Shown piece after piece: positions 1 through 64,000 of a DNA stretch of 64,000 nt. Each line of letters opens with the position of its first letter. Position 1 is the stretch's first letter. The stretch comes from Candidatus Poribacteria bacterium (GTDB lineage: Bacteria > Poribacteria > WGA-4E > PCPOR2b), in NCBI GenBank assembly GCA_965207095.1, contig OZ242270.1, positions 687,378 to 751,377 on the forward strand. Direction: 5' to 3'. The notes beneath the pieces are model-generated. The model saw only the letters and a list, made by a program, of their open reading frames with translations, made no database searches and was not told where the DNA came from. The position numbers were made by a program, and so were the translations under genes.

Positions 1-1
1 G

Positions 2-3000
2 GCAGAGATTTATCAATCACAGAGCAGAACGGCGGAAGCGGTTGCAGCAATTGGAGAGGCGGTGATGCTTGCGCCGGATGACCTTGAAGTGCGATATAAG
101 TTGGCACGTCATTATCTGAGTCAGCGGAATGACCCAGAGGCGATGGACGAAGCAATTCTTCATCTACAGGCGTTGCGCGAACGAACCCCGGCGAATGTGG
201 TGGTGCTGCTCAAATTGGCAAACGTACTGTTGCGGCGAGAACGGGTTGAAGAAGCGAAGCGGGTCTGCATGGAGTTGAATGCCCTGCTGTGGGATGCCGA
301 TGAAGAATTTCTGAAGTATCTGAAACAGGGATTGCTCTTGATTGACCAAGGTGATATCAAAGGGGCGGCTCGATATACTCAGATTTTCGAGAACGTCCAA
401 AAGCGAAGTCCCCGCTATCAACAGGGGATTGGCGAGTTAGTGACGAACATCTTGGGGCATCCAATCGAGGAATTCAGTTCTGGGTTCAGAGCACGGGTGC
501 AAGCAAAGCAGACCCCCGCAATCGGCGTCAGCTTTGTCGATGTAACTCAGGAGATTGGACTTGGGAATCTGGAGGGCAAACGTTCTGCAATTTTGCTGGC
601 AGACTACGATAAGGACGGCGATCCCGACCTGTATACCGCCCCTCCTGACTTAAACGGTGAACCTAATATCTTTCGGAATGAGGATGGGAAATTTGTCTCC
701 GCCGGAAAACTCGGACGGCTTGGAGACATCGCTGCCTTTGCGGATATTGATAAGGATGGCGATCTAGATCTCTGTCTGTCTGGAGACGATGGGCACATCC
801 TCCTTCGCAATGATGGTGAGGGCAATTTCACCGAGATAACAGGCTTTGACGGCGACCAATCAGTTCAGGATTCAGAGCAACAAGGGAAAGAGGTAGTTCT
901 ATTCGTCGACTATGATCATGACGGGGATCTAGATCTGTTCACAACTGGCAACCGGGTGGAGATGTACCGCAACAGTGCCGACAGCGTTTTCAGCGATGTT
1001 AGCAATCAGACCTTTATTCCATCGAAACAGCCCGGGGCACGGGATGCAGCACTCGCTGATTTTGACGATGACGGCGATATAGATCTATTTATCGTAAATG
1101 ATGCGACGGGCTGTACGCTCTTCACAAACCTACGTCAGGGAAAGATGCAGGCACTAACCGATGTGGTAGGTATATCCCAAAATGATACTTTCACAGCGGT
1201 CGCGGTTGGCGATTACGATAACGATGGTGATATTGACCTATTTCTGGCTACGGACGGTGAGACACCTCATCAGCTTTATAGAAACCGCGGTGATGGCACC
1301 TATGCTCTTGATGCGCGTTCGGACGAAGCAGCGATGGACGCTGCGAAGGGGGTACGTGGTTCAGATGCCCATTTCCTCGATTATGACAACGATGGCTTTT
1401 TGGATCTGTGCCTTATTGGTGAATCACGAGCAGCCGATGGTCGTGGCGTTTTCCTGTTTCGGAACGATGGGACGGGACGTTTCACCGATGCCTCAAATTT
1501 GTTGGCGGAGACGGTTCGGAGTGGCGGTGATGGCGTCGTTGGCGATTACGACAACGACGGGGACCTCGACCTCTTCCTGATTAATTCCAACGGTGGCGTA
1601 GCTGCGCTGCGCAACGAGGGCGGCAACCAAAACAGTTGGCTGGAAGTGAAACTGGAAGGTGTCGATGCCGGAAACAATAAAAACAATATAGACGGCATCG
1701 GCACAAAAGTGGAGCTCAAGGCAGGCGAGCTTTACCAGATGAAATATGTCACCGATCCAGTAACGCGTTTCGGTTTGGGAAAAGAGAAACAGGCGGATGT
1801 GCTACGGGTTGTCTGGACAAATGGGGTCCCGCAAAATGTCATCACCCCCAAATCCAACCAGCGCATACTCGAAAAGCAGGTGTTGAAGGGATCGTGTCCA
1901 TTCCTCTACGTCTATGACGGTGATGGTTACCAATTTGTAACGGATCTCTTGTGGCGCAGCCCGCTGGGGATGGCCACGCCGATGGGATTTCTCGCGGCTG
2001 CTGAAACCGCGGATTACGTCAAGATTCCCGGTGAACTGATGAAGCCGAAAGCGGGTGTGTATTCGATTCAGGTTACAGAGGAACTGTGGGAGACCGCCTA
2101 TTTCGATCTGGTCAAGCTGCTCGTCGTAGACCACCCCGCCGGCACACAAATCTTCACCGATGAGAGATACACACCGCCACCGTTTCCAGAGTTCAAGATC
2201 TACACGGCGAAAGAGATTCATTACCCACGCATAGCCCTCGATCACCAAGGATACGATGTCTCCGATGCACTCAAAGCGGTCGATTATCGCTATGCGATTG
2301 AACATGAACCGGGGGTGTTTCAGGGTGTCGTTGATCCCCACTTCATCGTGCTCGATTTGGGAGATGTGCCTGATGATCAAGGACTTACCTTATTCCTTAC
2401 CGGCTGGATTTTCCCAACAGATACCAGCATCAACTTTTCACTTTCGCAGAATCCGTCAATTAACCCAGCTTTCCCTCACCTACAGGTTCGTGATGAGGGC
2501 GGAAAGTGGCAGACGGTCATCAACCCCATCGGCATCCCTGCGGGAAAGAACAAGACCATCTGCATCGATCTGACGGGCAAATTCCTTTCGGACGATCGGC
2601 AGGTCAAGATTGCGACTGATATGCAGATTTACTGGGATTCAGCCTTCTTTGCTATTGGCGGGGAGGACGTGCCGACCCGTATCACGACGTTATCTCCGAG
2701 CCACGCAGACCTCCACTATCGCGGCTTTTCTAAGATGTATCGCCCAACCCCACACGCACCGCATCTGTTTGATTACAATGCGGTTGAAACAGCAGGACAG
2801 TGGCGAGATCTGGCGGGACATTATACCCGGTACGGGGAAGTAACATCCTTGATAGCGGAGATTGATGATATGTATGTCATCCTGAATGCGGGGGACGAGA
2901 TGACCGTCGAGTTTGATGCGGAGGCACTGCCGCCATTGGAAGCGGGTTGGACACGGGATTTTATTCTCTATAGCGATGGGTGGGACAAGGATGGCGACAT

Positions 3001-3160
3001 CAATACGCTGACTTCGCAGACGGTGGGACCGCTGCCATTTCACGGCATGTCCACCTACCCGTATCCCGCCTCGGAAAAGTATCCAGAGACCCCAGCGCAT
3101 CTCCGCTATCAACTCAAATACAACACGCGGCGTGTGACGCATGACCTGCCGCGCTTTTGA
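2..3160 (+). CDS. TPR + FG-GAP/VCBS-repeat protein with C-terminal ASPIC/UnbV domain (CRTAC1 family); 5' partial, no stop upstream of window start
   Basis: Open frame from nt 2. N-terminal TPR-like helices. More than 8 repeats of the D-x-D-x-DGDxDL calcium-binding FG-GAP motif (DYDKDGDPDL, DIDKDGDLDL, DYDHDGDLDL, DFDDDGDIDL, DYDNDGDIDL, DYDNDGFLDL, DYDNDGDLDL). C-terminal region typical of ASPIC/UnbV. Confidence 0.8.
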   Translation, partial: AEIYQSQSRTAEAVAAIGEAVMLAPDDLEVRYKLARHYLSQRNDPEAMDEAILHLQALRERTPANVVVLLKLANVLLRRERVEEAKRVCMELNALLWDADEEFLKYLKQGLLLIDQGDIKGAARYTQIFENVQKRSPRYQQGIGELVTNILGHPIEEFSSGFRARVQAKQTPAIGVSFVDVTQEIGLGNLEGKRSAILLADYDKDGDPDLYTAPPDLNGEPNIFRNEDGKFVSAGKLGRLGDIAAFADIDKDGDLDLCLSGDDGHILLRNDGEGNFTEITGFDGDQSVQDSEQQGKEVVLFVDYDHDGDLDLFTTGNRVEMYRNSADSVFSDVSNQTFIPSKQPGARDAALADFDDDGDIDLFIVNDATGCTLFTNLRQGKMQALTDVVGISQNDTFTAVAVGDYDNDGDIDLFLATDGETPHQLYRNRGDGTYALDARSDEAAMDAAKGVRGSDAHFLDYDNDGFLDLCLIGESRAADGRGVFLFRNDGTGRFTDASNLLAETVRSGGDGVVGDYDNDGDLDLFLINSNGGVAALRNEGGNQNSWLEVKLEGVDAGNNKNNIDGIGTKVELKAGELYQMKYVTDPVTRFGLGKEKQADVLRVVWTNGVPQNVITPKSNQRILEKQVLKGSCPFLYVYDGDGYQFVTDLLWRSPLGMATPMGFLAAAETADYVKIPGELMKPKAGVYSIQVTEELWETAYFDLVKLLVVDHPAGTQIFTDERYTPPPFPEFKIYTAKEIHYPRIALDHQGYDVSDALKAVDYRYAIEHEPGVFQGVVDPHFIVLDLGDVPDDQGLTLFLTGWIFPTDTSINFSLSQNPSINPAFPHLQVRDEGGKWQTVINPIGIPAGKNKTICIDLTGKFLSDDRQVKIATDMQIYWDSAFFAIGGEDVPTRITTLSPSHADLHYRGFSKMYRPTPHAPHLFDYNAVETAGQWRDLAGHYTRYGEVTSLIAEIDDMYVILNAGDEMTVEFDAEALPPLEAGWTRDFILYSDGWDKDGDINTLTSQTVGPLPFHGMSTYPYPASEKYPETPAHLRYQLKYNTRRVTHDLPRF

Positions 3161-3177
3161 GGAAAATCGGTCCTAAG

Positions 3178-3266
3178 AGGGAAACCACAAGTTTCTTAAT
3201 CCCGATTCATCGGGGGGTTGCCCCTACAAGAATCAACAGATGTAGGGGCAGGTCTTGTGCCTGCCC
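3178..3266. repeat. Structured intergenic repeat family D, copy 1 (multi-hairpin: CCCGATTCATCGGGG; CCCCTACA..TGTAGGGG; GGCAGG..CCTGCC)
   Basis: A near-identical ~90-nt sequence recurs at 12909-13024, seen by direct comparison. Confidence 0.5.
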
Positions 3267-3290
3267 AAAATACTTACACGAGGTCTTGAA

Positions 3291-4307
3291 ATGCAAGCCA
3301 AAGCACTTGTCTGTGACGAAAATCAGAACTTTAGCTACGCTGCTGTCACCCTGCCTGATCCGGGACCGGAACACATCGTGATACGAGCACTGTTCAGCGG
3401 GGTTAGTATTGGAACGGAGTTTGCCTTCATCCGCAACAAAATACTGACTTGGGGAGAGTATCCACTGTGCACCGGCTATCAAGGGGTCGGTGTCATTGAG
3501 CACGCCGGCGATAAGGTCGATAGGTTCAAAGCTGGCGATAAGGTCTATTACCGCGACAACCGGGAGGGGATGCGGTTATCCGATGGACAGGAGGTTTCAA
3601 CCGCAGCCGGTGTACACTGCTCTGCTGCGCTTGTCAAACCGCACACAACGCACGGCTTAGAATTGCTGCCCGACGATGTTCCCGCTGACGCTGCGAGTCT
3701 GTTTGTGATGCCAGCGGTCGGCTTGAACGGTGTTGACATGGCAAATCCCCGAATGGGGGATGTCGTCGCGGTCTACGGCGCGGGATTGGTCGGATTGGGG
3801 GTCATGGCGGCCTGTAGCCATCGGGGCTGCGTCGTCGTTGCCATTGATCTCGCGCAGAACAGGCTGGAGGTCGCCCAAAAACTTGGTGCGGATTACCTAA
3901 TCAACGGTTCTACCCAAAACGTGGTGGAAACGCTACAAAAGATTGCGCCTGAAGGTGCCGATGTGGTCTTTGAATCTACCGGTATTCCTGCGTGTGTCGA
4001 TCCGGCGATTGAGCTGTGTAGACGACACGGCAAGTTTATACTTCAAGGACATTACGGTACAGATCCGCTCTCCTACCAATTTGCACCGCCCCACGGCAAA
4101 CGATTGACGATGTTCTACCCGTGTGACGACGGCTTCGCGCCGTGCCGACGTGCCGTGCTCAAGAATATGGCGACGGGTGTCCTGCCGTGGCATCATACGA
4201 TTACACATCGCGTCGAAGCGGAGGATTCACCAGCCCTGTACGATGCGATTAATAAAGACAAAGCCCAGGATGTGGTCGGTGCGGTTATACGATGGTCGGA
4301 AGAGTGA
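3291..4307 (+). CDS. Zn-dependent alcohol dehydrogenase family (MDR superfamily) oxidoreductase
   Basis: GAGG RBS before the ATG at 3291 (the ORF track starts at 3255). Rossmann motif GAGLVGLGV. GroES-like N-terminal domain. Confidence 0.7.
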   Translation: MQAKALVCDENQNFSYAAVTLPDPGPEHIVIRALFSGVSIGTEFAFIRNKILTWGEYPLCTGYQGVGVIEHAGDKVDRFKAGDKVYYRDNREGMRLSDGQEVSTAAGVHCSAALVKPHTTHGLELLPDDVPADAASLFVMPAVGLNGVDMANPRMGDVVAVYGAGLVGLGVMAACSHRGCVVVAIDLAQNRLEVAQKLGADYLINGSTQNVVETLQKIAPEGADVVFESTGIPACVDPAIELCRRHGKFILQGHYGTDPLSYQFAPPHGKRLTMFYPCDDGFAPCRRAVLKNMATGVLPWHHTITHRVEAEDSPALYDAINKDKAQDVVGAVIRWSEE

Positions 4308-4349
4308 GTATTGTGCCGCACGGAGGCGTTCGGAAGGAGAAAGCGTAGA

Positions 4350-5205
4350 ATGAGTGGAATACTAATCACCGGTACCAGCGGATTTATCGGACGTGCACTC
4401 GCCCAATCAATGGCGAAAGACCACGAAGTTTTCTGTATCTCCAGGCAGAGAACAGAAGTAGCGGGTGTGACGGCGATTCAAGGGGATTTTACGTCGCCCG
4501 ACGACCTGCGAAAATTAGATCCAACCAAGATTGATGTCGTGGTTCACCTTGCGGCGGTAACGGGTGGCGGGACCGAGGATGAACTGCTCCGAGTCAATGT
4601 TATGGGAACATACCAACTGGTGCGGTATCTTATAGACGGCGGCTGTAAAAAGTTTGTGCTCGCCAGTTCGATTGCGGCAGTCGGAATGCAGTCTCCTCTG
4701 TTCAGACCGCTGCAGTTGCCGATGCCCGACGAACACCCGTGTCTGGATCGGGTGGGATACGGGTTCTCGAAGTATATGATGGAGGAGGTCTCACGCTATC
4801 TCGCACGTCAGAACGAGGATCTGGATTTCATCAACATCCGCTTAGCGAGCATCGCGCCCGACGACCGTGAGTTGACACCCAGAAAGGCAGGACCGGTAGG
4901 GACAGTGGTCGATGGGAACGATTTCGTACATGTACCTCAACGATACGGTTCGCTGTCTGACGCTTGCCGCAGAAGCCTCGCATAAACCGGGGGTTCGTAT
5001 CCTGAACGCGGTGGGGGCACAAGCGTGTGTCGAGGACAGTGTCCCTGAAATTATTCGTGGGTGGTACGGCGCGGATGCCGACCAGATAGATCTCTCCCAC
5101 TACACACGTCCCGGACATGAAAGGGATCCGGTGTACGAGATCAACCGAATCGAGGAAGAGTTAGGCTTTGTGCCTGAACGGAGTGTTCTTGAAAATTTGG
5201 GTTGA
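4350..5205 (+). pseudogene. NAD-dependent epimerase/dehydratase (SDR family) split by an apparent +1 frameshift near nt ~4930
   Basis: N-terminus ITGTSGFIGRAL with catalytic YGFSK in frame 0 (4350-4985). The C-terminal third (..NDTVRCLTLAAEA..) continues in the +1 frame (4912-5205). Removing one C from a CC dinucleotide at ~4930 restores the typical FVHV-NDTVRCL motif. Confidence 0.6.
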
Positions 5206-5228
5206 AGCGCCGTCGAATCCCTTTTTCT

Positions 5229-5372
5229 TATAGTGGACCTAAGGATTAATGAAACACGCCAAACCGATGCGGTTGGAAACCGCAGCTACTGGGTTCGAGT
5301 GAATGCGGTGCGGTTGGAAACCGCACCTACCGGAGGGCGAAAGTGTCTATTTATTTTTCGAATTCACAATAA
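5229..5372. mobile_element. MITE-like interspersed repeat family A, copy 1
   Basis: Shares termini (5' TATAGTGGACCTAAGGATTAATGAAACAC .. 3' GTGTCTATTTATTTTTCGAATTCACAATA) and internal palindromic modules TGCGGTTGGAAACCGCA x2 with the copies at 7736, 18849, 24285 and 61591. Confidence 0.6.
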
Positions 5373-5377
5373 ATACA

Positions 5378-6811
5378 CTACGGAAAGATTCCGAGTTGCA
5401 TATAGGATCGGGCGACCTTATCGATTGCGATAACGAATGCCGCCGTTCTCAGGTCCACCGCTGCTCCAAGCCCCTTTGATTCCCTTCTAATTTCATCGTA
5501 TGCGGTCACCATCGTTTCCTCAAGCGCGGCATCCACCAAATCCTCTTCCGTGGCACCATGCGCCAAGCGATTTCGATCAGTTTTTGAAAATTGCTGACCC
5601 GACAGGCTTTCCATCGCCTTCAAAAGATTTCTGTCCCTATTTTCCTCAAAACGTCTTTCCAACTGACCGAACCGCACATGCGAAAGGTTCTTGAGCCACT
5701 CAAAATAGGAGATGGTAACACCGCCCGCGTTCAGATACACGTCTGGAATAACCGCCACCCCTTTTGCCCTAAGAATCTCATCTGCTTCGGGGGTTGTTGG
5801 CCCGTTTGCGGCTTCCGCGACAATCTTGGCTCTGATTTGAGAGGCGTTCTCACGGGTAATCTGATTTTCGAGCGCTGCAGGAATGAGGATGTCACATTCC
5901 TGTTCAAGGATGTCAACCAAGTCTGGGAGATTGGTCGCCCCAGGAAAATCGAGAAGGGAATCTTTTTCGGATCGATGCTGGTAGACCTCCTCAACAGCTA
6001 ACCCTTTCGGATTGTAGATGGCACCGGTCATGTCCGCTAATCCAACAATCACCGCCCCACCTTCTTCCAAAAATTTGGCACTGTGGTACCCAACGTTGCC
6101 AAATCCCTGAATGACAACCGATTTACCCTCCAAGCCCGGCGTCAGCCCGATCGCCTTCATATCCTCCGAGAAACCGCACGCCTCCCGGATGCCGAAGTAC
6201 ACGCCTCTACCTGTGGCCGCTGTCCGCCCATAAATACCACCGAGTTCCAGCGGCTTTCCCGTCACACATGCCCAGCCTTCCAATTTATCTGGCGTAAATG
6301 ATTTATAGGTATCGGCGATCCATGCCATTTCACGCTCCCCGGTACCGTAATCGGGGGCGGGAACATCTATGCCCGGACCGATGAAATTCTTCTGAATCAG
6401 TTCGTACGTATAGCGGCGGGTGATGCGCTCCAATTCCGCGGTGGAGTAGTTCTTGGTATCGATCTGAACGCCCCCTTTCGCCCCACCGAACGGCACATCG
6501 ACGATGGTACATTTGTATGTCATCAGGGCAGCGAGCGCGATCACCTCGTCCTCATTGACCAACGTACTATAACGGATTCCACCTTTTGTCGGCTGTTTGT
6601 GATGACTATGTTCCGCTCGCCACGCGTGGATGACTTCAATCTCTCCATCATCTCTTTTGAGCGGAAATGTCATGTGACAGACGCTGTTGCAGATTTTGAT
6701 CTGCTCAAGTAGACCGGGAGGGTAGTCGGTGAACTGAGCGGCTCTGTCAAAGTTAAGGTTAACCTGTTGAAAAAACGAGCCCTCTGGCGCCATTTCTACT
6801 GTTCTCCTCAC
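5378..6811 (-). CDS. Glu/Leu/Phe/Val dehydrogenase family (glutamate dehydrogenase)
   Basis: PFGGAKGG catalytic-lysine motif, GFGNVG NAD(P)-binding motif, KGGIRY region. Confidence 0.85.
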
Positions 6812-6842
6812 AAAAATCGAAGGAATGTAGTAAAGCGGAAAT

Positions 6843-7715
6843 TTACCGTTGCCAGCGATAGCGCACGGCGTCTTTCCCCGCCATCAGCGCGAACTCCCAA
6901 CGTTCACACCATGTCTTATAATCGGTCTGCAGCGCATCTGGGCGGAACTTGCTGCGCATGAGGAACGTCGGATAGAAGGGACGACCCGATGGCATATAGG
7001 CATCGTGATAGCGCAGGTCAAAGCTCCAGCGAACCTCGTCCGACTCATTAGGAAGCGCGTGATGCAGCGTGTAGTTGTGGAATAGGATCAGCCCACCTGC
7101 GGGAACAGGCAGCGGCTTAGATTTGATGGGTGGACGTTCTTCCTCGGGCACGTTCAATCCGGGTGTATACGCATGTTGCCGGAGGCCATATTTATGGCTG
7201 CCGGGCAGCACCGCGAGACAACCGTTCTCCAGTGTTGCGTCCACGACAGGCACCCAAACAGTCAGCATAAAGTGTTGATCGGTGTCGGGCCAACATACGC
7301 CGATGTCCTGATGGAAATGGGTCGGAGAGCCACCGGTCGCACGGTGCGGCAGAACCGCTCGGATATGCTGGATGGGATTACACACGATCTCCGAACCGCA
7401 GAGCGATTCCGCTACATCCAGAATCTTCGGGTTTTTCAAAAAGTTGAAGGTTGCCTCTCCGCGTTCCTGCATAATGTCCAGATTTCCAGCAACTTCTGGA
7501 GCCTCCTTCGATAGCAGGAGCAACCGCCGCGTGAACGGTTCGTCCTCATGCAGCGAACTTATTTTTTCCTCGGCGTACAGTTTCTGTGCACGCCCCTCAA
7601 TAATATCGGAGTACTCATCAATGACTGGCTGCAGGTCGTCCACATCCAGCACATTTTCCAACCGTAGGTAACCGTCCTCGTGGAATAAAGAAATTTGATC
7701 TTCCGTCAAGTGCAT
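6843..7715 (-). CDS. Phytanoyl-CoA dioxygenase (PhyH) family Fe(II)/2OG oxygenase
   Basis: HFHQD (H-x-D) motif followed by [22 protein letters not shown], typical of PhyH. Confidence 0.7.
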
Positions 7716-7735
7716 AGTGGTTATCTCCTTGTTAT

Positions 7736-7908
7736 TTATGGTAGATTTCAGAATTAATGAGACACTCCAAACCGGTTGCAGTTAGGAAACCGCTCCCTAC
7801 CGTTCTGCCGTTTGGTAGGCACTGTTTCCAACAGTGTCGATGCGGTGCGGTTGGAAACCGCACCTACCAAGGGCGAAAGCGTCTATTTATTTTTAGAATT
7901 CACCATAG
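7736..7908. mobile_element. MITE-like interspersed repeat family A, copy 2
   Basis: TATGGTAGATTTCAGAATTAATGAGACAC ... GTCTATTTATTTTTAGAATTCACCATAG. The 5' flank is identical over 30 nt to copy 5 at 61591. Confidence 0.65.
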
Positions 7909-8311
7909 TATGCGGGCCTGATGCTTCCATAAGCACCCTGACCCATTCTCGGTTCGTTACTGAAAAAACCGCTGAACAGAAACTACGCCTGTGAGGCAGA
8001 CAACAACGCCTTTTCGACTGCGGTAGGCAGTTGCATCAGATGAAAGCGGCTGGCTGTATAAGCATAGTCTTCCCCACTTTCATCTATAACGCGAATATAG
8101 CCATGTGCCGTAGCGTCATCGTCAGGGATCACACGATACAATTTCCCTACCTCAAGAGAAGCAGGGTATCCTTCATTACTGAGACATAGACCAAATTGCG
8201 GAAACTGGTTTTTCTATTTTATTCATCACTAAAACGTATTGGACCATCAACGAGACGGGTATCTGCTGCTATTAATAAAACCGCAGCTCCTGCCGCCATT
8301 GTAACGGCAGA

Positions 8312-8560
8312 TTAGGCATCAGCAGCTTGGTCCACAGTAGACATTGGATGGACTTTCATTGGTTCATAGTAGAGTAGCATGATCTGATCAGGACGCAAAC
8401 CTACTGACTCATAAGTGCGTCCGTCACGGTCACTGAATTCTACTTCAAAGGCTTTACCGTCTGCAAGAATTTCAACCACTGTACCGACTTGCCCACGTCT
8501 GAGATTATATTCAGGCAAATCGCCTATAAGGGCAACCCCATCGAATAGTTTGATATCCAT
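8312..8560 (-). CDS. DUF4926 domain protein
   Basis: Pattern FDGVALIGDLPEYNLRRGQVGTVVEILADGKAFEVEF is characteristic of DUF4926. Confidence 0.55.
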   Translation of the reverse strand: MDIKLFDGVALIGDLPEYNLRRGQVGTVVEILADGKAFEVEFSDRDGRTYESVGLRPDQIMLLYYEPMKVHPMSTVDQAADA

Positions 8561-8580
8561 GCTCTCTCACCTCCAGCATC

Positions 8581-8955
8581 CTACAATGGGTAACAAGATG
8601 TTAATCTTGGTGTATCTGAATCGTGTTCAATGATCCAAGCACTCCGAATCATCGCCTGTTTGCTGCGCCAAACAAGCATAAAGTCAACGACGTAGCGTTG
8701 ACCATAGGCATCACGTCGTCCCGGTTGTCCGTCGTGTGTCTTAATCGCTTCCAACAAAACGCTGCGCAATTCTTCTGCATCATCAGCGGTCATGCTAAGT
8801 GCAGCTATAAATAAGCGTGCTTTATGCTTTCCATGCTCATGCGTCGAATTCAGGCAGTAATCACGCAACTTGCGAATATCCACAACAGCATCTTCAGCGT
8901 TTGGTACTTTCATCACTGCTCCGAATTTCGGCATGCGGAAATACAGCAGCGACAT
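8581..8955 (-). CDS. DUF6883 domain protein (true start probably the internal Met at 8913)
   Basis: MKVPNAEDAVVDIRKLRDYCLNSTHEHGKHKARLF matches the DUF6883 N-terminal signature. DUF6883 and DUF4926 genes are commonly adjacent. Confidence 0.5.
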   Translation of the reverse strand: MSLLYFRMPKFGAVMKVPNAEDAVVDIRKLRDYCLNSTHEHGKHKARLFIAALSMTADDAEELRSVLLEAIKTHDGQPGRRDAYGQRYVVDFMLVWRSKQAMIRSAWIIEHDSDTPRLTSCYPL

Positions 8956-9062
8956 CCGGTTCTAACTGGATAACTTGTCCCCTGAAACTCTTCCGCTTAG
9001 GACCAACTTTTCTCACCCGTAAACTCTTCAAATCGCACTCTGGACGAAGTTCATCGTCCATC
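8894..9062 (-). CDS. Possible short BrnA/DUF4415-like antitoxin remnant (56 aa, not in ORF track)
   Basis: Own translation of the minus strand gives MDDELRPECDLKSLRVRKVGPKRKSFRGQVIQLEPDVAAVFPHAEIRSSDESTKR. The ..QLEPDVAAVFP.. segment resembles the RLDDDVAKIFP segment of the gene at 9318-9524. Confidence 0.25.
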
Positions 9063-9107
9063 TTGGTCTCAGTTTTCTGTATAATCTTCTCTTTTCCTTG
9101 CCTCTAA

Positions 9108-9311
9108 CTACACCCATAATTCTTGCGTATCAAAGCGAAGTGCTGCTTGAATCCCCTCTTTAGTTAAACGCGGATGTGCTTCAAGGAGTTGCTCAACAGT
9201 TTCACCCGCAGCGAGTTTTTCCAGAATCAATTCTACCGTGATACGCGTACCCGCAACGACGGGCTTCCCCATCATGATTGATGGATCGGATTGTATAAGT
9301 TTTGTGTCCAT
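9108..9311 (-). CDS. DUF433 domain protein (antitoxin-like)
   Basis: MMGKPVVAGTRITVELILEKLAAGETVEQLLEAHPRLTKEGIQAAL matches the DUF433 consensus (GKPvi.GTRi.ve.il..l..G.s.eeil..yP.lt.e.i.aal). Confidence 0.7.
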   Translation of the reverse strand: MDTKLIQSDPSIMMGKPVVAGTRITVELILEKLAAGETVEQLLEAHPRLTKEGIQAALRFDTQELWV

Positions 9312-9317
9312 AACGTG

Positions 9318-9524
9318 CTATGCCTTTTGTTGATGCTGGTCAATAATTTTTCCCAACGCTCTCAAAGCAGAGTTCACTGATTTAGCATCAGGAAATATTT
9401 TGGCAACATCATCGTCAAGCCTAACAATATTTGTGCCTTCCCGATATCTCTGGGCATATTTGCCCCGAACGCCTTTACTGAAATCGTATTCATCAAGTAA
9501 ATCCGGATCTTGTTGATTGAGCAT
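9318..9524 (-). CDS. BrnA/DUF4415-family antitoxin-like protein
   Basis: DEYDFSKGVRGKYA motif followed by IVRLDDDVAKIF and ALRAL, as in BrnA-type antitoxins. No BrnT (DUF497) gene is adjacent. Confidence 0.55.
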   Translation of the reverse strand: MLNQQDPDLLDEYDFSKGVRGKYAQRYREGTNIVRLDDDVAKIFPDAKSVNSALRALGKIIDQHQQKA

Positions 9525-9663
9525 CGTTTTCTCTATAGCTTATCCCGTCGCAAATACTTTCCAGTTGAAACTGCTTCAAAAACCTGATAGAATTAGAACA
9601 ATTATACAACCCCTTCCAAACCCTTGTCAAACCCAAAACTGCGGTCAAGGGAGAGCCCCAGCC

Positions 9664-12515
9664 ATGCGACTCCGGACAAAACTCTTACTTCTCGGTTTCC
9701 TCGTCCTACTGATTAACAGCGCGTACCTAATCAGCTTCGGGGAGCCGACCCTATTTTACATCGGGAACGTCCTACTTCATATCGTCCTCGGTGTTGCGCT
9801 GATTGTCCCGTTTATTGTCTATGTGTGCAAGCGTTTCGATGGCATGTCGATTATCGGCAAAGGCGGGGTGATTGCTCTCGGAGTCGGGGGGATTTCGGGC
9901 GTGTACCTGATGTTCGTCGGTGCTACAACGCCCAACCGCTGGCTGCTCATCGTGCATATCGTGGCGGTGACGCTCGGTACGATTCTACTTGTCGGACATC
10001 TGTTGATTTTGGCGAGACGAGCGGAGACCGAGCTTTCACGCAGAGCGGCGCAAGTCACCGGAATTGTCCTCCTCGTTAGCCTGCTGTTTCCCGTCGGGGC
10101 AAGGCTGATCCAACACTATCGACCCAACCCGGACTATCTGGTGAAAAACCCGCTCTCCCCACCGACCAGTATGTATGAGGAGGGCGGCGGCACCGATGGA
10201 CCATTCTTCCCCGCTTCCGTCGAGACCTATACCGGCGATCTGATCCCCACCGACTTCTTTCTGACCTCCCAAACCTGCGCCGAAAGTGGATGCCATCCGG
10301 ATATCTACAGGCAGTGGAACGAATCAGCGCATCACTTCGCCTCCTTTAACAATCAGTGGTATCGCAAGTCGATTATGTATATGCAGGATGTGAATGGGAT
10401 CCAACCGTCGAAATGGTGCGGTGGGTGCCACGATCCCGCAATCCTGCTGAACGGCGTGATGGATCGACCGATCCGGGAGAATATGCACACCCCCGCTGCC
10501 CAAGCGGGACTTGCGTGTACGGCGTGCCATTCGATGGAGAAGGTCAAAGATACGATGGGCAACAGCGGCTATGTTATCAAGTACCCGCCGCTGCATGAGA
10601 TGGCAGCCAGCGAAAACAGTGCAATCCGTAAACTCCACAATTACCTGATTCGACTGGATCCCGAACCCCATAAAAAGAGTTTCCTCAAGCCGTTCCACCG
10701 TCAGAATACCGCAGAGTTCTGTTCCACCTGTCACAAGGTGCATCTCGATGTGCCGGTCAACAATTTCCGATGGTTCCGTGGCTTTGACGACTACGATCAG
10801 TGGCAGATGAGCGGTGTTTCCCATCAGGGGGCATTGTCCTTCTACTACCCCGAAGAACCGAAGAAGTGTGTTGACTGTCACATGCCGTTGGTGCCCTCAA
10901 AAGACGCAGGGAATATCAATGGAAAGGTGCACAGCCACCGCTTTCCCGCGGCGAATACGGCGCTCCCGTTCGTGAACAAGCACGCCGACCAACTCAAGGT
11001 TACCACTCGATTTTCTTCAGGACAATCAGGTGAGCGTGGATATCTTCGCGCTGAGTCCTGCAACACCGATCCAACCCCAATCCCATGGTGCAGCTGGTAT
11101 CAGCACAGCCCCCGCCAGACCACAACTCCGTGCTTTCAGTATGATGGAGGGCGGAAGTCAGGGACACGCCGTGGGGACGGTAACGGACATAACGAAGCTG
11201 ATCGCTCCCATCGACAGGTCCAACGCGACGGTTCAGCGCGGCAAGGAGGTTCGAGTTGACCTTGTCGTTCGCACAAGGGGCGTGGGACACCGATTCCCCG
11301 CCGGCACAATTGACGCCTTCGATATCTGGTTGGAGTTGAAGGCGACGGACGAAAACGGAAAGGTGATCTTTCTGGAGCGGGCAGATTGAAGCGGAAGATG
11401 GAAACGGACCGGTTGATCCGGGGGCGCACTTTTACCGGGCGTATATGTTGGACGAACACGGAAACCTTATCAATAAGCGCAACGCTTGGGCGGCGCGGAC
11501 GGTCCTCTATACGAACACCATTCCGCCCGGCGCTGCGGATACCGTTCATTACCGGCTCCTGATCCCACCGGACTGTGGGGACGAGATTCAGCTGCACGCA
11601 AAGTTGAATTACCGCAAATTCAACTGGTGGCATACACAGTGGGCTTATGCGGGGGTGCGCGATCCGGAGGACACCGATTTTCAGGTGGATAAGGGTTATG
11701 ACAATGGACGTTGGATCTTCACAGGGGATACATCGGATGTCGCTGGGAAGATCAAAGCGATTCCTAACCTCCCAATTGTCGTCATGGCAGAGGATAGGGC
11801 AAGGTTGCGGGTGATAGATCAGGACGGGTCGAGCGAGCCGGTAACCGGTCAATCCAAGGAGAAGCCGAAATCGAATCACCGTGAGCGTTGGAATGACTAC
11901 GGGATTGGGCTACTCCTTCAGGGGGATCTCAAGGGTGCCGAAGCAGTGTTCCTGAGAGTTACGGAGATTGAGCCGGGCTATATGGACGGGTGGGTCAACG
12001 TCGCACGGTGTCGTATTGAGGAAGGGGATATGAGAGGGGCGGAGGAGATGCTTGACAAAGCGATGGCACTCCAGAAAGAACTGCCTCCCGGCAACCCGCA
12101 CCGAGCGAAGGTGCACTACTTTTATGCGCTCGTGCAAAAGGCTTACGGGAAATATGATGTCGCGCTCGAACACCTGCGGACTGCTGCCCTCCAATTTCCG
12201 CGGGATCGGCGGGTTCTGAATGAGATTGGTAGGCTGCTCTACCTGCAGCGGAAGTATGAGGAAGCATTGGCAGAATTTCAGAAAACGTTGGCGGTTGACC
12301 CGGAGGATCTGGATGCGCACTACAACATGATGTTGTGCTATCGTGCGCTCAAGAATGAGGTAATGGCAGCGAAGGCGCAGAAACTGTATCTGCGGTTCAA
12401 GGCGGATGAATCGGTTGACGCTATCACCGGGATCACCCGTCGCGCTGACCCGTATGCGAATATCGAGCGTCAGCGGATTCATGAACACACTTCCGGGTTG
12501 AGTGAACAGAAGTGA
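9664..12515 (+). pseudogene. Membrane-anchored multihaem c-type cytochrome with C-terminal TPR domain, read through three frames (two frameshifts at ~10980-11030 and ~11364)
   Basis: GGGAGAG RBS before the ATG at 9664. N-terminal TM helices. Four CxxCH haem motifs (CGGCH, CTACH, CSTCH, CVDCH) plus CAESGCH. Frame 2 (from 10976) and frame 0 (from 11367) each continue without a stop and read as one continuous protein ending in TPR repeats. Confidence 0.6.
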
Positions 12516-12560
12516 GTAATCTAACAAAATCTAACAGAATCTAACACTTTTGCAAAAATT
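12508..12560. repeat. Iteron-like repeat family G copy (3 x ~11-bp ATCTAACA(A/G)A units + TTTTGCAAAA palindrome)
   Basis: AATCTAACAAAATCTAACAGAATCTAACACTTTTGCAAAAATT. Direct copy at 12795-12838, inverted copy at 23102-23140. Confidence 0.55.
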
Positions 12561-12794
12561 GGGGGGTTAGTCATTTTGTTTACACATCACATGTCGCCCC
12601 GATGGGGCTAATGGTTGGGGGTTACCAACCTGCGTTGGGCGACGGGCGAGGGGACCTCGCCCCTACGATTACGGACAATTTTACATAAATGTCAACACGC
12701 CCTAGTCATTTTTCACATGTCGCCCCGCTGGGGCTATGGGAATACATTGAAGTGTTGGGTTTCACGATCACGGTTCAGACAAACTACGCGCTGT

Positions 12795-12838
12795 CAAAAC
12801 CTAACAGAATCTAACAAAATCTAACACTTTTTACAAAA
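12795..12838. repeat. Iteron-like repeat family G copy
   Basis: AACCTAACAGAATCTAACAAAATCTAACACTTTTTACAAAAATT. Confidence 0.55.
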
Positions 12839-12908
12839 ATTCTATAAAGTAGGTCGAGATTCATATCTCGACACCCAAATGTCGATTTTAGAAAATCGAC
12901 CTACAATA

Positions 12909-13024
12909 GGGCAACCACAAGTTTCTTAATCCCGATTTATCGGGGGGTTGCCTCCTACAGGAATCAATCAAATGTAGGGGCAGGTTTCTTAATCTCGATC
13001 TATCGGGGTCTTGTGCCTGCCCAT
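12909..13024. repeat. Structured intergenic repeat family D, copy 2 (with an internal partial duplication)
   Basis: CCACAAGTTTCTTAATCCCGATTTATCGGGGGGTTGCCTCCTACAGGAATCAA..ATGTAGGGGCAGG, with an extra TTTCTTAATCTCGATCTATCGGGG module inserted inside the GGCAGG/CCTGCC hairpin. Confidence 0.5.
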
Positions 13025-13113
13025 CTAGTTCTTCTTTTTTCTGCGGAGATTCGTGTTAATTCGTGGAGGTTTTAATACTTTTTATCCAAACCCAATAAAG
13101 GAGAGAATCAACA

Positions 13114-13941
13114 ATGGCTTACACACTTGAAGATGAATTTGGCGATATTATTGGCAAGGCGAGGCGTGGGAACGGTTTGAGCGTGGGCGACGTTGCTGCC
13201 CAAGCAGGACTTACGGAGGCGCAGGTGTCCCAGATGGAGGACTATACGCTGAAACCGACAGAGGATCAGGTCCGTAGCATCGCGGCGTGCCTCAATCTTA
13301 ACGGCGCACGGTTGGCGGACATTACGATGGAACGTTGGTCACCGGAACCGGTCCCTGCGGGATATGACGACGCTTTGGAGGTGGTCACCATCACAGCGGA
13401 TGTCGGCGGTTGGCCCGTCCATGCGTACCTATTGGTGTGCAAAGCGACGAATAAAGCTGCTATTATCGACACAGCAGCGCATCCGGACGATGTGCTGCAG
13501 AAGGTGGCGGAAACCGGCGTGGAGCCGTCCCTCATTCTACTGACGCACGCACACGGCGACCATGCGAACGGTCTGATGGATATTGAACGGGCGACGGGCT
13601 GCCCGACATATATCCACGCGCAGGAACCGCAGCCGCGCAGCACCCGACAACTTCGGCTCCTCAACCACGGGGATGAAGTGGCGGTCGGTAACCTTTCTGT
13701 GAAAACGCTCGACACACCGGGACACACGCCCGGCGGTTGCAGCTTCCATACCCGTTCCACAGTGATTGTCGGGGACGCGCTATTTGCGGGATCGGTCGGG
13801 GGTGCGAACATTTCGTATACTGATCTGTTGGCTGGAGTTCGGAATTACCTGCTTTCGCTGCCCGACGATACGAAACTCTTTCCCGGACACGGTCCCGCCA
13901 CGACCGTCGGCGAGGAAAAGGCGCATAACCCCTTCTTCTAA
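13114..13941 (+). CDS. Fusion protein: N-terminal XRE-type HTH domain + MBL-fold metallo-hydrolase (glyoxalase II-like)
   Basis: HTH region GLSVGDVAAQAGLTEAQVSQME. MBL motifs LTHAHGDHANG, TPGHTPGG, PGHGP. AGGAGAG RBS upstream. Confidence 0.7.
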   Translation: MAYTLEDEFGDIIGKARRGNGLSVGDVAAQAGLTEAQVSQMEDYTLKPTEDQVRSIAACLNLNGARLADITMERWSPEPVPAGYDDALEVVTITADVGGWPVHAYLLVCKATNKAAIIDTAAHPDDVLQKVAETGVEPSLILLTHAHGDHANGLMDIERATGCPTYIHAQEPQPRSTRQLRLLNHGDEVAVGNLSVKTLDTPGHTPGGCSFHTRSTVIVGDALFAGSVGGANISYTDLLAGVRNYLLSLPDDTKLFPGHGPATTVGEEKAHNPFF

Positions 13942-13998
13942 GGTTGGTATCCGATAGATAACTACTGATATAATAGAGGGGTGCTCATAATTATTGTA

Positions 13999-14157
13999 GG
14001 AGTTAAGCACTTCAGTAAGGAATAATGATCGTTGTTCCCTACGGACTCCTTATGGAGCCTCTACTGTAGTTGCCCGATTTATCGGGCGTTGGGAACGGTG
14101 CCCAGCGGCGATAAATCGCTGAACTACATGGATTTGAGCGTTCAGCTGCGTAAGTCC
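13999..14157. repeat. ~160-nt multi-hairpin structured element family B, copy 1
   Basis: Perfect or near-perfect nested palindromes (GGAATAATGATCGTTGTTCC; CCCGATTTATCGGG; GGCGATAAATCGC; CTGTAGTT..AACTACA). Second copy at 14326-14484. Confidence 0.55.
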
Positions 14158-14325
14158 TACATTCTCTGAATCAGGATTTACAGGATTTAAGGGTTAACAG
14201 GATAATATATCTCCAATCCCCCTATAAAGACATACAGATGTTCGGGGTCAGGGAGGTGAAAACAGGAAGCTTTTAGCCCCAGCGGGGCGACAGGTGTAAC
14301 TTGAGCTAAATCTTTCTTAAGGATA

Positions 14326-14484
14326 GGAGTTACGCACTTCAGTAGGGAACGCAGATCTGCGTTCCCTACGGACTCCTTGTGGAGCCTATGCTGTAGTTGC
14401 CTGATTCATCAGGCGTCGGAGATTGTGTCCTACGGCGATAAATCGCCGAACTACAGGGCTCGGGGCATCCAACTGCGTAACTCC
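14326..14484. repeat. ~160-nt multi-hairpin structured element family B, copy 2
   Basis: Closed by a 10-bp stem GGAGTTACGC...GCGTAACTCC. Internal hairpins GGGAACGCAGATCTGCGTTCCC, CCTGATTCATCAGG, GGCGATAAATCGCC. Outer stem CTGTAGTT/AACTACAG. Confidence 0.55.
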
Positions 14485-14518
14485 TAAAGGAACTAAAAAG
14501 AACAGTTGAGGTGATAAT

Positions 14519-16087
14519 TTGAGTACAATCCAAAGCGGTATTGAAAATCGCCTGTGGACGATAGCAGATGAGTTGAGAGCAAACTCACGGCTCCGGGCGT
14601 CTGAGTATTCAACGCCCGTGCTAGGGTTGATATTTTTACGGTATGCAGACCACAAATTCACGCAGGCGGAAGGGGAAATCCGCGAAACCGCATCCACCGG
14701 TAGCAGGCGCACGAGAATCTCAGATCAGAGCGCAGCATATCATGCCCGCGGTGCCTTCTACCTCCCAGAAAACGCGCGTTTCCAGTACCTGTTGAACCTA
14801 CCGGAGAGCGAGGATATTGCACGGGCTATCAACGACGCGATGCGGGCGATTGAGGAAGCAAACAACAGTCTTGATGGTGTTCTACCCAGGACCTACAACC
14901 GCCTTGAACGGAGTGTCCTCTTTGAACTGCTCCGCACCATGGCAGAAATTCCGATGGACATTGAGGGCGATGCGTTTGGTAAGATCTACGAGTATTTCCT
15001 TGGCAACTTTGCCATGGCGGAAGGGCAACGGGGCGGCGAGTTCTTCACTCCCACCTCTCTGGTGAAACTAATTGTTGAGATTATCCAGCCCTTTCAAGGA
15101 CGAATTCTGGACCCAGCGTGCGGTTCTGGCGGTATGTTCGTCCAGAGCGCCGAGTTTATCCATAACCACCAACAGAATGGGAACAATCGGATCAGCATTT
15201 ACGGAACGGAACGGGTTGCAGAAACAATTCGGCTCTGCAAAATGAACCTCGCCGTGCATGGACTGGAAGGCGACATCCGGCAAGCGAACAGCTACTACGA
15301 GGACCCGCATCGATGTGTGGATAGATTCGACTTCGTGATGGCAAATCCGCCGTTCAACGTGGATAGGGTGGACAGGGAACGGCTTAGGGATGACCCACGA
15401 TTTCCGTTCGGGATGCCCCGCGTGGATAACGCCAACTATCTCTGGATTCAGTTGTTTTACAGCGCCCTCAACGCCTCTGGTCGGGCAGGGTTTGTGATGG
15501 CAAACTCCGCCGCCGATGCCCGTGCCTCTGAATTGGAGATCCGCAGGCAGATTATCGAATCCCGTGCCGTTGATGTGATGGTGAGTATCTCCTCCAATTT
15601 CTTCTATACCGTCACGCTGCCCTGTACCCTCTGGTTCTTCGACAAGTCTAAAGGGGAGAGCGATCGAGCGGATAAGGTACTTTTCATTGATGCCCGCCAT
15701 ATCTACCAACAGGTAGATCGAGCACACCGAGAGTTCACACCCCAGCAGATTGAATTCCTGTCCAACATTGCGAGGCTGTATCGGGGCGAACTCCCTGAAA
15801 ACCAGCACGACAGCGCGGATATGATGGCAGCGAAATTCCCCGATGGCGTGTACCTTGATGTGCCCGGTCTTTGTAAGGTGGCAACAGTTGAGCAAATAGA
15901 AGCGCAGGGGTGGAGCCTCAATCCGGGACGGTATGTCGGGGTTGCAGAACGGGAAGAAGATGCGTTTGACTTCGCGGAACGGTTGGGAGAACTCAACGAG
16001 GAGTTAGAAGTCCTGAACGTTGAGGCACGTCAGTTGGAGGAACGGATTGGAGAGAATGTGGCGATGATTTTGGAAAACAGAGTATAA
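14519..16087 (+). CDS. hsdM: Type I restriction-modification system DNA methyltransferase subunit (N6-adenine)
   Basis: N-terminal HsdM_N-like region LWTIADELR...[13 protein letters not shown]. Catalytic NPPFN motif (ANPPFNV). AdoMet motif [10 protein letters not shown]. Confidence 0.9.
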
Positions 16088-16409
16088 TAACCAATGGTAC
16101 TAGCTTGCAGCTGTTGATAAGCTGAAACGTGAAAATCATTGGTTCATTTAGCCCCAGCGGGGCGGCATGTTTATAGCAGGGGCGATCCCCCAAATCCCCA
16201 AGCCCCAGCGGGGCGATATGTGTATAGTATAAGGTGTCCGCAGATAAAATCGTCAAGTAGAATACAGAGAGCATTGTTTCTGCCATTAGGGAGGTTGCAT
16301 GAACATGGACGAAAAATAAGAGTTAATAGAAATCTACAAACTTCACGCAGAACTTGCTGACAGCGTCAGCAGACAACGAGGCACAACAAACCGTTTTTAT
16401 ATTTTACTC

Positions 16410-16757
16410 ATGTCAGGATTATCTGTGCTCTTCTGGGCACTATTACAACTCCGAAATGGAGTGCCGCTTGGCGACCTGATGATAGGTTTCGGGCTATTGG
16501 GCACATCACTCGCAGTCGCTTGGTACATCCACATCCGTTCCTACCGCCAGCTAAATTCGGGTAAATTTAAACCCCTACATGAGTTAGAGGAGAAGCTCGC
16601 TTACCCTTTTTTCAAGCGGGAATGGGAACTACTCGAAGAAGGAGAGAACCCGAACAAATATTGGAAGTTGACTGTTGTTGAAACCTTTGTTCCTATCATC
16701 TTTTTCCTTCTCTTTGCGGTGGTGTTGTTTATCGGGATTTACCTATTGCTGCGCTGA
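16410..16757 (+). CDS. Small membrane protein (3 predicted TM helices), unknown function; reading frame is open a further 90 nt upstream to an in-frame TAA at 16317
   Basis: Hydrophobic segments MSGLSVLFWALLQL, LMIGFGLLGTSLAVAWYIHI and FVPIIFFLLFAVVLFIGIYLLL. The upstream in-frame peptide ELIEIYKLHAELADSVSRQRGTTNRFYILL reads as a genuine amphipathic helix, preceded by ATG..TAA (MNMDEK*). Confidence 0.45.
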   Translation: MSGLSVLFWALLQLRNGVPLGDLMIGFGLLGTSLAVAWYIHIRSYRQLNSGKFKPLHELEEKLAYPFFKREWELLEEGENPNKYWKLTVVETFVPIIFFLLFAVVLFIGIYLLLR

Positions 16758-16760
16758 AAT

Positions 16761-16772
16761 TCCATTGTCTGA
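16761..16772. promoter_or_regulatory. Palindromic operator-like site GAATCAGGATTC (5-2-5 inverted repeat)
   Basis: Identical 12-mer at 17177-17188. Related GAATCAGGATTT at 14168, and an inverted variant at ~17266. All lie in intergenic spacers of the R-M locus. Confidence 0.25.
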
Positions 16773-16868
16773 ATCAGGATTCTCCCCGATAGATCCCCGA
16801 TATATCGGGACAGGCGGGACAGGCAGGATGGAAGGATTCTCAGGATAGCACATGAGAGCGGAGAGATT

Positions 16869-17150
16869 ATGCAAGAAAAAGATAGAAAACGAGATCCGAT
16901 GCCCCCTCCCGATGCAACCCCAGAGGAGATTGGCGAATTTTGGGATACCCACAGCCTATCCGATTATTGGGACGAAACCCACGAGGTGGATTTTCAGATC
17001 AATCTCAAACTGAAACACAATCTGGTCCCGGTGGAACGTGAGATTGCCGAGCAAATTAACGCACACGCAACAAAACAGGGCGTATCGGCTGAAAAATTGG
17101 TAAACCTCTGGCTTCGAGACAAATTAAAAGGGATTACCACAAGGCAATAA
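16869..17150 (+). CDS. CopG-family antitoxin-like protein (PF12441/BrnA-type partner of BrnT), orphan
   Basis: PEEIGEFWDTHSLSDYWDETHEVDFQI is the hallmark N-terminal motif of this antitoxin family. No DUF497/BrnT gene is nearby. Confidence 0.6.
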   Translation: MQEKDRKRDPMPPPDATPEEIGEFWDTHSLSDYWDETHEVDFQINLKLKHNLVPVEREIAEQINAHATKQGVSAEKLVNLWLRDKLKGITTRQ

Positions 17151-17176
17151 GCAAGGGAAGATGGTGCAAATTGTCA

Positions 17177-17188
17177 GAATCAGGATTC
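17177..17188. promoter_or_regulatory. Palindromic operator-like site GAATCAGGATTC, second copy, ~120 nt upstream of hsdS
   Basis: Exact repeat of the 16761 site within the 20-bp direct repeat TTGTC(T/A)GAATCAGGATTCTCC. Confidence 0.25.
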
Positions 17189-17307
17189 TCCAGATTGAAG
17201 AAGTTTCACGATAGTGGATGGCAGTGGATAGCATCAATCCTGTAAATCCTAAAATCCAGTAAATCCAGATTCAGACAGAGTGCAATGATGATTTTGGAGA
17301 AGACAGC

Positions 17308-18589
17308 ATGGTGCAACGTGAAGATTGGAAACCTTTTCGTTTGGATCAATTGGGCTTTGTTGGACGCGGGAGGTCCCGAAGCCGACCAAGAAATGATCCT
17401 GCTCTCTACGGGGGACCTTATCCGCTATTTGAAACAGGGGATATTAAATCCACCGATCTTTACCTGTCAAAGTCAAAGAAAACTTACAATGAAAAGGGAC
17501 TAGCTCAAAGCAAACTGTGGAATCCTGGTACACTTTGCATCACGATTGCTGCTAATATCGCGGAAACTGCGATTCTGAAAATCAAGGCATGTTTTCCAGA
17601 TAGCGTCGTTGGTTTCGTTGCGGATCCTGAGACGACTGATGTAAGATATGTTAAATACTACATTGATTTCATCAAACTACAAATGCAAAACATATCGCGG
17701 GGAACAACACAAGATAACCTGAGTGTAGAGAAGTTGTTATCCTTTGAGTTTTTCGCGCCGCCGTTGAATACTCAACGCAAAATCGCCGCAGTCCTCAGCG
17801 CCTACGACGACCTGATCGAGAACAACACCCGCCGCATCGAAATCCTTGAGGAGATGGCGGGGGCAATCTACCGAGAATGGTTTGTCGAATTCCGCTTTCC
17901 GGGGCATGAGGGGGTGAAGATGGTGGAGTCGGAGTTGGGCTTGATACCGCAGGGGTGGGAGGTAAACAACTTCGGTGAGGTTTCGCAATTACATAGAGGA
18001 AAATCGTACAGAAGTCAGGAATTTAGTCGAAGATGCAAGAGGGAATTGCCATTCCTTAACCTGAAAAACATTGATCGGGAAGGCGGATATAGAATTGATG
18101 GTCTGAAATGGTATGATGGAAGAAACGCAGATTGATCTCAAAGACATTGTTATGGCACTGTGATTGACACAAGATGGGAGAATTGTTGCCCGTTCCACTC
18201 GTAATTCCCAATATAGGGCGCGAAATAATAATGTTTTCTATGGATCTTATTAAAATCAAACCGGAAGAATCATTTCAAACAGACTTTCCTTTTATGCCTT
18301 GTTCAGATACTCAAGCCTTACCTGATAGTACTCAAAGAGTATGCTAATGGCGCGAGTCCAAACATCTAAGCCCCAGTCATGTTCAATCATCTGAATTAGT
18401 TTGCCTCCCAGTGAATTAAGACAAAGATATGCTGAGATTGCAGAGTCCAGTTGGACCAACAAAGTGATTTGCTACTTAGAAAGAAAAACACCAACCTCCG
18501 CCAAACCCGCGATCTCCTACTCCCCAAACTGATCTCCGGCGAGATTGACGTATCCGAACTTGATATCGACACCGACTGATACTATTCCC
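17308..18589 (+). pseudogene. hsdS: Type I R-M specificity subunit HsdS, disrupted: TRD1 + central conserved region + first ~65 aa of TRD2 (17308-18135), then ~300 nt without coding capacity, then a conserved C-terminal 51-aa remnant (18436-18589) in the same frame
   Basis: Central conserved region LSVEKLLSFEFFAPPLNTQRKIAAVLSAYDDLIENNTRRIEILEEMAGAIYREWFVEF. C-terminal remnant [31 protein letters not shown] is the typical HsdS distal conserved region. The 18136-18435 segment has stops in all forward frames and is AT-rich. Confidence 0.7.
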
Positions 18590-18630
18590 AAAAAGGAACA
18601 TAAGCGTATGCGACCCGAACCCCTGAAAGA

Positions 18631-18853
18631 ATGAACAGACCGAATTGTTATTGACGAAGCAGTTCTGACCGGAAAGCCTGTTATCAAGGGCACCCGTTTA
18701 GCTGTCGAGTTCATTATTGATCTACTGGCACACGGCTGGAGTGAAGCAGAGATTCTTGAAAATTACCCCGGTATTGTGGTTGAGGACATTCGAGCGTGTC
18801 TCGCTTACGCCAGTGCGACGTTACATGCCGAAGAAAATTATAATGGGTCTTAG
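18631..18853 (+). pseudogene. DUF433 domain protein; start apparently separated from the body by a +1 frameshift (MNRPN | RIVIDEAVLTGKPVIKGTRL...)
   Basis: RIVIDEAVLTGKPVIKGTRLAVEFIIDLLAHGWSEAEILENYPGIVVEDIRACLAYA matches DUF433. Its frame has no ATG after the preceding stop. An ATG at 18631 is in the +1 frame and reads MNRPNCY*. The TAG stop codon is formed by the first 3 nt of MITE copy 3. Confidence 0.5.
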
Positions 18854-18942
18854 AATTGATGAGACACACCAAACCGGTGCGGTTAGGAAACCGCACCTAC
18901 CGGGCGGGCGAAAGTGTCTATCTGTTTTTAGAATTCACCATA
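18849..18942. mobile_element. MITE-like repeat family A, copy 3 (short form, single palindromic module)
   Basis: TAGAATTGATGAGACACACCAAACCGGTGCGGTTAGGAAACCGCACCTACC..GAAAGTGTCTATCTGTTTTTAGAATTCACCATA. Confidence 0.6.
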
Positions 18943-18957
18943 AAGGAGGAAATTGAG

Positions 18958-19215
18958 ATGAATTTAACCGTTGAACTAACAACCGATCAGGTCGTCGGTT
19001 TTGTCCAACAGATGCCAGCCGAAGAAAGACGGTCACTACTACTCGCGATTGCAGAGCAGGCAGCAGCCAATCGGGAAACACGTATAGACCGTGCTGAAAC
19101 ACAGTTGCGGCAGTTGTGTAAAGATCGGGGGTTGGATTGGGATGCCATGACCGAGGCAGAGCGCGAAAATTTTATTGATGATCTGATCCACGAGGACCGC
19201 GAATGCAACCAATAG
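18958..19215 (+). CDS. Putative antitoxin / addiction-module component, cognate to the downstream PIN gene
   Basis: 85-aa acidic helical protein with an AAGGAGG RBS. Overlaps the PIN gene by 13 nt, as in translationally coupled TA pairs. Family not recognised. Confidence 0.45.
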   Translation: MNLTVELTTDQVVGFVQQMPAEERRSLLLAIAEQAAANRETRIDRAETQLRQLCKDRGLDWDAMTEAERENFIDDLIHEDRECNQ

Positions 19216-19610
19216 CCGTTTACGATACAAACATTTTGTTGTCAGGTATCGGCTGGCGAGGTAGTCCGTATCGTTGTCTTGAATTGGCACGGCAGGGCAG
19301 CGTTGAAGGGTTGACCTGCTCCGAAATACTGGATGAATTGGCGGAGAAATTAACGACTAAACTCAACTTTCCGGTGTCCGAAACTACTGATGTAATCGCG
19401 GATCTCCTTGGTTTCTTGCGGGTGGTCAAGATTACCAACACGCTCAAAGCCATCTCTGCCGATTCGGACGACGACAAAGTCATTGAATGTGCCGTTGTGG
19501 GGGAGGCAACCCATATTGTAACCGGCGATCGCCGTCATCTGTTGCCACTTGGCAGCCATCAAGGTGTCCTTATTGTCACAGCAGCGGACTTTCTTGGACA
19601 GTTTTCATGA
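19203..19610 (+). CDS. PIN-domain protein (putative type II toxin, TIGR00305-like)
   Basis: VYDTNILLSG N-terminal acidic motif. Later conserved D residues (..VTGDRRHLLPL..) are typical of small PIN toxins. Confidence 0.6.
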   Translation: MQPIAVYDTNILLSGIGWRGSPYRCLELARQGSVEGLTCSEILDELAEKLTTKLNFPVSETTDVIADLLGFLRVVKITNTLKAISADSDDDKVIECAVVGEATHIVTGDRRHLLPLGSHQGVLIVTAADFLGQFS

Positions 19611-19655
19611 ACTGGAAAAAATTGACCAAAGATAAAAGTTGCGAACCAGTAAATC

Positions 19656-22600
19656 ATGCAGAATAATCCGTACAGCGAAGACCAACTGGTTGAACAAACC
19701 GCCATCGCCCTACTCGCAGGAATGAGGTGGGAGACCTTGGACTGTTACAACGAATTCGATCACGGTAGCAGTCCGCTCGGTAGGGAGAATAGGGGCGAAG
19801 TGGTTCTGATAAGGCGGTTACGCGCTGCCTTGAAGAGGCTCAACCCCGATGCGTCCAGTGAGGCAATCGGTGCAGCGATTGAGGAGTTGACCCGCTCCCG
19901 TGCGACAATGAGCCGCGAAGAAGCCAACTATGAGATATACAGGCTACTCAAGGATGGTGTGAAAGTTACAATCACGGACCCGGACGGCGAAGGTGAAACC
20001 GATGAAATACTAAAGGTAATTGATTGGGAGAATCCAGAGAATAACGATTACTTTCTGGCATCACAGTTATGGATCGCCGGTGAGATGTACACTCGCAGGC
20101 CTGATGCAATCGGCTTTATCAACGGCTTACCCTTAGTGCTGATGGAGTTCAAACGGATTGACGAAAACCTTCACAGCGCATATCAGGACAATCTCAGGGA
20201 CTACAAAGACACAATCCCCCACCTATTCTGGTACAACGCCGTGATTATCCTCTCCAACGGCTCAGAGAGCAGATTCGGTAGCTTGACCGCGAGTTGGGAA
20301 CATTTCACCGAATGGAAACGGGTTGAGCGCGAAGATGAACAGGGAGCGGTTTCGCTGGAAACAATCCTAAAGGGGATATGTGAACACCGCCGGCTGTTAG
20401 ACATTATCGAGAACTTCACACTGTTTATGGAAGTCCAAGGCGGGTTGATTAAGCTAATCGGCAAGAACCATCAATACCTCGGCGTGAACAACGCGATCGA
20501 TGCCCTGCGTGGGATAGAGTCGAATCAGGGAAAACTCGGTGTCTTCTGGCATACGCAAGGCTCAGGAAAGAGCATCTCGATGATTTTCTTCGCGCAGAAG
20601 GTGCTGAGAAAGATACCGGGCGGTTGGCGGTTCGTTATCGTGACTGATCGCAGAGAGTTGGACGACCAGATCTATAAAAACTTCGCAGATTCTAGGGGCG
20701 TGGTCACGCAGGGGGAGGTCCATGCGGAGGATATCCAGGGTCTCCGGCAGCTGTTGAGCGAGGATCACCGCTATATCTTCACGCTTATCCAGAAGTTCCA
20801 AACAAAGGACGATGCACCGCATCCCGTCCTCTCCGATAACGCAAACGTCATTGTCATTACCGATGAATCACACCGCAGCCAATACGATACATTGGCGTTA
20901 AACATGCGGACGGCGCTTCCCAACGCGGCATTCATCGCCTTCACCGGGACACCGTTAATCGACGGAGAGGAACGGACGAAGGAGGTGTTCGGGGAGTATG
21001 TCTCGATTTACGACTTCAAGCAGTCGGTTGCGGACGGTGCGACCGTGCCGCTCTATTACGAAAATCGGGTGCCTAGAATGCAGTTGATCACCGAACACCT
21101 AACCGAGGATATAGAACAAATCCTTGAATCAGCCGAACTGGACGAAACACAGGAAAACAGGCTTGAACAGGAGTTTGCGATACAGTACCAGGTCATCACG
21201 CGGGAGGAACGGTTAGAAGCGATTGCGGCAGATATTGTCTCCCACTTTATGGGACGAGGATACCGTGGCAAGGCGATGGTCGTCTCAATCGACAAAGCCA
21301 CCGCCGTCAAGATGTATGATAAGGTGGGGGAATATTGGAGAAACTACTGTGAGGAGTTGAAGGAGCAGTTAAGCGATACCACCGAGGCCGCGGAACGGGG
21401 TACTCTGGAAGAAAAGATTCAGTACATGGAGGAGACCCGTATGCGGGTGGTGGTTTCCCAGTCGCAGAACGAGATTGGTGATCTGAGAGCGAAGGGTGTG
21501 GACATCACTCCACATCGGCAACGGATGAACACCCAGGATTTGGATGCCAAATTCAAAGACCCAGAGGACCCGTTCCGTATCGTTTTCGTCTGCGCGATGT
21601 GGATGACCGGTTTCGATGTACCAGCTTGCTCAACAATCTATTTGGATAAACCCCAACGTAACCATACCCTGATGCAGACTATCGCTAGAGCCAATCGCGT
21701 CTTCAAGGATAAAGTCAACGGCTTAATCGTCGATTACATCGGCATCTTCCGAAACCTTGAGCGAGCGTTGGCGATTTATGCAGATGGCACTGATCCAGAT
21801 GGCACCGATCCGGACGGCAAGAATCCTATCCGGGATAAATCGGAACTTGTCGAGGAGCTCAGAGGAGAGACCACGGAGATTAAGGCGTTCTGCACGGACC
21901 TCAATGTGAACCTCGTCCAGATTGACGCAGCGGAGACAGAGCCCCTTGAACGTATCAGACAAATCAATGACGCCGTAGACCGGATATTGATCAATGACGA
22001 GATTAAAGGGGATTATCTACAACGTGCACGCCAAATCTCTCGACTATACAAGGCAATCCTCCCCGATCCCGCGGCGAGCGATTTCAACGGGATCTGCACC
22101 CTCATTAACATCATCGCGAAGAAGATCAAGAACCTGACACCAGCACCGATCGACACTACGGATGTGATGGAGCAGATCGAGGATCTACTAGATCAATCAA
22201 TCGTGCCAACGGGTTACATCATAGAGGTAGCTGGAGATTACGAAACGGATTCGATTGTCGATCTGAGTCGGATTGACTTCGACGAACTCCGGGAAAGGTT
22301 TAGGACGCAACACAAACATATTGAGGCGGAAAAACTGAGGGGATCAATCCGGCGGAAGCTATCCGAGATAATACCGCTTAATGGGACCCGAATGGATTAT
22401 CAGGAACGGTTCGAGCGGATTATCGCGGAGTATAATGAAGCTGCGATAGATGTTGATACGTGGTTTGAACAACTGATCGAATTGGCGGGAGAACTCACGG
22501 AGGAGGAGCAGCGTACCATTGCTGAGCAACTCACCGAGGAACAGTTAGCGGTGTTTGACCTGCTAACTCGACCTGAGATTGAGTTAGATGAAACAGAGAG

Positions 22601-22844
22601 AGACAAAGTGAAAGCTATATCCAAAGATTTACTCACGAAGCTGAAACAGGAGAAGTTGGTTTTGGATTGGCGTCAACGCCAACAATCCCGCGCGGCGGTC
22701 AAAGTCACTGTCGCAGAGATCCTCGACGAACTGCCGGAACGTTACACGCAGGAGATATATGATCGGAAGTGCGAGGTCGTGTATCAACACATTTACGATT
22801 GTTACTACGGCGCCGACAACAGTATTTATGGAAGCGCGGCATAA
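19656..22844 (+). CDS. hsdR: Type I restriction enzyme R subunit (endonuclease/helicase)
   Basis: HsdR N-terminal domain. SF2 helicase motifs HTQGSGKS (Walker A), VITDESHRSQ (DExH), FTGTP, VDYIGI. Length 1062 aa. Confidence 0.9.
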   Translation: MQNNPYSEDQLVEQTAIALLAGMRWETLDCYNEFDHGSSPLGRENRGEVVLIRRLRAALKRLNPDASSEAIGAAIEELTRSRATMSREEANYEIYRLLKDGVKVTITDPDGEGETDEILKVIDWENPENNDYFLASQLWIAGEMYTRRPDAIGFINGLPLVLMEFKRIDENLHSAYQDNLRDYKDTIPHLFWYNAVIILSNGSESRFGSLTASWEHFTEWKRVEREDEQGAVSLETILKGICEHRRLLDIIENFTLFMEVQGGLIKLIGKNHQYLGVNNAIDALRGIESNQGKLGVFWHTQGSGKSISMIFFAQKVLRKIPGGWRFVIVTDRRELDDQIYKNFADSRGVVTQGEVHAEDIQGLRQLLSEDHRYIFTLIQKFQTKDDAPHPVLSDNANVIVITDESHRSQYDTLALNMRTALPNAAFIAFTGTPLIDGEERTKEVFGEYVSIYDFKQSVADGATVPLYYENRVPRMQLITEHLTEDIEQILESAELDETQENRLEQEFAIQYQVITREERLEAIAADIVSHFMGRGYRGKAMVVSIDKATAVKMYDKVGEYWRNYCEELKEQLSDTTEAAERGTLEEKIQYMEETRMRVVVSQSQNEIGDLRAKGVDITPHRQRMNTQDLDAKFKDPEDPFRIVFVCAMWMTGFDVPACSTIYLDKPQRNHTLMQTIARANRVFKDKVNGLIVDYIGIFRNLERALAIYADGTDPDGTDPDGKNPIRDKSELVEELRGETTEIKAFCTDLNVNLVQIDAAETEPLERIRQINDAVDRILINDEIKGDYLQRARQISRLYKAILPDPAASDFNGICTLINIIAKKIKNLTPAPIDTTDVMEQIEDLLDQSIVPTGYIIEVAGDYETDSIVDLSRIDFDELRERFRTQHKHIEAEKLRGSIRRKLSEIIPLNGTRMDYQERFERIIAEYNEAAIDVDTWFEQLIELAGELTEEEQRTIAEQLTEEQLAVFDLLTRPEIELDETERDKVKAISKDLLTKLKQEKLVLDWRQRQQSRAAVKVTVAEILDELPERYTQEIYDRKCEVVYQHIYDCYYGADNSIYGSAA

Positions 22845-23153
22845 TCACCGAAACGGTTCTGCTGGTGGATGGGTGTCATTCTGCGAAGGAAGGTGAATAG
22901 CTGCAGGGAGTCATTATCGAATACAGGACTTACGCACTTCAGTAGGCAGCGCGAGATTTTTTTAACCCCCTAAATCCCCCTTATCAGGGGGACTTTGACA
23001 AGTTCGCCAAGGTCGTATTGGTAATGTCTACTTACTTATTTCTCTAATTCACTCACAATCACTTCCAGCATGGAGCAATCACAAAACGGGAGCCACGCGC
23101 AATTTCTGTAAAAGTGTTAGATTTTGTTAGATTTTGTTCGGTGGTAAATTGTA

Positions 23154-23188
23154 GGGAACAACGATCGTTGTTCCCTTTTTTATTTTTT
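23154..23188 (+). terminator. Rho-independent terminator-like hairpin (GGGAACAACG-ATC-GTTGTTCCC followed by TTTTTTATTTTTT)
   Basis: Perfect 10-bp stem with a 3-nt loop and a T-run, ~310 nt downstream of hsdR. The same hairpin is the inner hairpin of element family B. Confidence 0.45.
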
Positions 23189-23222
23189 CTTTACCCTATT
23201 GGCAATTTAGGTTACAATAAAT

Positions 23223-24275
23223 TTGATGACACAAAAACCCGAAATAGATCCCACCGAATCCCGAAAAGGAAGAATCTATCTATGGCTTGCGATTCTGATA
23301 TTCGGTGCTGCTTCAGCGGTGGTCGCCAAGCTGATAATGATCGGGGAGGGCGCGCTGCTCGACGGACGGAATCCGATAGCGTTCTGCAATGTGCTGTTCG
23401 CTGGGAACGTCATCGCTGGCCTGACGCTATTGGCCATCTTCCACGGAGACTGGCGACCTTCTGAACTCAGAAAACTGACCTTCAAACAGTGGCTTGTGCA
23501 GCTTGTCTTGGCGGCGACATCGGGTGCGTTGGCACCGTCGCTGATGTTCCGTGCCGTTGAACAGACTTCGGTTACAAACATTGTGCTGATTGAAACGATC
23601 GAGATTCCGTTGGGGCTGTTCTTGGCGTGGCTGCTCTACCGCGAGAAATCGAGTTGGAGCGCAGTCATTGGGGCGGTCCTGGCTTTAATTGGCGTCGCGA
23701 CAACCATCTGGCTGCAGATGGGTCAACCCAGTGAAATGATGCAGCAAGGTCAGATGCGCGGCGGTATTGGACGCGGTGAAATCTACGCAACGGCTGGCAC
23801 GTTTCTTCTGGTGCTTGGGGCGGAACTGGGTCGCAAGCAACTTCGGACGATTCCGTTGGGGGTCTTCAGCGTTTTCCGCAATGTTGTCGGCTCGATCATC
23901 TTTCTGATCGTCGTGCTCATTATGCTCGGACCGGGACATTTTATGGATCTTTTCAGACCCGTCCTCTGGGGTTGGATGGCGTTGTATGGAAGTATCATCG
24001 TTGTGTGCGGTCAACTCTGTTGGTTTTCGGGCATCAAGCGGGTCACACCGGCTGATATTTCGTTAGCCTCCGCATTTTCACCGATCGCCGGAGTCATCTT
24101 CGCATTCCTGATACTCGGCGAAATCCCGATGATCGCGCAAATCATCGGTGGCGCGGTGATACTCTGCGGCATTGGGGTCGGGCTTGCCGGAGACCTTAAA
24201 TTCCCACATAGAGAAGAAAAACGGCTGCGGTCCGCCAAATCGGAAGACAAACCCAAGGCATTTACAGGCGTTTAG
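23223..24275 (+). CDS. DMT-superfamily (EamA-like) transporter
   Basis: About 10 predicted TM helices in two repeated halves. No other motif recognised. Confidence 0.5.
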   Translation: MMTQKPEIDPTESRKGRIYLWLAILIFGAASAVVAKLIMIGEGALLDGRNPIAFCNVLFAGNVIAGLTLLAIFHGDWRPSELRKLTFKQWLVQLVLAATSGALAPSLMFRAVEQTSVTNIVLIETIEIPLGLFLAWLLYREKSSWSAVIGAVLALIGVATTIWLQMGQPSEMMQQGQMRGGIGRGEIYATAGTFLLVLGAELGRKQLRTIPLGVFSVFRNVVGSIIFLIVVLIMLGPGHFMDLFRPVLWGWMALYGSIIVVCGQLCWFSGIKRVTPADISLASAFSPIAGVIFAFLILGEIPMIAQIIGGAVILCGIGVGLAGDLKFPHREEKRLRSAKSEDKPKAFTGV

Positions 24276-24284
24276 CACTATAGT

Positions 24285-24772
24285 GGACCTTAGAATTAAT
24301 GGAGGGGTGTGCATGTGTAGCAATCTAGGTAGATCAACTCTATTGCTGTGCATACACATTGCGCCCCTCTGGAGCGCAGGCATTGACTTTACCGCCGTTC
24401 TATAGACATATCGCTCCGCTGGAGCGAAGGTTTCTGTCGAATCATAAGGACTTTCGTGTATTCGGGTTGCTGAAAGGACATGAATCTGGTAGTAGTTCTG
24501 TTTGCTTATCAATATTTTCTGCGTAATCAACTGACTCCATGATTCAAACAATAATGATGTACACCCCTCAATTAATGAGACACGCAAAACCGGTGTGATT
24601 AGGATACCGCACCTACCCTTCTCCCGTTTAGTAGGCACTGTTTCCAACAGTGCCGATGCGGTGCGGTTGAAAACCGCACCTACCGGCTCCGATAATTAGT
24701 TTACCCCGATTTATCGGGGCGACCGAAACCGAGGGACGAAAGTGTCTATTCATTTTTCCAATTCACTATAGG
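24285..24772. mobile_element. MITE-like repeat family A, copy 4, interrupted by a nested ~259-bp element
   Basis: Family A 5' end TATAGTGGACCTTAGAATTAATG at 24285-24300 and the remaining body AATTAATGAGACACGCAAAACCGG...GTCTATTCATTTTTCCAATTCACTATAGG at 24561-24772. Confidence 0.6.
24301..24559. mobile_element. Nested small non-autonomous element (family E) with imperfect terminal inverted repeats, flanked by an 8-bp duplication AATTAATG
   Basis: Left end GGAGGGGTGTGCATGT, right end ATGTACACCCCTC (reverse-complement match 13/15). Host sequence AATTAATG is present on both sides. Interior contains the paired palindromes GCGCCCCTCTGGAGCGC and ATCGCTCCGCTGGAGCGAAGG. Confidence 0.5.
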
Positions 24773-24789
24773 TTCATTGAGGAGAAAAT

Positions 24790-25938
24790 ATGTCCGATTC
24801 CAAAAACCCAAAATATCGCGTTGGCATAATCGGTTGCGGGAGAGCGGGGACAGGTCGTGCCCGTGCCTTTGACATGCATCCGTTGTGCGGGGTAGTTGCT
24901 ATTGCCGATACCGATCCCGAAAATCTGGAATTAGGTTGCAAGCGTTTCAACGTTCCGGGATACACCAGCTTCGACGAGATGCTCAAGAACGAAGCGATCG
25001 ATATTGCGATGCCGGTCTTGCCGGTCCGACCGAATGCCGATGCCGTTGTCGCTTCAGCAGAAGCGGGCGTCAAGGCGATTTTCTGCGAGAAACCGCTCAC
25101 CGCCAGCCTCGCAGATGCCGACCGCATGGTAGAAGCGTGCGAATCGCGTGGTATCTACTTAGCCGCAGGGGTTGTTATCTCCAGCCATCCAGATTACCAG
25201 AAAGCCTACGAGTTGGTCGCAGCGGGCGAGATAGGCGAAATCCAGAGGATTAACCTGTACAGTATCAACAATCAGGGCGGGTGCCATGGGCTGAACTTAG
25301 TCCGAAAGTTCGCAGGCAAGGCACCCGTCGATTGGGTAATCGGTTGGGTGGACGGAGACCCCTTCAGCGACCATGAAGAGCCGTATGACGACGCGGAGAC
25401 AGGATTTGGGAAGATAGGCGGCTATATCCGCTTCTCCAACGGGGTTGAGTGTTTCAGCAACTACAAGGACATCGGATGGAAAGGAATCGAGATAGTAGGC
25501 TCTCAGGGAGTGATATATAACTGGAACAACACCGGCTTGGGACTACATCTTTTGAAGAACGATAACACGGAACGGGGACCTGCCCAGCTTAGAGAAGTCG
25601 AGGGTGTGTTTGAGGAATACGACGCGACGGAACGGGGTTATGATGATGAGGGATGGCTCGACCCGGGCATCCCAATGAAAGTAATTGTCCAGTCGATTGT
25701 CGATTCGCTGGAAACGGGTGTCCCGCTCAAGGTAACTACCGGGGACGACCTGCGCCATGCGTTAGAGATAGCCATCGGCTTGAGGGAATCCCATCGGCGG
25801 GGGCACACCCCTATCAAGTTTCCTATCGAGGATCGAAGTCTGGTGATGCAGCCCCAGCAATCACGGTGGCATTATAAGAAAAATATTTTAGGCAGGGAAC
25901 AGTATATGGAACATATGCGACAACAGAGGAGGGATTAA
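24790..25938 (+). CDS. Gfo/Idh/MocA family oxidoreductase
   Basis: N-terminal Rossmann motif VGIIGCGRAG. GAGGAG RBS. Confidence 0.7.
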   Translation: MSDSKNPKYRVGIIGCGRAGTGRARAFDMHPLCGVVAIADTDPENLELGCKRFNVPGYTSFDEMLKNEAIDIAMPVLPVRPNADAVVASAEAGVKAIFCEKPLTASLADADRMVEACESRGIYLAAGVVISSHPDYQKAYELVAAGEIGEIQRINLYSINNQGGCHGLNLVRKFAGKAPVDWVIGWVDGDPFSDHEEPYDDAETGFGKIGGYIRFSNGVECFSNYKDIGWKGIEIVGSQGVIYNWNNTGLGLHLLKNDNTERGPAQLREVEGVFEEYDATERGYDDEGWLDPGIPMKVIVQSIVDSLETGVPLKVTTGDDLRHALEIAIGLRESHRRGHTPIKFPIEDRSLVMQPQQSRWHYKKNILGREQYMEHMRQQRRD

Positions 25939-27176
25939 TGAATATTGATGAAATTCAACATTTCCTCACTGAGAAGCGCGGCAAATCCCCTCGGAGTTCT
26001 AAGCAGCCCCGACGCAAAGATCGAGATTCCAAGCAACTTGATGGTTGGCTGCTGTGCGATTTCCGGGGATCAAACCCAATCGCACGAAGCGTCACCGGCA
26101 TCGATGATCCCGGTATCACCCGACGTTGGTTCTGCTACGTTCCAGCTGAGGGTTCCCCGGTATGGCTTGCCCACCGCATTGAAGTTTCCCACTTTGCCAA
26201 TTTCCCCGGTGAGGTCAGAACCTTCACCGATTGGGATGAACTTCACCGTGAGCTGGGAGAGATTCTTGCGGGCAGCCATCGGGTGGCGATGGAATATTCT
26301 CCTTTTGCCGCCATCCCGTATGTTTCGCGAGTGGACGCTGGCACAGTTGAGTTGATCCGTTCTCTGGGCGTTGAAGTGGCTTCCTCCGCGGATCTAGTGC
26401 AACTGTCCGAAGCGCGTTGGACCGACGATCAGTTTGCTGGACATCAGAAATCCGCACGTCTAATCCTGGAAATCAAAGACGAAGCGTTTGAGTGGTTGGG
26501 GGTGCAGCTGCGCGATCAAGCGCCGGTCACGGAGTATGATGTACAACGTTTCATCATGGACCGCTTTGACACCGAAGGTCTTATACCGGGGCACCCTCCA
26601 ATTGTGGCGGTCAACGAAAAAGCCAGTGACCCGCACTACTACCCGACAGCGGATCAACATCAACCTATCCAACCGGAGGATTGCGTCCTGATCGACCTAT
26701 GGGCAAAGCAGCAATCGCCGGACGCTGTCTACGCGGACACGACATGGGTTGCCTACGCTGGTGATAACCCTCCCCAACGCTATCTCGACGTATTTGAGAT
26801 TGTTCGGGAGGCACGGGATCTCGCTGTTGCGTTTATTCGTGAGAGCTTTGCAGCGGACGAAGCGGTCTACGGTTATGCTGTCGATGATCTGGTGCGAGGC
26901 TACATAACGCAGAGAGGGTATGGCGAGTTTTTTATCCACCGGACCGGACATAGCATCGGGACAGAGATACACGGCAACGGTGTCAATATCGACAATCTGG
27001 AAACGAGAGATGAACGTGCTTTGATTCCCGGCATCTGCTTTTCGATTGAACCGGGAATCTATCTTCCTATGTTCGGCGTTAGGAGCGAGCTTAATGTCTT
27101 TATAGCAGATCTCACACCCGAAGGTGTCATTGTGACCACCCTCCCCGTTCAAGAAGAGGTCTTGATGCTGATGTGA
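25938..27176 (+). CDS. M24-family metallopeptidase (Xaa-Pro aminopeptidase/prolidase-like)
   Basis: Creatinase-type N-terminal domain plus M24 signature HRTGHSIGTEIHG and the metal ligands around it. Confidence 0.7.
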   Translation: MNIDEIQHFLTEKRGKSPRSSKQPRRKDRDSKQLDGWLLCDFRGSNPIARSVTGIDDPGITRRWFCYVPAEGSPVWLAHRIEVSHFANFPGEVRTFTDWDELHRELGEILAGSHRVAMEYSPFAAIPYVSRVDAGTVELIRSLGVEVASSADLVQLSEARWTDDQFAGHQKSARLILEIKDEAFEWLGVQLRDQAPVTEYDVQRFIMDRFDTEGLIPGHPPIVAVNEKASDPHYYPTADQHQPIQPEDCVLIDLWAKQQSPDAVYADTTWVAYAGDNPPQRYLDVFEIVREARDLAVAFIRESFAADEAVYGYAVDDLVRGYITQRGYGEFFIHRTGHSIGTEIHGNGVNIDNLETRDERALIPGICFSIEPGIYLPMFGVRSELNVFIADLTPEGVIVTTLPVQEEVLMLM

Positions 27177-27222
27177 CACAAGTGGCCACTCGCAGCATGA
27201 TATCCCCAATAGGGCGCAAAAG

Positions 27223-28233
27223 TTATCCCCCGCCTCCCGTACCCTGTATCTGTATTTCGGAACTGCTATCGCCGCCAGATTCTGGAACAGGGGTCTCTGC
27301 TTTCAGGTCGGTAGAGTTCTTAATAAGTTTGTCCACACGCGTTTTGTTCACTTCAAAGATCTGCGCTTTGTCTTCCCGTTTCACGTAGTGCGACCCGGTC
27401 TCCTCTGCCCCAATCAGGAGTGTTTGCGCTGCCCCATCCTTGAGCGTGGCAGTGATGGACGCCAGCGGCATATCCAGTCCATATTCTGAGAGCGCTTTGG
27501 CTTCCGCAAAATCGTCGGTCTCCAACGAACTCATCAGTTCCGTGATTTCCTCGACCTCCGTTCTATCGGCAGCGGAGACGAGTGGTTTGAGCATCTGCCA
27601 TTCTCCCGCCGCGTCAACCTGCAGCTCAATCTCTTCCTCCTCCGATCTAATTGTCAGGTGGTTCACGTCCTCCTTGAGGAACGCAAAGATCGCCCGATCC
27701 CGCCATGAGCGATAGCCTTTATCGAAAGTCGATTTCAGATGCCCCGGGACGATGTAGACATCGTCGGAGTCTGCAGCGCGGACGTAGCTATTAAAGATTT
27801 CTGGCGTCGTCTTTCCAGCGAAGAGATGTGCAAGGAGGTTATCACTCGCATCCATGAGTTTGGCTTCGGTGCCGGAGCTATCAACCTGAAAGACCGCTTG
27901 TTTCTCCGGGTTCGAGGAGACACGTTGAATCGTTTTCATTCCGGCAACTTTGTCGAGCAATTCGGCAACAGCTGTCTGATCGGCGGGATAGTTATCCATC
28001 GACTCCACAAGCCACTGATCGTTCTGCTTGACAAGCGTCGTGGTTGTCAAGCCAAATGCAGCAAGAATCTCGATTTTCGCCACATCCCCCTTATTGAAAA
28101 ATGGAAACAGGAGTTCCGCAGTCTCAACCTTCTTCTGCTGTTCACTCTTGCCAAACGGATCCTCGAAAATCAGGATCAATAGACCTAAAACGATAAACAC
28201 GCCAACCAAGACCAAAAGTTGTTTTATTTTCAT
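27223..28233 (-). CDS. DUF4340 domain protein (accessory to the GldG-type ABC system)
   Basis: N-terminal TM anchor. Immediately downstream of the GldG-like gene, the usual position of DUF4340. Confidence 0.5.
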   Translation of the reverse strand: MKIKQLLVLVGVFIVLGLLILIFEDPFGKSEQQKKVETAELLFPFFNKGDVAKIEILAAFGLTTTTLVKQNDQWLVESMDNYPADQTAVAELLDKVAGMKTIQRVSSNPEKQAVFQVDSSGTEAKLMDASDNLLAHLFAGKTTPEIFNSYVRAADSDDVYIVPGHLKSTFDKGYRSWRDRAIFAFLKEDVNHLTIRSEEEEIELQVDAAGEWQMLKPLVSAADRTEVEEITELMSSLETDDFAEAKALSEYGLDMPLASITATLKDGAAQTLLIGAEETGSHYVKREDKAQIFEVNKTRVDKLIKNSTDLKAETPVPESGGDSSSEIQIQGTGGGG

Positions 28234-28266
28234 AATATCACCAGAATTAAAAGATGAAGCGGGACC

Positions 28267-29916
28267 TTATGAAACAGATCCGTATGCTTCAACCATCCGT
28301 TTTGCCCTCCTTCTCAAAATAAATCGAACCAATCCAAAGGCTACCACGAGAATTGGCACACCGGCAATACTTATAAACTTGAGGAAGAATTTCTCACTCT
28401 CGGAAACCTCTTTCAATGGACGGTCTGTAGCGCCATGAGATCTTATATTGATCAATTCCTCGCCAAGGGTGAGCCAGTCCACCGTATTTAGGAAAAAGAG
28501 TTGACCGTCAGGTCGTCCCTGCTGTAAAAATTGGGAGTTTCCAACCACGACGATCTGAGTCGCTTCACTCTCCGTCTTTGTTGTTCGTTCTTCCTCGGCT
28601 GGTTTGGCTGTCAGCCCTTCCTCGGATTCGGTAGACTCGGCGGACGGGATAGCCTTACCCGCATAAAAACTCTTGAACACGCCTGAGAACGATGACGCAA
28701 CAGTGTGAGCCTGCTGCACAGAAGCTGGCGGTTGGAACTGGCGGTTTGTCGGATTTATATTGTAAGGACTTTGAGCCGTCCATCCGCCTCTGCTGGTTTT
28801 AGCAAGCGCGATCGCTTCGACGGCGGAATCCCCTTGAGGAAGTAGTTCGATCGAACCCGCCCAAGGCAACATCAAGCTTTCCAACTGGCTAGTAATAATG
28901 CTGTCTTGCGACAACCCGTCTGAGGTCTCCCCTGTGCGGTATTGGTACTGCTTCATCAGCTTGATGAAGTAGGCATAGCTTGTTGATACCGTCATGAAAC
29001 CTTGCGAATAGGTAAGCTGCCCCATAGAGACATCAAGCACAAGGTTATCGTTGAGTTTGACGCCGTAGTGTTCCAACAGATCGTTCAGCCCTGTTTTCAG
29101 AGGAGTCACATTCAACCCCTCGTATTGGATAAGGATCGGATCAATCAGAAAACAGGCCCGCCCGCCCCGCATGATAAACTGATCGATCTCATACTTTTCG
29201 CGTTCCGTCAGCTCTGTTTTGGGTCCCGCAACAATTAGTGTGGCGATATCGGCATCAATCGGTTTGCCTCCCTCAATCGGCACCTTTCGTACTTCATACT
29301 GCTTACTTAACTCCTGACGTAGCGGAGCAAACGCCTGATCAAATACGTCTATTTCATCATGGCCCGAGAGGAAGCCGACGGTTTTGACCTCTTTGCTTGT
29401 TACTTTAAGGATAGCGGAGGTCAGGTCGTATTCAAGATTGTTAGTCGTTTGGACGATGGGCAGGACCTCTTTTTTATCCTCATAGAGGATTGCAACACCC
29501 ATGTAAACGTTGGCGATTTCCGCTTTGTCCTTTTCGATGACGTTCACTTGGAATTCGGGAATCCCCATAAACCGTAGTTTCTGCTTTAGGGCTTCGTCAT
29601 CTGATGCAGGATCAATAAAGTTAATCTGCAAATTCTTGGAAAAGGCGCGATATTCCTCAAGCATGTCGCGGACGGATTGACGAATCTGGGCGATACGCGC
29701 CGGCTTCCGCGAGAAATAGACATCAATTGTCACAATGTCGTCTAATCGATCGAGCACATTTTTAGTTGACTGTGAGATTGTATATCGCTTGTCCGCTGTG
29801 AGATCAGCACGAATAAAACGACGACTTGACAGGAAATTTATTAACGCGACAATACCGAATACGACAAGAATAAAGGCGAGTGTATTGCCGCCATATTTCA
29901 GTGTTTTTGCAGCCAT
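28267..29916 (-). CDS. GldG-like ABC-transporter auxiliary component (gliding-motility-associated ABC system)
   Basis: N- and C-terminal TM anchors, large periplasmic domain, and its position after the ABC-2 permease. Confidence 0.6.
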   Translation of the reverse strand: MAAKTLKYGGNTLAFILVVFGIVALINFLSSRRFIRADLTADKRYTISQSTKNVLDRLDDIVTIDVYFSRKPARIAQIRQSVRDMLEEYRAFSKNLQINFIDPASDDEALKQKLRFMGIPEFQVNVIEKDKAEIANVYMGVAILYEDKKEVLPIVQTTNNLEYDLTSAILKVTSKEVKTVGFLSGHDEIDVFDQAFAPLRQELSKQYEVRKVPIEGGKPIDADIATLIVAGPKTELTEREKYEIDQFIMRGGRACFLIDPILIQYEGLNVTPLKTGLNDLLEHYGVKLNDNLVLDVSMGQLTYSQGFMTVSTSYAYFIKLMKQYQYRTGETSDGLSQDSIITSQLESLMLPWAGSIELLPQGDSAVEAIALAKTSRGGWTAQSPYNINPTNRQFQPPASVQQAHTVASSFSGVFKSFYAGKAIPSAESTESEEGLTAKPAEEERTTKTESEATQIVVVGNSQFLQQGRPDGQLFFLNTVDWLTLGEELINIRSHGATDRPLKEVSESEKFFLKFISIAGVPILVVAFGLVRFILRRRAKRMVEAYGSVS

Positions 29917-29920
29917 AGAT

Positions 29921-30637
29921 CTATCTCCATTTCTGAACTGTAACCATCAAGACGCTCAAATAGAGGAAAAAACCGATAACGGAAAAGTAGTAGATGAGAT
30001 CCCGCGAATCGATCACACCTCTCAGAATGCTGGTGAAATGGGCGCCCAAGCCGAGGTAGCTGAAAATCGGGACGATCCAGTCCGGAGCATTGAAAAGCAC
30101 GATGTCCTCACCGATGATAAGCAGTCCAAAGCACATCACAATGCCTAGGATAAAGGCGACAATCTGGTTTTCCGTAATGGTGGAAGCGAACATCCCAATA
30201 GCGAGGTAAGCGCCGCCCATCAGGCAAAGACCGATATAGCCGCCGAGGATGGGACCTCCATCCGGCTCCCCAAGGTAGGCGACAGTAATGGGTATAGAGA
30301 GGGAGAGCAGGATGGTTACCCCAAGCAGGCAAAAGCTGGCGAGGTATTTTCCAATGACCACCTCATAATCCTTAATGGGAAGGGTCATCAGGATTTCAAC
30401 CGTGCCTATCTTCTTTTCCTCTGCCCAGAGTTTCATAGTGACCGCCGGGATGAACAGAAGGAATATCCAAGGCACCCAACTGAAGAATCCCCTCAATACA
30501 GCTTGCCCCACGAGGAAAAAGCCTCGAAAGAAAAACCAAGCGGAAAGTGCGAGGAAAAATGTGATAAAGATATAAGCGATAGGTGAATTAAAGTAACTTC
30601 TAAACTCTTTCTTGAAAATTGCTGCGATGTTGTTCAT
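29921..30637 (-). CDS. ABC-2 type transporter permease (GldF-like)
   Basis: Six TM helices. Adjacent to GldG-like and the ABC ATPase genes. Confidence 0.65.
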   Translation of the reverse strand: MNNIAAIFKKEFRSYFNSPIAYIFITFFLALSAWFFFRGFFLVGQAVLRGFFSWVPWIFLLFIPAVTMKLWAEEKKIGTVEILMTLPIKDYEVVIGKYLASFCLLGVTILLSLSIPITVAYLGEPDGGPILGGYIGLCLMGGAYLAIGMFASTITENQIVAFILGIVMCFGLLIIGEDIVLFNAPDWIVPIFSYLGLGAHFTSILRGVIDSRDLIYYFSVIGFFLYLSVLMVTVQKWR

Positions 30638-30760
30638 TTTCTTCTTTCTGGTGTTACCTCCTTGAAAATCGCCACAGTATGCTTCGATAGCAAGATCTTC
30701 AGTCTTTGCTTCACTTTGGCTGAATGAGATAGCGGAAGGACAAACTGGCTGGCGTGCAGG

Positions 30761-31423
30761 TTATGTTTGATAGTTGATTCCCACTCGCTTCCATTCAATA
30801 TTTCCCTTGCACTTCCGACATCTCGATGTTCTGGCACGTTGAGTCAACCGTTGTCGTTTCCATTCCTGACCACATCCACACCGCCCACGCCAGCGCGGGA
30901 GCGTATGTTGGACGTGGTGGCACCGTTCGGCGGTACATCCAATCTGCTGCGCTGCTGCCTTCCATGTTGCATCGTGTCCGTGCTTCGGTCCAACTATCGC
31001 ATGCGCGATCTCATGCAGAATCGTATCAACAATCTCTTCCTTAGATGCTTTCAGGCAGTACGTAACAGAGAGTGTGATCTGCTTCTCCCCGTACCTGCAT
31101 GACCCCGCACGTTCCGGCGCGAGATCAAATGCAAACTGCCAACCCGATTTCAGTCTACTCTCGGCTTCGTACTTTTGAATTAATCGTTCCCCTATCGCTT
31201 CAACCTCAATGAGTGACATTGCGGACGCTTCCATAGACTCTGTCACCGTCAAAATGGTGTACGGTACGTTCCACAACGTTCCCTGCTTCGTTGCTACCTG
31301 TGCACGCCGGGGCAGTAACCTTTGGACGGTGCCGTGCAGTGTATCGCCCGTCTGGATTGCAAAAGACACGCTTGTTCCCGGTGGATACGCCGCCCCTACA
31401 AAATCAGCGTTCACGATCCTCAC
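30761..31423 (-). CDS. SprT-like zinc metalloprotease domain protein with C-terminal zinc ribbon
   Basis: HEIAH zinc-binding motif (ILHEIAHAIV). Cys-rich C-terminus CGCGQEW...RCRKC. Confidence 0.6.
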   Translation of the reverse strand: MRIVNADFVGAAYPPGTSVSFAIQTGDTLHGTVQRLLPRRAQVATKQGTLWNVPYTILTVTESMEASAMSLIEVEAIGERLIQKYEAESRLKSGWQFAFDLAPERAGSCRYGEKQITLSVTYCLKASKEEIVDTILHEIAHAIVGPKHGHDATWKAAAQQIGCTAERCHHVQHTLPRWRGRCGCGQEWKRQRLTQRARTSRCRKCKGNIEWKRVGINYQT

Positions 31424-31489
31424 TATTAACGTCCTCCTAAATCGGGGAACTGTGTATTGTATTGACGATGAGACAGGATCGGATTGGCT

Positions 31490-32452
31490 TTACACGTCGG
31501 TCGGTTGGGTTGCAGATTCGTTACCGGTCAGTTGTCGGAAGACATCTTCAAGGCTAATCGCCTCTTGACGCAATTCTGTCAAACTCCAGTGATTCTGTAC
31601 CACAAAGTGGAAGAGTTCTTCTGCCGTATTCTTCCCGTTTTGGGATGCAATCTGATAGCTGCACACATCGTCATCAGATTTGACCCGTTTGAAGTCTGAA
31701 ACGAGGCTTAACTCTTCAAGTTTTGCTTCGATCTCTTCGCGTGGACCTCGGATGGAGATGTGTATAACCTCTTCTCCTCGCGCTCGCCCCGCCAACTCGT
31801 CCGGCGTACCGTTTGCGACAATTTGCCCATCATTGATAATCAGAATCCGGCTACAGGTTGCGGAGACCTCAGACAGGATATGGGTACTGAAGATGACCAT
31901 CTTCTCCTTGCCGATCTCCCGGATTAGATTCCGAATTTCGATAATTTGGTTAGGGTCAAGCCCGGAGGTAGGCTCGTCAAGCACAAGGATCGGTGGGTCA
32001 TGAATTAAGCTCTGCGCTAGACCGAGGCGTTGGCGGTAGCCTTTGGAGAGTTCCCCGACATCCTTTTGGATCATCTTCTCAAGTCCACAGATATCGACGA
32101 CATCTTTAATACGCTGGGAGCGTTGACTCTTTGGAATATCGCGGACTTGGGCGATAAATTTAAGGTAGTCGATCACTCCCATATCTGTGTAGAGAGGCGC
32201 GCTTTCAGGCAGATAGCCAATCTGCTTACGGACTTCGACGGAATTCTCAAAAACGTCATACCCAGCGACTTTCGCGGTTCCCTCATCCGCTGAGAGGTAG
32301 CAGGTTAGGATACGCATCGTTGTGGTTTTGCCCGCTCCGTTTGGACCTAGGAAGCCTAGGACCTCTCCCGCTTTCGCATCGAAGGAGACATTATCTACCG
32401 CAACGGTTGGGCCATACCGTTTTGTCAAATTTATCACTTCAATCATTCTCAA
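31490..32452 (-). CDS. ABC transporter ATP-binding protein (GldA-like)
   Basis: Walker A GPNGAGKTT, ABC signature LSKGYRQRL, Walker B LVLDEPTSGLD. Confidence 0.85.
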   Translation of the reverse strand: MRMIEVINLTKRYGPTVAVDNVSFDAKAGEVLGFLGPNGAGKTTTMRILTCYLSADEGTAKVAGYDVFENSVEVRKQIGYLPESAPLYTDMGVIDYLKFIAQVRDIPKSQRSQRIKDVVDICGLEKMIQKDVGELSKGYRQRLGLAQSLIHDPPILVLDEPTSGLDPNQIIEIRNLIREIGKEKMVIFSTHILSEVSATCSRILIINDGQIVANGTPDELAGRARGEEVIHISIRGPREEIEAKLEELSLVSDFKRVKSDDDVCSYQIASQNGKNTAEELFHFVVQNHWSLTELRQEAISLEDVFRQLTGNESATQPTDV

Positions 32453-32850
32453 AAATCACCTCTATCCATCTAAATTTCTAGGCTTGATAATGGCAAAACA
32501 GGGAAAAATAATAGCATCTCAATCGAAAAAGCGTCAAGAAAAAATTGGGGTATCTGCTATACGCACGGCACTCCTCTGAGGCGCGGTTGTATGTCATGCT
32601 GCGCTTCTATATACATAACGCTTCTCTCGATCAAAAGGTTGAGCCCGTTCAACCTTAACGGCAATCCGATGGATTTTCAATGGTTAGGTTCTGCGGAGGC
32701 GGGGAAGGGGACACGCGGTAACTTCGGACGGGAAAGGGAGGTCGATGGGTAGATGAATTGCCTCAACGGGCACAAATATAGGGGACAATCCCTCTCTAAT
32801 CAAGGAACTGTCCCCTACAATTGCGTTTCCGCATGAATTGGGGTTTGGGT

Positions 32851-33192
<342 letters not shown>

Positions 33193-33341
33193 TTATCTCT
33201 CCTTTGTTCAAACTCTGATGCTCACAACCCTTCAACCCTGTGAATATAGTAAAGCGTAAAAACGTAGGGAACCTGCTTAAGGGTTTACGTTTTACGCTTT
33301 ACCCTCATTGTTATGTACAACTGAAAAAGAAATCTAACCGA

Positions 33342-34784
33342 TTAAATATCATAGTAGAGATGGAATTCGTGCGGATGCGGACGGAGATTGATTGCATCGA
33401 CCTCGTTTTCCCGTTTATACTCTATCCATGTATCAATCACGTCTTCTGTGATTACATCGCCTTCGAGCAGATAGTCATGGTCGTCCTCTAAGGCATCAAG
33501 TGCCTCAGCTAAGGAGGCTGGCGTTGATTCGATTTCTGCCAGTTCCTCTGGCTCCAGATCATACAGGTCTTTATCAAGCGGTTCACCGGGGTGAATCTGA
33601 TTCCGGATCCCGTCAAGCCCCGCCATCAGCATTGCGCTAAAGGCAAGATATGCGTTACAGGAAGGATCTGGTGTACGGAGTTCCAGTCGTTTTGCTCTTT
33701 CACTCTGAGAATAGACAGGAATACGGACGCATGCACTTCGGTTTCTTTGCGAGTATGCAAGATTCACAGGCGCCTCATAGCCCGGGACCAACCGCTTGTA
33801 GGAATTGGTTGTCGGTGCAATGATAGCACACAACGACGGCAGGTGTTTAAGGAGGCCGCCGGCGTAGTATAACGCAGCCTCGCTCAACCCGGCATATCCC
33901 TGCGGATCATAGAAGATATTTTTCCCATCTTTCCATAGACTCTGATGGCAGTGCATGCCAGAGCCGTTGTCTTCAAAAAGTGGTTTTGGCATAAAGGTCG
34001 CTGTCATGTTGTGGGCCCGGGCCGTATTCTTGATGATGTACTTGTACAGCGCAAGCTTATCAGCTATGGTAGTCATGGTATCAAACCGGAGATCAATCTC
34101 ACCCTGACCACCGGTACCAACCTCATGATGGTGAACCTCTACATCAATCCCGCAATCGATCATCTTGAGAATCATTTCAGATCGAATATCTTGCAGCGTA
34201 TCCGATGGCGGAACAGGGAAATACCCTTCCTTGTAACGAGGCTTGTATCCAAGGTTCGGTCCATCATAGTCGCCTGTATTTGGATTCCAAGTCCCTTTAC
34301 CTGTATTCCAACTTCCTTCAACGGAGTCAACGGAATAGAAGCCTGAATGCTGATTTTGGCCATAGCGAACATCATTGAAGACAAAAAATTCAGCTTCAGG
34401 TCCCCAGTAACTGGTATCCGCGATTCCCGTGCTCTTGAGATAGGCTTCCGCTTTTTGAGCAATATGCCGCACGTCTCGACTATAGCTTTCTAGGGTAATC
34501 GGATCCTTGATATTGCAGATAAGACTAAGCGTCGGAATCTTGCAAACCGGATCTACGATGGCTGTATCCGGATCCGGAAAAAGAAGCATGTCGCTTTCGT
34601 TAATCGCTTGGAAACCACGAATACTTGAACCATCAAAACCGAGTCCATCTTCAAACAGGTCTTCCTCGAACTCTGTCGCTGGAATCGAAAAGTGGTGCCA
34701 CATGCCAGGCAGATCTGTAAATTTGAAGTCAACAATTTTGACCTCTTTTTCTCTTGCAAAGTCTACAACTTCACTTGGTGTCAT
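33342..34784 (-). CDS. glnA: Glutamine synthetase, type I
   Basis: 480 aa. GS beta-grasp and catalytic domains (..[12 protein letters not shown].., ..[12 protein letters not shown]..). Confidence 0.9.
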
Positions 34785-35231
34785 CTAAACTCTCCTTAGG
34801 TATTTAAAAATATTGAGCCAGGACATGACGATTAAACTTAAGTAGGGGTGACACTGCCTAGCGGTCCCATTAAGAGCACATCCGAAAGACCACTCAAGGG
34901 GAGTGATTTTTTTCCGCTTTTCATACACCCTACTCAACGTATTACAAGAAACAATGAAATTTGAAAACGGCCCACCTTCAGAAACATAGAGCAAGCGATA
35001 TGCCAATAGTCACATTGCTATTAAAATGAAGAACTAGCACCGAATTTTCTCCACATCGTTTTTCGCTGAGACGTAGCAGAGATTTGGCTCTGATGGGTAG
35101 TTTATTTCCGATTTTGCAACTATATGGGGTGCTTTTTCAGTCAAAAATTAGCGGTGTGATACAGATGTCTTAATTCACGGATGCTGAATTATTAGGCATA
35201 TAACTGCCAAAGTTTTTAGCAATGCAACTAT

Positions 35232-35834
35232 TTACTGATTTAAATCTTCCACAAAACGACTGGCTTCTGGCTCAACTTGCCCTGCATACTTGTTACCCGG
35301 TTTTCGACGATAGGGTACTTTTGCTGGAGAAGATAACTCTTCAAATGTAAACGCGCATATTCGCATTCCGGGGTAGAGTTTAACGGGCATGCGACCAAGA
35401 TTTCCCAGTTCCAGTGTAGCGGTCCCGACCCAGCCCGGATCAAAAAGCCCCGCCGTGCTGTGGACAATGATTCCAAGCCTGCCCAGGCTACTACGACCTT
35501 CGAGACGCGCCATCACATCATCCGCAAGTTCAAGGGTTTCGAGGGTCGCAGCGAGGACAAATTCCCCCGGCTGCATAGTAAACGCTTCACCGTCGGGGAC
35601 TTCCATTTTGTGCATCAGTTCATTGGGGTCAATATCCTCACGAAGATCGATATAGGGATACTTACTGTGCTCAAATAACCGGAAGGTATTCCCGAGCCGG
35701 AAGTCAATGGAACAGGAACCGAGCTGCTTGGTGAAATCTGGGGCAGGAGTGATTTTGATCTTCCCCGCTTCCAGATAACGAACAATATCCTGATCTGATA
35801 AAACCATCCGCCTTCCCTTTTCATTGCTGCTCAA
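35232..35834 (-). CDS. dcd: dCTP deaminase (dUTPase-fold)
   Basis: MVLSDQDIVRYLEAGKIKITP N-terminus. GRSSLGRLG motif. Length ~190 aa from the internal Met. Confidence 0.8.
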   Translation of the reverse strand: MSSNEKGRRMVLSDQDIVRYLEAGKIKITPAPDFTKQLGSCSIDFRLGNTFRLFEHSKYPYIDLREDIDPNELMHKMEVPDGEAFTMQPGEFVLAATLETLELADDVMARLEGRSSLGRLGIIVHSTAGLFDPGWVGTATLELGNLGRMPVKLYPGMRICAFTFEELSSPAKVPYRRKPGNKYAGQVEPEASRFVEDLNQ

Positions 35835-36011
35835 TCTAACTTACCTCGTCGCAGTGCGTCATTCATTATATACCAAAATCATGGAAAATGTAAAGGTTTA
35901 TTTCCGCACAGCAGAATTTTACTATAGGTGAATAGAGAATTGCTACACGCAACGAGAGTTAATGGGCTCCAGATGTAAACTCTTAAACGAATAGAAGACA
36001 GGCAGCTTAGG

Positions 36012-36758
36012 CTACTTTGTAAATACGAGTTCTTCAGCGTTCGCTCCTGCGTCAGAAGCGAGATCGGTCAGTACTTTGGCAACCTCTTCTGGCTTGAATA
36101 GGGTAGATTGTGCGGCATCCACAGCTTCTTCAGGAGACTCGCCACCCCTTTCTGCGATCTCAGCGATTGCCCTGAGTTTCAGGGGCGTATTAAGGTTGCC
36201 GGGACAAACGACATGCACACGGATACCTAACGGTTCGACCTGGTTTTTCAGAGTAAATCCCAAACCTCGCACACCGCCTTTGCTGGCACCGTAGGCAACC
36301 GATGCACTGGGACCTATCACCCCAGCCCCCGACGCAATTAGCACAATCACTCCGCTACCGCTCTTGTCCATCAGCGGAACAGCATGTTTAGTGCACAGAA
36401 ACGTCCCCCTCAAGTTGACTCTGATTACTGCATCCCACGCTTCCGCGTCAAACTGATCGATACGAACCGCTGCGCCTAGCAGGATTCCGGCACAGGTGAC
36501 CAGTACATCAAGCTGACCAAAGCGCTGTTCTACTGCTTCCATCAGCGCGGCAACGTCCGCCTCTTGAGAGACATCAGTGTGCACAAACTGCGCGGTACCA
36601 CCCTCCGCTTCAATAGAATCAGCGGTTGTCTTGCCATCCGTCTCATTCAGATCAGCGATGACGACTTTTGCTCCTTCCCGTGCATACATTACGGCTGTCG
36701 CAGCACCGATGCCGGTCGCCCCGCCGGTGACGAGGGCGATTTTATTCTGTAATCGCAT
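36012..36758 (-). CDS. SDR-family oxidoreductase
   Basis: TGGATGIG cofactor motif. Catalytic YGASK. Confidence 0.75.
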   Translation of the reverse strand: MRLQNKIALVTGGATGIGAATAVMYAREGAKVVIADLNETDGKTTADSIEAEGGTAQFVHTDVSQEADVAALMEAVEQRFGQLDVLVTCAGILLGAAVRIDQFDAEAWDAVIRVNLRGTFLCTKHAVPLMDKSGSGVIVLIASGAGVIGPSASVAYGASKGGVRGLGFTLKNQVEPLGIRVHVVCPGNLNTPLKLRAIAEIAERGGESPEEAVDAAQSTLFKPEEVAKVLTDLASDAGANAEELVFTK

Positions 36759-36833
36759 GGTTTACCCCTTACGCGGACTTGAAATGTCCACAATTTTCGA
36801 ATATCCGCTGCTTTTCCCTTATCTCTTTTTCCA

Positions 36834-37937
36834 CTATCGTAGTTTGAGGGTACTCAGTGCCACGAGCATCAGAATCAACCCAATAATCCAGAACCGGAGG
36901 ACCACCTTCGGCTCGGGCCAACCGAGTTGTTCAAAATGGTGATGTAGTGGTGACATCCTGAACACCCGTTTTTTTCGTGTTTTATAGGAGGCAACTTGGA
37001 TGATAACGGAGAGCGCTTCTGCCACAAAGATCCCGCCGACAATGACGAGCAGGATCTCTTCTTTGATTAAAATGGAGATGGTTCCAAGTGCCGCACCGAG
37101 GGCTAACGATCCTGTGTCTCCCATGAAGACCTGTGCCGGATGACAATTATACCACAAAAAGCCCACACCGGCACCGATCAGCGCCGCACAGAAGATAGTC
37201 GCAGCCTCGCCGCTAGCCGGAAGGTGAGCGATGTCGAGGTAATTTGCTAACTGTTGGTGGCTGGTCAGGTAGCCGAGTACGCCAAATGTGGCTGCGACAA
37301 ACAGTGTGCAGCCAATTGCTAACCCGTCAAGCCCGTCGGTAAGATTCACCGCGTTGGACGCGCTGACAATGACGAACGCTGCAAATGGAATAAAGAATAT
37401 GCCAAGGTCCGGACGAAGTTGTTTAAAGAAAGGGATAATAATTGATGTTCTTTCGGTCAAACCGTCTTTGGGAACGGGACCCCATTGGTACAGAAAGTAG
37501 GCGATGGCGAGTGCCCCAACCGCTTGCAAACAGATTTTATGCCAACCCTTCAATCCCAGTGATTGTTGTTTGGTAATCTTTCGGTAATCGTCCAGAAAAC
37601 CGAGTCCTCCGAACCACACAAGACTAAAAGTAAGGATAAGAATATAGGGCTGATCGAATCGAGCCCAGAGCAAAATTGAAATCAGTACAGACGAAATAAT
37701 AAGTACGCCGCCCATCGTCGGCGTACCTTCCTTGTTGAAATGCGTTTCGGGTCCATCATCCCGGACATGCTGACCGATCTTCAATCGTCTCAGATGTCGA
37801 ATAACAAATGGGCCCAAAACTAAGGCTATAAGTAGCGCGGTTACTGTCGCATAGATGGACCGAAAGGTGATGTAACGGAAAACATTCAACGGCGAAAAAA
37901 ACTCGGTTAACTGTTCAAACAATAGATAGTAGAGCAT
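36834..37937 (-). CDS. mraY: Phospho-N-acetylmuramoyl-pentapeptide transferase
   Basis: 10-TM protein with MraY signature regions. Last gene of the dcw block. Confidence 0.9.
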   Translation of the reverse strand: MLYYLLFEQLTEFFSPLNVFRYITFRSIYATVTALLIALVLGPFVIRHLRRLKIGQHVRDDGPETHFNKEGTPTMGGVLIISSVLISILLWARFDQPYILILTFSLVWFGGLGFLDDYRKITKQQSLGLKGWHKICLQAVGALAIAYFLYQWGPVPKDGLTERTSIIIPFFKQLRPDLGIFFIPFAAFVIVSASNAVNLTDGLDGLAIGCTLFVAATFGVLGYLTSHQQLANYLDIAHLPASGEAATIFCAALIGAGVGFLWYNCHPAQVFMGDTGSLALGAALGTISILIKEEILLVIVGGIFVAEALSVIIQVASYKTRKKRVFRMSPLHHHFEQLGWPEPKVVLRFWIIGLILMLVALSTLKLR

Positions 37938-38080
37938 ACCTGGTATTAAGGTTTATCCTTTGAATTCATATGATTTATAGAAATTGGAAGTGATGAGAGA
38001 TAGAGAAGGAAAGAGATTGTTTCTTTCCGCTCAGCCGACAAGTTCAGATCTGATTTACCCAAAATGTTATGCACCCGATT

Positions 38081-39448
38081 TCAGGTGTCAGCCATCAGTT
38101 CTTCCAAGACCTGCTCCAATTTTACCCCGCGTGATCCCTTGATAAGCACCGCATCACCGGGTTGAGCGTATTTGGTTAGTTGCTGCGCTGCTTGTCTTGG
38201 CGTATCACAGGAGATGACAGATTCAACGATGCCTTCTGCCCCATCAGCAATCGCGGTGCTATGGGGACCAACGGTAATCAACAGGTTGATATTGGTTGGA
38301 ATAGCCTGTCCCGTTTTCAGGTGGAGCGCGTAAGAATGTTCGCCAAGTTCAAGCATATCACCAAGAATTGCAATTCGCTTGCCAGTTGTTTCGATATCAC
38401 TAAGAAATGTCAGAGCGGACTTGAGGGACTCCGGATTTGAGTTATAGGCGTCGTTGATGATGCGTAGGTCGTTATACACAATCGGCTGCATCCGCATATC
38501 TGCTGGCTGAAAACGCTCTAACCCGGTACAGGCTTCCGTTGGCGTCAAGCCTGCCCAGAGCCCAACGCTGGCAGCAGCAAGGGCATTGTAGATATTGTGC
38601 TTTCCTAAGCAGGGCAAACGCACTCTTTCTACTTCGTTCCCGTCAATCTTCAAGGTGAATGTGGGCTTTCCGAAACTGTCGATTTCAATGCCACCCGCAG
38701 ACACATCCGCCTCATTTTGCCAACCGAATGTGGTGACTTGACCACACACACGACGGGCAAGCGTCGGTGTCATGGGATCGTCGGCGTTGAGGATGGCGTG
38801 TTCGACATGCGTTAGCAGTGCTCCTTTTTCTTCCGCGACACCTTCAATCGAACCGAGCAATTCCAAGTGCGCTGGTCCGATATTGGTAATCACACCGATG
38901 GTCGGTGCCGTTATCTGCGAAAGCCGCTCAATTTCTCCGGGCCAACTGGTGCCTATCTCCAACACAGCAATCTCATCCCCTTCGTTGAGCTGCATCAATC
39001 GCGTAGGAATGCCAATTTGGTTATTGTAACTCTTCTCGGATTTGAAGACGGAAAACCGCTGTGCTAACACAGCACTTGTTATGTCCTTTGTTGTAGTTTT
39101 GCCGTTGCTGCCCGTGATAGCGACGATTGGCAGGTTGAACTTGCGGCGGTGACAGTTGGCTATATCTCCCAGCGCAACCAACGTGTCGCTTACTTGAATA
39201 ATGATTGGCGATCCAAGTTGGGAAAGATCGGTTATTGGCTTCGAGACCACCGCCCCGACAGCGCCTTGCTGGCACACGCCCTGCAGGAAGTTATGTCCAT
39301 CGAATGTTTCGCCAACGAGCGCGACAAAGAGTTCACCTTTTTTGAGTGTCCGCGAGTCTGTCGAGACCTGCGTTATCGCTGTGTTGGGATTGCCTTGGAT
39401 GAGGTTGCCCTGCGTCGCCTGTAGGATTTCAGCAATTGTGAGGTTCAT
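38081..39448 (-). CDS. murF: UDP-N-acetylmuramoyl-tripeptide--D-alanyl-D-alanine ligase
   Basis: Mur ligase three-domain architecture, GSNGKTT P-loop. Confidence 0.85.
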   Translation of the reverse strand: MNLTIAEILQATQGNLIQGNPNTAITQVSTDSRTLKKGELFVALVGETFDGHNFLQGVCQQGAVGAVVSKPITDLSQLGSPIIIQVSDTLVALGDIANCHRRKFNLPIVAITGSNGKTTTKDITSAVLAQRFSVFKSEKSYNNQIGIPTRLMQLNEGDEIAVLEIGTSWPGEIERLSQITAPTIGVITNIGPAHLELLGSIEGVAEEKGALLTHVEHAILNADDPMTPTLARRVCGQVTTFGWQNEADVSAGGIEIDSFGKPTFTLKIDGNEVERVRLPCLGKHNIYNALAAASVGLWAGLTPTEACTGLERFQPADMRMQPIVYNDLRIINDAYNSNPESLKSALTFLSDIETTGKRIAILGDMLELGEHSYALHLKTGQAIPTNINLLITVGPHSTAIADGAEGIVESVISCDTPRQAAQQLTKYAQPGDAVLIKGSRGVKLEQVLEELMADT

Positions 39449-39568
39449 ATGGTGTATAAAAGACAGAGAAATAGATTGTGAGGAATTGTTTCCTGCGTCA
39501 CACCTGCCGGGACGGGCGAGGATAAAGGATTGCTATAAGATGAGGCGGTTGAACAGATCAGTTTGGGT

Positions 39569-39811
39569 CTATTCTCTGGTGTCCTCGTTGTCTGCGATTC
39601 TCTCAATCCTGTCTGCGACCTTTTCGATTGCTTCAGCAGAGCGTGTGTGTGTCCTCGCAATTGCCCAGAGATTGTCTGCGATCTTTTCGATTGCGCGAAT
39701 GAATCGTATAAGCACCCAAACAAGAACAATATAAAAAGCTAATGAGGCGAGTGCTGCCCAAAATGCAAGGGCACCTACGAATGATTCCATGTTAAACTCA
39801 CCTCCCGACAC
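39569..39811 (-). CDS. Small membrane protein with internal repeats (DUF948-like), inserted between murE and murF
   Basis: One N-terminal TM helix, then duplicated helical units IEKIADNLWAIA / IEKVADRIERIADN, encoded by a 22-bp direct DNA repeat. Confidence 0.4.
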   Translation of the reverse strand: MSGGEFNMESFVGALAFWAALASLAFYIVLVWVLIRFIRAIEKIADNLWAIARTHTRSAEAIEKVADRIERIADNEDTRE

Positions 39812-39834
39812 TGTAGTTGAACGGAATGTACTCC

Positions 39835-41295
39835 TCAGTGCGACTTCAACTGCTCAAGAAATTCTGCTGCGACCTCCCGGTCATCAAAATCAAATCGGAC
39901 GCCATTGATCTCTTGATACGGCTCATGCCCCTTGCCCGCGATGGCGACAAGATCACCCGCCTCTGCGGACTCAATCGCATGGCCGATAGCAGTCCGGCGA
40001 TCTTGGATTAAATCGTACCTTGCCCCATCGGGTAAGCCTTCCACAATATCAGCGAGGATCGCGTCTGGCGCTTCGGTACGTGGGTTGTCGGAGGTGATTA
40101 CGCTGTGATCAGCAATGGTTGCGGAAATATCGCCCATCTTCGGACGTTTGCCACGGTCCCGATCTCCGCCACAGCCAAAGACGGAGATTAAATTACCTTG
40201 CGTAATTTTTCGTGCGGCAGTCAACAGGTTTTCCAAACCATCGGGTGTATGGGCGTAGTCTACGACAACAGCGAAAGGCTGTCCCCGGTCAACCAACTCA
40301 AATCGTCCCGGCACAATTGTGGACTCCAGTCCCGTTTGGATTGCTTCAATCGAACAGTCATGGTGTAGTCCTATTCCGATCGCAGCGAGCGCATTATACA
40401 GGTTGTAATCGCCCAGCAGACGCAGATTTGCTGAGATTGTTCCTTTCGGTGTGTTTGCAACGAAGGAGAGCCGTTTGAGTGTTGATTCGACGCTGCTGAC
40501 GGACAGATCCGCTGGGCTCTCAACGCCAAACGTGAGGTTTGGGGAATTGACTGTATTACGGATTGAATCGGAGGCGGGATCGTCCGCGTTAAGGATCGCC
40601 AGACCGTTGTCAGGATTGAGTTGCTGAAACAGCATCATCTTGGCGTTCAGGTACTCCTCCATCGTCTCATGGTAATCGAGATGATCTTGTGTCAGATTGG
40701 TGAAAACCCCCGTTTCAAAAGTGAGTCCAGCCAACCGGTGTTGTGCAAGCCCCTGCGACGAGGTTTCCATGATCACATACTCCACACCCGCATCGGCGAT
40801 GTCTCGGAACAGTTCGTGAAGGGTCAAAGGCTCAAGCGTAGTAATCGTTGGCTCCACAAAGACATCTGCGTAACTGGTTCCAACCGTGCCCATGAACCCT
40901 GACTTCAGTCCGGCAGCCTTGAAGATTGAATGCGCTAAATGTGCTGTTGAGGTCTTGCCGTTTGTGCCCGTGATGCCAATCAGCTTCAGCCGATCCGCCG
41001 GATTTTCGTGCCAGTTGGCCGCGATAAGCGAGAAGGCGATGCGCCCGTTTGACGTTTGGATATAGGTGACACCGGACGGCACCGGTTGCGGTTTCTCCCC
41101 AATAATCGTCGTTGCGCCGTTTTGGACCGCTTGGGGAATAAAGGTGTGTCCATCAACGTTGACCCCTTCATAGCAGACAAAGGCGTATCCCGGCTCCACG
41201 GCTCGGCTATCGCTCGCAACGCCAGCAATATCTTTATCGAACGTCCCAGTTGATGAGAGGATGTCTACCCCTTGGAGTAAGCGCTGTAGGTTCAC
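39835..41295 (-). CDS. murE: UDP-N-acetylmuramoyl-L-alanyl-D-glutamate--2,6-diaminopimelate ligase
   Basis: Mur ligase domains. GTNGKTST P-loop. Confidence 0.85.
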   Translation of the reverse strand: MNLQRLLQGVDILSSTGTFDKDIAGVASDSRAVEPGYAFVCYEGVNVDGHTFIPQAVQNGATTIIGEKPQPVPSGVTYIQTSNGRIAFSLIAANWHENPADRLKLIGITGTNGKTSTAHLAHSIFKAAGLKSGFMGTVGTSYADVFVEPTITTLEPLTLHELFRDIADAGVEYVIMETSSQGLAQHRLAGLTFETGVFTNLTQDHLDYHETMEEYLNAKMMLFQQLNPDNGLAILNADDPASDSIRNTVNSPNLTFGVESPADLSVSSVESTLKRLSFVANTPKGTISANLRLLGDYNLYNALAAIGIGLHHDCSIEAIQTGLESTIVPGRFELVDRGQPFAVVVDYAHTPDGLENLLTAARKITQGNLISVFGCGGDRDRGKRPKMGDISATIADHSVITSDNPRTEAPDAILADIVEGLPDGARYDLIQDRRTAIGHAIESAEAGDLVAIAGKGHEPYQEINGVRFDFDDREVAAEFLEQLKSH

Positions 41296-41387
41296 AATCT
41301 ATGCGACCTCCGATCCTCAGAAAATCCTATAACGAACAAAACAAAAAAAACACAATCACTGTGTAAAAGAAAAACCGTGTTTTCGTC

Positions 41388-42218
41388 TTATTCGTTCCCT
41401 TCTTTTAGGTCTAATTCCTCTTTAACTTGACCAAGTTCTTTACGAGCCTTTTTGATAATGGCCGCTTCCGACCTGCCGTCTCTTGCTAATTTGCGGACCA
41501 ACTTTTCTAAGCTTCTAAGCCGTTCATATTGAAGCTTAATCTCTGTGGGGATGTCTTCAGGGGATTTAGGGTTCCGCACTGGATTCCTAGAACGCACGGT
41601 AATCGCCATATTCATCACTTCTAAGACCCAATCAAGGGGCAATCCAATCTCCAACTTTTGATAACGGTCTATGTGTGACCGTCGATTGCGTGACCGTCGA
41701 AATTGTGGGTCTTCGACCCTGCGTTTCAGCCCAAACAGATACACCATAGGCACATCATTTTTGATTCTAATGGTATGTTTCCCATGGTCTCCCCCATAAA
41801 CATCAAAAAAGGTATTAAACCCTTTTCTACGACCCGCTGTGGTTCGGGGGTGAGGTCGTTTTAGCGATAACAGAAGTAAATCACCTACTTCCTCTTTGCT
41901 AAACTCCGCTTCAAATCTACCATAGCCGATTGGTACGTGAGGTAGGCGAAAATTAATAGTGGAACCGATCTTTATCTCTTGTTCTGTTACATTTTGAATA
42001 ACTTGGACAACCTCTACGACGACATCTGTATACTGCACCTGAAGCTGCGCGTCCGCTTTCTCTTCTGCTGCTAACAACTTCCCCACAATAACTAACTCTC
42101 CTCCGACAGCTAAACCTACTGCATCTGGGGCAACCCGAACGTCACTTTCAGCTTGGTTCACAACGACCAGTACCAATATTGTAATGCAAAGCAGGCACTT
42201 TACATTTACGCTTTTCAT
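41388..42218 (-). CDS. Hypothetical secreted/membrane-anchored protein inside the dcw cluster (start taken at the internal Met of the signal-peptide-like MKSVNVKCLLCITILVLVV)
   Basis: Hydrophobic N-terminus. Basic C-terminal coiled-coil-like tail. No recognised domain. Confidence 0.4.
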   Translation of the reverse strand: MKSVNVKCLLCITILVLVVVNQAESDVRVAPDAVGLAVGGELVIVGKLLAAEEKADAQLQVQYTDVVVEVVQVIQNVTEQEIKIGSTINFRLPHVPIGYGRFEAEFSKEEVGDLLLLSLKRPHPRTTAGRRKGFNTFFDVYGGDHGKHTIRIKNDVPMVYLFGLKRRVEDPQFRRSRNRRSHIDRYQKLEIGLPLDWVLEVMNMAITVRSRNPVRNPKSPEDIPTEIKLQYERLRSLEKLVRKLARDGRSEAAIIKKARKELGQVKEELDLKEGNE

Positions 42219-42270
42219 CCGCTTATTTTCCAAGAATATGGCAATCTGGACCGATATAAACCAAGTGGTA

Positions 42271-44025
42271 TCAATCAGCGAAATGCTGATTGGCTTTCCG
42301 CATAGCTTGGGACGAATTCCCGAACAAATAGCGCATCGATTCACTCGCAATCTTTTGGAAAATTGGTGCGGTAACCTGGCTGCTCAACGGAGCCGCCGCC
42401 GGCTCATCAACAACAACAATAATTGAGAGTAGTGGCTCCTCCGCTGGAAGAAACCCTGCAAAAGTAACAACCACTCTACCTTCGATGTACCCCTTCCCTC
42501 GGTCCGCTTTCTGTGCCGTACCAGTTTTACCGGCGACAGTATAGCCAGGCACACGTGCTCTTATTCCACCACCGGCTTCCGTCACACCGACCAACATCTG
42601 CGTCATCGCCTGCGCAGTTTCTGCGTAAATGACACGACGAATCGGCTTCGGGTATGATTGCTCTAACAGGCTTCCATCCTCATCGATAATCTGCCGAGTG
42701 AGGTACGGCTGTAGTAGAATACCGTTGGTAGCAATGACATTGATAGCGTTCAACATCTGTATCGGTGTCACAGAAATCCCTTGTCCAAACGGCACAGAGG
42801 CAATCGAGTATTCATCCCATTTTTGGATACCTCTCAGGCTCCCGACGCGTTCGTAAGGCAGATCGACACCGGTTTTTTTACCGAACCCGAATCGGCGCGT
42901 GTAGCCTTCCAACTGCTGTTTGTTAAGATGTCTTGCAGCCTTAAGGATACCAATATTACTGGACTTTGCAATAATCTCGCTAAGTGTTAACCATCCATTA
43001 GGCTTAATATCGTTAATGACATGCCCATTGGACAAAGGATATTCCCCCATCTCGCAATACTCAAGCGAGTCCGGAGACATTAGTTTCTCGTTAAGGAGCG
43101 CAGAAGCGGTAACAACCTTAAAGACAGAACCGGGTTCATATTGCATCCAGATGGCGCGATTTCGCTTAGCTGACTCTGCGCTCCTTGAGTAGTGGTTAAG
43201 ATCGTAGTTCGGATAATTTGCTAATGCCAAAATCTCGCCGGTTTTGGAGTGCATAACGATCGCAGTTCCCGCCTTGGCTTCCCACCGTTCGCAACCGGCA
43301 ACCAACTCTGTTTCTGCGATATGCTGAATATACTCATCAAGTGTGAGGACAACGCTACGACCGTATTGGCCTCCTTGTTGGTAAAACTGTGGTGGACGAA
43401 TCGGACGTCGTTTACCGTCGGCAGTGATCTGGTTGTTTTTTGGCTTCGATTCTGGGAGGTGGTTTTTATCACCCGTGCTTAGGTAGGCATCGTACTGATG
43501 TTCGATCCCGTCAATACCTCTATTTTCAAAATTGGTATATCCAATGATATGGCACGCCAGCTCGTCTTTTGGGTAAGCTCGTTTTCCATGGGTACGATAT
43601 CCGAGTCCATAAATACCTCTAATGACTTGACGGATGTCGTTAAGGTGCTCATACTCCAAATTCCGTTTCAGCCAAACAAAACGTCTTTTCTTTTTTTGCA
43701 GCGCCGGCAAAAGTCTATCTTCCGAAATGCCGAGCACCGGCGCAAGTTTACGAGCAATCTCATCAGGGTTATCCCTCAGCGCTTTTGGGTCCGCATAGAC
43801 CGAAACGAAATCCTGATTGATTGCGAAAACACTCCCGTGCCGATCCAGAATCTTAGCGCGCTTTGCCTGAGACCCCACTTGCATGTTACGCTGGCTCTCA
43901 GAACGGTCGCGCAGCTCCTGACCGTGTATATACTGAATCAGCAACAAACGTCCTATCAGTAATCCTAAGCAGAGTTCCAAACCAATCCATACGATTGCGG
44001 TCCGGGAAAAAGGTATATTCTTCAT
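42271..44025 (-). CDS. ftsI: Peptidoglycan D,D-transpeptidase FtsI (class B PBP)
   Basis: N-terminal TM. PBP dimerisation domain. Transpeptidase motifs SVFK (SxxK), SSN, KTG (AGKTGTAQK). Confidence 0.9.
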   Translation of the reverse strand: MKNIPFSRTAIVWIGLELCLGLLIGRLLLIQYIHGQELRDRSESQRNMQVGSQAKRAKILDRHGSVFAINQDFVSVYADPKALRDNPDEIARKLAPVLGISEDRLLPALQKKKRRFVWLKRNLEYEHLNDIRQVIRGIYGLGYRTHGKRAYPKDELACHIIGYTNFENRGIDGIEHQYDAYLSTGDKNHLPESKPKNNQITADGKRRPIRPPQFYQQGGQYGRSVVLTLDEYIQHIAETELVAGCERWEAKAGTAIVMHSKTGEILALANYPNYDLNHYSRSAESAKRNRAIWMQYEPGSVFKVVTASALLNEKLMSPDSLEYCEMGEYPLSNGHVINDIKPNGWLTLSEIIAKSSNIGILKAARHLNKQQLEGYTRRFGFGKKTGVDLPYERVGSLRGIQKWDEYSIASVPFGQGISVTPIQMLNAINVIATNGILLQPYLTRQIIDEDGSLLEQSYPKPIRRVIYAETAQAMTQMLVGVTEAGGGIRARVPGYTVAGKTGTAQKADRGKGYIEGRVVVTFAGFLPAEEPLLSIIVVVDEPAAAPLSSQVTAPIFQKIASESMRYLFGNSSQAMRKANQHFAD

Positions 44026-44224
44026 AGGGTTTCAATGCAGTGGTGGAACAGTGCACAACATTGGTGAGGAGCCCCACAGAGATTGAATTGCTTACCCGAA
44101 ACGTCGAAGCGTATCAGTTATTACGCTTTACGTTCAGAAACCACGCTATAGGAAACACCAAAGGGAGGGTCCAGCATACCCCAAAGGTGGAGGGACTGCA
44201 CGATTAAGCCTCAGTTCGCAGATC

Positions 44225-44518
44225 TTAATCAGCGCGCAGCACATAGGCTGGCTCGGAGGGTTGAACCATCTGGAGATCCTTCGCGATTTCGTGAATCCGT
44301 TCAATCGAAGTGAGTTTTGTTTCCTGTATTTTGAGCTTATTAATTTCGTTGTGGAGTTGATCCCTTCGCTGCTCAAACTCCTCACGCATTTGCAGCGCCA
44401 CCTTGTGTTGGTTTGACGCAAACCATGCACTCAGAAAAAAGATACAGATATAAACGGCAAGCGCGAGGTATGCAAAGGAATGGAATTTTGCTGGCTGAGT
44501 TGGTCTCTGATATTTCAT
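44225..44518 (-). CDS. ftsL: Cell division protein FtsL-like
   Basis: 97 aa, single TM + coiled coil, located between rsmH and ftsI. Confidence 0.6.
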   Translation of the reverse strand: MKYQRPTQPAKFHSFAYLALAVYICIFFLSAWFASNQHKVALQMREEFEQRRDQLHNEINKLKIQETKLTSIERIHEIAKDLQMVQPSEPAYVLRAD

Positions 44519-44579
44519 GATTATAATGATCTCTGAATGCTCCTTTGCAAACCGCTTCGTTCGGTTTTTTAAGAAACGT

Positions 44580-45560
44580 TCAATTTGTCGTTTTAGATTC
44601 GTAGATCTTCATCGCGACCCGTAATTTCGCACTACGGGATCGAGGGTTACGTCGAATTTCATTGAAACTTGGAGCTATTGGGCGTTTGGTCAGTATTTGA
44701 AGAGTAGGTGTGTGCTGGCAAACACAAATAGGGGTTTTCGGTGGGCAAATACAGGCACGCGAGAGGGTGCGGAATTGCTCTTTAACAATTCGATCTTCGA
44801 GAGAATGGAAGGAGATAATGCATAAGCGTCCACCGGGCTTCAAAGCAGAAGCAGCACTATCTATCCCGGAATGAAGGTTTTTGAGCTCATCGTTAATGTA
44901 GATTCGTAACGCCTGAAAAATCCGTGTCGCAGGATGAATGCGCCACCCCGTTGATTTGGGAGGAATCGCATCCAGAACGATTTCAGCGAGTTGAGAGGTT
45001 GTCGATATGGACTTGCGTTTGCGAGCGTGTACAATCTGGCGTGCAATTCTTTTCGCCCAACGTTCTTGACCGAATTGCGTAAAAATCGTTGCGAGTGTAC
45101 CTTCCGGATGGCGGTTCACGACGTACGATGCTGATAGGGGTTGGTTGGCGTCCATCCGCATATCTAAGGGACCAGAGCGATTGAAACTAAACCCTCTCTC
45201 CGGCGTATCGAGTTGCAAAGATGACACCCCCAAGTCAAATAAAATACCATCAATCGGGGAAATCGCCGCTTCCGTTTGTTCTGATTCCGGATATAGCTGA
45301 GAAAGCTGATCCAAGTGGGCAAAATTGCCATCAACGAGTGTCACCCGTTCCTTGTATTCGGACAGCCTTTCCCTGGCGATAGCTAACGCATCCGAATCCC
45401 AATCAATACCTAGAAGAGACCCATGCGGCGCAGATTTTTGTAAAATAACAGCAGCATGTCCACCTAATCCAACCGTGCCATCCACATAAACACCGTGATC
45501 TTTCGGTTGTAAGAACTGAATCACTTCATCGACCAGAACAGGTACGTGTTCGCCACTCAT
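44580..45560 (-). CDS. rsmH: 16S rRNA (cytosine1402-N4)-methyltransferase
   Basis: HVPVLVDEV...DGTVGLGGHA SAM-MTase N-terminus typical of RsmH/MraW. First gene of the dcw cluster. Confidence 0.9.
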   Translation of the reverse strand: MSGEHVPVLVDEVIQFLQPKDHGVYVDGTVGLGGHAAVILQKSAPHGSLLGIDWDSDALAIARERLSEYKERVTLVDGNFAHLDQLSQLYPESEQTEAAISPIDGILFDLGVSSLQLDTPERGFSFNRSGPLDMRMDANQPLSASYVVNRHPEGTLATIFTQFGQERWAKRIARQIVHARKRKSISTTSQLAEIVLDAIPPKSTGWRIHPATRIFQALRIYINDELKNLHSGIDSAASALKPGGRLCIISFHSLEDRIVKEQFRTLSRACICPPKTPICVCQHTPTLQILTKRPIAPSFNEIRRNPRSRSAKLRVAMKIYESKTTN

Positions 45561-45786
45561 CTCTTTCTGAGATCCCCCAGTTTTCGTTCCGCACAGTCAT
45601 GCCTAGCCCCCTTTCTGGCGCTTATCTGGAGGTTTGACTGTTAAACAGACCGCTCACCCCAAATAGGGGCATTATATCACAGGCACGTCCGGTGTCAAGC
45701 GGAAAACCGGGCATAGCACCTAATGTGCAAAGAGCAGATGGATGCGTTTGAGGGATTCTTCACAAATTAGAAGCCGTCAACAGATG

Positions 45787-46398
45787 TCACGCGCGCTCTG
45801 TGAGGATGTGATGGAGGGGGACGTCCCACGTCTGCGGAAAGGTATCTGCCACAATCTGTGCTTCGTAAGCCAAGCCAATCCAAACCGCCTGTGGACATCG
45901 TGGCAGGAATCGATCATAGAAACCAGCACCGTATCCGATACGGTAACCTTGGGGATCGAAAGCGGCACCGGGAACAAAAATCAGATCGATCTGATCTAAA
46001 GGGAAAGGAGCACAGGTTTCCCGGTTTGGCTGGTACATACCGTATGGGTGGAGGAGGAGGTCTTTTTTCGCATCTATGATACGGTAGGGGGTAAGGGTCC
46101 GCCGCTTCATATTCATCACAGGGGCAAGCGCAATTTTATTCTGAGCTAATAGGTAATCAAGCAGGCTACCGGTTTCCACTTCACTCCGCATACTGAGGTA
46201 AATTAGTACGGTATCAGCTCGGTTTTTCTCGATCCAGTTGATTCCATGATCAACAATCTGTCGGCTCAGTTCAGTCCTCACATTTGGTGGAATACTATCC
46301 CGTTTGTGGATGACTTCCGTCCGAAGACGTTCGCGTTCTTGTTGCGGCCTCATTTGATCTGTATCCTGCCCCTCACGCCTGCCATTCGATTTGATCAA
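45787..46398 (-). CDS. 5-formyltetrahydrofolate cyclo-ligase family protein
   Basis: C-terminal GYRIGYGAGFYDRFL signature. Confidence 0.75.
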   Translation of the reverse strand: MIKSNGRREGQDTDQMRPQQERERLRTEVIHKRDSIPPNVRTELSRQIVDHGINWIEKNRADTVLIYLSMRSEVETGSLLDYLLAQNKIALAPVMNMKRRTLTPYRIIDAKKDLLLHPYGMYQPNRETCAPFPLDQIDLIFVPGAAFDPQGYRIGYGAGFYDRFLPRCPQAVWIGLAYEAQIVADTFPQTWDVPLHHILTERA

Positions 46399-47692
46399 TA
46401 TATTTGGCGAGGGTATCGCGGAAGGTTGAAGGCTTCATTTTAAGCAGTTTTGCGGCTTGCGTTTTGTTTCCCTTTGCCTTATTCATCGCCCAACCGATGA
46501 GTTCGCGTTCTGTAGATCGTATAATCTCTTGGAAGGAGATTTCACTCAACGTCTCGTCCAAGCTGATGCGTGCTGGCAGTTTCAACTCAAGCGGAATATC
46601 GTCGATTGTAATGGCTGCCCCGTCACCGACTGTTACAAGTCGTTCGATTACGTTTTCTAATTCTCGGACATTGGCGGGCCATGGATAGGCTGTGAGTATC
46701 TTGACAGCTTCGGGAGCGATATGGCTGGGGGTATCAGGCGAGAACAGATCTAGAAAGTGATTGATTAAGAGCGGAATATCCTCGACCCGTTCACGCAATG
46801 GGGGCAGAAAAATCGGGACAACGTTCAAACGGTAGAAGAGATCGTCCCGAAATTCTCCGTTCAGTACCTTCACACGTAAATTCTTGGTCGTCGCAGCAAT
46901 AATTCGCACTTCCTTCCTCTGTGGGTTTCGGTCTAGGCTCAGCTGCTGTCCCTCGAGTACCCGTAGGAGTTTGAATTGGAGTGTATCCGGCAGCGCATCA
47001 ATATCTTTAATGAAAAGTGTCCCTTTATGCTCGAACTCACCTTCCGGCTGCTCGTCTCCAAATAGCTCTTGATCTAACGCTTCGATCGGCGCCCCTAAGC
47101 AGTTCACAATTTTAAAGGGATGATATCGACGCGAGCTATTGAAATGAATCGATTTTCCGACAAGCGTTTTTCCTGTGCCATGTTCTCCATAGATTAACAC
47201 AGTGCTGTTAGTATCAGAGACGTTTTCAAGCAGGTCAAAGAGATCTTGTATCGCTCGACTTTTCCCGATGATATGGTGGTATGGAGAGCGTCCTTTCATG
47301 GGAACTTTGAGCTGTGAGCGCTGTTTACTCTTGCCGTGAAGCATTTTCAGCTTATCCAGCATCTGAATGAGTTCTTCACTGGAAAAGGGTTTCTTGATAT
47401 AGTGATACGCCCCAAATTTCATTGCTTCTACAGCGGTTTCAACGCTCGCATAAGCTGTCATAACAATCACAATGATGTGGGGCTGCTCCTTCTGGACACG
47501 CTTGAGAAATTCAATTCCGTGCATCTTCGGCAACCGTAGATCGGTGACAAGGACATCGAAATGTTCGTTCTGCACAAGCTGTAGTCCAATTGCTGGGGAT
47601 TCGACTGCAATGGTATCGTAGTTTGCTTCCCGCAAATCGTCACGCAGTGTGATTAGTTTGATTTTTTCATCATCAACAACCAGTACTTTCAA
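46373..47692 (-). CDS. Response regulator of the NtrC/bEBP family (REC + AAA+ + HTH) with a degenerate sigma54-interaction region
   Basis: REC domain (VLVVDDE..D..LP). Walker A GEHGTGKT. Walker B region reads TLFIKDI instead of LFLDEI. GAFTGA loop replaced by ..DEQPEGEFEH... C-terminal Fis-type HTH. Confidence 0.7.
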   Translation of the reverse strand: MKVLVVDDEKIKLITLRDDLREANYDTIAVESPAIGLQLVQNEHFDVLVTDLRLPKMHGIEFLKRVQKEQPHIIVIVMTAYASVETAVEAMKFGAYHYIKKPFSSEELIQMLDKLKMLHGKSKQRSQLKVPMKGRSPYHHIIGKSRAIQDLFDLLENVSDTNSTVLIYGEHGTGKTLVGKSIHFNSSRRYHPFKIVNCLGAPIEALDQELFGDEQPEGEFEHKGTLFIKDIDALPDTLQFKLLRVLEGQQLSLDRNPQRKEVRIIAATTKNLRVKVLNGEFRDDLFYRLNVVPIFLPPLRERVEDIPLLINHFLDLFSPDTPSHIAPEAVKILTAYPWPANVRELENVIERLVTVGDGAAITIDDIPLELKLPARISLDETLSEISFQEIIRSTERELIGWAMNKAKGNKTQAAKLLKMKPSTFRDTLAKYIDQIEWQA

Positions 47693-49431
47693 TCCTTCTC
47701 CGCCCCTCTTCTAATCGGTAATTTAATGGTGAACACAGACCCCTGCTCAATCTTACTGTCGAATTCGATGACACCTTCATGTTGTCTGACGATCCGGTTG
47801 GAAACCGAGAGTCCAAGTCCCGTGCCCTTCTCGGTAATTTTCGTAGTATAAAACGGATCGAAAATCCGATCTTGGACGGACTTGGGGATACCAATTCCGG
47901 TGTCCATTACCTGAACAAACGCTGCCGTTTTACCAAGTAGCGCATCAAATTCGATCTCCCCAGTTGTGAAAGTCAATACTCCGCCATCGGGCATAGCCGC
48001 GATTGCGTTTAGAGCAAGGTTGAGGACAACCTGCTCTAGCAGGTGCTTGTCTCCGCGGATGAGATCTAGCTCTTCCCGGAAATGCTTCTTGATCTGGATA
48101 CCTTTTTCATCAGCACTGTAAGCAATAAGGCTGACAACTTCGGTGACAACTTCATTGAGGGAGACTGAAGTGAGAGCCAAGTCACGCTGACGTGAGAAAT
48201 TGAGAAGCTGTCCGACAGTCGATTCAATCCGCCGGAGTGCCTCCTCCATGAGTCCCAAGTACTCTTTGGTCTGTCGCTCGTTCTGCGGATCACGCTTTAT
48301 CCGAAGGATACAGTTGAGTAGACCGTCAAGGGGATTATTGATCTCATGTGCGACTCCTGACGCCAATTCACCTATCGCCGCCATTTTCTCTGATTGGACC
48401 ATTTGCTGTTCCATCCGTTTCCGGTCAGTCACGTCGCGGCTCACCAAAACGGTACCTAAGTGGCTGTCATCCCTGTCACGCACGGCGGCATAAGTGTTTT
48501 CAAAGAATTTGTCCTTAATCTGTAGACTTTGCTGTTCAATCACCGCGTGTCCCTTTGATAGATCTTCTGCGATTTGTAGGAGAACGCCGTCAGCCTCTGG
48601 GGATTGAATAGCCTCTGTATCAAGTCCAAATTGCTCTTTTTGGATCTGCTGCCCTGCTTTGTTAAAGAGCGACACATGGTTTTTATCGTCGACAAAGATT
48701 ACTCCCTCTTGCATACACTCAATAATTGACGTGAGTTTGTTTCGCTCGAAAAGCACCGCACCTCTTGCCTCTTCCAACTCAACTACCTTTTCTTCGAGAT
48801 TGTCTTTCAACTCGCGGGTTTCCGCCTCACGGGCCCTCACGGTATCCATAATCGATGTTGCTAGATACACGGAGAAAAACAGGGTACTGGTGAACACGAA
48901 CAGCACACTTGAAATGTAAATCGGATTACGCCATAGCGCTTCGGGCAGAAAATTCTGGAGATGGAAATGAGGCAGAACGTAGTAATACTCAAGGAGAATA
49001 AGAGCGCTTAGGAGGATTGTGTTGAGTGTAGCGAGGATGTAACTAACTTTTTTGGAGAGGAGTATGCTTGCAATAACGAGATGAAAGATAAAGTAGAAAA
49101 TAAATGGATTCTCGACACCACCGCTAAAATGGATGAGTGCTGTCAACGAGAACAGATCCAGGATAATATGCCTGCCGGCATGCCGTTGAATTGATAGAAG
49201 TGGTTTCTCTGTAAGATGTCTGGGATAGATTTGTGGCTCAAAGTTGTAGAGCGTCATCAGTGCCGCAATGATATATAGCGGCGTGGGATTGTCAATAATA
49301 TGGAGGCCCCAACTTGCAATGCTTACAGTCAGCAAAACACCCGTTATGGCAATCCAGCGGAGATTGACAAGCCAGCGGATTCGCTTGATTAACTCAATTT
49401 TAAGCGGTAAATTTGTTGAATTTGCAACCAT
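47689..49431 (-). CDS. Membrane sensor histidine kinase (multi-TM N-terminus, PAS, HisKA, HATPase_c)
   Basis: H-box HEINNPL. G-box GTGLGLS. Six N-terminal TM helices. 4-nt overlap with the regulator gene. Confidence 0.85.
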   Translation of the reverse strand: MVANSTNLPLKIELIKRIRWLVNLRWIAITGVLLTVSIASWGLHIIDNPTPLYIIAALMTLYNFEPQIYPRHLTEKPLLSIQRHAGRHIILDLFSLTALIHFSGGVENPFIFYFIFHLVIASILLSKKVSYILATLNTILLSALILLEYYYVLPHFHLQNFLPEALWRNPIYISSVLFVFTSTLFFSVYLATSIMDTVRAREAETRELKDNLEEKVVELEEARGAVLFERNKLTSIIECMQEGVIFVDDKNHVSLFNKAGQQIQKEQFGLDTEAIQSPEADGVLLQIAEDLSKGHAVIEQQSLQIKDKFFENTYAAVRDRDDSHLGTVLVSRDVTDRKRMEQQMVQSEKMAAIGELASGVAHEINNPLDGLLNCILRIKRDPQNERQTKEYLGLMEEALRRIESTVGQLLNFSRQRDLALTSVSLNEVVTEVVSLIAYSADEKGIQIKKHFREELDLIRGDKHLLEQVVLNLALNAIAAMPDGGVLTFTTGEIEFDALLGKTAAFVQVMDTGIGIPKSVQDRIFDPFYTTKITEKGTGLGLSVSNRIVRQHEGVIEFDSKIEQGSVFTIKLPIRRGAEKD

Positions 49432-49475
49432 GTCGATATAACCAACTGATGCCCCCTAAAGCAGCGTATCGATTG

Positions 49476-49763
49476 CTATTTCTGAAACTGGATTTCCCCA
49501 TGCACCTCAATTGAATCGACAATCGCCATGATCACCGCATCAACAGGCTTATTCTTAGTGGCATCGGTTTGACGGGCAGAGCTTCCTGCTGCGGTGAGCA
49601 CCAACTCGCCGACGCCTGCACCAACGGCATCAACAGCAACCGTATATCGACTGAGGAGCGTTCCATTCAGCTCGGTATCCTGCACAATCAGCAACTTACT
49701 ACCGATCAGTTTTTCATCTTTTCGTGTGGCAACAACCGTACCCACAACTTTTCCAACCGTCAT
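49476..49763 (-). CDS. EutN/CcmL/PduN-family bacterial microcompartment vertex (pentamer) protein, orphan
   Basis: MTVGKVVGTVVATRKDEKLIGSKLLIVQ...AVDAVGAGVGELVLTAAGSSAR...PVDAVIMAIVDSIE aligns along its length with CcmL/EutN. Start taken at the internal Met. Confidence 0.7.
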   Translation of the reverse strand: MTVGKVVGTVVATRKDEKLIGSKLLIVQDTELNGTLLSRYTVAVDAVGAGVGELVLTAAGSSARQTDATKNKPVDAVIMAIVDSIEVHGEIQFQK

Positions 49764-49920
49764 ACGAAATCGTTCCCTGTCTGTTTTTAGGCCGAGAAAC
49801 ACGAACCGCGTGGGGCATAATGCACCGTCAAAACCCTATTGACAAAGTTATTTAACTATAGGTATATTAAACCGAAGTTATCGAAAAGTCAAGATTTTAT
49901 TCCAAGGCTATCAAAAGCCC

Positions 49921-51144
49921 ATGAACTCTAGGGGGAAAGCTGTGTCAGATAAAGTTCGTTTAGCAGTCATTGGCTGTGGTGGAATCGCAAACGCGCACCT
50001 GCAAGGCTATCAAGCATTGGTGGACAAAGGGGTTGACACCTTTTCAATCGACGCAACGTGTGATGTGCGCCAGGAAGCGGCGCAAGATTACGCAGAACGG
50101 GTTGCAGAATTGCAGGGAACCTTGCCCCGTGTTTACGACGACGTTGAGGAAATGCTAAAAGCAGAAGATTTGAACGGCGCGGATATCTGTACATCGCATG
50201 CTTATCACCATATCTCCGCCATCCCGTGCCTTGAATCGGGCGTCGATATTATGACGGAAAAACCGTTTGGAGTAACCATCAAAGCAAGCCAGAAGATGAT
50301 TGAAGTCGCAGAGAAGCATGGACGACTTACCGCTACAGCAGAGAATTGTCGCAGGACTCCCGGACAACGAACTGTCAGATGGGCTCTCAACGAGGGAGGC
50401 ATCGTCGGGGTGCCCCGGATGTTCTTCGCACAATCTGCGGCTTGGAACGATCCGGCGACTATCGGGGAATGGCATTGGCGGTTGGGCAAAGAGTTTAGCG
50501 GTGGTGGTATGGTGATGGACAGCGGCGCACATATGATGGACACGATCCGCTACTTCTTCGGCGATGTCGAAAAGGTGTATGCTGAGGTCCGTCAGATTGA
50601 TGGACGATTCGCCAATCACGCCGAGCAAGGGAAGATACCCAGTTGCCATGAAGATACTTGGGTAGCGATCATCACGTTCAAGAGTGGTGTTGTCGGAACG
50701 TGGAGCTGGACGGTTGCTGCACCGTGTGCTAATCACCTAAATGTCGCTTTCTATGGTGCTGAAGGTGTCATCCGCGATAACGGTGATGTCTTTCATCCGT
50801 TTACAGCTAAGGATCGGGGCGAAGCGGAGCGGCTTGATGGGACAAAATACAGCATGCGGGAACTCCGTGAGATGTACCTTGAAACGTTAAGCGATGAAGA
50901 GGAAGCACGACTTTTCCCGCATGGGCTTGAGGACGGTTTCGCGTTAGAGATCTACGACTTTATCGATGCAATCAAGAATCGGCGCTCACCGGAAGTAGAC
51001 GGTTGGACCGGTTTGCAAGCCAAAGCCATCTCAATTGCGATTTATGAGTCAGGATATTCTGGAGAGGTGGTGACTATCGCTGATGTGCTTGACGGAAAGG
51101 TCAGCGGATACCAACAAGAGATCGATGATCACTGGGGGCTTTAA
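49921..51144 (+). CDS. Gfo/Idh/MocA family oxidoreductase
   Basis: Rossmann motif LAVIGCGGIANAH. Confidence 0.7.
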   Translation: MNSRGKAVSDKVRLAVIGCGGIANAHLQGYQALVDKGVDTFSIDATCDVRQEAAQDYAERVAELQGTLPRVYDDVEEMLKAEDLNGADICTSHAYHHISAIPCLESGVDIMTEKPFGVTIKASQKMIEVAEKHGRLTATAENCRRTPGQRTVRWALNEGGIVGVPRMFFAQSAAWNDPATIGEWHWRLGKEFSGGGMVMDSGAHMMDTIRYFFGDVEKVYAEVRQIDGRFANHAEQGKIPSCHEDTWVAIITFKSGVVGTWSWTVAAPCANHLNVAFYGAEGVIRDNGDVFHPFTAKDRGEAERLDGTKYSMRELREMYLETLSDEEEARLFPHGLEDGFALEIYDFIDAIKNRRSPEVDGWTGLQAKAISIAIYESGYSGEVVTIADVLDGKVSGYQQEIDDHWGL

Positions 51145-51211
51145 GCGGAATGGGAAATTATGGGGATAAGCCTGGATTTGCGGATATAGCCGATGTTCGA
51201 GTCAACCACTA

Positions 51212-52864
51212 TTACCTAAGAACGGTATCCAATCTGCGAAGATCCGTATTTTTTAGGTCAGCGTTCGCTTTGTACTGGTAGTATCCTTCGAGCACTTTAC
51301 TAACATGTCGTTCTGCTGAACGACTGAGTTTCCCGTTTTTCCGCACGTTTCCGGGACCCACGTTATAGGCGGCAAGTGCAAGACTGTAATCTCTATCATA
51401 CCTTTCAAGCATTTGGTGCAGATATTTGATTCCTGCCTCCAAGTTTTTAAGCGGGTGAAAACGTTCATCGACACTGGGATTTGGTGTCGGCTTTCTTACG
51501 TTCTCATAGGAAGGAACTTGGAGGCCGAGCCCCCGTGCTGTCGGTGGCATTAGCTGTAAGAGTCCAACGGCACCATTGCGGGAAATTGCTTTGGGATTGA
51601 AAGTTGACTCCCTCTTAACCAAAGCGAGGATAAGTTCAACCTCAACATCGTATTGCTCAGCAAGCCGCTTAGTTGGAGATTTCGCATCTTTCGCATCGTT
51701 GCTAGCCTGCTTCGTCCTGTCGGCACCCCGTTCGGAGGATTTCTCTGCCTTAGTTTGTTCTCTTCCCTTCACGGGAACCTTCTTTTTCCACACGACAGAA
51801 GTTTCTGTCTTCGTGGAACCCTTCCCACTCTTCACGGGGGTTTCCCCTGTCTTTATTAACGTTTCCTTTCTCTCCGTAAGAGTGCCCTTTTTACTCACGG
51901 AACCCGAGGCTGTCTGGCCGGATACATCAAATGTCAAACCAACGGCAAGAAGATGCTTATATGCCACGTGTGGCTGCCGCAAGTAGGCATAGTGGAAATG
52001 TTTACCAGAGAGATCAACGGAAAATCCTAAACTCCAGTTAGGTTCTGGCTGCCTCCCGATGAGGTCGACTGCCGTGCCTAACCGGAATGCAAATCCGTAC
52101 GCGCCCGTTTCAGCACCTACTCTCAGCTGCCACAACGCTGTATCCAAAACACTGTTGAACTGAAGCAACTGAACAGGCCTCCACGCTAATCCAACGGCAA
52201 ATGTTTGATCGAATCGCTTTAGGAGCCTGCCCTCCTGGTCTGGAATGGTCACTCCAGATATGTCTATCAATCTTGCGCCAAGGATCAGGTGCGAGGGCAG
52301 TTTTACAATAGCACCAAGGTCGTAACTTGGCGTCCACTGGCTGTCAGGGTTAGGCGCACGATTGTATCCAAGATTTCCGCCAAACTGGAATCGGCTCCCC
52401 ATGGATCGGGCATAAGACAGCAAGAATTGATTATAACCCCGCTCGAATGTTCCAACCGGGTTGTTTGGATGGTCGTGGAAGAAGCGATCTTCGCCGTTCA
52501 GATCTAACGCACTGAATCCAAGCGTTCCCACATAATGGATCGGATACCCCAACGAAACTGCGCCTTGGGATAGGTCGTAAACCAAACTTCCGTGCTGGAG
52601 GCTTGCAAGTCCCGCTGGATTCCAGAGGGCTCCCGCTGAGTCATCGGCACTGCTGATGAACGCCCCGCTCATACCAAGAGCCCTTGCACCAACCACCGGA
52701 CGAAGGGAAGCCGAGGCAATCGAGATACACAGAAGCCAAAGCACCGCACCTCCAACGCAGAGTTGAAGCCAACGGTCACGGGGCTCGTATGTCGTCCGCA
52801 GAAAACGGACTTTTTTCTTTTTATCGGATTTCAAAATGCAGGCGGGGACATGTTGAACCGCCAT
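51212..52864 (-). CDS. Lytic transglycosylase (SLT) domain protein with a large N-terminal beta-rich (outer-membrane-barrel-like) domain
   Basis: C-terminal SLT motif ELILALVKRESTFNPKAISRNGAVGLLQLMP. Lys-rich linker. N-terminal signal/TM. Confidence 0.65.
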   Translation of the reverse strand: MAVQHVPACILKSDKKKKVRFLRTTYEPRDRWLQLCVGGAVLWLLCISIASASLRPVVGARALGMSGAFISSADDSAGALWNPAGLASLQHGSLVYDLSQGAVSLGYPIHYVGTLGFSALDLNGEDRFFHDHPNNPVGTFERGYNQFLLSYARSMGSRFQFGGNLGYNRAPNPDSQWTPSYDLGAIVKLPSHLILGARLIDISGVTIPDQEGRLLKRFDQTFAVGLAWRPVQLLQFNSVLDTALWQLRVGAETGAYGFAFRLGTAVDLIGRQPEPNWSLGFSVDLSGKHFHYAYLRQPHVAYKHLLAVGLTFDVSGQTASGSVSKKGTLTERKETLIKTGETPVKSGKGSTKTETSVVWKKKVPVKGREQTKAEKSSERGADRTKQASNDAKDAKSPTKRLAEQYDVEVELILALVKRESTFNPKAISRNGAVGLLQLMPPTARGLGLQVPSYENVRKPTPNPSVDERFHPLKNLEAGIKYLHQMLERYDRDYSLALAAYNVGPGNVRKNGKLSRSAERHVSKVLEGYYQYKANADLKNTDLRRLDTVLR

Positions 52865-52959
52865 TCCTCCCCAACGAACTGATCAGGTACTCTGTTATTT
52901 AATATTAACCCCGAATCAGCGAAAAAAATTTAGCTATGACAAAGCAGGCTCACTGGCTG

Positions 52960-53445
52960 TCAATTGGCAACGGTGAGTAGTATGGTTTTGGTTGATGTTA
53001 AGACCTCAGTGTCGGTATCGACTCCTGACGATTCCACCGAAACCACTTGGCTAATTGCCGTAACAACAAGCTGGAGCACTTCGACCTTGATCGCGCTATC
53101 CGGCTTTCCGGGAGCAGACCAAATCGCCTTATTTTGACCCGTGGGGGTCAATGTGCCATAACCGGTTGTGTTGATCCAACTAAAAATGATGTTTGTACTT
53201 CGAAGTTCGTCAACAGTTGCCGTCAGGTTCACTGTCTCACCAGCCTGAACAGTATCTTTGCTTACATCGACATTGACCTTAAGCGATTGGTTTTCCACGT
53301 CTGTTTGTGTAACCGTGGTGTCGGTTTCTTCGGATTCTTGCAGCGGGTTTTCAACAGAACTCCCTCCACAACCGAGTAAACATAAGGCAATGGTGAGTAC
53401 AACCGTGCGTGACAGCACTGGCATTATATGCAAGATTTTGATCAT
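52960..53445 (-). CDS. Lipoprotein (signal peptide + lipobox LLGCGGSS), beta-rich
   Basis: Lipobox and T/V-rich Ig-like composition. Confidence 0.4.
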   Translation of the reverse strand: MIKILHIMPVLSRTVVLTIALCLLGCGGSSVENPLQESEETDTTVTQTDVENQSLKVNVDVSKDTVQAGETVNLTATVDELRSTNIIFSWINTTGYGTLTPTGQNKAIWSAPGKPDSAIKVEVLQLVVTAISQVVSVESSGVDTDTEVLTSTKTILLTVAN

Positions 53446-53579
53446 CGTCTTTATCCTTTAGGTTGAACTTGTTGGATGTATTCAGCCGAAGCTGACTTGC
53501 AAGATTTTTCCAATAACAAAAACGTACAGGTGAATACGCGGTTTCAGTCAATCGGTGATAACGATTTAATCGAAAATGG

Positions 53580-54704
53580 TTAGAGTTTCGGATATTTGGG
53601 AACGTTTTTATAATGTCTCCAATTCTCAGCGTAGATCTTCCAAAGACCGTCGGCGGGATCCACCATAAAGACCAACTCTTTCTTACCGTAATCTGAGTAA
53701 GCCGGTTGACTGCCAGAAGCGCGGGTGCCGACAAATTCTTGGAAGAAATTGATATCCGCTACCGCATTATCCCCATTGATTTGCAGTTGAAAAATGTTCA
53801 CTCTAATTCTGATATACGCTGCATTAAGGGATTTCATCTTCTCGCGCAACTGTTTTTTGTTCAATCGAGTTGCGTGTTCTCGTCCCTTGGCAATAGTAAC
53901 CCTTGTGATCTCAGCGTCCTCTGCATACTTAGACATATAGGTTTTAAGATTCTTGCCCTGCCAAGCCTGCTGCCACTCCCCCAAAACTTGACTCAATTTA
54001 AGCTGAGTATCAAGCGGTGTCTCACCGACAATCGGCGAGGACTTTTCCGGTACGGCGGTTCGAAACGGTGTAACAACCCTACTGGGAAGAACTGGAGCAT
54101 CAAGAGGCTCCGACGGAGGACTTTCAGGGATTGGATTGGCAGATTTCGCAACGACTTCTTCATCGTGAACGATATATTCCTCGGTGGTTTCGGGATAGTT
54201 CAAGTCATCGTGAATTCTGTCATCCATCAGCTTCCAACGTTGTAGGAACCCCCTCTTTTCAACGGTTATATCCCGATAGATTACAACTAAAACCTTGCCA
54301 TCCTGATAGAGTGTCACAGGGATGCGTTCAATCTGCTGCCGATTCGGGTTCTTGGGATCTGTGTGAGGACGGAGTCCAGCTATATTCACTTCAACCTTTT
54401 CTCTGCTGAAAAGCTTCAGTGCGCGTTCATACCGACTTCGATTTTTGATCCGGGCGGTCGAATCCCAGAGCTGCTGATACAGCATCGGTTGTTTTGATTC
54501 TACAGCTTCCTTCCACTGCTGAAGGAAAGGTTCAAGCGCTCCAGTTGTTTCAATAATCTGTAGTCCGAGTACCATTGCCGAGAGGATGACAGCTGCCCCA
54601 ATAATACCGATAACACCAAAGAGGATGTTGGGATTTTGAAGTGCGGTGGTAAATTCATTCTTACCGGACCGCGCCACTTGTCTAGCGGAATGATGTGCTT
54701 GCAT
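53580..54704 (-). CDS. Membrane-anchored protein with C-terminal NTF2/SnoaL-like (DUF4440-type) domain
   Basis: N-terminal TM. C-terminal LGEWQQAWQGKNLKTYMSKYAEDAE...WKIYAENWRHY pattern. Paralogous to the 54717-56066 C-terminus. Confidence 0.45.
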   Translation of the reverse strand: MQAHHSARQVARSGKNEFTTALQNPNILFGVIGIIGAAVILSAMVLGLQIIETTGALEPFLQQWKEAVESKQPMLYQQLWDSTARIKNRSRYERALKLFSREKVEVNIAGLRPHTDPKNPNRQQIERIPVTLYQDGKVLVVIYRDITVEKRGFLQRWKLMDDRIHDDLNYPETTEEYIVHDEEVVAKSANPIPESPPSEPLDAPVLPSRVVTPFRTAVPEKSSPIVGETPLDTQLKLSQVLGEWQQAWQGKNLKTYMSKYAEDAEITRVTIAKGREHATRLNKKQLREKMKSLNAAYIRIRVNIFQLQINGDNAVADINFFQEFVGTRASGSQPAYSDYGKKELVFMVDPADGLWKIYAENWRHYKNVPKYPKL

Positions 54705-54716
54705 CTACCTACCCCC

Positions 54717-56066
54717 TCAATTAAGCGTAGTCCCGTACCTCGGAACAGCTTCGTAAATCCGCCAACTCTCACGGAAAATCTTCCATTCAGCCCCAACTCG
54801 ACGCACCCATACCTCCCGCGTCCACAAATCGTGTAGTTCAGGAATTTCACCGCTTATCGCACCCCGTGAAAGACGACTGAACCGATAGGTAGCAATGACA
54901 CTCTGTCCGTCCGCATCAAATCTGGAGTCCGTTTCCCGCCATTCGGCACTCACCATTTTTTTCAAAGCATCGGCCATCTGCAGACGGTTAAGATTGGTTT
55001 GCTTCTCATTGCTAGAGCGAATAACGGTCTGGTCTAGCATCGTATCTTGGGTATACGCTCTCAAGTGCTGGCGCATATCTTTTGTTGCCCATGCAAGAGC
55101 CCAAGCGCTAATAGCCGCTCTACCGCTTGCAATCTGCACATCAGTCAGTGAAGTACTGTTAGTCCGAACCGGTTGTTTTTTGTGCTGCTGCCGAACATAA
55201 GCCTTTGCTTCCTGTTTTTTTCGGGCGAGCTTAGTTTCCCGTTGTTTTAATACATTGGATTGATCTAACTGTTCGATATGTGTTGAATAGCTTTGCGCTT
55301 GTGTGACTGCTTTCGTTCGCGCTTCTGCCGCAGCCTTGCGAGCTTTCTCTACCAACGATTGGGCATCTGCCAGTTCACGACGCAGTTGATGAATCTGACG
55401 CTCATGTTTTTCGACACGGCTCTGCGCTTGGAGAAGTTGTGTTTGCGTCGAATCCAACTTTGATTGAAAGCCCGCGGATTCTGTTTTGGCGTTATTATAA
55501 TTGTCCAATATCTCCCGGTGTGCTCGTTCAGCCTTTTGGAGTTTCTCTCCCATATCTGCTTGCAATTGATCCTTTTGCACATCCAATTGCTGAGCGTCCG
55601 CTTGAGATTTTTCGAGTGCCCCATCTACTGTTCTTAGATCTGCCTGGAGCGTAACGATCTCCGCTTCCTTACGCTTAATGATGGCAGTGAACCCACTCCC
55701 CTGCGATCTATACATCGCCTCTTGTTCAGCAATTTGTGCTTGAGTCAAGGCGTTATAGGCTAGGTGCATCGCACGAAGTCCCTCCTTCGCCCCCACAGCT
55801 TCCTTCGCACTTGCAAGGTCATTTTCCGCCAGCTGCAAGGTGTCTGAAGCCAGATCTTGAGCGTTCGCAAGACGCGCTTGTTCGATGGCCGTTTCAGATT
55901 GTGTGATAACGGCATTGATATTTTCTAACTGAATCTTCCCAAGGGAACCGCTGCAGGCAGTGAGGAACATCGGCAGAAGGCATATCCATATATGCCGGAA
56001 ACAATTCTTTTCCCGAGTTCGAAGCAATCTCTGTTTTCCCACGCTTTTGTCTCTGAGCGATCTCAT
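54717..56066 (-). CDS. Coiled-coil lipoprotein with C-terminal NTF2/SnoaL-like domain (paralog of 53580-54704)
   Basis: Lipobox LTACSGS. About 250 aa of Q/A/E-rich coiled coil. C-terminal ISAWALAWATKDMRQHLRAY...WKIFRESWRIY. Confidence 0.45.
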   Translation of the reverse strand: MRSLRDKSVGKQRLLRTREKNCFRHIWICLLPMFLTACSGSLGKIQLENINAVITQSETAIEQARLANAQDLASDTLQLAENDLASAKEAVGAKEGLRAMHLAYNALTQAQIAEQEAMYRSQGSGFTAIIKRKEAEIVTLQADLRTVDGALEKSQADAQQLDVQKDQLQADMGEKLQKAERAHREILDNYNNAKTESAGFQSKLDSTQTQLLQAQSRVEKHERQIHQLRRELADAQSLVEKARKAAAEARTKAVTQAQSYSTHIEQLDQSNVLKQRETKLARKKQEAKAYVRQQHKKQPVRTNSTSLTDVQIASGRAAISAWALAWATKDMRQHLRAYTQDTMLDQTVIRSSNEKQTNLNRLQMADALKKMVSAEWRETDSRFDADGQSVIATYRFSRLSRGAISGEIPELHDLWTREVWVRRVGAEWKIFRESWRIYEAVPRYGTTLN

Positions 56067-56311
56067 TTTTTTTAGCTCCTGAGTGCGATTGCTGATTCAG
56101 ATTAATCTTTCCCACCGTTCGGCAACTACATGCCCTAATTCAGTAATTTTCTACTCTTTAGCGATTCTCAGTTACAGTTCGATAAGGCTTCAGACAATTA
56201 GTTAATAAAAACGAATAAAGTGAGCGAAAGGTTGCAATTTGAATAGATTACAATCTAATATGTAACGTGATTATCGCCGATTTGGTTCCTTTTTTCTATA
56301 TCACATATCCC

Positions 56312-56662
56312 TCAATCTAGTGTCACAAAAATGCTCTTTCGTGGTTGGGCGTTGACCGCCCGGCTACGATGCCCCTTGCCGGTGGTATCCTCTGCCAAAA
56401 GGATATCCCCCGGACCGAATCGCCTTACCGTGCCGTCACCCACTTCAATGTCAACCCCACCACTTAACGTGATGACATATTGTCTTCGCGGAACGGTATG
56501 CCAATCGTAGTCGTAGTCGGGACCAGTTTCTCTAAAAATGATGCCGGTCACATCTTGAAATTGTGACATCTTACCGATGTCACCGCTATCTTGAAGGGGA
56601 ATCTCGATATCCTCAAAATGAGACTCGCCATCGGAACCAGTATAGAGACGGGTTATTTTCAT
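56312..56662 (-). CDS. Cupin-domain protein
   Basis: 116 aa. Composition typical of the small cupin barrel (..VITLSGGVDIEVGDG...FGPGDILL..). Confidence 0.5.
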   Translation of the reverse strand: MKITRLYTGSDGESHFEDIEIPLQDSGDIGKMSQFQDVTGIIFRETGPDYDYDWHTVPRRQYVITLSGGVDIEVGDGTVRRFGPGDILLAEDTTGKGHRSRAVNAQPRKSIFVTLD

Positions 56663-56733
56663 CGTTGTTCTAAAACCTCCTGTGCCGGTTATTGGATTGT
56701 CAATTTTGAAAGGATGAATTTAACAGAGAGGCA

Positions 56734-58086
56734 CTACGGCCGTTTAGCAAACGCAGGTCTTTCCTCTATCACCCGTTTTGCCTTAAATTCTGTGCGTTCC
56801 AAAGTCCCTTGACGCAGAAATTCCACCTCCGGTCGAAAACCTAACGCTTCGCGCAGCGCGTTTGCAGTCTTTTCCTGAAGGAGCGACACCTGCGACTGAG
56901 GCATTTCCGCCTGTTCCAACTCGACCGAAATGGTACAGATGTCTCGATGCGTCGAAGCATCATGCGTCAATTGAATACGGTATTCGGGGCTTAGTTCTTC
57001 AAAGGAACGCACCACCTGCTCCACCTGCATCGGATAGAAGTTGACCCCCATAAAAACGATCATATCGTCCGCCCTACCCAAGATGCCTCCCGGAGACCGG
57101 GCATGGGTGCGTCCACAGGGACACGGTGATGGGTCGAGTCGCACAAGATCATTTGTCCAGTACCGGATCATCGGCGTAGCACTCCGTTCAAGGTGTGTGA
57201 TGACCAGAATCCCTATCTCCCCTTCAGGGACAGGTTCTTTCGTTTCGGGGTCAATCACCTCGATTAAGTGGAGATCTTCGCTCCAATGTAACCCCGTCTT
57301 GTGAGTGCATTCGCTGGCAAAAGTAGGACCAATTTCGGCGAGCCCGTAGTAATCATAGGCATCAATACCGAGACCCCTCTCGATGGCTCGGCGTGTTGCC
57401 GGCAGCTCCGTGCCCGGCTCCCCACCGAAGCAACCAATCCGAAGGCCGATATCCGATGTACTGTAATTATGTGCTTTCAGTTGTTCGGCGAGATAGATGG
57501 CATAAGAGGGGGTCGCGATGAGGACGCTGCTCTTGAGGCGCACCATATAATCAATTTGTCTTTCGGTCAACGCCGCGCCGATGGGAATAACGAGGCAGCC
57601 AATTTTTGCGCTGGCGTAGTGCACAGCCAAACCTGCTACCCAAAGCCCATACGCAAACGCGTTTTGCAAAACGTCCTCCGGACGAACGTTAATACTCCAG
57701 AGCGTTCTTGCTGTCACGTCTGTGATGTATTGTACATCTGCAGCGCTCCAAATTGTATTGACGGGTGTACCTGTTGTCCCGGTACTTGGGTGGACCTCCC
57801 GGAACTCTGTCTGCGGTGCGACGGCAAATCTCCCCAAAAACGGGTGCTGCGCCTGCTCCTCGCGCAGCTCCTCCTTATGAACAAAAGGGAACTTGCGGAT
57901 ATCATCTAGGGTTTTGACATCTGCCGGCGATACGCCCGCCGCGTCGAATCGCTCTTGATAAAATTCGCTCCGATGATAGCATCGATCAACCTGCCATTTG
58001 AGTTTCGCAAGCTGTAGCGCATCCAAGTCGCTTCTCGACATGGTTTCGATTTTATAGTCGTAAAAAGTCGAAGTATCATGTCCCAT
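56734..58086 (-). CDS. Phenylacetate--CoA ligase family (PaaK/F390-synthetase-like adenylate-forming enzyme)
   Basis: STGTTGTP P-loop, ~450 aa, PaaK-type domain order. Confidence 0.75.
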   Translation of the reverse strand: MGHDTSTFYDYKIETMSRSDLDALQLAKLKWQVDRCYHRSEFYQERFDAAGVSPADVKTLDDIRKFPFVHKEELREEQAQHPFLGRFAVAPQTEFREVHPSTGTTGTPVNTIWSAADVQYITDVTARTLWSINVRPEDVLQNAFAYGLWVAGLAVHYASAKIGCLVIPIGAALTERQIDYMVRLKSSVLIATPSYAIYLAEQLKAHNYSTSDIGLRIGCFGGEPGTELPATRRAIERGLGIDAYDYYGLAEIGPTFASECTHKTGLHWSEDLHLIEVIDPETKEPVPEGEIGILVITHLERSATPMIRYWTNDLVRLDPSPCPCGRTHARSPGGILGRADDMIVFMGVNFYPMQVEQVVRSFEELSPEYRIQLTHDASTHRDICTISVELEQAEMPQSQVSLLQEKTANALREALGFRPEVEFLRQGTLERTEFKAKRVIEERPAFAKRP

Positions 58087-58237
58087 CTTCTTCTCCCTAA
58101 TGCAACGATCGTCAAATCACCGCGGTGATTCGCAATTTCCACAAGGCTAAAACCTATGAAGTGTGAAGGGGCTGATTTGCAGTACCCAGCTTTTGATTAT
58201 AGCAGGACATCAAGCGGGTTCTCAAGCGAAAAGGCGC

Positions 58238-58266
58238 TTGACTTTATCGGTCTTGAGTGCAATAAT
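58238..58266 (+). promoter_or_regulatory. Candidate sigma70-type promoter (TTGACT-17 nt-AATAAT) for the enolase-superfamily gene
   Basis: Hexamers read directly from the sequence in the divergent intergenic region. Confidence 0.2.
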
Positions 58267-58414
58267 CTTGCAGAACCAATACAGTTAAAAGCCGATGAAG
58301 TCCGCTCAGTACCTGCTCACAGGTCCTGATGGCTGTGAGACGGATTTAATGGATTTATCTAACTCGGATGCAACGTCGCGCACCGATCTGTTCCACACAA
58401 CAGGAGTGTAGACT

Positions 58415-59629
58415 ATGAAAATTACTGACATTGAGATTATCCCGATTTATCCACGTATCGCTGCACGTAATACGGATTACAAAGCCCGATTCTCCGCTAT
58501 CAACCATCGCACGATTTTCAAAGTGCACACGGACAACGGATTGGTCGGTTACGGTGACTATCGCTGCTCGGCGCCCGATCGGTCAAGTGTCGAACCGCTT
58601 ATCGGCTGCAACCCATTCGATTTTATCAATAACAATCTAAATATAGGGTTGTGCGGTGCCCTTTATGATGTGATGGGCAAACACTTAGAGGTCCCCGCCT
58701 ACAAATTGATGGGTCAGAAAGTGCGAGATGCGATTTCTGTCGCAGCGTGGACGAGGCCCGCAGCACCGGAAGCGTTTCGTGACGAAATTCAGCGGGCAGC
58801 GGACCAAGGGTATATGACTTTCAAAATGCACACGTGCGAATATTACGATGTGATGGAGCAGACACGATTAGCAGAAGAGGTAGCACCGGAGGGATTCAAG
58901 ATTCACTACGATTTTAACAGCAATCGCAGCTTGGCAGCCGTACTCCCTATCGTGCGTGAGTTGGAAGATCATCCCGTCGTTGGTTACATCGAGGATCCGA
59001 TTGTACGGAATGATATAGACGGTTGGCGGCGGTTGCGGGAGCAGAGTCGTCTACCAATTGTCATGCACGCCCCGCAACTCGGTGGTGTACAGGAAATCAT
59101 CCACGGACTTGCAGACGCGTACATGGTTGGGGAGAGTGGTATCGGTGATAGCTTAATGCGGGGTTTTGCGTGTGGGAAGGCAAACCTTCAGGTGATTATA
59201 CAATTGACCGGTGGCACGCTAACCAAGGCGTTGGCACTGCACATGGGGGCTGTTTTGCCCACGATGACAGGGCACACGGTAACTCTGGATGATCAGTATG
59301 AGGATGACATCGTCACAGAGCGGATTCCGGTGCTTGAAGGATTCTCGCCCGTTCCAGAGGGACCCGGCTTGGGAATTGAAGTGGACGAAGACGCCTTAGC
59401 ACGAGCGGCGGCAAACCAGCCGACGGAGATTCCCAAACATGTCGGTGTACTACATATGCCGGGCGGTCACAAGATTTACACACCGTCCTTCGCTTCGGTA
59501 AGCAGACTGACGGGACGAGAGGAAGGAACGATCCGGGGTCTCAAGCAAGAACTTTGGGATGATGACGGCTCCGAGGAGTTCGCCCGAATCTATGATCGAG
59601 TGCAGCAGGAGGGCTCGTTTGTCGAGTAG
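58415..59629 (+). CDS. Enolase-superfamily enzyme (mandelate racemase/muconate lactonizing enzyme family)
   Basis: MKITDIEIIP N-terminal capping domain. Metal-ligand acidic residues spaced as in MR/MLE (..HYDFN.., ..YIEDP..). Confidence 0.7.
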   Translation: MKITDIEIIPIYPRIAARNTDYKARFSAINHRTIFKVHTDNGLVGYGDYRCSAPDRSSVEPLIGCNPFDFINNNLNIGLCGALYDVMGKHLEVPAYKLMGQKVRDAISVAAWTRPAAPEAFRDEIQRAADQGYMTFKMHTCEYYDVMEQTRLAEEVAPEGFKIHYDFNSNRSLAAVLPIVRELEDHPVVGYIEDPIVRNDIDGWRRLREQSRLPIVMHAPQLGGVQEIIHGLADAYMVGESGIGDSLMRGFACGKANLQVIIQLTGGTLTKALALHMGAVLPTMTGHTVTLDDQYEDDIVTERIPVLEGFSPVPEGPGLGIEVDEDALARAAANQPTEIPKHVGVLHMPGGHKIYTPSFASVSRLTGREEGTIRGLKQELWDDDGSEEFARIYDRVQQEGSFVE

Positions 59630-59775
59630 TTCTAGGGATTCCTGTACCAACAAGGAGGGTTCTGGAGACAGAGGCTTTCACCTCGATCTCCAGAACCGTT
59701 ATCGCTACCCACAATTTCTTTGTGGAAAGACGTAGATACCGTTAAGATCTGCTTGCCGTTTTCCTGATTTGAGGG

Positions 59776-60087
59776 CTACTTTTCTAACGTACCTACAACC
59801 TCAAACCGTTCGGACTCAGTAGGCTTCGACCACAATACCGATGCACCACCCATGATGGCTGCTCGTTCCGGAGAAGCGCGCCAAGCGTCGTAGATCTCGT
59901 TACTCTCCCAAGTCACCAACGAGGTTATTTTTGTCGGGTCGGTGGTGGAGACAAGCGTCACTCGACTGATGAACCCGGGAGCTTTGCTCTGTGCTAGTCC
60001 ATTTCGGTCTAAGAGTTCGCGAGCCTCATCAAATTGTTCCTTATTTGCCCAATGGTGAGTTAATACGCCAATCATCATTTCCTCCAT
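59776..60087 (-). CDS. Antibiotic-biosynthesis-monooxygenase (ABM/Dabb) domain protein
   Basis: ~100 aa ferredoxin-like ABM pattern (..VTLVSTTDPTKITSLVTWESNEIYDAW..). Confidence 0.5.
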   Translation of the reverse strand: MEEMMIGVLTHHWANKEQFDEARELLDRNGLAQSKAPGFISRVTLVSTTDPTKITSLVTWESNEIYDAWRASPERAAIMGGASVLWSKPTESERFEVVGTLEK

Positions 60088-60204
60088 TATATTGCTGGTT
60101 TCGCAACTCGGTCTAACCGCTCACACCGATTGCCGTAAGGTAAAGCCTATCTGTTCAACATCGTCAGTAACGCAGAGCTTTTGCAGATACCTACAGATGT
60201 CATA

Positions 60205-61437
60205 TCATCTTGACGTCAACAACCGCCATATCACTGTCACGATCAGCACTAGCGAAAAGGCAAGTCCTATCGCACTCACGGCGACAATTCCGGCTTCTGC
60301 AAACACCGCACCCGTTCCCAAACTACCTGCCCCTGCGGCTAGCGCCACCATCATTTCACCTGCCCCCTGTGCTCGTCCTCGTTCAGGAGGCAAAAGGCCA
60401 CTGAAAAACAGCGCCGAACCTGCGATAAAACAGAAATTCCAGCCCAATCCCAGCAGGAACAGACTAAAGGCGAGCATGGTCACCTGATTGGACATTGGTG
60501 TAAGCACGGCAGAAGCACCCAGTATCAATGCACCAAGAACTATTATCGTTACTTGACCCAAACGGTTTGACAGCCGACTCGTCAAACTCGAAAGCCCGTA
60601 CATCCCCAATGTATGCGCCATTATCACCCACGAAATCGCCTGTTCACCATGGGCGTGGTGATTCATGTGCAGCGGTGTAATCACCATAATCAGCGTCATA
60701 ACAAATTGACCAATTATCGTCGCTGTCAAGCCAAGTCTCACCGTTCTGTCAACAAAGATTTGCCACAATTTTCGCCCGGTGTTCTTCTCCTCCGCGTCAT
60801 TCAACTCGCCCGTCAGCGTTCGCCCAACCTTCATGGGATCCGGGTATAGTAAGAGAAGGGTTAGCATCAGTGCAAGGGCAGCAAGCACTACTGATATCAG
60901 ATAAGGACCGGCGTGGCCATGCAAGCCAAAAGATACTGCTATCCAAGTAGAAGGAGATACAAGGAGCGGACCACCTACTGCGCCTATAGTCCCCGCGAAT
61001 ACAATAAGACCAATTACTCCCGCTCGCTTAACTGGGTGATAGACTTCAGCTGCAATAAAGCGCGCCTGTTCGCTTACGCCACGTCCCATGCCCATCAACA
61101 ATACACCGCTGCAGAGCCATGGCAACGACTCCCACACGCTGATTGACAGAACGCAGAGTGCTGATCCGGCTGCAGTAAATAGATACCCCAGCGATAGTCC
61201 CGGTCTGCGCCCGATGTGGTCCATGAGCCATCCCACAGGGTAGGCAGCGATAGCCCTGCCCAACATCATCATAGTGGGCGGTATTCCTGCGGCACGGTCC
61301 GTCCCACCAAGGTGTGCAGCAATAACCGGCAAGAGCGTAAACGACAAAATCATTGATGCGCTAAATAGACTCTGCGAGATGAACAACGTTGCCGTTATCC
61401 GCTGCTGCACCGAACGAAGAATTATTGAAGTAGACAT
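60205..61437 (-). CDS. MFS transporter
   Basis: 12 predicted TM helices. Motif-A-like loop GWLMDHIGRRPG. Confidence 0.75.
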   Translation of the reverse strand: MSTSIILRSVQQRITATLFISQSLFSASMILSFTLLPVIAAHLGGTDRAAGIPPTMMMLGRAIAAYPVGWLMDHIGRRPGLSLGYLFTAAGSALCVLSISVWESLPWLCSGVLLMGMGRGVSEQARFIAAEVYHPVKRAGVIGLIVFAGTIGAVGGPLLVSPSTWIAVSFGLHGHAGPYLISVVLAALALMLTLLLLYPDPMKVGRTLTGELNDAEEKNTGRKLWQIFVDRTVRLGLTATIIGQFVMTLIMVITPLHMNHHAHGEQAISWVIMAHTLGMYGLSSLTSRLSNRLGQVTIIVLGALILGASAVLTPMSNQVTMLAFSLFLLGLGWNFCFIAGSALFFSGLLPPERGRAQGAGEMMVALAAGAGSLGTGAVFAEAGIVAVSAIGLAFSLVLIVTVIWRLLTSR

Positions 61438-61590
61438 AGACGCTTTCGTTAAGAACTATAGTTGGGACAATTCAACCCGCGCCGCACTTCGGCATTATGT
61501 AGCTGAATTCAAGTTGCTAACATTTACCTGCAGCCTCGGACTCAGATTATATCTTATCACTTACCAAATGTAGGGTCAAATCTAAAAAAA

Positions 61591-62064
61591 TTATGGTAGA
61601 TTTCAGAATTAATCAGACACTGCAAATCGGCGAAGTTAGAGCCTGTTTTAAAAGTGAAACAGTCATCTATAGGAAGTTGTTCACATGTCGCCCCGCTGGG
61701 GCTTAGGTTGTTTGTTTGTCCTGTATTCTATAAACATGTCGCCCCGCTGGGGCTTAGGGTCTGTTTTAAGAGTAGGTGAAACGGTCATCTTTTGCCATTC
61801 TATGGGCACAATCAACCGATTTTGAGAGTATTTACCCGTAAACTGACAACTTTCAGAGATTATTTGGATTTTTCAAACAGGTTCTTAGAAACCTCGCCTA
61901 CCGGGGATGGAAAAATCCGGGCTATGACACCGGTAGGGGCGGTTTCTAACCGCACCGCATAGGCTTGTCCCGCTTCTCGGGATCCCGACCTGCCGGAATT
62001 GGACACAGCGCCTACCAAACATGGGGAGTGAAAGTGTCTATCTGTTTTTACGATTCACTGTAGG
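61591..62064. mobile_element. MITE-like repeat family A, copy 5 (long composite form, ~470 bp)
   Basis: Same termini (TATGGTAGATTTCAGAATTAATCAGACAC ... GTGTCTATCTGTTTTTACGATTCACTGTAGG). Interior carries two ACATGTCGCCCCGCTGGGGCTTAGG units 50 bp apart. Confidence 0.55.
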
Positions 62065-62395
62065 TTAAAATGTTCTACAGAAGATTTCTTGCAACGTATC
62101 AATATCGACTACATCCGAGCGTGCAATTAAACCATTAGGTATTTTCCAGCAGGCAATCCCAATTCCGTTGACAACTGTTAATGGGATAACTATAATGAAC
62201 ATCGTTTACTTATGGCAGTCGAAATCAGACTTTTGCTCTGATGGTAAGAATGGGGGTTGACCGAATAAATCGGGATTGACTCCCACTCATGCTAAGCGGC
62301 TTCTATTTTTGGCTGCAGCACATTGCTAAGTTCACGTATCAAAACTGGTGTAGAGAGTTGTAGCGTGCTTTGATACCATTCAAAAGGATTCAAAA

Positions 62396-63430
62396 ATGCC
62401 CAGAGAACTTATTGCTATTGCGCCACGGACACCTGCGCTTCGTGAATATGAGGAACCATCACTTAAACCCGAAGAAGTACGGCTGCGAAGCATCTTTTCT
62501 GCCCCCAAACACGGATCAGAGCTTCGCGGCTATCGTGCTGAAACTAAGGACCATACCTCCCCTTTTGAATGGGAACGACGGATGCATGTCGGAGAAGGGG
62601 GACCCCCGAAATTTCCGACGCGATTGGGGAATATGACGGTCGGCGAAGTGATTGCGGTTGGCGAAGCTACCACCCGTTTTCAGGTAGGGGATCGTGTTTT
62701 CGGACACCTACCTATTCGCGAAACACATACCGTCCACGAGGGACGTTTAGATGAAGCCCCGGATAAAATGTCCTCCGAAGCTATTGTGTATTCAGATCCA
62801 GCCGGTGTTGCACTCAGTCCCGTGCGAGATGGTAAAATTGGTCTTGGCGACCGCGTGGCGGTGTTTGGACTGGGTGCAATCGGACAGATGGCGGTGCAGA
62901 TTGCACGGCTTCAAGGCGCCCGGTGGATTGCTGCAACTGATCCAATTTCCATCCGTCGTGAGCTTGCCAAGCAGCACGGCGCGGATGTGGTTATCGATCC
63001 TATTGCCGAAGACGCCGGACTGGTCATCAAAGATTTGACGGACAACGTTGGTGTTGATGTTTCCTTGGAGACAAGTGGCATTTACGGTGCGTTGAACGAC
63101 GCGTTGCGAGCTACGGGTTACATGGGAACTATTGTGTCTTCGGCATATTACACGGGGGACGCCCGTGCATTAAGCCTTGAAGGGGAGTGGCACCGAAACC
63201 GGTTGACGATGATTTCGACGCGTGATGTGAGCCAACCTCTCCCTGGGCATCCGTTGTGGGACACCCAGCGGCTGCATACGGAGGCATTCGCACTGCTACA
63301 GGAAGGACGCCTTTCGGTGGAAGGATTGATCCATCCGATTGTCTCGTTCAATGAGTCTGCTGAAGCCTATCGTGATATTGACGATGCACCGGAAAAGAGC
63401 ATCAAGTTGGGCGTAGTTTACGAGGCGTAA
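62396..63430 (+). CDS. Zn-dependent alcohol dehydrogenase-like (MDR superfamily) oxidoreductase
   Basis: Rossmann motif VFGLGAIGQM. GroES-like N-terminal domain. Confidence 0.65.
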   Translation: MPRELIAIAPRTPALREYEEPSLKPEEVRLRSIFSAPKHGSELRGYRAETKDHTSPFEWERRMHVGEGGPPKFPTRLGNMTVGEVIAVGEATTRFQVGDRVFGHLPIRETHTVHEGRLDEAPDKMSSEAIVYSDPAGVALSPVRDGKIGLGDRVAVFGLGAIGQMAVQIARLQGARWIAATDPISIRRELAKQHGADVVIDPIAEDAGLVIKDLTDNVGVDVSLETSGIYGALNDALRATGYMGTIVSSAYYTGDARALSLEGEWHRNRLTMISTRDVSQPLPGHPLWDTQRLHTEAFALLQEGRLSVEGLIHPIVSFNESAEAYRDIDDAPEKSIKLGVVYEA

Positions 63431-63483
63431 AACGTGAAACATACTAGGTTTTGTTGGAAGGCATACCAATAAGGAGAACCAGA

Positions 63484-64000
63484 ATGTCCGAGCGCAAAAA
63501 GATTGCAGCAATTATTACCGAGTACCGTCCGGGATCACACGCCGATGTAATCGTTACCAAGTTCCTAAAAGGGATTCCAACTGATGATGGGTTGATTCAA
63601 CCGCGCGTTGAAATCGCGTCAATGTATGTTGATCAGTTTCCCGAAAACGATCTGAGCCGTGGGTTCGCTGCAGCGCATAACGTGCCGATTTATCCGAGTA
63701 TCGTTAAGGCATTGACGCTCGGTGGAAGTGAGCTCGCTGTCGATGGTGTTCTCCTGATCGGTGAACACGGCGACTACGCTTGGAACGAGAAAGACCAGCA
63801 ACTCTATCCACGGAAGTACTTCATGGAGCAGATCTGCGGCGTTTTTTCCACCAGTGGCAGGGGTGTCCCCGTTTTCAACGATAAGCATCTCTCCTACAAC
63901 TGGCACGACGCCAAATGGATGTTTGACCGTGCAGCGCAGCTTGATGCCCCATTCATGGCGGGTTCATCGCTGCCTTTTGGTTACCGCAATCCATGGTTGG
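63484..64000 (+). CDS. Hypothetical protein, 3' partial (runs off the window end)
   Basis: ATG at 63484 after a GGAGAAC RBS. Open to the window end (MSERKKIAAIITEYRPGSHADVIV...). Not recognised. Confidence 0.4.
   Translation, partial: MSERKKIAAIITEYRPGSHADVIVTKFLKGIPTDDGLIQPRVEIASMYVDQFPENDLSRGFAAAHNVPIYPSIVKALTLGGSELAVDGVLLIGEHGDYAWNEKDQQLYPRKYFMEQICGVFSTSGRGVPVFNDKHLSYNWHDAKWMFDRAAQLDAPFMAGSSLPFGYRNPWL

Follow-up and report, generated by a model that had tools for sequence, protein, structure and literature searches.

A probable defence hotspot between core genes in a repeat-rich Poribacteria genome

A 10.7-kb block of defence-type genes in a Candidatus Poribacteria genome is probably composed of two parts, a conserved backbone and a variable cargo, and is not a single unit. 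The block lies in the window, the 64,000-nucleotide stretch of DNA analysed here. As judged from sequence comparison with relatives, positions 12508–13975 appear to be conserved chromosomal backbone, a BIME-like mosaic of Poribacteria intergenic repeats with a core HTH-MBL gene. Positions ~13976–23150 appear to be a 9.2-kb cargo whose slot, flanked by the core genes HTH-MBL and EamA, would be a hypervariable defence hotspot. The best reading, held with good confidence, is a core-gene-flanked defence hotspot whose host genome abounds in REP/BIME-like mosaic repeats.

An earlier note on this DNA had described the whole of 12508–23192 as an inserted or invertible island bracketed by repeats. Much of its inventory stands. 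The gene content it described is borne out by Pfam and PADLOC (HTH+MBL, HsdM, 8xMP, CopG-like, HsdS, PIN and HsdR), G repeats lie at three places, two direct and one inverted, and two full family-B copies sit inside the left boundary. Integrase and transposase domains are lacking among the proteins scanned in the block, as are tRNAs in the window. The syntenic alleles bear out that ordinary chromosomal genes flank an accessory segment of defence type, and the comparison that the note proposed revealed empty-site alleles. Bracketing by repeats is geometrically true; the repeats do not, however, match the ends of the segment that varies.

A fixed slot with changing contents

The genes of the block and its flanks are as follows.

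9517–12515, + strand: left core flank, multihaem cytochrome c554-like/TPR gene (Pfam)
13114–13941, + strand: HTH (HTH_31) and metallo-beta-lactamase fusion (Pfam), a core gene outside the variable segment
13976–23150: hotspot cargo, a type I R-M operon with embedded TA-like and membrane genes and MITEs (allele comparison)
14519–16087, + strand: hsdM, type I methyltransferase (Pfam N6_Mtase, 2.6e-84, and HsdM_N; PADLOC MTase_I, 1.5e-227)
16410–16757, + strand: 8xMP-family small membrane protein inside the operon (Pfam PF24838, 1.2e-23; no PADLOC match)
16869–17150, + strand: CopG-type antitoxin-like gene (Pfam PF12441, 2.9e-9)
17308–18579, + strand: hsdS, apparently disrupted (Pfam, PADLOC, tblastn)
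18608–18853, + strand: DUF433 gene remnant, 84–86% identical to DUF433 genes of L087, L100 and L103
18958–19215, + strand: 85-aa antitoxin-like gene, overlapping the PIN gene
19203–19610, + strand: PIN-domain toxin gene (Pfam PIN_3, 6.9e-18)
19656–22844, + strand: hsdR, type I restriction subunit (Pfam HSDR_N, SWI2_SNF2, T1RH-like_C; PADLOC REase_I, 6.2e-189)
23226–24275, + strand: right core flank, EamA/DMT transporter gene (homologues carry PF00892)

In the window, two frameshifts split the cytochrome/TPR gene (9517–11259 and 11445–12515); tblastn places it in three frames, with one indel in a T-run, and it is a single ORF of 949–951 aa in L100, L104, L106 and L109. The hsdS gene retains TRD1 and the central region intact (17308–18135), whereas TRD2 is frameshifted, with a piece at 18174–18347, and the C-terminal conserved region is in frame again at 18451–18579. 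By tblastn, the 426-aa HsdS of L102 matches the window only over residues 105–233 and 385–418, in one frame. The DUF433 remnant has an in-frame TGA at 18632–18634, and a MITE at 18838–18945 (families D4, D7 and D2) replaces its 3' end. L101 likewise has the 85-aa gene and then a PIN gene ahead of its hsdR, and L100 too carries the 85-aa gene.

Thirteen syntenic alleles from relatives have the gene order cytochrome/TPR, HTH-MBL, variable segment, EamA in common; the sequence of L072 breaks off within hsdM, and those of L101, L102 and L108 start within the cargo. All nine relatives that span the slot keep cytochrome/TPR, HTH-MBL, a variable insert, EamA, GFO_IDH_MocA and peptidase M24. A 275-aa HTH-MBL orthologue is at the same position in each of the nine that reach it (L072, L086, L087, L100, L103–L106 and L109). 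Eleven cargo states were found.

L104: empty, 267 bp
L086: empty, 457 bp
L087: DUF433 only
L103: DUF433, 271 aa and FRG/TPR
L106: DUF2806 and FRG/TPR
L105: a single 1037-aa protein
L100: 185 aa, DUF433, 85 aa, DDE IS, SLFN_AlbA_2 and 284 aa
L109: 173 aa, IS and 564 aa
L108: MTase-HNH and others
L101: 85 aa, PIN and hsdR
L102: SLFN_AlbA_2, hsdS, NACHT and hsdR
L072 and the window: hsdM onward

In L086 and L087, which lack the R-M genes, homology to the window extends as far as 13975 and is picked up again from 23151. Alleles without R-M genes retain the HTH-MBL gene, G copy 2 and the 600-bp repeat leader, all counted as island before, and the variable part is only ~13976–23150. Junction positions differ between alleles, so no fixed att-like site is present. 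Every syntenic allele has the same orientation, contrary to the suggestion of an inverted segment. Over the 9.5 kb that follow the slot on its right-hand side, L100 and L101 reach 99.3% identity, yet their cargo is unrelated; L101 and L102 are 97.9% identical from hsdR to EamA, yet the module upstream of hsdR differs. A foreign origin is not borne out. The GC content is 0.490 versus 0.498 for the window, tetranucleotide distance ranks sixth of 55 windows, and composition was judged not deviant; hsdR is ~86% identical to hsdR of L101 and L102, a divergence like that of the flanks (84–90% identity). As the allele comparison suggests, cargo turnover would proceed by homologous recombination, both in the conserved flanks and in modules that alleles share, hsdR among them, and probably also by deletions and IS or MITE activity; an element-encoded site-specific recombinase would play no part.

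Repeats of the flanks and junctions

Both flanks contain short repeats, and others lie at the edges of the cargo.

12518–12561, + strand: G copy 1, three AATCTAACA 10-mers then CTTTTGCAAAAATTG; left half of a G-REP-REP-G composite
12589–12748: two REP-like hairpin units (ACATGTCGCCCCGMTGGGGCT) between G copies 1 and 2, family D5
12798–12841, + strand: G copy 2, backbone, orthologously conserved upstream of HTH-MBL
12853–13015: further REP-like hairpins GTCGAGATTCATATCTCGAC and TGTCGATTTTAGAAAATCGACCTACA and two GGGCAACCACAAG...TTAATCCCGATTTATCGGGG units, families D10 and D14
13997–14159 and 14324–14486: two family-B MITE-like elements with TIRs AGGAGTTACGCA...TGCGTAACTCCT, family D3
22925–23005: small MITE with a CCCCCTTATCAGGGGG core, not a family-B fragment (sequence comparison)
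23100–23142, − strand: G copy 3, inverted and solitary; a right-flank feature of one sub-clade, independent of cargo
23153–23176, + strand: terminator-like REP hairpin with a T-run; with the promoter-like site that follows, the conserved right junction
23190–23218, + strand: predicted promoter-like site for the EamA gene, following the hairpin

The G repeat is built of 10-bp AATCTAACA units followed by CTTTTnACAAAAATT; its general make-up is two to four phased AATCTAACA 10-mers plus CTTTT(T)nCAAAAtT, a non-palindromic module. All eight perfect AATCTAACA 9-mers of the window fall within the three G places, and 0.00 chance matches to a 24-nt pattern of the repeat are expected. Positions 12523–12561 pair with 23100–23138 (39 nt, 92% complementarity) and 12799–12831 with 23110–23142 (33 nt, 94%), the exact common run of the inverted copies being ~24 nt. 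Two of the three copies form a G-REP-REP-G composite, and the third stands alone. The duplicated arrangement is also present in L072, and direct G pairs 149–343 bp apart recur elsewhere among the matches listed. Three copies in 10.7 kb are a local excess, the genome-wide density being roughly one or more per 100–200 kb, and this is attributed to the tandem composite and coincidence. G copy 2 occupies the same place in L072, L086, L087 and L100, and the window, L072, L086 and L087 share its 31 nt AATCTAACACTTTTTACAAAAATTCTATAAA without a single difference. The accompanying hairpins also recur: the D5 unit has more window copies at 24356, 24406, 61683 and 61734 and occurs at many Poribacteria loci, and D10/D14-type modules follow G cores in many genomes.

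A search for other G copies, as the earlier note had recommended, matched the exact 19-base core in at least 99 stretches, ~94 of them in ~14 Candidatus Poribacteria genomes; a single 6.76-Mb contig holds at least 27 G blocks. These counts are lower bounds for the genomes of the collections searched, a set apart from the source genome. Among the matches listed, the core is intergenic in 108 of 109 instances, the gene downstream of it shares its strand in 59 and has the opposite one in 39, and a perfect TTATCCACA stands at a fixed offset from G in 40 of 107 copies. The flanking sequences of these matches form several subfamilies with only the core in common. Adjacent ORFs (PhyH, epimerases, SDRs, TPR proteins and others) are of the same kinds as control ORFs, and among the matches listed defence genes are no commoner beside G than in controls, with genes called crudely as longest ORFs. 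No sigma-70-like promoter was found to coincide with G. A G repeat common genome-wide and unenriched is the outcome that the earlier note had itself set against its proposal.

Nor does G follow the cargo. L086, L087 and L100, all R-M-less, carry the left G; L103–L106 and L109 lack it. The right inverted G precedes EamA with four cargos, those of the window, L100 (IS/Schlafen), L101/L102 (R-M) and L108 (MTase-HNH), and is absent in L086, L087, L103–L106 and L109. Left and right copies appear, across these alleles, to occur independently of each other and of cargo. G is intergenic and genome-wide in sponge-symbiont Poribacteria, shows no defence enrichment and has this independence, and its reading as an island end is not supported; the three copies here are probably independent, old intergenic features of both flanks that neither define nor move the cargo. 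The G repeat itself is most likely a putative phased binding array for a host DNA-binding protein. The allele closest to the window in G layout is L100, with G on both sides in inverted orientation, and such a pair may play a role in some lineages.

The family-B elements (163 nt each, 80% identical) had likewise been taken as marks of the island, with a third, disrupted copy at the right boundary. They are dispersed MITE-like repeats, with copies in L032, L057, L081, L083 and L087, and are absent from the left junction of R-M-bearing L072. The supposed 5' part of a third copy at 22925–22960 was rejected: the element at 22925–23005 has only the terminal AGGACTTACGCA motif in common with family B, and is a different MITE with full copies in L101 and L102 (96% identical) and in L087 (complete, with both terminal repeats). 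The supposed inner hairpin at 23151–23175 was also rejected, as it lies upstream of the EamA promoter in island-less L086, L087, L103, L105 and L106. This right-junction hairpin is also conserved in L101 and L102, and is broken in L100 by a 27-nt loop insertion.

Competing explanations

If the whole of 12508–23192 were an inserted or invertible island, its ends would be the inverted G repeats and its recombinase would act in trans. The inverted copies are real (39 nt at 92%), L100 too has inverted G on both sides, and the block holds defence genes and no integrase. The proposal is nevertheless largely refuted and is given very little probability. The HTH-MBL gene and left G stay put in R-M-less L086 and L087, the gene is present in alleles without any G (L103–L106, L109), homology breaks at 13975 and 23151 and not at the repeats, and G is intergenic genome-wide. 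A pair of MITEs can mobilize DNA lying between them, and family-B copies at both ends might have moved the R-M cassette as a composite. The variable segment has two full copies shortly after its left edge, and close to its right edge there are family-B-like pieces of 28 nt (89%) and 26 nt (88%), D15 and D17, but the right-hand pieces are the different MITE and the conserved hairpin described above. Family B is missing at the left junction of L072, the right junction of the cassette in L101 and L102 holds ~480 bp of repeats of other kinds, and family B is dispersed in unrelated loci; this is the least probable reading weighed.

Pure vertical decay, with an ancestral R-M/TA cassette, deletion derivatives as the other states and no incoming exchange, is unlikely. 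Consistent with it are DUF433 remnants of 84–86% identity that keep their order in L087, L100 and L103, an 85-aa gene common to L100 and L101, R-M genes of native composition that have diverged as the flanks have, and the degraded appearance of hsdS and DUF433 in the window. Unrelated cargos (FRG/TPR, DUF2806, the 1037-aa protein, MTase-HNH, NACHT and Schlafen-AlbA) cannot come from deletion, however, and both the unrelated cargo beside 99.3% identical flanks and the L101/L102 difference upstream of hsdR argue against it. Quite improbable, too, is a G element that acts as a recombination or regulatory signal and helps to make the slot a hotspot, for example a putative phased array for a nucleoid-associated or OmpR-type protein, or a putative DnaA-linked element. 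Its 10-bp phasing, a 31-nt core perfectly conserved at orthologous positions where coding DNA is only ~85% identical, TTATCCACA at its fixed offset, and G on both hotspot flanks in several lineages point that way. Against this, alleles without G at either flank are equally variable (L103, L105, L106, L109), defence genes are unenriched next to G, orientation bias is weak, and no promoter of the sigma-70 type was found at G.

Relation to known systems

REP/BIME sequences of enterobacteria and pseudomonads are short intergenic units, many per genome, with GTAG/CTAC-bordered palindromes. In BIMEs, palindromic units are mixed variably with non-palindromic motifs, some of which bind IHF or gyrase. 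The Poribacteria repeats are similarly short, intergenic and multicopy, with GTAG/CTAC-bordered palindromes in variable mosaics with non-palindromic motifs. The G module differs as a phased 10-bp direct-repeat array with no palindrome, often preceded by a DnaA-box-like 9-mer, and no RAYT gene or binding protein is linked to it. Like plasmid iterons, G comprises short tandem direct repeats beside an A/T-rich stretch, with a DnaA-box-like sequence near many copies. Iterons are typically 17–22 bp, whereas G units are 10 bp in two to four copies, at dozens of sites per chromosome, with ordinary neighbouring genes and no adjacent rep gene.

The immigration control region of E. coli shows cassette-like allelic variation of hsd, mcr and mrr genes. 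There, a type I R-M system at a fixed position is replaced, lost or joined by other restriction genes between strains, with recombination in conserved flanks as the proposed cause. The Poribacteria slot likewise has type I R-M at a fixed position, exchanged between strains. It differs in that the exchange of modules extends into the operon (PIN TA pair versus NACHT upstream of hsdR) and that the window hsdS appears broken.

Hotspots with diverse defence cargo, often with no detectable mobile element, include E. coli hotspot #37 and those of P. aeruginosa (PMC10121019). E. coli hotspot #36 is a type I R-M locus, and core defence hotspots are described in P. aeruginosa (PMC10121019 and its reference 39); the E. 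coli type I R-M locus is reported to have a flanking transposable element. The Poribacteria slot resembles these hotspots: its position is constant, with conserved core genes on either side, and some strains leave it empty while others fill it with diverse defence genes (R-M, NACHT/STAND, Schlafen-type, TA), frequently without a recognizable mobile element or mode of mobilization. It differs in its host phylum (uncultured sponge-associated Poribacteria), in its HTH-MBL and EamA flanks, in being packed with REP/MITE-like repeats, and in several cargos without known function. Unlike the E. coli type I R-M locus, the window has no transposable element; L100 and L109 do have IS copies. Among close relatives, the slot stands vacant or contains quite different genes, largely of defence type.

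A strain-variable slot between the HTH-MBL and EamA genes

The interval between the HTH-MBL gene (an HTH and metallo-beta-lactamase fusion) and the EamA transporter gene, here termed the slot, is a strain-variable hotspot. Thirteen contexts were compared, three from fetched blocks orthologous to the window and ten from EamA homologues; an EamA scan of metagenome contigs found no relatives. The order cytochrome/TPR, HTH-MBL, slot, EamA, GFO_IDH_MocA and peptidase M24 is kept in all slot-spanning relatives at 84-91% identity. Synteny is lost in the more distant L110, where EamA is 64% identical. L072, L101, L102 and L108 show one flank only. About eleven slot states are found, two of them empty. 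Core genes on both sides thus enclose several unrelated cargos, including empty alleles, as in known core hotspots. Defence-type cargo comprises type I R-M, NACHT, SLFN_AlbA_2, MTase-HNH and TA-like PIN/DUF433 genes, and there are 1037-aa, 564-aa, FRG/TPR and DUF2806 proteins without an established defence role.

Alleles of the slot. G is a repeat of phased 10-bp units followed by an A/T-rich tail; left G lies between the TPR and MBL genes.
Allele; cargo; left G; right inverted G
L104; empty (267 bp); no; no
L086; empty (457 bp of REPs, short hairpin repeat units); yes; no
L087; DUF433 only; yes; no
L103; DUF433 + 271 aa + FRG/TPR; no; no
L106; DUF2806 + FRG/TPR; no; no
L105; single 1037-aa protein; no; no
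L100; 185 aa + DUF433 + 85 aa + DDE IS + SLFN_AlbA_2 + 284 aa; yes; yes
L109; 173 aa + IS + 564 aa; no; no
L108; MTase-HNH fusion among others; contig ends before; yes
L101; 85 aa + PIN + hsdR; contig ends before; yes
L102; SLFN_AlbA_2 + hsdS + NACHT + hsdR; contig ends before; yes
L072; hsdM onward; yes (two copies); block ends before
Window; hsdM to hsdR with TA-like genes; yes (two copies); yes

The 1037-aa (L105 6809-9922) and 564-aa (L109 8204-9898) proteins have no Pfam match. The same slot holds the FRG+TPR, DUF2806 and 271-aa cargos (L103 4338-6609, L106 7226-9911). All of these are candidate uncharacterised defence genes.

Homology to alleles lacking R-M ends at window position 13975 and restarts at 23151. 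The backbone therefore includes the HTH-MBL gene, the repeat leader of 600 bp and the second G copy, and the variable segment is about 13976-23150. The earlier note had placed an inserted or invertible island at 12508-23192; an accessory defence segment with empty-site alleles does exist, within the narrower limits. Its junctions are not fixed. On the left, alleles part 8 to ~55 nt past the MBL stop. On the right, a hairpin (23153-23176) is common to most alleles and missing from L104. An extra ~80-110 nt including the inverted G is common to the window, L100 and L108, and L101 and L102 carry ~480 bp of further REPs between the inverted G and the hairpin. The right inverted G is found with four different cargos, so that the two G sites behave as separate, lineage-specific intergenic features.

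The genes of the window at this locus are as follows.

13114-13941, HTH+MBL (Pfam/PADLOC scan)
14519-16087, HsdM (PADLOC MTase_I 1.5e-227; Pfam architecture)
16410-16757, 8xMP membrane protein (Pfam/PADLOC scan)
16869-17150, CopG-like protein (Pfam/PADLOC scan)
17308-18135, HsdS (17308-18579 with frameshifted remainder; Pfam/PADLOC scan)
18958-19215, 85-aa protein
19203-19610, PIN protein (Pfam/PADLOC scan)
19656-22844, HsdR (PADLOC REase_I 6.2e-189; Pfam architecture)

Both the HsdM and HsdR subunits expected of a type I R-M system are recognized by PADLOC and Pfam. An intact HsdS with two target-recognition domains appears to be lacking: the reading frame stops at 18135, a frameshift affects TRD2, and the C-terminal region returns to frame. 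The window hsdS is apparently broken; the R-M system has perhaps lost its activity, or a half-size HsdS may suffice for it. The DUF433 gene (18608-18853) has an in-frame TGA at 18632-18634, and a MITE (18838-18945) replaces its 3' end. DUF433 remnants at 84-86% identity keep their place in the gene order of L087, L100 and L103, which suggests an old age and differential loss for part of the cargo. The cytochrome c554-like/TPR gene (9517-12515) is a single ORF of ~950 aa in relatives; the window copy is split by frameshifts near 11010 and 11370, one of which falls in a T-run. This split represents either core-gene pseudogenisation or an assembly indel error. Because it affects a core gene, assembly indels are a live alternative to real decay, and the other frameshifts of the window are open to the same doubt.

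Repeats at the slot and the island reading

Three copies of the G repeat lie in the window.

12518-12561, + strand, G copy 1, sequence AATCTAACAAAATCTAACAGAATCTAACACTTTTGCAAAAATTG, starting two bases past the end of the TPR gene (12515)
12798-12841, + strand, G copy 2, in the orientation of copy 1
23100-23142, - strand, G copy 3, inverted

In a repeat search of the window, the inverted arms are 92% complementary over 39 nt and 94% over 33 nt. The 64 kb contain eight perfect AATCTAACA 9-mers, each of them within one of these copies, and zero chance matches are expected for a 24-nt version of the repeat. The earlier note was largely correct in what it saw and right only in part in how it interpreted it. 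Neither the G nor the family-B repeats are tied to the slot edges; both are dispersed, and those that seem to bracket an island are coincidental copies of genome-wide elements.

An integrase-mobilised island is rejected on several grounds. The remark that integrase, transposase and tRNA are missing holds: Pfam and PADLOC detect no integrase, recombinase or transposase domain among the block proteins, and no tRNA lies in the 64 kb. No att-like ends are found: the repeats stand in inverted orientation and fall to the outside or the inside of the true junctions, whose positions differ between alleles. Composition had been proposed as a check. The cassette is compositionally native, with a GC of 0.490 vs 0.498 for the window and a tetranucleotide distance ranking 6th of 55 windows. 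Its hsdR is ~86% identical to hsdR of L101 and L102, a divergence equal to that of the flanks, which argues against recent foreign arrival. On composition and divergence together, a foreign origin is rejected. Nothing points to the unusual mobilisation mechanism that had been considered. An invertible segment fares no better: all 13 syntenic alleles have one orientation, and no invertase domain was found.

Other repeats of the window are listed below; the supposed third, disrupted family-B copy at the right boundary resolves into two other features.

13997-14159 and 14324-14486, family-B elements, 163 nt each, 80% identical
22925-23005, a distinct small MITE with a CCCCCTTATCAGGGGG core, complete in L087 and also present in L101 and L102
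23153-23176, a hairpin resembling a terminator, with a T-run; a promoter-like site for EamA comes after it
5228-5384, 7736-7920, 18838-18955, 24554-24783 and 61591-62058, composite MITE-like elements (repeat families D2, D4, D6-D8, D11), one within the R-M operon

Family B has the properties of a MITE, with terminal inverted repeats AGGAGTTACGCA...TGCGTAACTCCT and copies at unrelated loci (L032, L057, L081, L083, L087). The R-M-bearing relative L072 has no family B at its left junction; other MITEs are there instead. The composite element of ~110-250 nt reads TTATRGTRGA...AATTAATGAGACAC...GGTGCGGTTGGAAACCGCACCTACC...GGGCGAAAGTGTCTAT...GAATTCAC. The window is rich in further short intergenic repeat families (D2, D4-D8, D10, D14, D16). 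Most hairpin units start with GTAG or finish with CTAC, e.g. GTAGGGAACAACGATCGTTGTTCCCTAC and ...AAAATCGACCTACAG (12853-13015, 23151-23176 and many loci); such borders are a signature of RAYT-type REP sequences. In L100 (9905-9960), the conserved hairpin upstream of EamA carries a 27-nt loop insertion, GGGAGCAACGATC[CTCCGGTCTACGACCGAGAGGCCCAGG]GTTGTTCCC, and is thus itself a target for small insertions.

The G element in Poribacteria genomes

The distribution of G was established by an exact scan for AATCTAACANAATCTAACAC with one genome per species, and its counts are lower bounds. The genomes with matches exclude the window's own; their best syntenic identity to the window is 85-90%. The sequence is present in at least 99 stretches, with Candidatus Poribacteria assemblies accounting for all except five of the matches listed. 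A single 6.76-Mb contig contributes at least 27 separate 8-kb blocks with a G core. By crude ORF calls, 108 of the 109 Poribacteria instances among the matches listed are intergenic. The consensus is agTTATCCAcAAT.aCCTa.CAAAATCTAACAaAATCTAACAC|TTTT..cAAAAtT, with two ten-base units in 61 instances, three in 41 and four in 5. Flanks of the core split into several subfamilies, so that only ~45 nt are common to all. REP-like hairpins are typically found 3' of the core in varying combinations, e.g. TGTCGATTTTGGAAAATCGACCTACAG, GGGCAACCACAAGGGTTGCCCCTACAG and ACATGTCGCCCCGCTGGGGCT. Direct G-REP-REP-G pairs are frequent, with a spacing of 149-343 bp, and window copies 1 and 2 are laid out in exactly this way. 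With many intergenic copies per genome and a mosaic of few unit types, G and its neighbours are REP/BIME-like.

Genes beside G are ordinary. When 145 G-adjacent ORFs are compared with 145 controls taken from the blocks in which they lie, metabolic families such as PhyH, epimerases, SDRs and GFO_IDH predominate in both sets, and there is no excess of defence matches beside G. The adjacent set contains three Cas1 proteins; controls contain several Cas proteins, one type I R-M and one type IIG R-M. The earlier note had used G as an island-edge marker and had named, as what would speak against this, a repeat found throughout the genome without enrichment at island edges; G is just such a repeat. 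The Cas1 genes (3/145 ORFs directly beside G in set A1, L001-L099) are accompanied by further cas genes within the same 8-kb blocks, and G may lie in or near CRISPR leader regions of some genomes.

A dispersed non-coding repeat of 400-700 bp, with several copies per genome (L007 3680-4460), includes one G subfamily. Matches to this repeat occur in L014, L015, L021, L024, L033, L035, L043, L054, L068, L076, L077, L082, L085 and L094.

Several roles for G can be set aside. A sigma-70 promoter is contradicted by the lack of a consensus match at any copy or a conserved -10 after the core, and by orientation: the downstream gene is co-oriented in 59 instances and opposed in 39 (crude ORF calls, among the matches listed). 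The 400-700-bp repeat is the best candidate for an IS or transposon end, and the ORFs beside it (trypsin-TPR protein, aminotransferase, ADH, DUF2779 protein) include no transposases. A phage origin meets with one match in 2.9 million viral contigs. Replicon iterons do not fit dozens of sites per chromosome among ordinary metabolic genes, with no adjacent rep gene. Rfam gives nothing credible on window 12000-24500 or on the long repeat of L007. Other roles would find support in a promoter consensus, an RNA family or an adjacent transposase, and none of these was found.

Our best guess, read from the sequences, is that G would be a phased array of binding sites for a DNA-binding protein of the host, serving as one module of BIME-like mosaics. 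This reading follows from the 10-bp phasing and from a 31-nt core that is perfectly conserved at orthologous sites, although coding identity is only ~85%. A perfect DnaA-box-like 9-mer, TTATCCACA, occurs in 40 of 107 G-core instances (51 of 107 with one mismatch allowed), at a constant distance of 41 nt ahead of the end of the last 10-mer. Of the 62 occurrences of TTATCCACA in the 903 kb of Poribacteria DNA that were fetched, 40 are of this kind. They lie at L007 3990-4050 and ~40 other loci (e.g. L014, L016, L023, L026, L031); the 9-mer is absent from the three window copies and from the entire window. A bolder proposal, which we regard as a long shot, is that G is a previously undescribed, Poribacteria-specific putative protein-binding module (phased AATCTAACA 10-mers, with a perfect DnaA-box 9-mer in ~40% of copies) at dozens to hundreds of intergenic sites. 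If so, it could serve chromosome biology, e.g. titration of DnaA or nucleoid proteins, or could be a recombination-prone landmark that helps to form cargo-exchange hotspots like the HTH-MBL/EamA slot.

Cargo turnover and its meaning

Closely related alleles differ sharply in content. L100 9942-19429 and L101 4899-14385, on contigs from related samples, are 99.3% identical over 9.5 kb right of the slot, and the slots themselves share only a short DUF433/85-aa stretch. L101 848-6064 and L102 5890-11106 are 97.9% identical from hsdR onward; upstream of hsdR, a PIN toxin-antitoxin module in L101 contrasts with NACHT and hsdS in L102, so that modules are swapped inside the type I R-M operon. Judged from these alignments, cargo turnover is rapid at strain level. 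Since unrelated cargos cannot arise by deletion alone, we infer exchange via homologous recombination. Exchange would be of the RecA type, between strains with common flanks, and would take place in the conserved flanks and in shared modules; deletions together with IS and MITE activity would also contribute to cargo gain, replacement and loss. The type I R-M operon would act as a scaffold with embedded accessory modules (TA pairs, NACHT, Schlafen-AlbA, 8xMP).

Among known systems, the Poribacteria slot comes nearest to the defence hotspots that core genes flank in E. coli and P. aeruginosa. The immigration control region of E. coli, in which hsd variation is cassette-like, is a further parallel. 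The repeats, in turn, resemble REP/BIME/MITE systems; a literature search for REP elements in Poribacteria found no relevant paper. Of the E. coli hotspots, #36 is the type I R-M locus, and #37 has no detectable mobile element in 68% of its occupied cases (PMC10121019).

The model of a repeat-bracketed mobile or invertible island is superseded by a documented chromosomal hotspot, probably one for defence genes, in uncultured sponge symbionts. Poribacteria have a rich, apparently undescribed mosaic repertoire of REP/BIME/MITE-like repeats, which should be discounted before repeats are called island boundaries. Strains with 99.3% identical flanks carry different immune cargo, without an element-encoded recombinase. 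The core defence hotspot pattern of E. coli and Pseudomonas would now extend to Poribacteria, and the slot is a defined place to seek new defence genes, among them the 1037-aa, 564-aa, FRG/TPR and DUF2806 cargos.

Follow-up and report, generated by a model that had tools for sequence, protein, structure and literature searches.

[quoted passage not shown] It is a Type I R-M operon in which the gaps are filled by small defence and toxin-antitoxin modules, mostly broken here; because hsdS and most of the embedded modules are broken in the window copy, it is a largely ordinary decaying operon and not a new toxin-antitoxin system. The reading as a whole, a mosaic, partly decayed chromosomal Type I R-M operon of a Poribacteria sponge symbiont with a dead TIR-8xMP pair, appears to us quite probable. 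The order given in the preliminary description (hsdM, 3-TM gene, CopG-like gene, hsdS, DUF433, repeat, p85 with PIN_3, hsdR) was borne out by Pfam, PADLOC and NCBIfam profile searches, as was the occurrence of accessory conflict genes between the hsd genes. The features are as follows.

13997-14159 and 14324-14486: two MITE-like copies of ~163 nt upstream of hsdM, 80% identical, with terminal inverted repeats
14161-14204: repeat-C copy 1, between the two ~163-nt copies, with GAATCAGGATT at 14168
14519-16087, +: hsdM, intact, 522 aa, TTG start behind GAGGTGA
16147-16224: short repeat (core AGCCCCAGCGGGGCG) in two copies, where the body of the TIR gene has been deleted
16231-16323, +: TIR stump, dead: ~30 codons left of the 3′ end of a ThsB-like TIR gene, interrupted by two in-frame stops
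16299-16757, +: 8xMP 3-TM gene, pseudogene
16764-16785 and 17170-17191: 22-nt direct repeats, both with GAATCAGGATT, bracketing the CopG-like cassette
16869-17150, +: CopG/RHH-type gene, intact, 93 aa, without a toxin partner
17170-17277: ~108-nt MITE with inverted ends TGTCWGAATCWGGATT
17308-18579, +: hsdS, broken
18608-18853, +: DUF433 gene, pseudogene, ATG at 18608, TGA (18632-18634) at codon 9
18836-18943: dispersed MITE-like repeat between DUF433 and p85, one copy in the window
18958-19215, +: p85, putative antitoxin gene, intact, 85 aa, 13-nt overlap with PIN_3
19203-19610, +: PIN_3 (VapC-like) toxin gene, intact, 135 aa
19656-22844, +: hsdR, intact, 1062 aa

The R-M genes and the broken hsdS

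HsdM matched N6_Mtase (E = 2.6e-84) and HsdM_N (E = 8e-23) in Pfam and MTase_I in PADLOC (E = 1.5e-227), carries the NPPF and DPACGSGG motifs, and is 88-89% identical in amino acids to its counterparts in the related loci L001 and L015 (dN/dS 0.07-0.10). Its start, formerly placed at 14163, is the TTG at 14519, and repeat elements occupy 13997-14518. HsdR has the Pfam domains HSDR_N, SWI2_SNF2, T1R_D3-like and T1RH-like_C, with E = 1.7e-151 for TIGR00348, E = 6.2e-189 for PADLOC REase_I and a dN/dS of 0.12-0.14.

The ORF at 17308-18135 (275 aa; Methylase_S, E = 2.5e-19) is a truncation of hsdS; it preserves TRD1 and the central conserved region undamaged, and PADLOC Specificity_I covers profile positions 5-226 of 417 only. 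Nine frame changes and one TGA, all between 18019 and 18455, disrupt TRD2; none of the indels lies in a homopolymer run. The remainder of the gene is present up to 18579, with a readable conserved C-terminal region (18456-18576), and frameshift-aware alignment with P0392 gave 165 identities in 220 positions after frame correction. Through the compensated frameshift pair 18019/18044, the truncated product ends with about 60 residues of scrambled TRD2.

With HsdM and HsdR intact and HsdS reduced to TRD1 and the central conserved region, the enzyme would be inactive, a half-size S dimer being less likely. Truncated HsdS subunits of the type IC enzymes EcoDXXI and EcoR124I act as dimers with palindromic specificity. 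That the 275-aa HsdS likewise dimerises and guides the enzyme to methylate and cut a symmetric site is possible, if rather unlikely: TRD1 and the central conserved region are retained in an ORF with a dN/dS of 0.12 against L016, next to intact hsdM and hsdR, but the kinship of this HsdS to type IC enzymes is an assumption and the scrambled residues burden the product.

Remnants and an intact pair in the two gaps

Broken modules lie on either side of hsdS. The 3-TM protein belongs to 8xMP (PF24838; E = 1.2e-23 on the ORF 16410-16757). The start at 16410 assigned to it earlier proved wrong, this ORF being what is left downstream of an in-frame TAA (16317-16319) at codon 7, a Gln in homologues; the true start is the ATG at 16299 behind GGGAGG. 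An ORF beginning at Met38 would lose the conserved N-terminal helix, the invariants of which include Y11, H14, R25, T27, R30 and Y32 (P0003 numbering; window = +2).

Directly upstream of the 3-TM gene lies the TIR stump, absent from the preliminary description. A tblastn search with the TIR protein of L016 recovered it (79% identity over residues 117-144, E = 1.1e-7); its translation is KVSADKIVK*NTESIVSAIREVA*TWTKNKS, and a similar stump occurs in L001/L012, L002 and L013.

An undamaged arrangement, hsdM-TIR-8xMP-hsdS-hsdR, is found in L016 (Poribacteria). Among 80 species-level genomes, the upstream partner of 8xMP is an intact TIR gene in 41 and a partial one in 11, with none in 28, and gene calls in L004-L011 place the two genes in a 4-nt overlap. 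A short ThsB-like TIR (PF08937) directly upstream of, and overlapping, a small 3-TM protein resembles Thoeris, and the 8xMP-linked TIRs are 62-65% identical to an E. coli type IV Thoeris TIR. Identity is 54-66% to the TIRs of '3TM' effectors in Table S1 of bioRxiv 10.64898/2025.12.03.692087, where 'TIR + 3TM' is a putative class. Because 8xMP adjoins a TIR gene, whole or partial, in these genomes and in L016, the 3-TM protein is predicted to be an orphaned effector of such a 'TIR + 3TM' Thoeris-like pair, a label drawn from the TIR partnership and from the category in the preprint table, the '3TM' effectors of which may differ from PF24838. The membrane effectors of Thoeris comprise Macro-TM in type II, ThsF/DUF2270 (3 TM, ring-forming) in type V and SLATT in type VII; 8xMP gave no match to DUF2270, SLATT or Macro, is not in PADLOC, and has no solved structural relative.

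Which genes are present, how they are damaged, how often they have a given partner and which modules related loci carry or lack were all observed directly; the biochemical roles at the locus we infer. The gap between hsdM and hsdS probably once held a two-gene Thoeris-like pair, in which a ThsB-type TIR sensor and signal synthase was coupled translationally to 8xMP. By analogy with characterised Thoeris, 8xMP would form a ring in the membrane and act as an effector that opens on an NAD-derived signal made by the TIR and thereby aborts infection. Unlike working Thoeris loci, the window has no more than the stump of the TIR gene and an effector with a stop, so that its pair would be dead, the TIR deleted to 30 codons and 8xMP stopped at codon 7. 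At the same time, 8xMP may work without an adjacent TIR, because TIR-less copies are intact in many Poribacteria under strong purifying selection (dN/dS 0.01-0.13), and 'orphaned remnant' may understate the protein in relatives.

In the gap between hsdS and hsdR, the DUF433 start had been set at ATG 18631, which is out of frame with the real gene; its TGA stands where the L001 homologue (PF04255, E = 1.4e-22) has Trp9, and tblastn with that homologue recovered residues 1-67 at 78% identity with one stop. In L014 and L100 this slot is occupied by a complete pair, DUF433 followed by DUF5615. The window gene, likewise placed after hsdS, is best read from its sequence as the remains of a DUF433-DUF5615 pair (COG2442-COG4634; VapB45-type antitoxin with Mut7-C/PIN-like toxin); unlike the complete pair, it would represent the antitoxin half, with the toxin gene lost and a stop of its own, in a slot now partly filled by a MITE-like repeat and another toxin-antitoxin pair.

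That other pair is p85 with PIN_3 (PF13470, E = 6.9e-18; 45.5 bits against a TIGR00305 cut-off of 29.15). The acidic residues of PIN_3 are present in YDTN, LDEL, DDDK and TGDR, and p85 stands directly 5′ of PIN_3 in every one of L001, L096, L098 and L099; dN/dS is 0.05-0.10 for p85 and 0.10-0.17 for PIN_3. As in VapBC PIN_3 pairs, a small upstream gene overlaps the toxin gene, but p85 lacks a recognised DNA-binding family. Judged by sequence, the two constitute a complete pair, and an autonomous one because it also occurs outside R-M loci; it would be a type II system of antitoxin and PIN_3 RNase, which probably stabilises the locus or serves abortive infection.

Among the five small products of the preliminary description, 16410 was assigned to PF24838, 16869 to PF12441 and 19203 to PF13470, whereas 18958 (p85) reached the cut-off of no Pfam family. 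The earlier statement that every antitoxin-like gene is without its canonical toxin is right as to BrnT/DUF497 and DUF5615, neither of which was found by a Pfam profile search of the locus ORFs, but it overlooked p85 and PIN_3. Of the two explanations then offered, decayed modules agree with a DUF433 gene without DUF5615 and a 3-TM gene without TIR, both with a stop; a new toxin partner does not.

Four parts are thus wrecked (3-TM gene, hsdS, DUF433 and the 30-codon TIR stump), while all intact genes are under purifying selection (dN/dS 0.05-0.17). Note that stops and indels were read from one metagenome-assembled contig. We consider it improbable that errors of assembly or consensus in a long-read metagenome bin produced them and that the operon, with hsdS, 8xMP and DUF433, is in fact intact and functional. 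The metagenomic contig (958,534 nt) has related low-coverage contigs (2x) with plainly fragmented genes, TRDs are strain-variable so that a consensus built from several strains could be locally scrambled in TRD2, and all nine indels fall within ~440 nt, with none in hsdM or hsdR. However, two lesions are stop-creating substitutions in otherwise conserved genes, substitutions not being the typical long-read error; homopolymers are not the site of the TRD2 indels; other assemblies have similar nonsense lesions, for instance in the CopG-like gene of L013; and the TIR deletion is real because at least four other genomes share it.

The 3-TM protein and the CopG-like gene

With the lesions taken as real, other roles for 8xMP were weighed against that of an orphaned Thoeris-like effector. 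The effectors of type II/III Metis are 3-TM octameric proteins that sense methylated nucleotides from degraded host DNA; the effector MisC is a 3-TM, predicted octamer, and Metis variants that go with dedicated methyltransferases are predicted (bioRxiv 10.1101/2025.11.05.686725). A TIR-less 8xMP working as such a stand-alone sensor-effector tied to HsdM is very unlikely in our estimation. Like type II MisC, which senses m6dAMP, 8xMP is a small 3-TM protein named 'octameric membrane protein' in Pfam and encoded beside an N6-adenine methyltransferase gene; the operon in L002 is reduced to hsdM-8xMP, and TIR-less 8xMP genes are under the strong selection noted above. But 8xMP has no detectable kinship to putative MisC (the gene downstream of the MisB homologue in L092; hhalign probability 0.4%), which itself matches no Pfam family, and no MisB-like HAD phosphatase gene lies near any 8xMP locus. 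TIR-less 8xMP also neighbours a P-type ATPase where no methyltransferase is encoded, hsdM adjoins 8xMP because the TIR gene between them was deleted, leaving a visible stump, and the window 8xMP is itself stopped.

The 93-aa CopG-like protein scores 38 bits against PF12441 (E = 2.9e-9), above the gathering score of 28 as in BrnT/BrnA systems, but unlike those it reaches only 20.7 bits with the NCBIfam BrnA model (cut-off 60), and no BrnT/DUF497 gene occurs in the window or in any of five related contexts examined. It has 249 homologues and a dN/dS of 0.11-0.17. The gene follows hsdM directly, without 8xMP, in L094-L096, and elsewhere precedes SLFN_AlbA_2 or an N6_N4_Mtase gene; its neighbours in related contexts are DNA methyltransferase, SLFN_AlbA_2 or DUF2806 genes. 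The role of this stand-alone protein on a repeat-bracketed cassette is guesswork from genomic context: most likely a DNA-binding regulator that goes with R-M or methyltransferase genes, the alternative being an orphan antitoxin.

Small membrane proteins are often toxins, the two genes adjoin in the window and in L013, and PF12441 is an antitoxin family; nevertheless, the proposal of a novel pair inside the R-M operon, with the 3-TM protein a new membrane toxin neutralised by the CopG-like antitoxin, is largely refuted by the presence/absence pattern and retains hardly any credibility, because each gene occurs intact without the other: 8xMP without the CopG-like gene in L002, L012, L014, L015 and L016, or beside a stop-bearing copy in L013, which is incompatible with an essential antidote, and the CopG-like gene without 8xMP in L094-L097 and L101. 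Moreover, the TIR gene is the statistically conserved, translationally coupled partner of 8xMP, the window genes lie 111 nt apart with a repeat end inside that spacer, and the CopG-like cassette between direct repeats is missing in L002.

Module turnover and repeats

R-M operons with embedded genes include the prr locus with PrrC and the Campylobacter hsd loci with rlo genes. PIN-type toxin-antitoxin genes coupled to hsdM, hsdS and hsdR vary between close relatives (Matelska et al. 2017, PMC5499597). As in those operons, the window has co-oriented accessory genes between hsd genes, with PIN and DUF433 modules, some of them partnerless, in an arrangement that differs between close relatives; unlike them, its lineage also had a TIR and 3-TM pair in one gap, and most inserts and hsdS are inactivated in this copy. 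A presence/absence matrix of 10 related loci traced the operon lineage through at least six module states, and at the same chromosomal site L015 has different content (hsdM-8xMP-hsdS-p85-hsdR). Both internal gaps would repeatedly acquire and shed small accessory modules.

Repeat family C had been described as occupying every spacer; GAATCAGGATT is in three of eight, and is absent from the hsdM-8xMP, hsdS-DUF433, DUF433-p85 and PIN_3-hsdR spacers. Its enrichment in the locus is real, with exactly three copies in the window (14168, 16771 and 17177), all in the locus, against 0.09 expected by chance. L002 lacks 16786-17169, so that the first 22-nt repeat runs straight into the 17170-17299 sequence. 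The ~163-nt element also occurs in L002 and L013.

The 'MITE' reported after DUF433 is present, with the correction that it is a dispersed repeat that recurs, at 85-91% identity, in unrelated places of the related genomes L001 (363-431, 4853-4778) and L002; in L001, DUF433 and p85 abut with no repeat between them. A third copy of the AGCCCCAGCGGGGCG repeat lies at 14272, and similar segments turn up between genes in several places in L015, L014 and L013.

Decay of the hsd operon

This Type I R-M operon, a mosaic that is partly dead, has defence and toxin-antitoxin modules embedded in it. The gene order given in the preliminary description was checked by Pfam, PADLOC and NCBIfam scans and held throughout, with every gene between 14519 and 22844 on the + strand. 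The gene hsdM does not begin at 14163, the position from which that description began the locus; this position falls in a repeat-rich leader (13997-14518).

Genes of the locus
14519-16087, + strand: hsdM, N6_Mtase, E 2.6e-84
16410-16757, + strand: three-transmembrane (3-TM) ORF, PF24838 "8xMP", E 1.2e-23
16869-17150, + strand: CopG_antitoxin (CopG-like gene), PF12441, E 2.9e-9
17308-18135, + strand: hsdS, Methylase_S, single domain
about 18641-18853, + strand: DUF433, broken (see below)
18958-19215, + strand: 85-aa ORF (p85), no family
19203-19610, + strand: PIN_3, E 6.9e-18
19656-22844, + strand: hsdR, TIGR00348, E 1.7e-151

No PADLOC model matched the small proteins of the locus. HsdM carries HsdM_N and N6_Mtase domains, with the NPPF motif read as MANPPFN, and HsdR carries HSDR_N, SWI2_SNF2, T1R_D3-like and T1RH-like_C, which together give a nuclease at the N-terminus, an SF2 helicase and a domain at the C-terminus (506 bits against TIGR00348, cut-off 284). 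Together with the CopG-like, p85 and PIN_3 genes, hsdM and hsdR are intact, with dN/dS values against relatives of 0.05-0.17.

The hsdS gene is broken. Its 275-aa ORF covers just positions 5-226 of the 417-position specificity-subunit profile (PADLOC), and in place of a single frame with two target-recognition domains (TRDs) and two conserved regions, the reading frame takes in just TRD1 and the central region. Since comparison at the DNA level gave no fetched locus with the same TRD2 as the window, such a relative was sought by protein search with a stitched TRD2. Frameshift-aware alignment of the intact homologue P0392 to 17900-18600 recovered the remainder of the gene at 165/220 identities, with a TGA at 18161 and nine frame changes in TRD2 (18019, 18044, 18121, 18203, 18288, 18323, 18355, 18399 and 18455), none of them in a homopolymer run; the conserved region at the C-terminus (18456-18576) can still be read. 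Half-size HsdS subunits that form dimers have a precedent in type IC enzymes, and the truncated product could possibly act in this way. It is also possible that an assembly error lies behind the TRD2 indel cluster, the source being a single metagenomic contig of 958,534 nt, but the two substitution stops of the locus and a TIR deletion common to at least four genomes argue for real decay. The R-M system of the window is probably crippled.

The 8xMP gene and its TIR partner

The Pfam match of the 3-TM ORF spanned profile positions 35-133 only, and therefore the upstream frame was read. It opens at ATG 16299, preceded by GGGAGG, and translates as MNMDEK*ELIEIYKLH…, where its nearest homologues (150-152 aa, 94-97% identity) have MNMDEKQELIEIYKLH…; a CAA→TAA change at 16317 therefore ends the gene at codon 7. 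The assignment to PF24838 is clear (E 1.2e-23 for the window ORF and 1e-30 for a full-length homologue), and no intact full-length 8xMP gene (about 150 aa, N-terminal helix plus three TM segments) was found in the window. Restart at Met38 (16410), which no Shine-Dalgarno sequence precedes, would cost the conserved N-terminal helix. Immediately upstream, tblastn with the TIR of a related locus detected the last 28 TIR codons at 16240-16323 (79% identity, E 1.1e-7). Two in-frame stops interrupt this stump (16231-16323, about 30 codons), which runs over the start of 8xMP and is all that the window retains of a ThsB-type TIR gene upstream of 8xMP.

Note that the two codon-resolved nonsense lesions of the window, at 16317 and 18632, are CAA→TAA and TGG→TGA, that is, C→T or G→A transitions. 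A Gln codon of the CopG-like gene of locus L013 (about 6740) is replaced by TAG, the original CAG being inferred, and the stops of the TIR stump stand for Trp and Arg, which would be compatible with the same bias. This is probably an ordinary mutational bias.

The 8xMP family comprises 2355 representatives at 50% identity (E ≤ 1e-3), and close relatives occur in metagenome-assembled genomes (MAGs) of sponge symbionts across many phyla. In public gene calls for several genomes of Poribacteria, a 136-aa ThsB_TIR gene extends into the start of 8xMP with a 4-nt overlap. With an HMM built from these proteins, the position directly upstream of 8xMP was surveyed in 80 species-level genome loci: a full-length TIR was found in 41 of the 80, a partial one in 11 and none in 28. 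Locus L016 (Poribacteria, OY282444.1) has the order hsdM-TIR-8xMP-hsdS-hsdR with an intact TIR, so that the TIR-8xMP pair lies here in the very gap that holds 8xMP in the window. The 8xMP-linked TIRs share 54-66% identity with TIR domains paired with a putative "3TM" effector, a class that a Sorek-lab preprint lists in its Table S1 and leaves out of its experiments (10.64898/2025.12.03.692087). By analogy with characterised Thoeris systems, we infer that 8xMP may serve as membrane effector in a pair that signals through TIR; its clear TIR partner, conserved across sponge-symbiont genomes of many phyla, makes it a good candidate effector of a predicted Thoeris type. The intact TIR-8xMP pairs of L016 (5588-6453) and L004 (7594-8459) are ready test cases.

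No similarity was found between 8xMP and DUF2270, SLATT or Macro effectors, and its placement as a relative of SLATT, DUF2270 or a PADLOC family was rejected, with no matches even at E ≤ 10 or E ≤ 1. Searches of the literature for "8xMP" and "octameric membrane protein" gave nothing relevant and no published function for the Pfam family, and no solved sequence relative was found in the PDB. A shallow alignment gave a poor first AlphaFold2 model (pLDDT 59); the model from a 101-sequence alignment is confident (pLDDT 95.4) and consists of a long N-terminal helix running into TM1, a TM2 prolonged by a cytosolic helix, then a short helix and TM3. Foldseek of this model against the PDB returned nothing below E 0.7.

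Several observations on the wider family are added here. Relatives with 38-63% identity (L044-L091) occur in Latescibacterota, Acidobacteriota, Gemmatimonadota, Rhodothermales, Paracoccaceae, Arenicellales and other MAGs, many of which share sequencing projects with sponge symbionts, and this suggests horizontal spread of 8xMP inside the sponge-symbiont community. The 859-aa protein P0129 joins an 8xMP domain at its N-terminus to an AAA_21/SMC_N ATPase, the 2428-aa protein P0202 contains 15 partial 8xMP matches, and in a Bacteroidota MAG a gene for a caspase-like peptidase lies directly upstream of 8xMP (L088, 4955-5902).

Purifying selection on 8xMP persists in many Poribacteria after loss of the neighbouring TIR. 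Intact TIR-less copies under strong constraint occur in at least 15 Poribacteria species, several of these copies directly behind hsdM, with dN/dS of 0.04-0.13 for R-M-linked copies and 0.01-0.13 for copies behind a P-type ATPase. The latter arrangement, an intact 8xMP without TIR directly behind a P-type heavy-metal ATPase gene, occurs in more than 10 Poribacteria species (L019, L022-L026, L030, L034-L036 and L041; 8xMP at about 6001-6447). At the same ATPase site, L007 carries the ATPase, an SNF2/NOV_C helicase, TIR and 8xMP, so that elsewhere the helicase and TIR genes seem to have been deleted and 8xMP retained. TIR-less 8xMP could be driven in trans by a TIR from another site in the genome, or could sense another danger signal, possibly one linked to DNA methylation by analogy with Metis. 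A direct Metis-like link between hsdM and 8xMP would draw on the Metis effector MisC, a 3-TM protein predicted to form an octamer and sensing m6dAMP (10.1101/2025.11.05.686725); however, 8xMP has no profile similarity (hhalign probability 0.4%) to a putative MisC, which was recognised by its position beside a MisB homologue (on a plasmid of Pseudomonas syringae) and matches no Pfam family, and identity of 8xMP with MisC (type II Metis) was rejected at the sequence level. Neither the window nor any of the 8xMP loci gave a match to the MisB HAD phosphatase, and deletion of the intervening TIR explains why hsdM adjoins 8xMP.

CopG-like, DUF433 and PIN genes

The preliminary description offered two explanations for the antitoxin-like genes, decayed modules or new toxin partners, with the 3-TM protein as a candidate toxin neutralised by the CopG-like protein. 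The observation behind it was largely right and the first explanation is upheld; four components of the locus, the 8xMP, hsdS and DUF433 genes and the TIR remnant, are broken. The second finds no support: in the module matrix of the comparison loci the two genes are independent, and each occurs intact without the other. Intact 8xMP without a CopG-like gene occurs in L002, L012, L014, L015 and L016, and in L013 it is intact beside a CopG-like gene broken by a TAG at a Gln codon; the CopG-like gene stands straight after hsdM in L094-L096, where 8xMP is absent, and precedes SLFN_AlbA_2 in L097 and, in L101, a gene for an N6_N4 DNA methyltransferase. What looked like orphan antitoxins with a membrane protein is debris of known module kinds and does not make up a new toxin-antitoxin system; the result for the window is chiefly corrective.

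In BrnTA systems an adjacent BrnT (DUF497) toxin is expected, whereas this locus is without one: no BrnT ORF was found in the 111-nt and 157-nt flanks of the CopG-like gene, and no BrnT/DUF497 in any of its contexts examined (the window, L094-L097 and L101). The protein scores 38 bits against PF12441 (cut-off 28) and 20.7 bits against the NCBIfam BrnA model (cut-off 60). Judging from genomic context, our best guess is a regulator tied to R-M or methyltransferase genes. The hsdM-hsdS gap of related operons also holds SLFN_AlbA_2 (about 395 aa) and/or DUF2806 (about 350-375 aa) genes (L001, 10545-13083; L094-L096, 5643-6692; L097, 5421-6623), which are further accessory modules of this operon lineage.

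In the hsdS-hsdR gap, the DUF433 homologue of L001 aligns from ATG 18608, and the TGA at 18632-18634 replaces codon 9, which is Trp9 in L001. The absence of the canonical DUF5615 partner from the window, as previously described, was confirmed: tblastn found no DUF5615 in the window and found it in L014 and L100, where the pair is complete, with DUF433 followed by DUF5615 between hsdS and hsdR, and the window contains neither an intact DUF433-DUF5615 pair nor remnants of DUF5615 or BrnT (tblastn, ORF list). The same gap holds DUF433 by itself in L094 and L095, DUF433 with p85-PIN_3 in L001 and L096, and p85 alone in L015, which occupies the same chromosomal site as the window (flanks 88% identical); in L016 it is empty. 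Altogether, p85-PIN_3 recurs as a conserved unit in L001, L096, L098 and L099, and at the last two, which are without any hsd gene, the 13-nt overlap is the same as in the window. Given this presence outside hsd loci, p85-PIN_3 is a predicted autonomous type II toxin-antitoxin pair. PIN-type toxin-antitoxin genes with missing partners, poorly conserved among close relatives, have been described in Type I R-M operons (Matelska et al. 2017, PMC5499597).

Predicted in-frame HsdS::DUF433 fusions were observed (P0394, P0396, P0511 and L100 7001-8485). Genuine fusions would be a functional tie between DUF433 and HsdS. One or more of them, however, come from a contig of 2x coverage whose neighbouring genes are fragmented; the fusions may be artefacts and were set aside as Rosetta-stone evidence. 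The recurrent DUF433 after hsdS and the recurrent CopG-like gene beside methyltransferase genes might be R-M accessory parts and not toxin-antitoxin debris. The joint reading, in which 8xMP of Poribacteria is independent of an adjacent TIR and both these genes are true accessory or regulatory components of R-M, is quite unlikely to hold as a whole; if it did, TIR-less 8xMP would represent a new mode for the effector family.

A second group of small conflict-type genes lies elsewhere in the window (8312-9524, - strand).

Genes of the second cluster
8312-8560, - strand: DUF4926
8581-8955, - strand: DUF6883
9108-9311, - strand: intact solo DUF433, no DUF5615
9318-9524, - strand: 68-aa ORF, no family match

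Module turnover and repeats

A single hsd operon lineage is traceable here through at least six accessory-module states, and provides a compact natural example of defence modules gained, orphaned and eroded within an R-M scaffold; the locus is chiefly valuable as a pointer to this turnover and to the candidate TIR-8xMP pair. Between the window and L001/L012, dS is 0.11 for 8xMP, 0.65 for hsdM and 1.34 for hsdR, and the 8xMP segment (16157-16785) is 93% identical at the DNA level to L001 9853-10481. This divergence, far below that of the flanking genes, suggests recent recombinational exchange of the 8xMP cassette between operons.

The repeat family said to occupy every intergenic spacer of the locus is truly enriched, and four internal spacers are without it: the 64 kb window has three copies of GAATCAGGATT (14168, 16771 and 17177), all inside the locus, against 0.09 expected by chance. 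Copies 2 and 3 form 22-nt direct repeats flanking the CopG-like cassette, and in L002 the first repeat passes directly into the sequence after the second, with 16786-17169 missing. The third copy opens a MITE of about 108 nt with inverted ends (17170-17277). The leader (13997-14518) contains two copies of a 163-nt MITE-like element (13997-14159 and 14324-14486), and the element in the DUF433-p85 spacer (18836-18943) belongs to a dispersed repeat whose copies in L001 and L002 lie at unrelated sites; the DUF433 and p85 genes abut in L001. Short repeats at 14272, 16147 and 16198 also fill spacers. In all, at least four short-repeat or MITE-like families are found in the spacers of the locus, each with copies at unrelated intergenic sites in related Poribacteria (L001, L002 and L013-L015).

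What the first reader, a model, noticed from the sequence alone, without database searches (positions are those of the whole stretch)
16299..17150. Candidate unconventional TA/abortive-infection pair: small 3-TM protein (with in-frame TAA) followed by an orphan CopG-family antitoxin
The 115-aa membrane ORF is open for a further 30 codons upstream: ELIEIYKLHAELADSVSRQRGTTNRFYILL. That peptide looks like a genuine amphipathic helix and is preceded by ATG-AAC-ATG-GAC-GAA-AAA-TAA. So either a nonsense mutation or base error truncates a ~150-aa protein, or the protein starts at the internal ATG. The layout is an N-terminal helix, then two TM helices, a helical region and a C-terminal TM helix. That is reminiscent of the small pore-forming effector modules (SLATT-like 2TM effectors) used by conflict systems; this resemblance is inference only. 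It is followed 110 nt later by a DNA-binding antitoxin-family protein whose usual BrnT toxin partner is absent.
Basis: inference. Interest (0 to 1): 0.65.

Follow-up and report, generated by a model that had tools for sequence, protein, structure and literature searches.

The report
Decayed Thoeris-like effector beside orphan antitoxin
The small membrane gene is a nonsense-mutated copy of a widespread membrane protein family that normally sits next to an immune-signalling TIR enzyme, and the gene after it is a leftover antitoxin from a different module, so the two are neighbouring wrecks inside a restriction-modification operon and not a working toxin-antitoxin pair.

Summary
An ORF runs from ATG 16299/16305 to 16757. 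It has an in-frame TAA at 16317-16319, and a CopG/BrnA-type gene lies 111 nt downstream (16869-17150).

Read through the TAA, the protein is a full-length member of Pfam PF24838 '8xMP' (E 3e-32). It is not SLATT. About 45 alignable relatives have CAA or CAG (a few AAA, CGG or CAT) where the window has TAA.

In 80 species-level loci, 37 have an intact ThsB-type TIR gene abutting the 8xMP start, and 11 more have a broken or partial one. This TIR+8xMP operon matches an untested '3TM' Thoeris class in a 2025 preprint. In one relative (L012) the same hsdM-hsdS gap holds TIR+8xMP. The window keeps only the last 23 TIR codons, which contain a further stop.

The CopG-like gene is a BrnA antitoxin. Relatives at 81% identity sit in BrnT-BrnA pairs; relatives at 91% sit alone after hsdM without 8xMP. 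It follows 8xMP in only 1 of 87 other loci.

hsdS is also frameshifted. Verdict: a decaying cassette array inside a type I R-M operon of a probable sponge-symbiont Poribacterium. This copy is of low interest. The TIR+8xMP family, and TIR-less 8xMP copies under purifying selection, are moderately interesting.

The parts
14519..16087 (+). hsdM, the type I R-M N6-adenine methyltransferase. It is intact (522 aa).
   Evidence: ORF. It is 88.5% identical over its full length to the L001 gene, which carries HsdM_N and N6_Mtase Pfam hits.
16150..16227 (+). Two copies of a REP-like interspersed repeat (AGCCCCAGCGGGGCG..ATGTnTATAG). They abut the breakpoint where the TIR gene was truncated.
   Evidence: Direct-repeat family D2. 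There are 7 copies in the window against 0.12 expected. The same junction is present in L004 and L001.
16231..16302 (+). Stump of a ThsB-type TIR gene: its last 23 codons plus the stop (KVSADKIVK*NTESIVSAIREVA*). It has an extra in-frame TAG at 16258-16260 where relatives have TGG. Its TGA overlaps the first ATG of the 8xMP gene.
   Evidence: tblastn of TIR partners gives 78-84% identity, E 3e-5. Translation and DNA alignment with the TIR-bearing loci L012 and L005.
16289..16294 (+). GGGAGG ribosome-binding site for the 8xMP gene.
   Evidence: Sequence. It is conserved in orthologous loci.
16299..16757 (+). 8xMP (Pfam PF24838) membrane-protein gene, inactivated by CAA>TAA at 16317-16319. The conserved start is ATG 16305.
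   Evidence: Pfam E 3e-32 when read through. Homologues of 150-152 aa are up to 97% identical and have Q at the stop position. The codon is CAA/CAG in about 45 loci and TAA only here.
16410..16757 (+). Residual 115-aa ORF from an internal ATG. It has no Shine-Dalgarno and lacks the conserved N-terminal helix and part of TM1.
   Evidence: In the AF2 model, residues 3-50 form one continuous helix.
16764..16785 (+). Left copy of the 22-nt direct repeat ATTGTC[T/A]GAATCAGGATTCTCC, a cassette-boundary motif lying just after the 8xMP stop.
   Evidence: Repeat family D4. L004 runs straight from here to 17170. The motif is found 29 times, always on the sense strand, mostly close downstream of a gene's stop codon at cassette boundaries in related loci.
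16869..17150 (+). Orphan brnA (CopG_antitoxin family), 93 aa and intact.
   Evidence: Pfam PF12441 E 2.9e-9. A homologue 81% identical sits in BrnT-BrnA pairs. A homologue 91% identical sits alone after hsdM.
17170..17191 (+). Right copy of the 22-nt direct repeat. It is also the left end of a ~115-nt element (17165-17285) with ~20-nt terminal inverted repeats.
   Evidence: (D4, I1) and the fold.
17308..18579 (+). hsdS, disrupted. A 275-aa ORF (to 18135) is followed by a second target-recognition domain broken by at least three frameshifts. The conserved C-terminal motif lies at 18475-18576.
   Evidence: Three-frame translation and tblastn with intact HsdS of 393-438 aa from L012, L090, L001 and L011.
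18856..19610 (+). Small ORF plus PIN_3-domain gene (a VapBC-like pair) between hsdS and hsdR.
   Evidence: ORFs. The orthologous genes in L001 are annotated PIN_3.
19656..22844 (+). hsdR, the type I restriction subunit. It is intact (1062 aa).
   Evidence: It aligns over its full length with the L001 HsdR, which has HSDR_N, ResIII and T1RH-like_C hits.

Best explanation
The region is the variable hsdM-hsdS gap of a type I restriction-modification operon, most likely in a sponge-associated Candidatus Poribacteria genome. It holds the remains of two unrelated two-gene modules.

Module 1 was a Thoeris-like operon. It consisted of a small ThsB-type TIR protein whose stop overlaps the start of a ~150-aa, three-TM protein of Pfam family 8xMP.

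The proposed mechanism of intact systems is inferred, not shown. The TIR would sense infection and make an NAD-derived nucleotide signal. The signal would bind the conserved cytoplasmic face of a ring-shaped 8xMP oligomer. The ring would then breach or depolarise the membrane and abort the infection.

In this window the TIR gene has been deleted down to its last 23 codons, which carry a further stop. The 8xMP gene has a CAA>TAA nonsense mutation at codon 5 (codon 7 from the first ATG). Only a hexa- or tetrapeptide, or at best an N-terminally truncated 115-aa fragment lacking invariant residues, could be made.

Module 2 was a BrnT-BrnA toxin-antitoxin pair whose toxin gene is gone, leaving brnA as a 406-bp cassette bounded by 22-nt direct repeats.

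The two surviving genes are neighbours because cassettes accumulate in this gap, not because they work together. hsdS in the same operon is also frameshifted, so the whole locus is decaying.
For: Family identity:
- Pfam 8xMP scores 111.7 bits (cut-off 30) only when the TAA is read through.
- There are 1262 homologues in the word-indexed search. The 16 retrieved are 150-189 aa and read MDEKQ/MNMDEKQ, with K in one, at this position.
- The family has 2390 50%-identity clusters.

Nonsense mutation:
- The codon is CAA/CAG in about 45 related loci and TAA only here.
- TAA is a normal stop in this window, for example in hsdM and brnA.

TIR partnership:
- A Pfam ThsB_TIR gene overlaps or abuts the 8xMP start in L002, L003 and L005-L007.
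- Among 80 species-level genome loci, 37 have a full TIR, 5 a split one, 6 a fragment and 32 none.
- The TIR matches PADLOC ThsB at E 7e-12.
- It is 55% identical (E 3e-55) to a TIR listed under the putative '3TM' effector class in Table S1 of bioRxiv 10.64898/2025.12.03.692087.

Ancestral state:
- L012 has hsdM-TIR-8xMP-hsdS-hsdR in the orthologous operon.
- The window keeps the TIR C-terminus KVSADKIVK*NTESIVSAIREVA*.

brnA:
- One search shows BrnT-BrnA pairs and one search shows hsdM-brnA without 8xMP.
- Searches show brnA absent from the closest orthologous loci.
- One search shows the flanking 22-nt direct repeats.

Locus decay: hsdS is frameshifted.
Against: - The TAA could be a base-calling or assembly error. 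Reads are not available. The rest of the ORF is 97% identical to intact copies and has almost no further damage: 1 synonymous and 2 other nonsynonymous lineage-specific changes.
- TIR-less 8xMP copies in L004, L001, L008 and L009 are intact and show dN/dS of 0.04-0.20. Loss of the adjacent TIR therefore does not by itself make the gene useless.
- 8xMP and brnA do occur together, at 87% nucleotide identity, in one other place with a different context (L009). This is weak evidence for co-transfer of the two as a unit.
- No member of the TIR+8xMP configuration has been tested experimentally. It was not among the systems tested in Table S2 of the preprint.
- I could not confirm that the preprint's '3TM' effectors are Pfam 8xMP.
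Confidence: 0.78

Rival explanations
1. The TAA is a sequencing or assembly error, or a very recent polymorphism. The organism then carries an intact TIR-less 8xMP gene that is functional like its orthologues. It would respond to a TIR encoded elsewhere in the genome or act independently of TIR.
For: TIR-less orthologues sharing the same TIR breakpoint (L004, L001) are intact and under purifying selection, with dN/dS of 0.08-0.20 at dS of 0.11-0.23. The window copy has only a few other lineage-specific changes. One Bryobacterales genome carries both a TIR-less copy and a TIR-linked copy (L043 and L071).
Against: The same locus carries other disabling lesions: a TAG inside the TIR stump and at least three frameshifts in hsdS. 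hsdM and hsdR are clean, which argues for real decay and not random error. G59D places a charge at the start of TM2.
Confidence: 0.14
2. The 115-aa (or full-length) membrane protein is a toxin or abortive-infection effector, and the downstream CopG/BrnA-like protein is its dedicated antitoxin or repressor, forming an unconventional two-gene module.
For: Both genes are on the same strand, 111 nt apart. The pair recurs as an 87%-identical 944-nt block in L009, outside an R-M operon. RHH proteins can act as repressors (established knowledge).
Against: The adjacency occurs in only 1 of 87 other loci. brnA occurs without 8xMP, and 8xMP occurs without brnA in the nearest orthologues. brnA's own family partner is BrnT. 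The brnA cassette is bounded by direct repeats and is precisely absent in L004. The membrane gene is truncated at codon 5, and the internal start has no ribosome-binding site.
Confidence: 0.04
3. This is a Metis-like reading. The 8xMP protein next to the N6-adenine methylase HsdM would sense methylated mononucleotides released when phage degrades host DNA, as MisC does in type II Metis.
For: MisC is also a three-TM protein predicted to form an octameric ring, and it depends on host N6-adenine methylation (bioRxiv 10.1101/2025.11.05.686725). Here 8xMP sits directly after hsdM, and relatives often neighbour DNA methylases.
Against: There is no detectable homology. hhalign of a 75-sequence 8xMP profile against a MisC homologue gives probability 0.2%. 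That MisC homologue hits PADLOC 'Hydrolase-TM' at 2e-27, whereas 8xMP hits nothing. No HAD phosphatase (MisB) is adjacent. The copies closest to the window's (75-90% identical) are TIR-linked.
Confidence: 0.03

Closest known systems
Pfam PF24838 '8xMP' (octameric membrane protein family)
   Same: There is a full-length HMM match (111.7 bits, profile positions 2-133 of 136) once the TAA is read as Gln. Length and the three-TM helical layout agree with the family.
   Different: The window copy is interrupted at codon 5. The family has no experimentally defined function that I could find: no PDB relative and no paper retrievable by its name or accession.
Thoeris TIR-signalling defence systems with membrane effectors. 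Examples are type II ThsA Macro-TM, type V ThsF/DUF2270 (three TM, ring), type VII ThsH/SLATT, and the untested '3TM' class of bioRxiv 10.64898/2025.12.03.692087.
   Same: In relatives, a small ThsB-type TIR gene is translationally coupled to a small multi-TM protein in a two-gene operon inside defence islands. The TIR is 55% identical to a '3TM'-class TIR from that study.
   Different: 8xMP gives no Pfam hit to DUF2270, SLATT or Macro. The configuration has not been tested. In this window the TIR is reduced to 23 codons and the effector is nonsense-mutated.
BrnT-BrnA type II toxin-antitoxin system
   Same: The downstream protein matches CopG_antitoxin PF12441. It is 81% identical to a BrnA that overlaps a BrnT_toxin (PF04365) gene.
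   Different: There is no brnT here. At most about 26 nt resembling the brnT 3' end remain upstream, which is weak evidence. The NCBIfam BrnA score is below its cut-off (20.7 against 60).
Type II Metis effector MisC / PADLOC 'Hydrolase-TM'
   Same: It is a small three-TM protein predicted to form an octameric ring, it acts as a nucleotide-sensing membrane effector, and it is functionally linked to N6-adenine methylation.
   Different: No sequence or profile similarity was found. There is no HAD phosphatase partner, and MisC is about 230 aa against about 150 aa here.
Defence or toxin genes embedded in type I R-M operons, such as PrrC between the hsd genes of the prr locus (from my own knowledge, not tested here)
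   Same: Accessory conflict genes are inserted between the hsd genes of one operon.
   Different: Here the inserts are variable cassettes (8xMP, TIR+8xMP, brnA, SLFN_AlbA_2, DUF2806, IS630) that differ between close relatives. There is no evidence of functional coupling to the R-M enzyme.

Membership tests
Pfam PF24838 8xMP | HMM score above the gathering threshold over the whole domain | tested here: met
   111.7 bits against a cut-off of 30, profile positions 2-133 of 136, with the stop read as X. The 115-aa ORF alone scores 83.8 bits over positions 35-133.
Pfam PF24838 8xMP | Uninterrupted ORF of about 150 aa | tested here: not met
   TAA at 16317-16319 where about 45 relatives have CAA or CAG, and a few have AAA, CGG or CAT.
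Pfam PF24838 8xMP | Homo-octameric membrane ring | not testable with these tools
   Only a monomer AF2 model could be made.
Thoeris-type TIR signalling system | Adjacent ThsB-type TIR gene | tested here: not met
   The window keeps only 23 C-terminal codons, with an internal TAG. The feature is met in relatives: 37 of 80 loci have a full TIR, and L012 has one in the same operon.
Thoeris-type TIR signalling system | Intact effector gene next to the TIR | tested here: not met
   Nonsense codon at codon 5.
Thoeris-type TIR signalling system | TIR-made nucleotide signal activates the effector and protects against phage | not testable with these tools
   The '3TM' class is absent from the tested systems in Table S2 of bioRxiv 10.64898/2025.12.03.692087.
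SLATT / DUF4231 2TM effectors | Profile match to a SLATT-family model | tested here: not met
   No SLATT, DUF4231 or DUF2270 hit for the window protein at E<=1, or among the 25 families listed for 34 family members at E<=10. This was hmmscan, not HHpred.
BrnT-BrnA toxin-antitoxin | BrnA/CopG_antitoxin domain | tested here: met
   PF12441 scores 38 bits against a cut-off of 28. NCBIfam BrnA scores only 20.7 against 60.
BrnT-BrnA toxin-antitoxin | Overlapping upstream brnT toxin gene | tested here: not met
   tblastn with BrnT finds nothing in the window at E<=10. BrnT is present next to the homologue that is 81% identical.
Type II Metis (MisB-MisC) | MisC-family TM protein plus adjacent HAD phosphatase MisB | tested here: not met
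   hhalign probability 0.2-0.5%. There is no PADLOC Hydrolase-TM hit and no HAD gene adjacent.
   brnA lies downstream of 8xMP in 1 of 87 other loci. Each gene occurs without the other in orthologous operons.

The most novel reading that the evidence does not exclude
TIR-less 8xMP genes in Poribacteria may be functional stand-alone or trans-activated effectors and not dead cargo. These genes lie in the hsdM-hsdS gap and at a Cu-ATPase/GT9 locus. They would respond to TIR signals made elsewhere in the genome, or to a signal linked to the surrounding R-M system. If so, the hsdM-hsdS gap, with its sense-oriented 21-nt motif after most cassettes, would be a cassette-exchange site that shuffles defence effectors among sponge symbionts of many phyla.
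Probability: 0.12. Interest if true: 0.6.

Novelty: new member of a known kind. Interest (0 to 1): 0.3.

Why it matters
For this window it matters little. The two genes should be annotated as a pseudogenised 8xMP effector and an orphan brnA, not as a new toxin-antitoxin system.

The comparison behind that verdict is more useful.
- It ties an uncharacterised Pfam family (8xMP; about 2,400 clusters at 50% identity) to ThsB-type TIR genes in a translationally coupled operon.
- This gives independent genomic support to an untested '3TM' Thoeris class.
- The system is spread across many phyla of sponge symbionts.
- The effector often outlives its TIR under purifying selection.

The last point raises a testable question: can signalling effectors be served in trans?

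Tried and rejected
- SLATT/DUF4231/DUF2270 membership: hmmscan of the window protein and of 34 relatives at E<=10 found only 8xMP.
- NCBIfam and PADLOC: no hit for 8xMP.
- Literature on '8xMP', 'PF24838', 'octameric membrane protein' and RipA: nothing relevant. My recollection that NCBI names a 'RipA family octameric membrane protein' could not be linked to this family and is not used.
- Metis MisC homology: I recovered a MisC homologue next to a MisB-like HAD gene on a Pseudomonas syringae plasmid. Profile comparison was negative.
- Recoding of TAA: rejected. The stop is not conserved in any relative, and TAA terminates neighbouring genes.
- Alternative start after the TAA: there is no ATG, GTG or TTG before 16410 and no Shine-Dalgarno there.
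- Phage carriage: no relatives in IMG/VR. L005-L007 look phage-like in gene content, but this was not followed up.
- Rfam and promoter/terminator scans of 15900-17400: nothing.
- Exact look-up of the window's BrnA protein: not on record.

Full report
OBSERVATION

ATG AAC ATG GAC GAA AAA TAA occupies 16299-16319. The TAA (16317-16319) is in frame with the 115-aa ORF 16410-16757. The 30 codons in between read ELIEIYKLHAELADSVSRQRGTTNRFYILL. A 93-aa ORF follows 111 nt later (16869-17150). A strong Shine-Dalgarno (GGGAGG, 16289-16294) precedes the ATGs, and nothing comparable precedes the internal ATG at 16410.

WHAT THE MEMBRANE GENE IS

With the stop masked, the 152-aa translation matches Pfam PF24838 '8xMP, octameric membrane protein family'. 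The match has E 3e-32 and 111.7 bits and covers profile positions 2-133 of 136. The 115-aa ORF covers only positions 35-133. The upstream peptide is therefore part of the domain.

A search of 5.8 billion proteins found 1262 homologues. Most of the 120 best listed are 150-157 aa, and the closest is 97% identical. All 16 retrieved read MDEKQEL... or MNMDEKQEL..., with K in one.

At the DNA level, about 45 alignable loci have CAA or CAG at this codon, and a few have AAA, CGG or CAT. Only the window has TAA. Several close relatives lack the first ATG, so the conserved start is ATG 16305 and the stop is codon 5.

TAA also terminates hsdM and the CopG-like gene in this window, so recoding is not an option. 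The N-terminal stretch lost by starting at Met38 contains 12 residues invariant among close relatives. It also contains three (Y13, R27, N31) of the twelve positions conserved at 90% or more across a 75-sequence alignment reaching 30% identity.

With that deep alignment, AlphaFold2 gives a confident all-helical model of P0001, an intact homologue 97% identical to the window's protein (pLDDT 94, pTM 0.83). It has a 48-residue helix (3-50) running from the cytoplasmic N-terminus into TM1. TM2 extends into the cytoplasm (57-97). A short helix (104-111) and TM3 (122-151) follow.

No solved structure resembles it by sequence or by Foldseek. No SLATT, DUF4231 or DUF2270 hit appears for the window protein, or among the 25 families listed for 34 relatives at E<=10. 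PADLOC and NCBIfam have no model for it. The family is large, with 2390 representatives of 50%-identity clusters at E<=1e-3.

ITS REAL PARTNER

Neighbourhoods of homologues show a 136-aa ThsB_TIR protein whose stop overlaps the 8xMP start (ATGA) in L002, L003 and L005-L007.

A scan of one genome per species returned 80 loci. Almost all come from sponge-associated lineages. Candidatus Poribacteria are closest (75-96% identity). Bryobacterales, Latescibacterota, Synechococcus-like cyanobacteria, Rhodothermales and others are also represented. The TIR state in these 80 loci is:

| TIR state | Loci |
|---|---|
| Full TIR gene directly upstream | 37 |
| Frameshifted TIR | 5 |
| TIR fragment | 6 |
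| No TIR detected | 32 |

The TIR matches Pfam ThsB_TIR (E 1e-15) and PADLOC ThsB (E 7e-12).

[quoted passage not shown] That class is not among the 30 operons the authors tested. I could not verify that their 3TM effectors are Pfam 8xMP.

Other frequent neighbours are Eco57I/MmeI-type and N6/N4 DNA methylases, an SNF2-NOV_C helicase and a protein with a weak (below-threshold) match to a BrxC domain. This is defence-island company.

WHAT HAPPENED IN THIS WINDOW

The genes lie between hsdM (14519-16087) and hsdS (17308-) of a type I R-M operon. A PIN_3 pair and hsdR (19656-22844) follow.

The orthologous operon in L012 reads hsdM-TIR-8xMP-hsdS-hsdR. In the window, the 72 nt before the 8xMP start translate as KVSADKIVK*NTESIVSAIREVA*. 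This is the TIR C-terminus at 78-84% identity, with TGG>TAG at 16258-16260. Upstream of that point the TIR is replaced by two copies of an interspersed REP-like repeat. L004 and L001 share the same junction.

So the TIR was deleted first, and the nonsense mutation in 8xMP came later. The window lineage has only one synonymous and two other nonsynonymous private changes (G18E, G59D).

hsdS is also broken. A 275-aa ORF is followed by a second target-recognition domain with at least three frameshifts. hsdM and hsdR remain full length.

THE CopG-LIKE GENE

It matches Pfam CopG_antitoxin. A homologue 81% identical is the downstream member of overlapping BrnT-BrnA pairs at eight places.

A homologue 91% identical sits directly after hsdM in four R-M operons that have no 8xMP. 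The closest orthologous loci with 8xMP (L004, L001/L010, L008, L011, L012) have no brnA.

In the window the gene lies in a 406-bp segment bounded by 22-nt direct repeats at 16764-16785 and 17170-17191. L004 runs straight from one repeat copy to the sequence after the other.

Only L009 has 8xMP followed by brnA, as an 87%-identical 944-nt block next to an LptF/G gene. One co-occurrence in 87 loci does not make a module.

The hsdM-hsdS gap is instead a variable cassette site. Across relatives it holds 8xMP, TIR+8xMP, brnA, 8xMP+brnA, 8xMP+SLFN_AlbA_2+DUF2806, brnA+DUF2806, or brnA+IS630+DUF2806.

MECHANISM

The following are shown:
- membership of the 8xMP family;
- the conserved, translationally coupled TIR-8xMP operon;
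- its location in defence islands;
- the deletion and nonsense lesions in this window.

The following is inferred by analogy with Thoeris types II, V and VII, and with the Metis MisC ring. The TIR makes an NAD-derived signal on infection. The signal binds the conserved cytoplasmic face of an 8xMP oligomer. The oligomer then permeabilises the membrane.

For this window the most likely state is no function. Translation from the Shine-Dalgarno ends after four to six codons, and the internal ATG lacks a ribosome-binding site.

RIVALS

A sequencing error at 16317 cannot be excluded without reads. TIR-less orthologues are intact, with dN/dS of 0.04-0.20, so an intact orphan would probably still be useful to the cell. 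I give this reading about 0.14.

The TA-pair reading gets about 0.04, for the distribution reasons given above.

A Metis-like reading is tempting because 8xMP sits beside an N6-adenine methylase and MisC is also a three-TM predicted octamer. However, a MisC homologue recovered from a P. syringae plasmid hits PADLOC Hydrolase-TM at 2e-27. It shows no profile similarity to 8xMP (probability 0.2%), and no HAD partner is present. I give this reading about 0.03.

VERDICT

The 'conflict-system membrane effector' intuition is right, and the 'pair with CopG' is wrong. This copy is a pseudogene in a decaying locus.

It is a new, defective member of a known kind. The family is in Pfam, and its TIR-linked configuration has been predicted but not tested. 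Interest for the window is low.

Two by-products deserve a note. One is the persistence of TIR-less effectors under purifying selection. The other is the motif-bounded cassette architecture of the hsdM-hsdS gap in sponge symbionts.

Noticed in passing
window 16764-16785 and 17170-17191; also L001, L004, L008-L012, L090-L093, L095/97/98: A 21-22-nt motif, ATTGTC[A/T]GAATCAGGATTCTC, contains the palindrome GAATC-AG-GATTC. It occurs 29 times in 1.19 Mb of fetched loci, always on the sense strand. In most copies it lies close downstream of a gene's stop codon at a cassette boundary in the Poribacteria R-M operons. It looks like a cassette-boundary or REP-like 3' element, and its function is unknown.
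   Followed up: partly
window 17165-17285: A ~115-nt element between brnA and hsdS has ~20-nt terminal inverted repeats (GCAAATTGTCAGAATCAGGATT ... AATCCAGATTCAGACAGAGTGC), so it is MITE-like. Its fold is not more stable than shuffled sequence (z -1.35). Related copies flank cassettes in L011 and follow brnA at its native BrnT-BrnA locus (L094).
   Followed up: partly
window 12595-12735, 14275, 16150-16227, 61689-61754: An interspersed REP-like repeat with core AGCCCCAGCGGGGCG has 7 copies against 0.12 expected by chance. One pair sits exactly at the breakpoint where the TIR gene was truncated.
   Followed up: partly
window 17308-18579: hsdS appears to be a pseudogene or a 'half' S subunit. 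A 275-aa ORF is followed by a second target-recognition domain broken by at least three frameshifts, while hsdM and hsdR are intact.
   Followed up: partly
window 16050-16085 versus 17274-17309: The 3' end of hsdM and the sequence just upstream of the hsdS start are 72% identical over 36 nt. This may be a duplicated hsdM/hsdS junction left by cassette insertion, or it may be chance.
   Followed up: no
L016, L020, L022, L027, L029-L033, L039 (with L017, L023 and L040 for comparison): In about a dozen Poribacteria genomes, an intact 8xMP gene sits without a TIR between a copper P-type ATPase and a family-9 glycosyltransferase. L017 has a TIR, and L023 and L040 have only TIR C-terminal fragments, at what appears to be the same site. 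This suggests recurrent TIR loss with retention of the effector.
   Followed up: partly
L008-L087 (record titles): Nearly all genomes carrying close 8xMP relatives are marine-sponge symbiont MAGs from many phyla. Identity reaches 50-60% across phyla, which suggests horizontal spread of TIR+8xMP within sponge microbiomes.
   Followed up: no
L005-L007: A TIR+8xMP pair 90% identical to the window's gene lies among many small unannotated ORFs and a GIY-YIG gene. This may be a phage or mobile element, but no relative was found in IMG/VR.
   Followed up: partly
window 18856-19610: A small ORF plus a PIN_3-domain gene (a VapBC-like pair) lies between hsdS and hsdR and is conserved in the orthologous operons. 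It appears intact.
   Followed up: no

Follow-up and report, generated by a model that had tools for sequence, protein, structure and literature searches.

MITEs are known from several bacterial lineages, among them the Correia elements of Neisseria, RUP in Streptococcus and Nezha in cyanobacteria, and the nesting of one MITE within another is well described in plants. Among transposase-bearing IS, elements of the IS982 family typically have termini that begin with AC and a protein of about 270–310 aa, and their TSDs range from 3 to 9 bp; the ISH1 group has an 8-bp TSD; and IS1595, ISL3, IS256 and IS6 elements leave TSDs of 8 or 8–9 bp, often at AT-rich sites. In the window that we analysed (the whole stretch of DNA, 64 kb long), a small TIR element, family E, has transposed into the fourth copy of another MITE, family A, as the original prediction held: the junctions are exact, such elements recur at 19 further loci, and other copies of family A lack the insert. 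A MITE nested in a MITE is a known phenomenon, and nothing here is conceptually new for transposon biology. What the locus offers is a record of two successive transpositions in which the target duplications of each event are kept, as is the empty site in orthologues, in a lineage without a cultured representative. The features of the locus are as follows.

23223–24275, + strand: upstream host gene, EamA-type transporter (Pfam EamA, 98.7 bits; stop codon TAG at 24273–24275).
24279–24280, no strand: left TA target duplication of family-A copy 4.
24281–24768, + strand: family-A MITE copy 4, 488 bp as found, of which 212 bp are its own when E and one TSD copy are discounted.
24294–24301, no strand: left TSD copy of E, AATTAATG, inside the left TIR of family A.
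24302–24569, no strand: family-E MITE, non-autonomous, 268 bp, 86% identical to the L002 copy.
24302–24314, + strand: left TIR of E, GAGGGGTGTGCAT, which the TIRs of the 1.1-kb IS elements share over their outermost 13 bases.
24356–24380, + strand: first internal hairpin repeat of E, ACATTGCGCCCCTCTGGAGCGCAGG (repeat family D5, local BLAST).
24406–24430, + strand: second internal hairpin repeat of E, ACATATCGCTCCGCTGGAGCGAAGG, terminator-like in a pattern scan.
24557–24569, − strand: right TIR of E, GAGGGGTGTACAT, with a G-to-A variant also seen in the L002 copy.
24570–24577, no strand: right TSD copy of E, AATTAATG.
24769–24770, no strand: right TA target duplication of family-A copy 4.
24790–25938, + strand: downstream host gene, Gfo/Idh/MocA oxidoreductase (Pfam GFO_IDH_MocA, 80.5 bits).

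The insert within family-A copy 4 is non-coding and runs from 24302 to 24569, so that its length is 268 bp where 259 bp had first been given. Read across the site, the left junction is GGACCTTAGAATTAATG / GAGGGGTGTGCATGTGTAGC and the right junction ATGATGTACACCCCTC / AATTAATGAGACAC; in a longer read-out of the same site, the right junction is AATAATGATGTACACCCCTC / AATTAATGAGACACGC. A perfect AATTAATG stands on both sides of the insert, in agreement with the 8-bp TSD originally claimed, and this duplication is exactly 8 bp long because the bases beyond it differ (G versus C on the left, G versus A on the right). The terminal repeats GAGGGGTGTGCAT and GAGGGGTGTACAT agree at 12 of 13 positions, or at 12 of 15 when extended, one fewer than the 13 of 15 reported before. 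When the insert and one AATTAATG are removed, copy 4 aligns without a break to family-A copies 1–3, and the restored junction TTAGAATTAATGAGACAC is found in the four other family-A copies with 1–3 mismatches (0.06 matches expected by chance). The earlier statement that this operation restores the canonical 5’ end of family A is right about the junction, which matches four copies; the element itself reaches about 13 bases beyond the 5’ end given there.

Inside the insert there are only spurious ORFs, of which the longest, 55 aa, overlaps the hairpin repeats; the first of these repeats (24356–24380) is a diverged copy of a short genome-wide repeat. An Rfam scan of 23500–25500 gave no credible family. 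No second copy of E was found in the 64-kb window, where the terminal 13-mer, at up to one mismatch, occurs only at E’s own two ends. Every property by which we tested E as a MITE is present: a length below about 600 bp, no transposase gene, TIRs, a TSD of fixed length, multiple copies, an empty site and an autonomous relative.

Family A has five copies in the window (approximately 5229–5368, 7737–7904, 18839–18939, 24281–24768 and 61592–62060), all on the + strand. Copy 4 was delimited from repeat families D2, D4, D6–D8 and D11 together with an alignment to copies 1–3, and its imperfect TIRs are TAGTGGACCTTAGAATTAATGAGACAC and GTGTCTATTCATTTTTCCAATTCACTA. The family is modular and variable in length, with 99–212 bp of its own sequence; its imperfect TIRs, of about 27 nt, have the form T[AG][GA]T[GA]G... 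and ...CA[CA][ACT][AG], and TA borders both sides of all five copies. The TA duplications had been missing from the original prediction. In its TA borders and imperfect TIRs, family A is thus like the MITEs of the IS630/Tc1-mariner kind, which duplicate TA, and it resembles them also in its size and in an empty orthologous site that holds a single dinucleotide (TA or TG). It stands apart from them in the shared orientation of its five copies; its putative class is read from the TA borders and the TIRs. Pieces of family A also occur in L002, L016 and L019, so those MAGs have this repeat family in common with the window.

When one genome per prokaryotic species was scanned for the restrictive pattern GAGGGGTGTNCAT-N(227–257)-ATGNACACCCCTC, for which we estimate about 0.1 chance matches, 19 loci emerged with elements of 253–279 bp, in at least six related MAGs and with up to five per genome. 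The window’s own copy is not one of the 19, so the genome it comes from lies outside the collection scanned. Five MAGs with the label Poribacteria contribute fourteen of the loci; four come from a single MAG with the label Latescibacterota and one from a MAG without classification. The search for further copies with such ends, which had been proposed as a check, thus returned 19 elements with GAGGGGTGT.CAT ends in Poribacteria-type MAGs. Perfect TSDs of at least 8 bp flank 14 of the 19, every one different and AT-rich, which bears out the class first assigned to the insert, a TIR element that makes 8-bp TSDs at AT-rich targets; among the remaining five, several have flanks that agree at 6–7 of 8 positions. 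Since the same ends recur with 8-bp duplications in these related elements of other genomes, E and its own 8-bp duplication are not a product of chance.

E-type elements fall into at least five subfamilies with common ends and unrelated interiors. The subfamily of the window’s copy has one other sampled member, L002 in MAG OZ220744, which is 86% identical and lies at a different site with the TSD ACATATAT; it carries the same G-to-A change in one TIR, and the variant is thus a trait of the subfamily. Copies at different loci of one genome are 99.6–100% identical, and family E has therefore been mobilised recently in those genomes. A third TIR in L016, considered as a possible IS, was explained by a local segmental duplication that includes a truncated copy. 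A scan of viral contigs with the 17-mer TIR gave no matches, and neither did a metagenome scan with a 22-mer right-end motif common to several Poribacteria subfamilies.

These relatives also bear on another origin for the 268-bp segment, namely that it belonged to the interior of ancestral family A and has been lost from the other copies, with AATTAATG repeated by chance or through recombination. Family A is modular enough, at 99–212 bp, to invite this reading, and its copy 5 is likewise enlarged internally, with a hairpin repeat of the same type in the added sequence. Yet the extra material of copy 5 shares only the 25-nt hairpin with E, and none of the four other family-A copies has the segment, whose presence there had been named as grounds for refutation. 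Elements with the same ends stand alone, outside family A, at the 19 other loci with 8-bp TSDs of their own, and the closest relative is at a site of its own. We consider an ancestral segment to be so improbable as to be almost negligible, and we treat E as an insertion into family A.

The search for a transposase ORF flanked by such ends, also proposed at the outset, was productive as well. Scanning metagenomes with the consensus 17-mer end GAGGGGTGTGCATAAAT gave at least 120 TIR-bearing loci, and among the matches listed 12 contigs hold IS elements of 1099–1152 bp bounded by inverted GAGGGGTGTGCAT ends, each with a single ORF of 292–335 aa (331–335 aa in ten of them). Two further full-length IS, L146 and L147, were among four contigs retrieved with transposase homologues, bringing the total to 14 elements of about 1.1 kb. 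A transposase gene adjoins the TIR in 24 of the 120 TIR-bearing matches listed. The ends of these IS, GAGGGGTGTGCAT[AAAT], are identical to those of E over 13–17 nt. Perfect 8-bp TSDs flank three of the 14: L100 (AATTAGAT), L146 (AAATAATT) and L147 (ACCTAGAT). In most of the short-read IS contigs the flanking 8-mers are similar and not identical, which we tentatively attribute to chimeric assembly induced by a multi-copy repeat. Many IS contigs end 60–90 nt inside the element, as expected because the repeat breaks short-read assemblies.

The 12 transposases of the first set are 47–98% identical to one another and share an invariant triad of D (in D[GK]SL), D (in [GAT]D[DN]) and E (in T..EP.F). 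The IS transposase scores 55.3 bits with Pfam DDE_Tnp_1 (PF01609; cutoff 23). With DDE_Tnp_1_3 (PF13612; cutoff 27), which is also precomputed for many homologues, the scores are 27.8 and 35.4 bits. Of the NCBIfam models the best match is IS982 (NF033520), at 45.6 and 59.9 bits where the curated cutoff is 130. Weaker matches are to the IS1182, IS5, IS4, ISNCY and IS1634 models, with IS5_4, IS5_3 and IS4_1 scoring 36, 22 and 21 bits against curated cutoffs of 140, 110 and 115. The protein family comprises 1707 clusters at E ≤ 1e-5, whose names are all generic at most (hypothetical protein, ‘Transposase DDE domain’, ‘DDE family transposase’). By tblastn at E ≤ 1e-3, a single record among 72,556 plasmids matched, at 30%, and it is annotated only as ‘transposase’.

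Apart from one 37-nt match in L111, the IS-bearing contigs have no nucleotide similarity to the window, and their hosts may thus belong to other lineages. Between E and the IS the likeness is confined to the 13–17-bp TIR, with different subterminal sequence, so E is not demonstrably a deletion derivative of this IS. Some other MITE subfamilies keep the asymmetry of the IS, with an IRL-type end (CATAAAT) and an IRR-type end (CATAATTCG). Neither an intact nor a decayed copy turned up when the 64-kb window and 152 kb of related Poribacteria DNA (including L001–L019) were searched by tblastn with the partner transposase. Ten candidate transposase ORFs in the window turned out to be ordinary metabolic, transport or restriction-modification proteins. 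Elsewhere in the window, a low-GC stretch at 7900–9500 holds small ORFs that resemble toxin-antitoxin genes, to judge from their translations.

The target preference ties the MITEs to the IS. We pooled the 14 bases outside each of 158 distinct ends into a target logo. Positions −14 to −9 carry no signal in it, and from −8 to −1 the preferred bases are A (.75), N, T (.55), T (.80), A (.85), A (.52), N, T (.89). The signal begins exactly at −8, which independently confirms an 8-bp stagger. The resulting palindrome, A-N-T-T-A-A-N-T (ANTTAANT), is common to MITEs and IS and thus links the two. The AATTAATG at our site fits five of the six specified positions of this consensus, its last base (G) being rare in the logo at 4%, and family A was hit by E because its TIR carries this sequence. 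The strict motif occurs only four times in 64 kb. Its relaxed form, A.TTAA.., occurs 44 times in the window and is enriched outside ORFs of at least 200 aa, where 28 of the 44 fall in 23% of the sequence. Such a target site is present in the left TIR of four of the five family-A copies, and the nesting is therefore unsurprising.

It could still be asked whether E, as a real MITE, was mobilised by some other family with an 8-bp TSD, of the IS1595, ISL3, IS256 or IS6 type, and not by an enzyme like those of IS4, IS5 or IS982. The absence of an IS982-like transposase from the Poribacteria sequences searched by tblastn would fit this reading, and IS1595, ISL3 and IS256 were candidates for the 8-bp TSD until they were dropped after the DDE_Tnp_1 partner with the same ends was found. 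But among the matches listed, every coding element with these ends specifies one and the same DDE_Tnp_1 protein (12 of them complete, with the gene adjoining the TIR in 24 of 120), and these elements have both the 8-bp TSD and the ANTTAANT target in common with the MITEs. At E ≤ 0.01, moreover, no IS1595, ISL3, IS256 or IS6 model is among the NCBIfam matches of the partner transposase. We therefore think mobilisation by one of these other families very unlikely, and favour the DDE_Tnp_1 enzyme of the same-ended IS.

The host locus supplies the state before either insertion. Downstream of the composite, the oxidoreductase gene has orthologues on four contigs (94, 87, 86 and 86% protein identity). 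In three of these, L021–L023, an EamA orthologue stands at the corresponding position and is followed by the oxidoreductase gene; the fourth, L020, opens in a segment alignable with the last part of the window’s EamA gene. The true start of the EamA gene in the window may lie downstream of 23223. At all four orthologous loci the spacer between the two genes is exactly 24 nt and contains neither A nor E, and in a BLASTN alignment 13 nt of L020 stand opposite 503 nt of the window. When family A and one TA are subtracted, the window reads TTAG-CACTAGGTTCATTGAGGAGAAAAT-ATG, again with a 24-nt spacer, and is colinear with TTAG-AACTGAGTTCACCAAGGAGAGAAT-ATG in L022. There have therefore been two insertions in this lineage, first of A at a TA and then of E into A, and together they have lengthened the spacer from 24 to 514 nt.

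The same comparison speaks to the concern, raised at the start, that the junctions might have arisen in assembly, through chimeric fusion of two repeats of a MAG. The region is rich in repeats, and the unmatched flanks so often seen in short-read contigs with related IS suggest that chimeras do form. A chimera would not give a precise 8-bp duplication that fits both the TSD length and the target consensus of the family, however, nor would it leave colinear family A on both sides, and four orthologous contigs show synteny for the genes around the site. An artefact of this kind seems to us highly improbable, and we take the nested insertion as real.

With a probability of roughly 0.85, then, E is a non-autonomous MITE nested in a family-A MITE and most likely moved in trans by the DDE transposase of about 333 aa that belongs to the IS with the same ends. 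Family A inserted at a TA in the 24-nt spacer between the EamA and Gfo/Idh/MocA genes, and E later entered the left TIR of family A. For this second step, a transposase of about 333 aa from an IS of about 1.1 kb with ends GAGGGGTGTGCAT[AAAT] would bind the 13–17-bp TIRs and join the ends of E to the target with an 8-bp stagger, at sites resembling A-N-T-T-A-A-N-T, after which gap repair by the host would yield the 8-bp duplication. The nested arrangement, the two sets of target duplications and the empty sites in orthologues are a matter of observation, as are the multiple copies and recent mobility of family E in related genomes; so too are elements that carry a transposase and agree with E in their ends, TSD length and target preference. 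An enzyme of this clade probably moved this particular copy of E, and the source genome presumably encodes such a transposase or once did; since searches of the window and of related Poribacteria loci gave none, trans-mobilisation in the source genome is something that we infer. The chemistry of the reaction, either cut-and-paste or copy-out, is likewise inferred.

Whatever moved them, the insertions may have had consequences for the neighbouring genes. The 24-nt spacer is operon-like and the two genes were probably co-transcribed across it; its growth to 514 nt could alter expression of the oxidoreductase gene. It is conceivable that the composite of A and E has been co-opted as a terminator and promoter that uncouple two formerly co-transcribed genes, and has been kept for that reason. 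The 24-nt distance between the genes in the relatives would agree with this, as would a terminator-like hairpin in E (24411–24427, + strand, from the pattern scan) and a promoter-like TTGAAA-18-GATAAT in A (24667–24696, 94 nt upstream of the ATG). The counts of promoter-like and terminator-like motifs are nevertheless within the expectation from shuffled sequence, and we regard co-option as unlikely. It would in any case add a consequence to the history of transposition and would not compete with transposition as the origin of the composite.

Several MITE families have been recently active in these genomes. In a full-text literature search, no paper combined Poribacteria with ‘miniature inverted-repeat’. 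The target consensus and the candidate transposase class should aid genome annotation, the more so as these repeats break short-read assemblies. It is tempting to speculate further that the IS of about 1.1 kb with GAGGGGTGTGCAT(AAAT) ends represents an undescribed IS family or deep subfamily, with a 333-aa DDE transposase that scores below all NCBIfam IS cutoffs, TSDs strictly of 8 bp and the palindrome ANTTAANT as its target, which is very abundant in environmental metagenomes (1707 protein clusters, all with generic names at most) and almost absent from sequenced plasmids, and which has been the source of many unrelated MITE families of 141–457 bp, one of them with a small passenger ORF, across Poribacteria-type genomes. 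We offer this broad proposal tentatively and would not yet bet on it; if it is true, the copy in our window is the first-noticed trace of that IS family.

Set beside the described systems, family E conforms to the pattern of the Correia, RUP and Nezha MITEs: it is short, non-coding and intergenic, occurs in multiple copies, has TIRs and a TSD of fixed length, and shares its TIRs with a transposase-bearing IS. As with bacterial and plant MITEs, the preference of E for AT-rich targets leads it into other elements. Its TIR GAGGGGTGTGCAT, its 8-bp TSD at ANTTAANT and its Poribacteria-type host set it apart from those three families. The partner IS is like IS982 in its length of about 1.1 kb and in its one ORF for a transposase of DDE_Tnp_1 type; among the NCBIfam models IS982 matches it best, PF13612 passes its cutoff, and the 8-bp TSD falls within the IS982 range. 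It differs in ends that begin GAGGGG, in a longer protein of about 333 aa, with a range of 325–335 aa, and in scores of 45.6 and 59.9 bits against the curated threshold of 130, for which reason we do not file it as IS982. To IS5 (ISH1, IS903-like) and IS4 it is linked by the DDE_Tnp_1 domain, a length of about 1.1 kb and the weak IS5_4, IS5_3 and IS4_1 matches, and its 8-bp TSD is that of the ISH1 group, whereas all model scores of its transposase lie far below the curated cutoffs. Judged by these profile matches, the partner IS belongs in the IS4/IS5-type DDE_Tnp_1 superfamily, with IS982 as its nearest relative, and may constitute an unnamed subgroup or family within it.

The insert carried by family-A copy 5 (61592-62060) is unlike E; it has TIR-like ends (TTAGAGCCTGTTTTAAAAG and CTAAGAACCTGTTTGAAAAA, the latter written as its reverse complement), and its interior holds direct repeats as well as two perfect ACATGTCGCCCCGCTGGGGCTTAGG hairpins. 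The hairpin is the sole sequence that it has in common with E, and it is therefore probably another nested element, belonging to a third family. Copy 4 contains an extra segment with a hairpin of its own, CCCCGATTTATCGGGG, which is similar to a repeat, GTTTCTTAATCCCGATTYATCGGGG, present at three further sites in the window:

~61631-61890, insert in family-A copy 5, about 255 bp
24687-24733, extra segment in family-A copy 4, ~47 nt, containing hairpin CCCCGATTTATCGGGG
3175-3222, repeat GTTTCTTAATCCCGATTYATCGGGG
12905-12952, repeat GTTTCTTAATCCCGATTYATCGGGG
12968-13015, repeat GTTTCTTAATCCCGATTYATCGGGG

This resemblance suggests that family A is modular, and interchangeable hairpin modules appear to be its building blocks. 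All five copies in the window lie on the + strand irrespective of the direction of neighbouring genes, a uniformity that may be due to chance (1 in 16). A low-GC stretch (8312-9524) adjoins copy 2; on its minus strand, small ORFs form what appear to be two toxin-antitoxin-like pairs.

A type I restriction-modification locus has two copies of a small 163-bp element upstream of it:

13997-14159, 163-bp element, first copy
14324-14486, 163-bp element, second copy, 80% identical to the first
14519 (start), putative HsdM-like ORF of the restriction-modification locus, judged by eye
17308-18135, specificity subunit of the same locus

The TIRs of the 163-bp element are AGGAGTTA(A/C)GCAC and GCGTAA(G/C)TCCT, and it represents a further MITE-like family. 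The first copy directly follows a degenerate family-E-type end, GAGGGGTGCTCATAATTATTGT, and CTGAATCAGGATTTACAGGATTTAAGG on its far side carries on the subterminal sequence of the E subfamily typified by L008, a locus in a related MAG. The region 13976-14200 gives the impression of an old E-type end that this small element has interrupted.

Contigs retrieved from other genomes and metagenomes carry further elements with family-E-type ends:

L146 2415-3521, full-length 1.1-kb IS, TSD AAATAATT
L044 5274-5730, 457-bp element with GAGGGGTGTGCA ends, the same as those of E and the 1.1-kb IS
L053 40-496, the same 457-bp element

The IS in L146 is flanked on each side by a fragment of an IS91-type (Y2_Tnp) transposase gene (1904-3970), and is another nested insertion. 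Its position within such a gene shows that other mobile elements are frequent landing sites for the family. The 457-bp element has an 8-bp TSD (AATACTAT in L053) and contains a short ORF, about 120 aa long, that looks, by eye, like a winged-helix DNA-binding protein; on this reading it would be a MITE-sized element carrying a passenger gene. In L016, an E-type locus in a related MAG, a tandem segmental duplication (1760-2420) spans the left flank and the left part of the E-family copy, its second copy being truncated; this arrangement points to local rearrangement at the MITE.

Two shorter repeats recur in the window. Runs of a 10-nt unit, AATCTAACA(A/G), followed by CTTTT(T)(G/A)CAAAAAT, occupy three intergenic sites (12518-12558, 12788-12848 and 23100-23142; one of the three inverted) and are iteron-like or operator-like. 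The other, a short hairpin repeat, (CTATAR)ACATGTCGCCCCGCTGGGGCT, is spread over the whole window:

12589, 12715, 24356, 24406, 61683 and 61734, hairpin repeat
14274, 16148 and 16196, hairpin repeat, minus strand

It is also present within L016 and a second E-type locus (L014), and it is found both free-standing and within MITEs of several families, mostly paired as doublets with a spacing of about 50 nt. The repeat looks REP-like, although its doublets are direct, not inverted.
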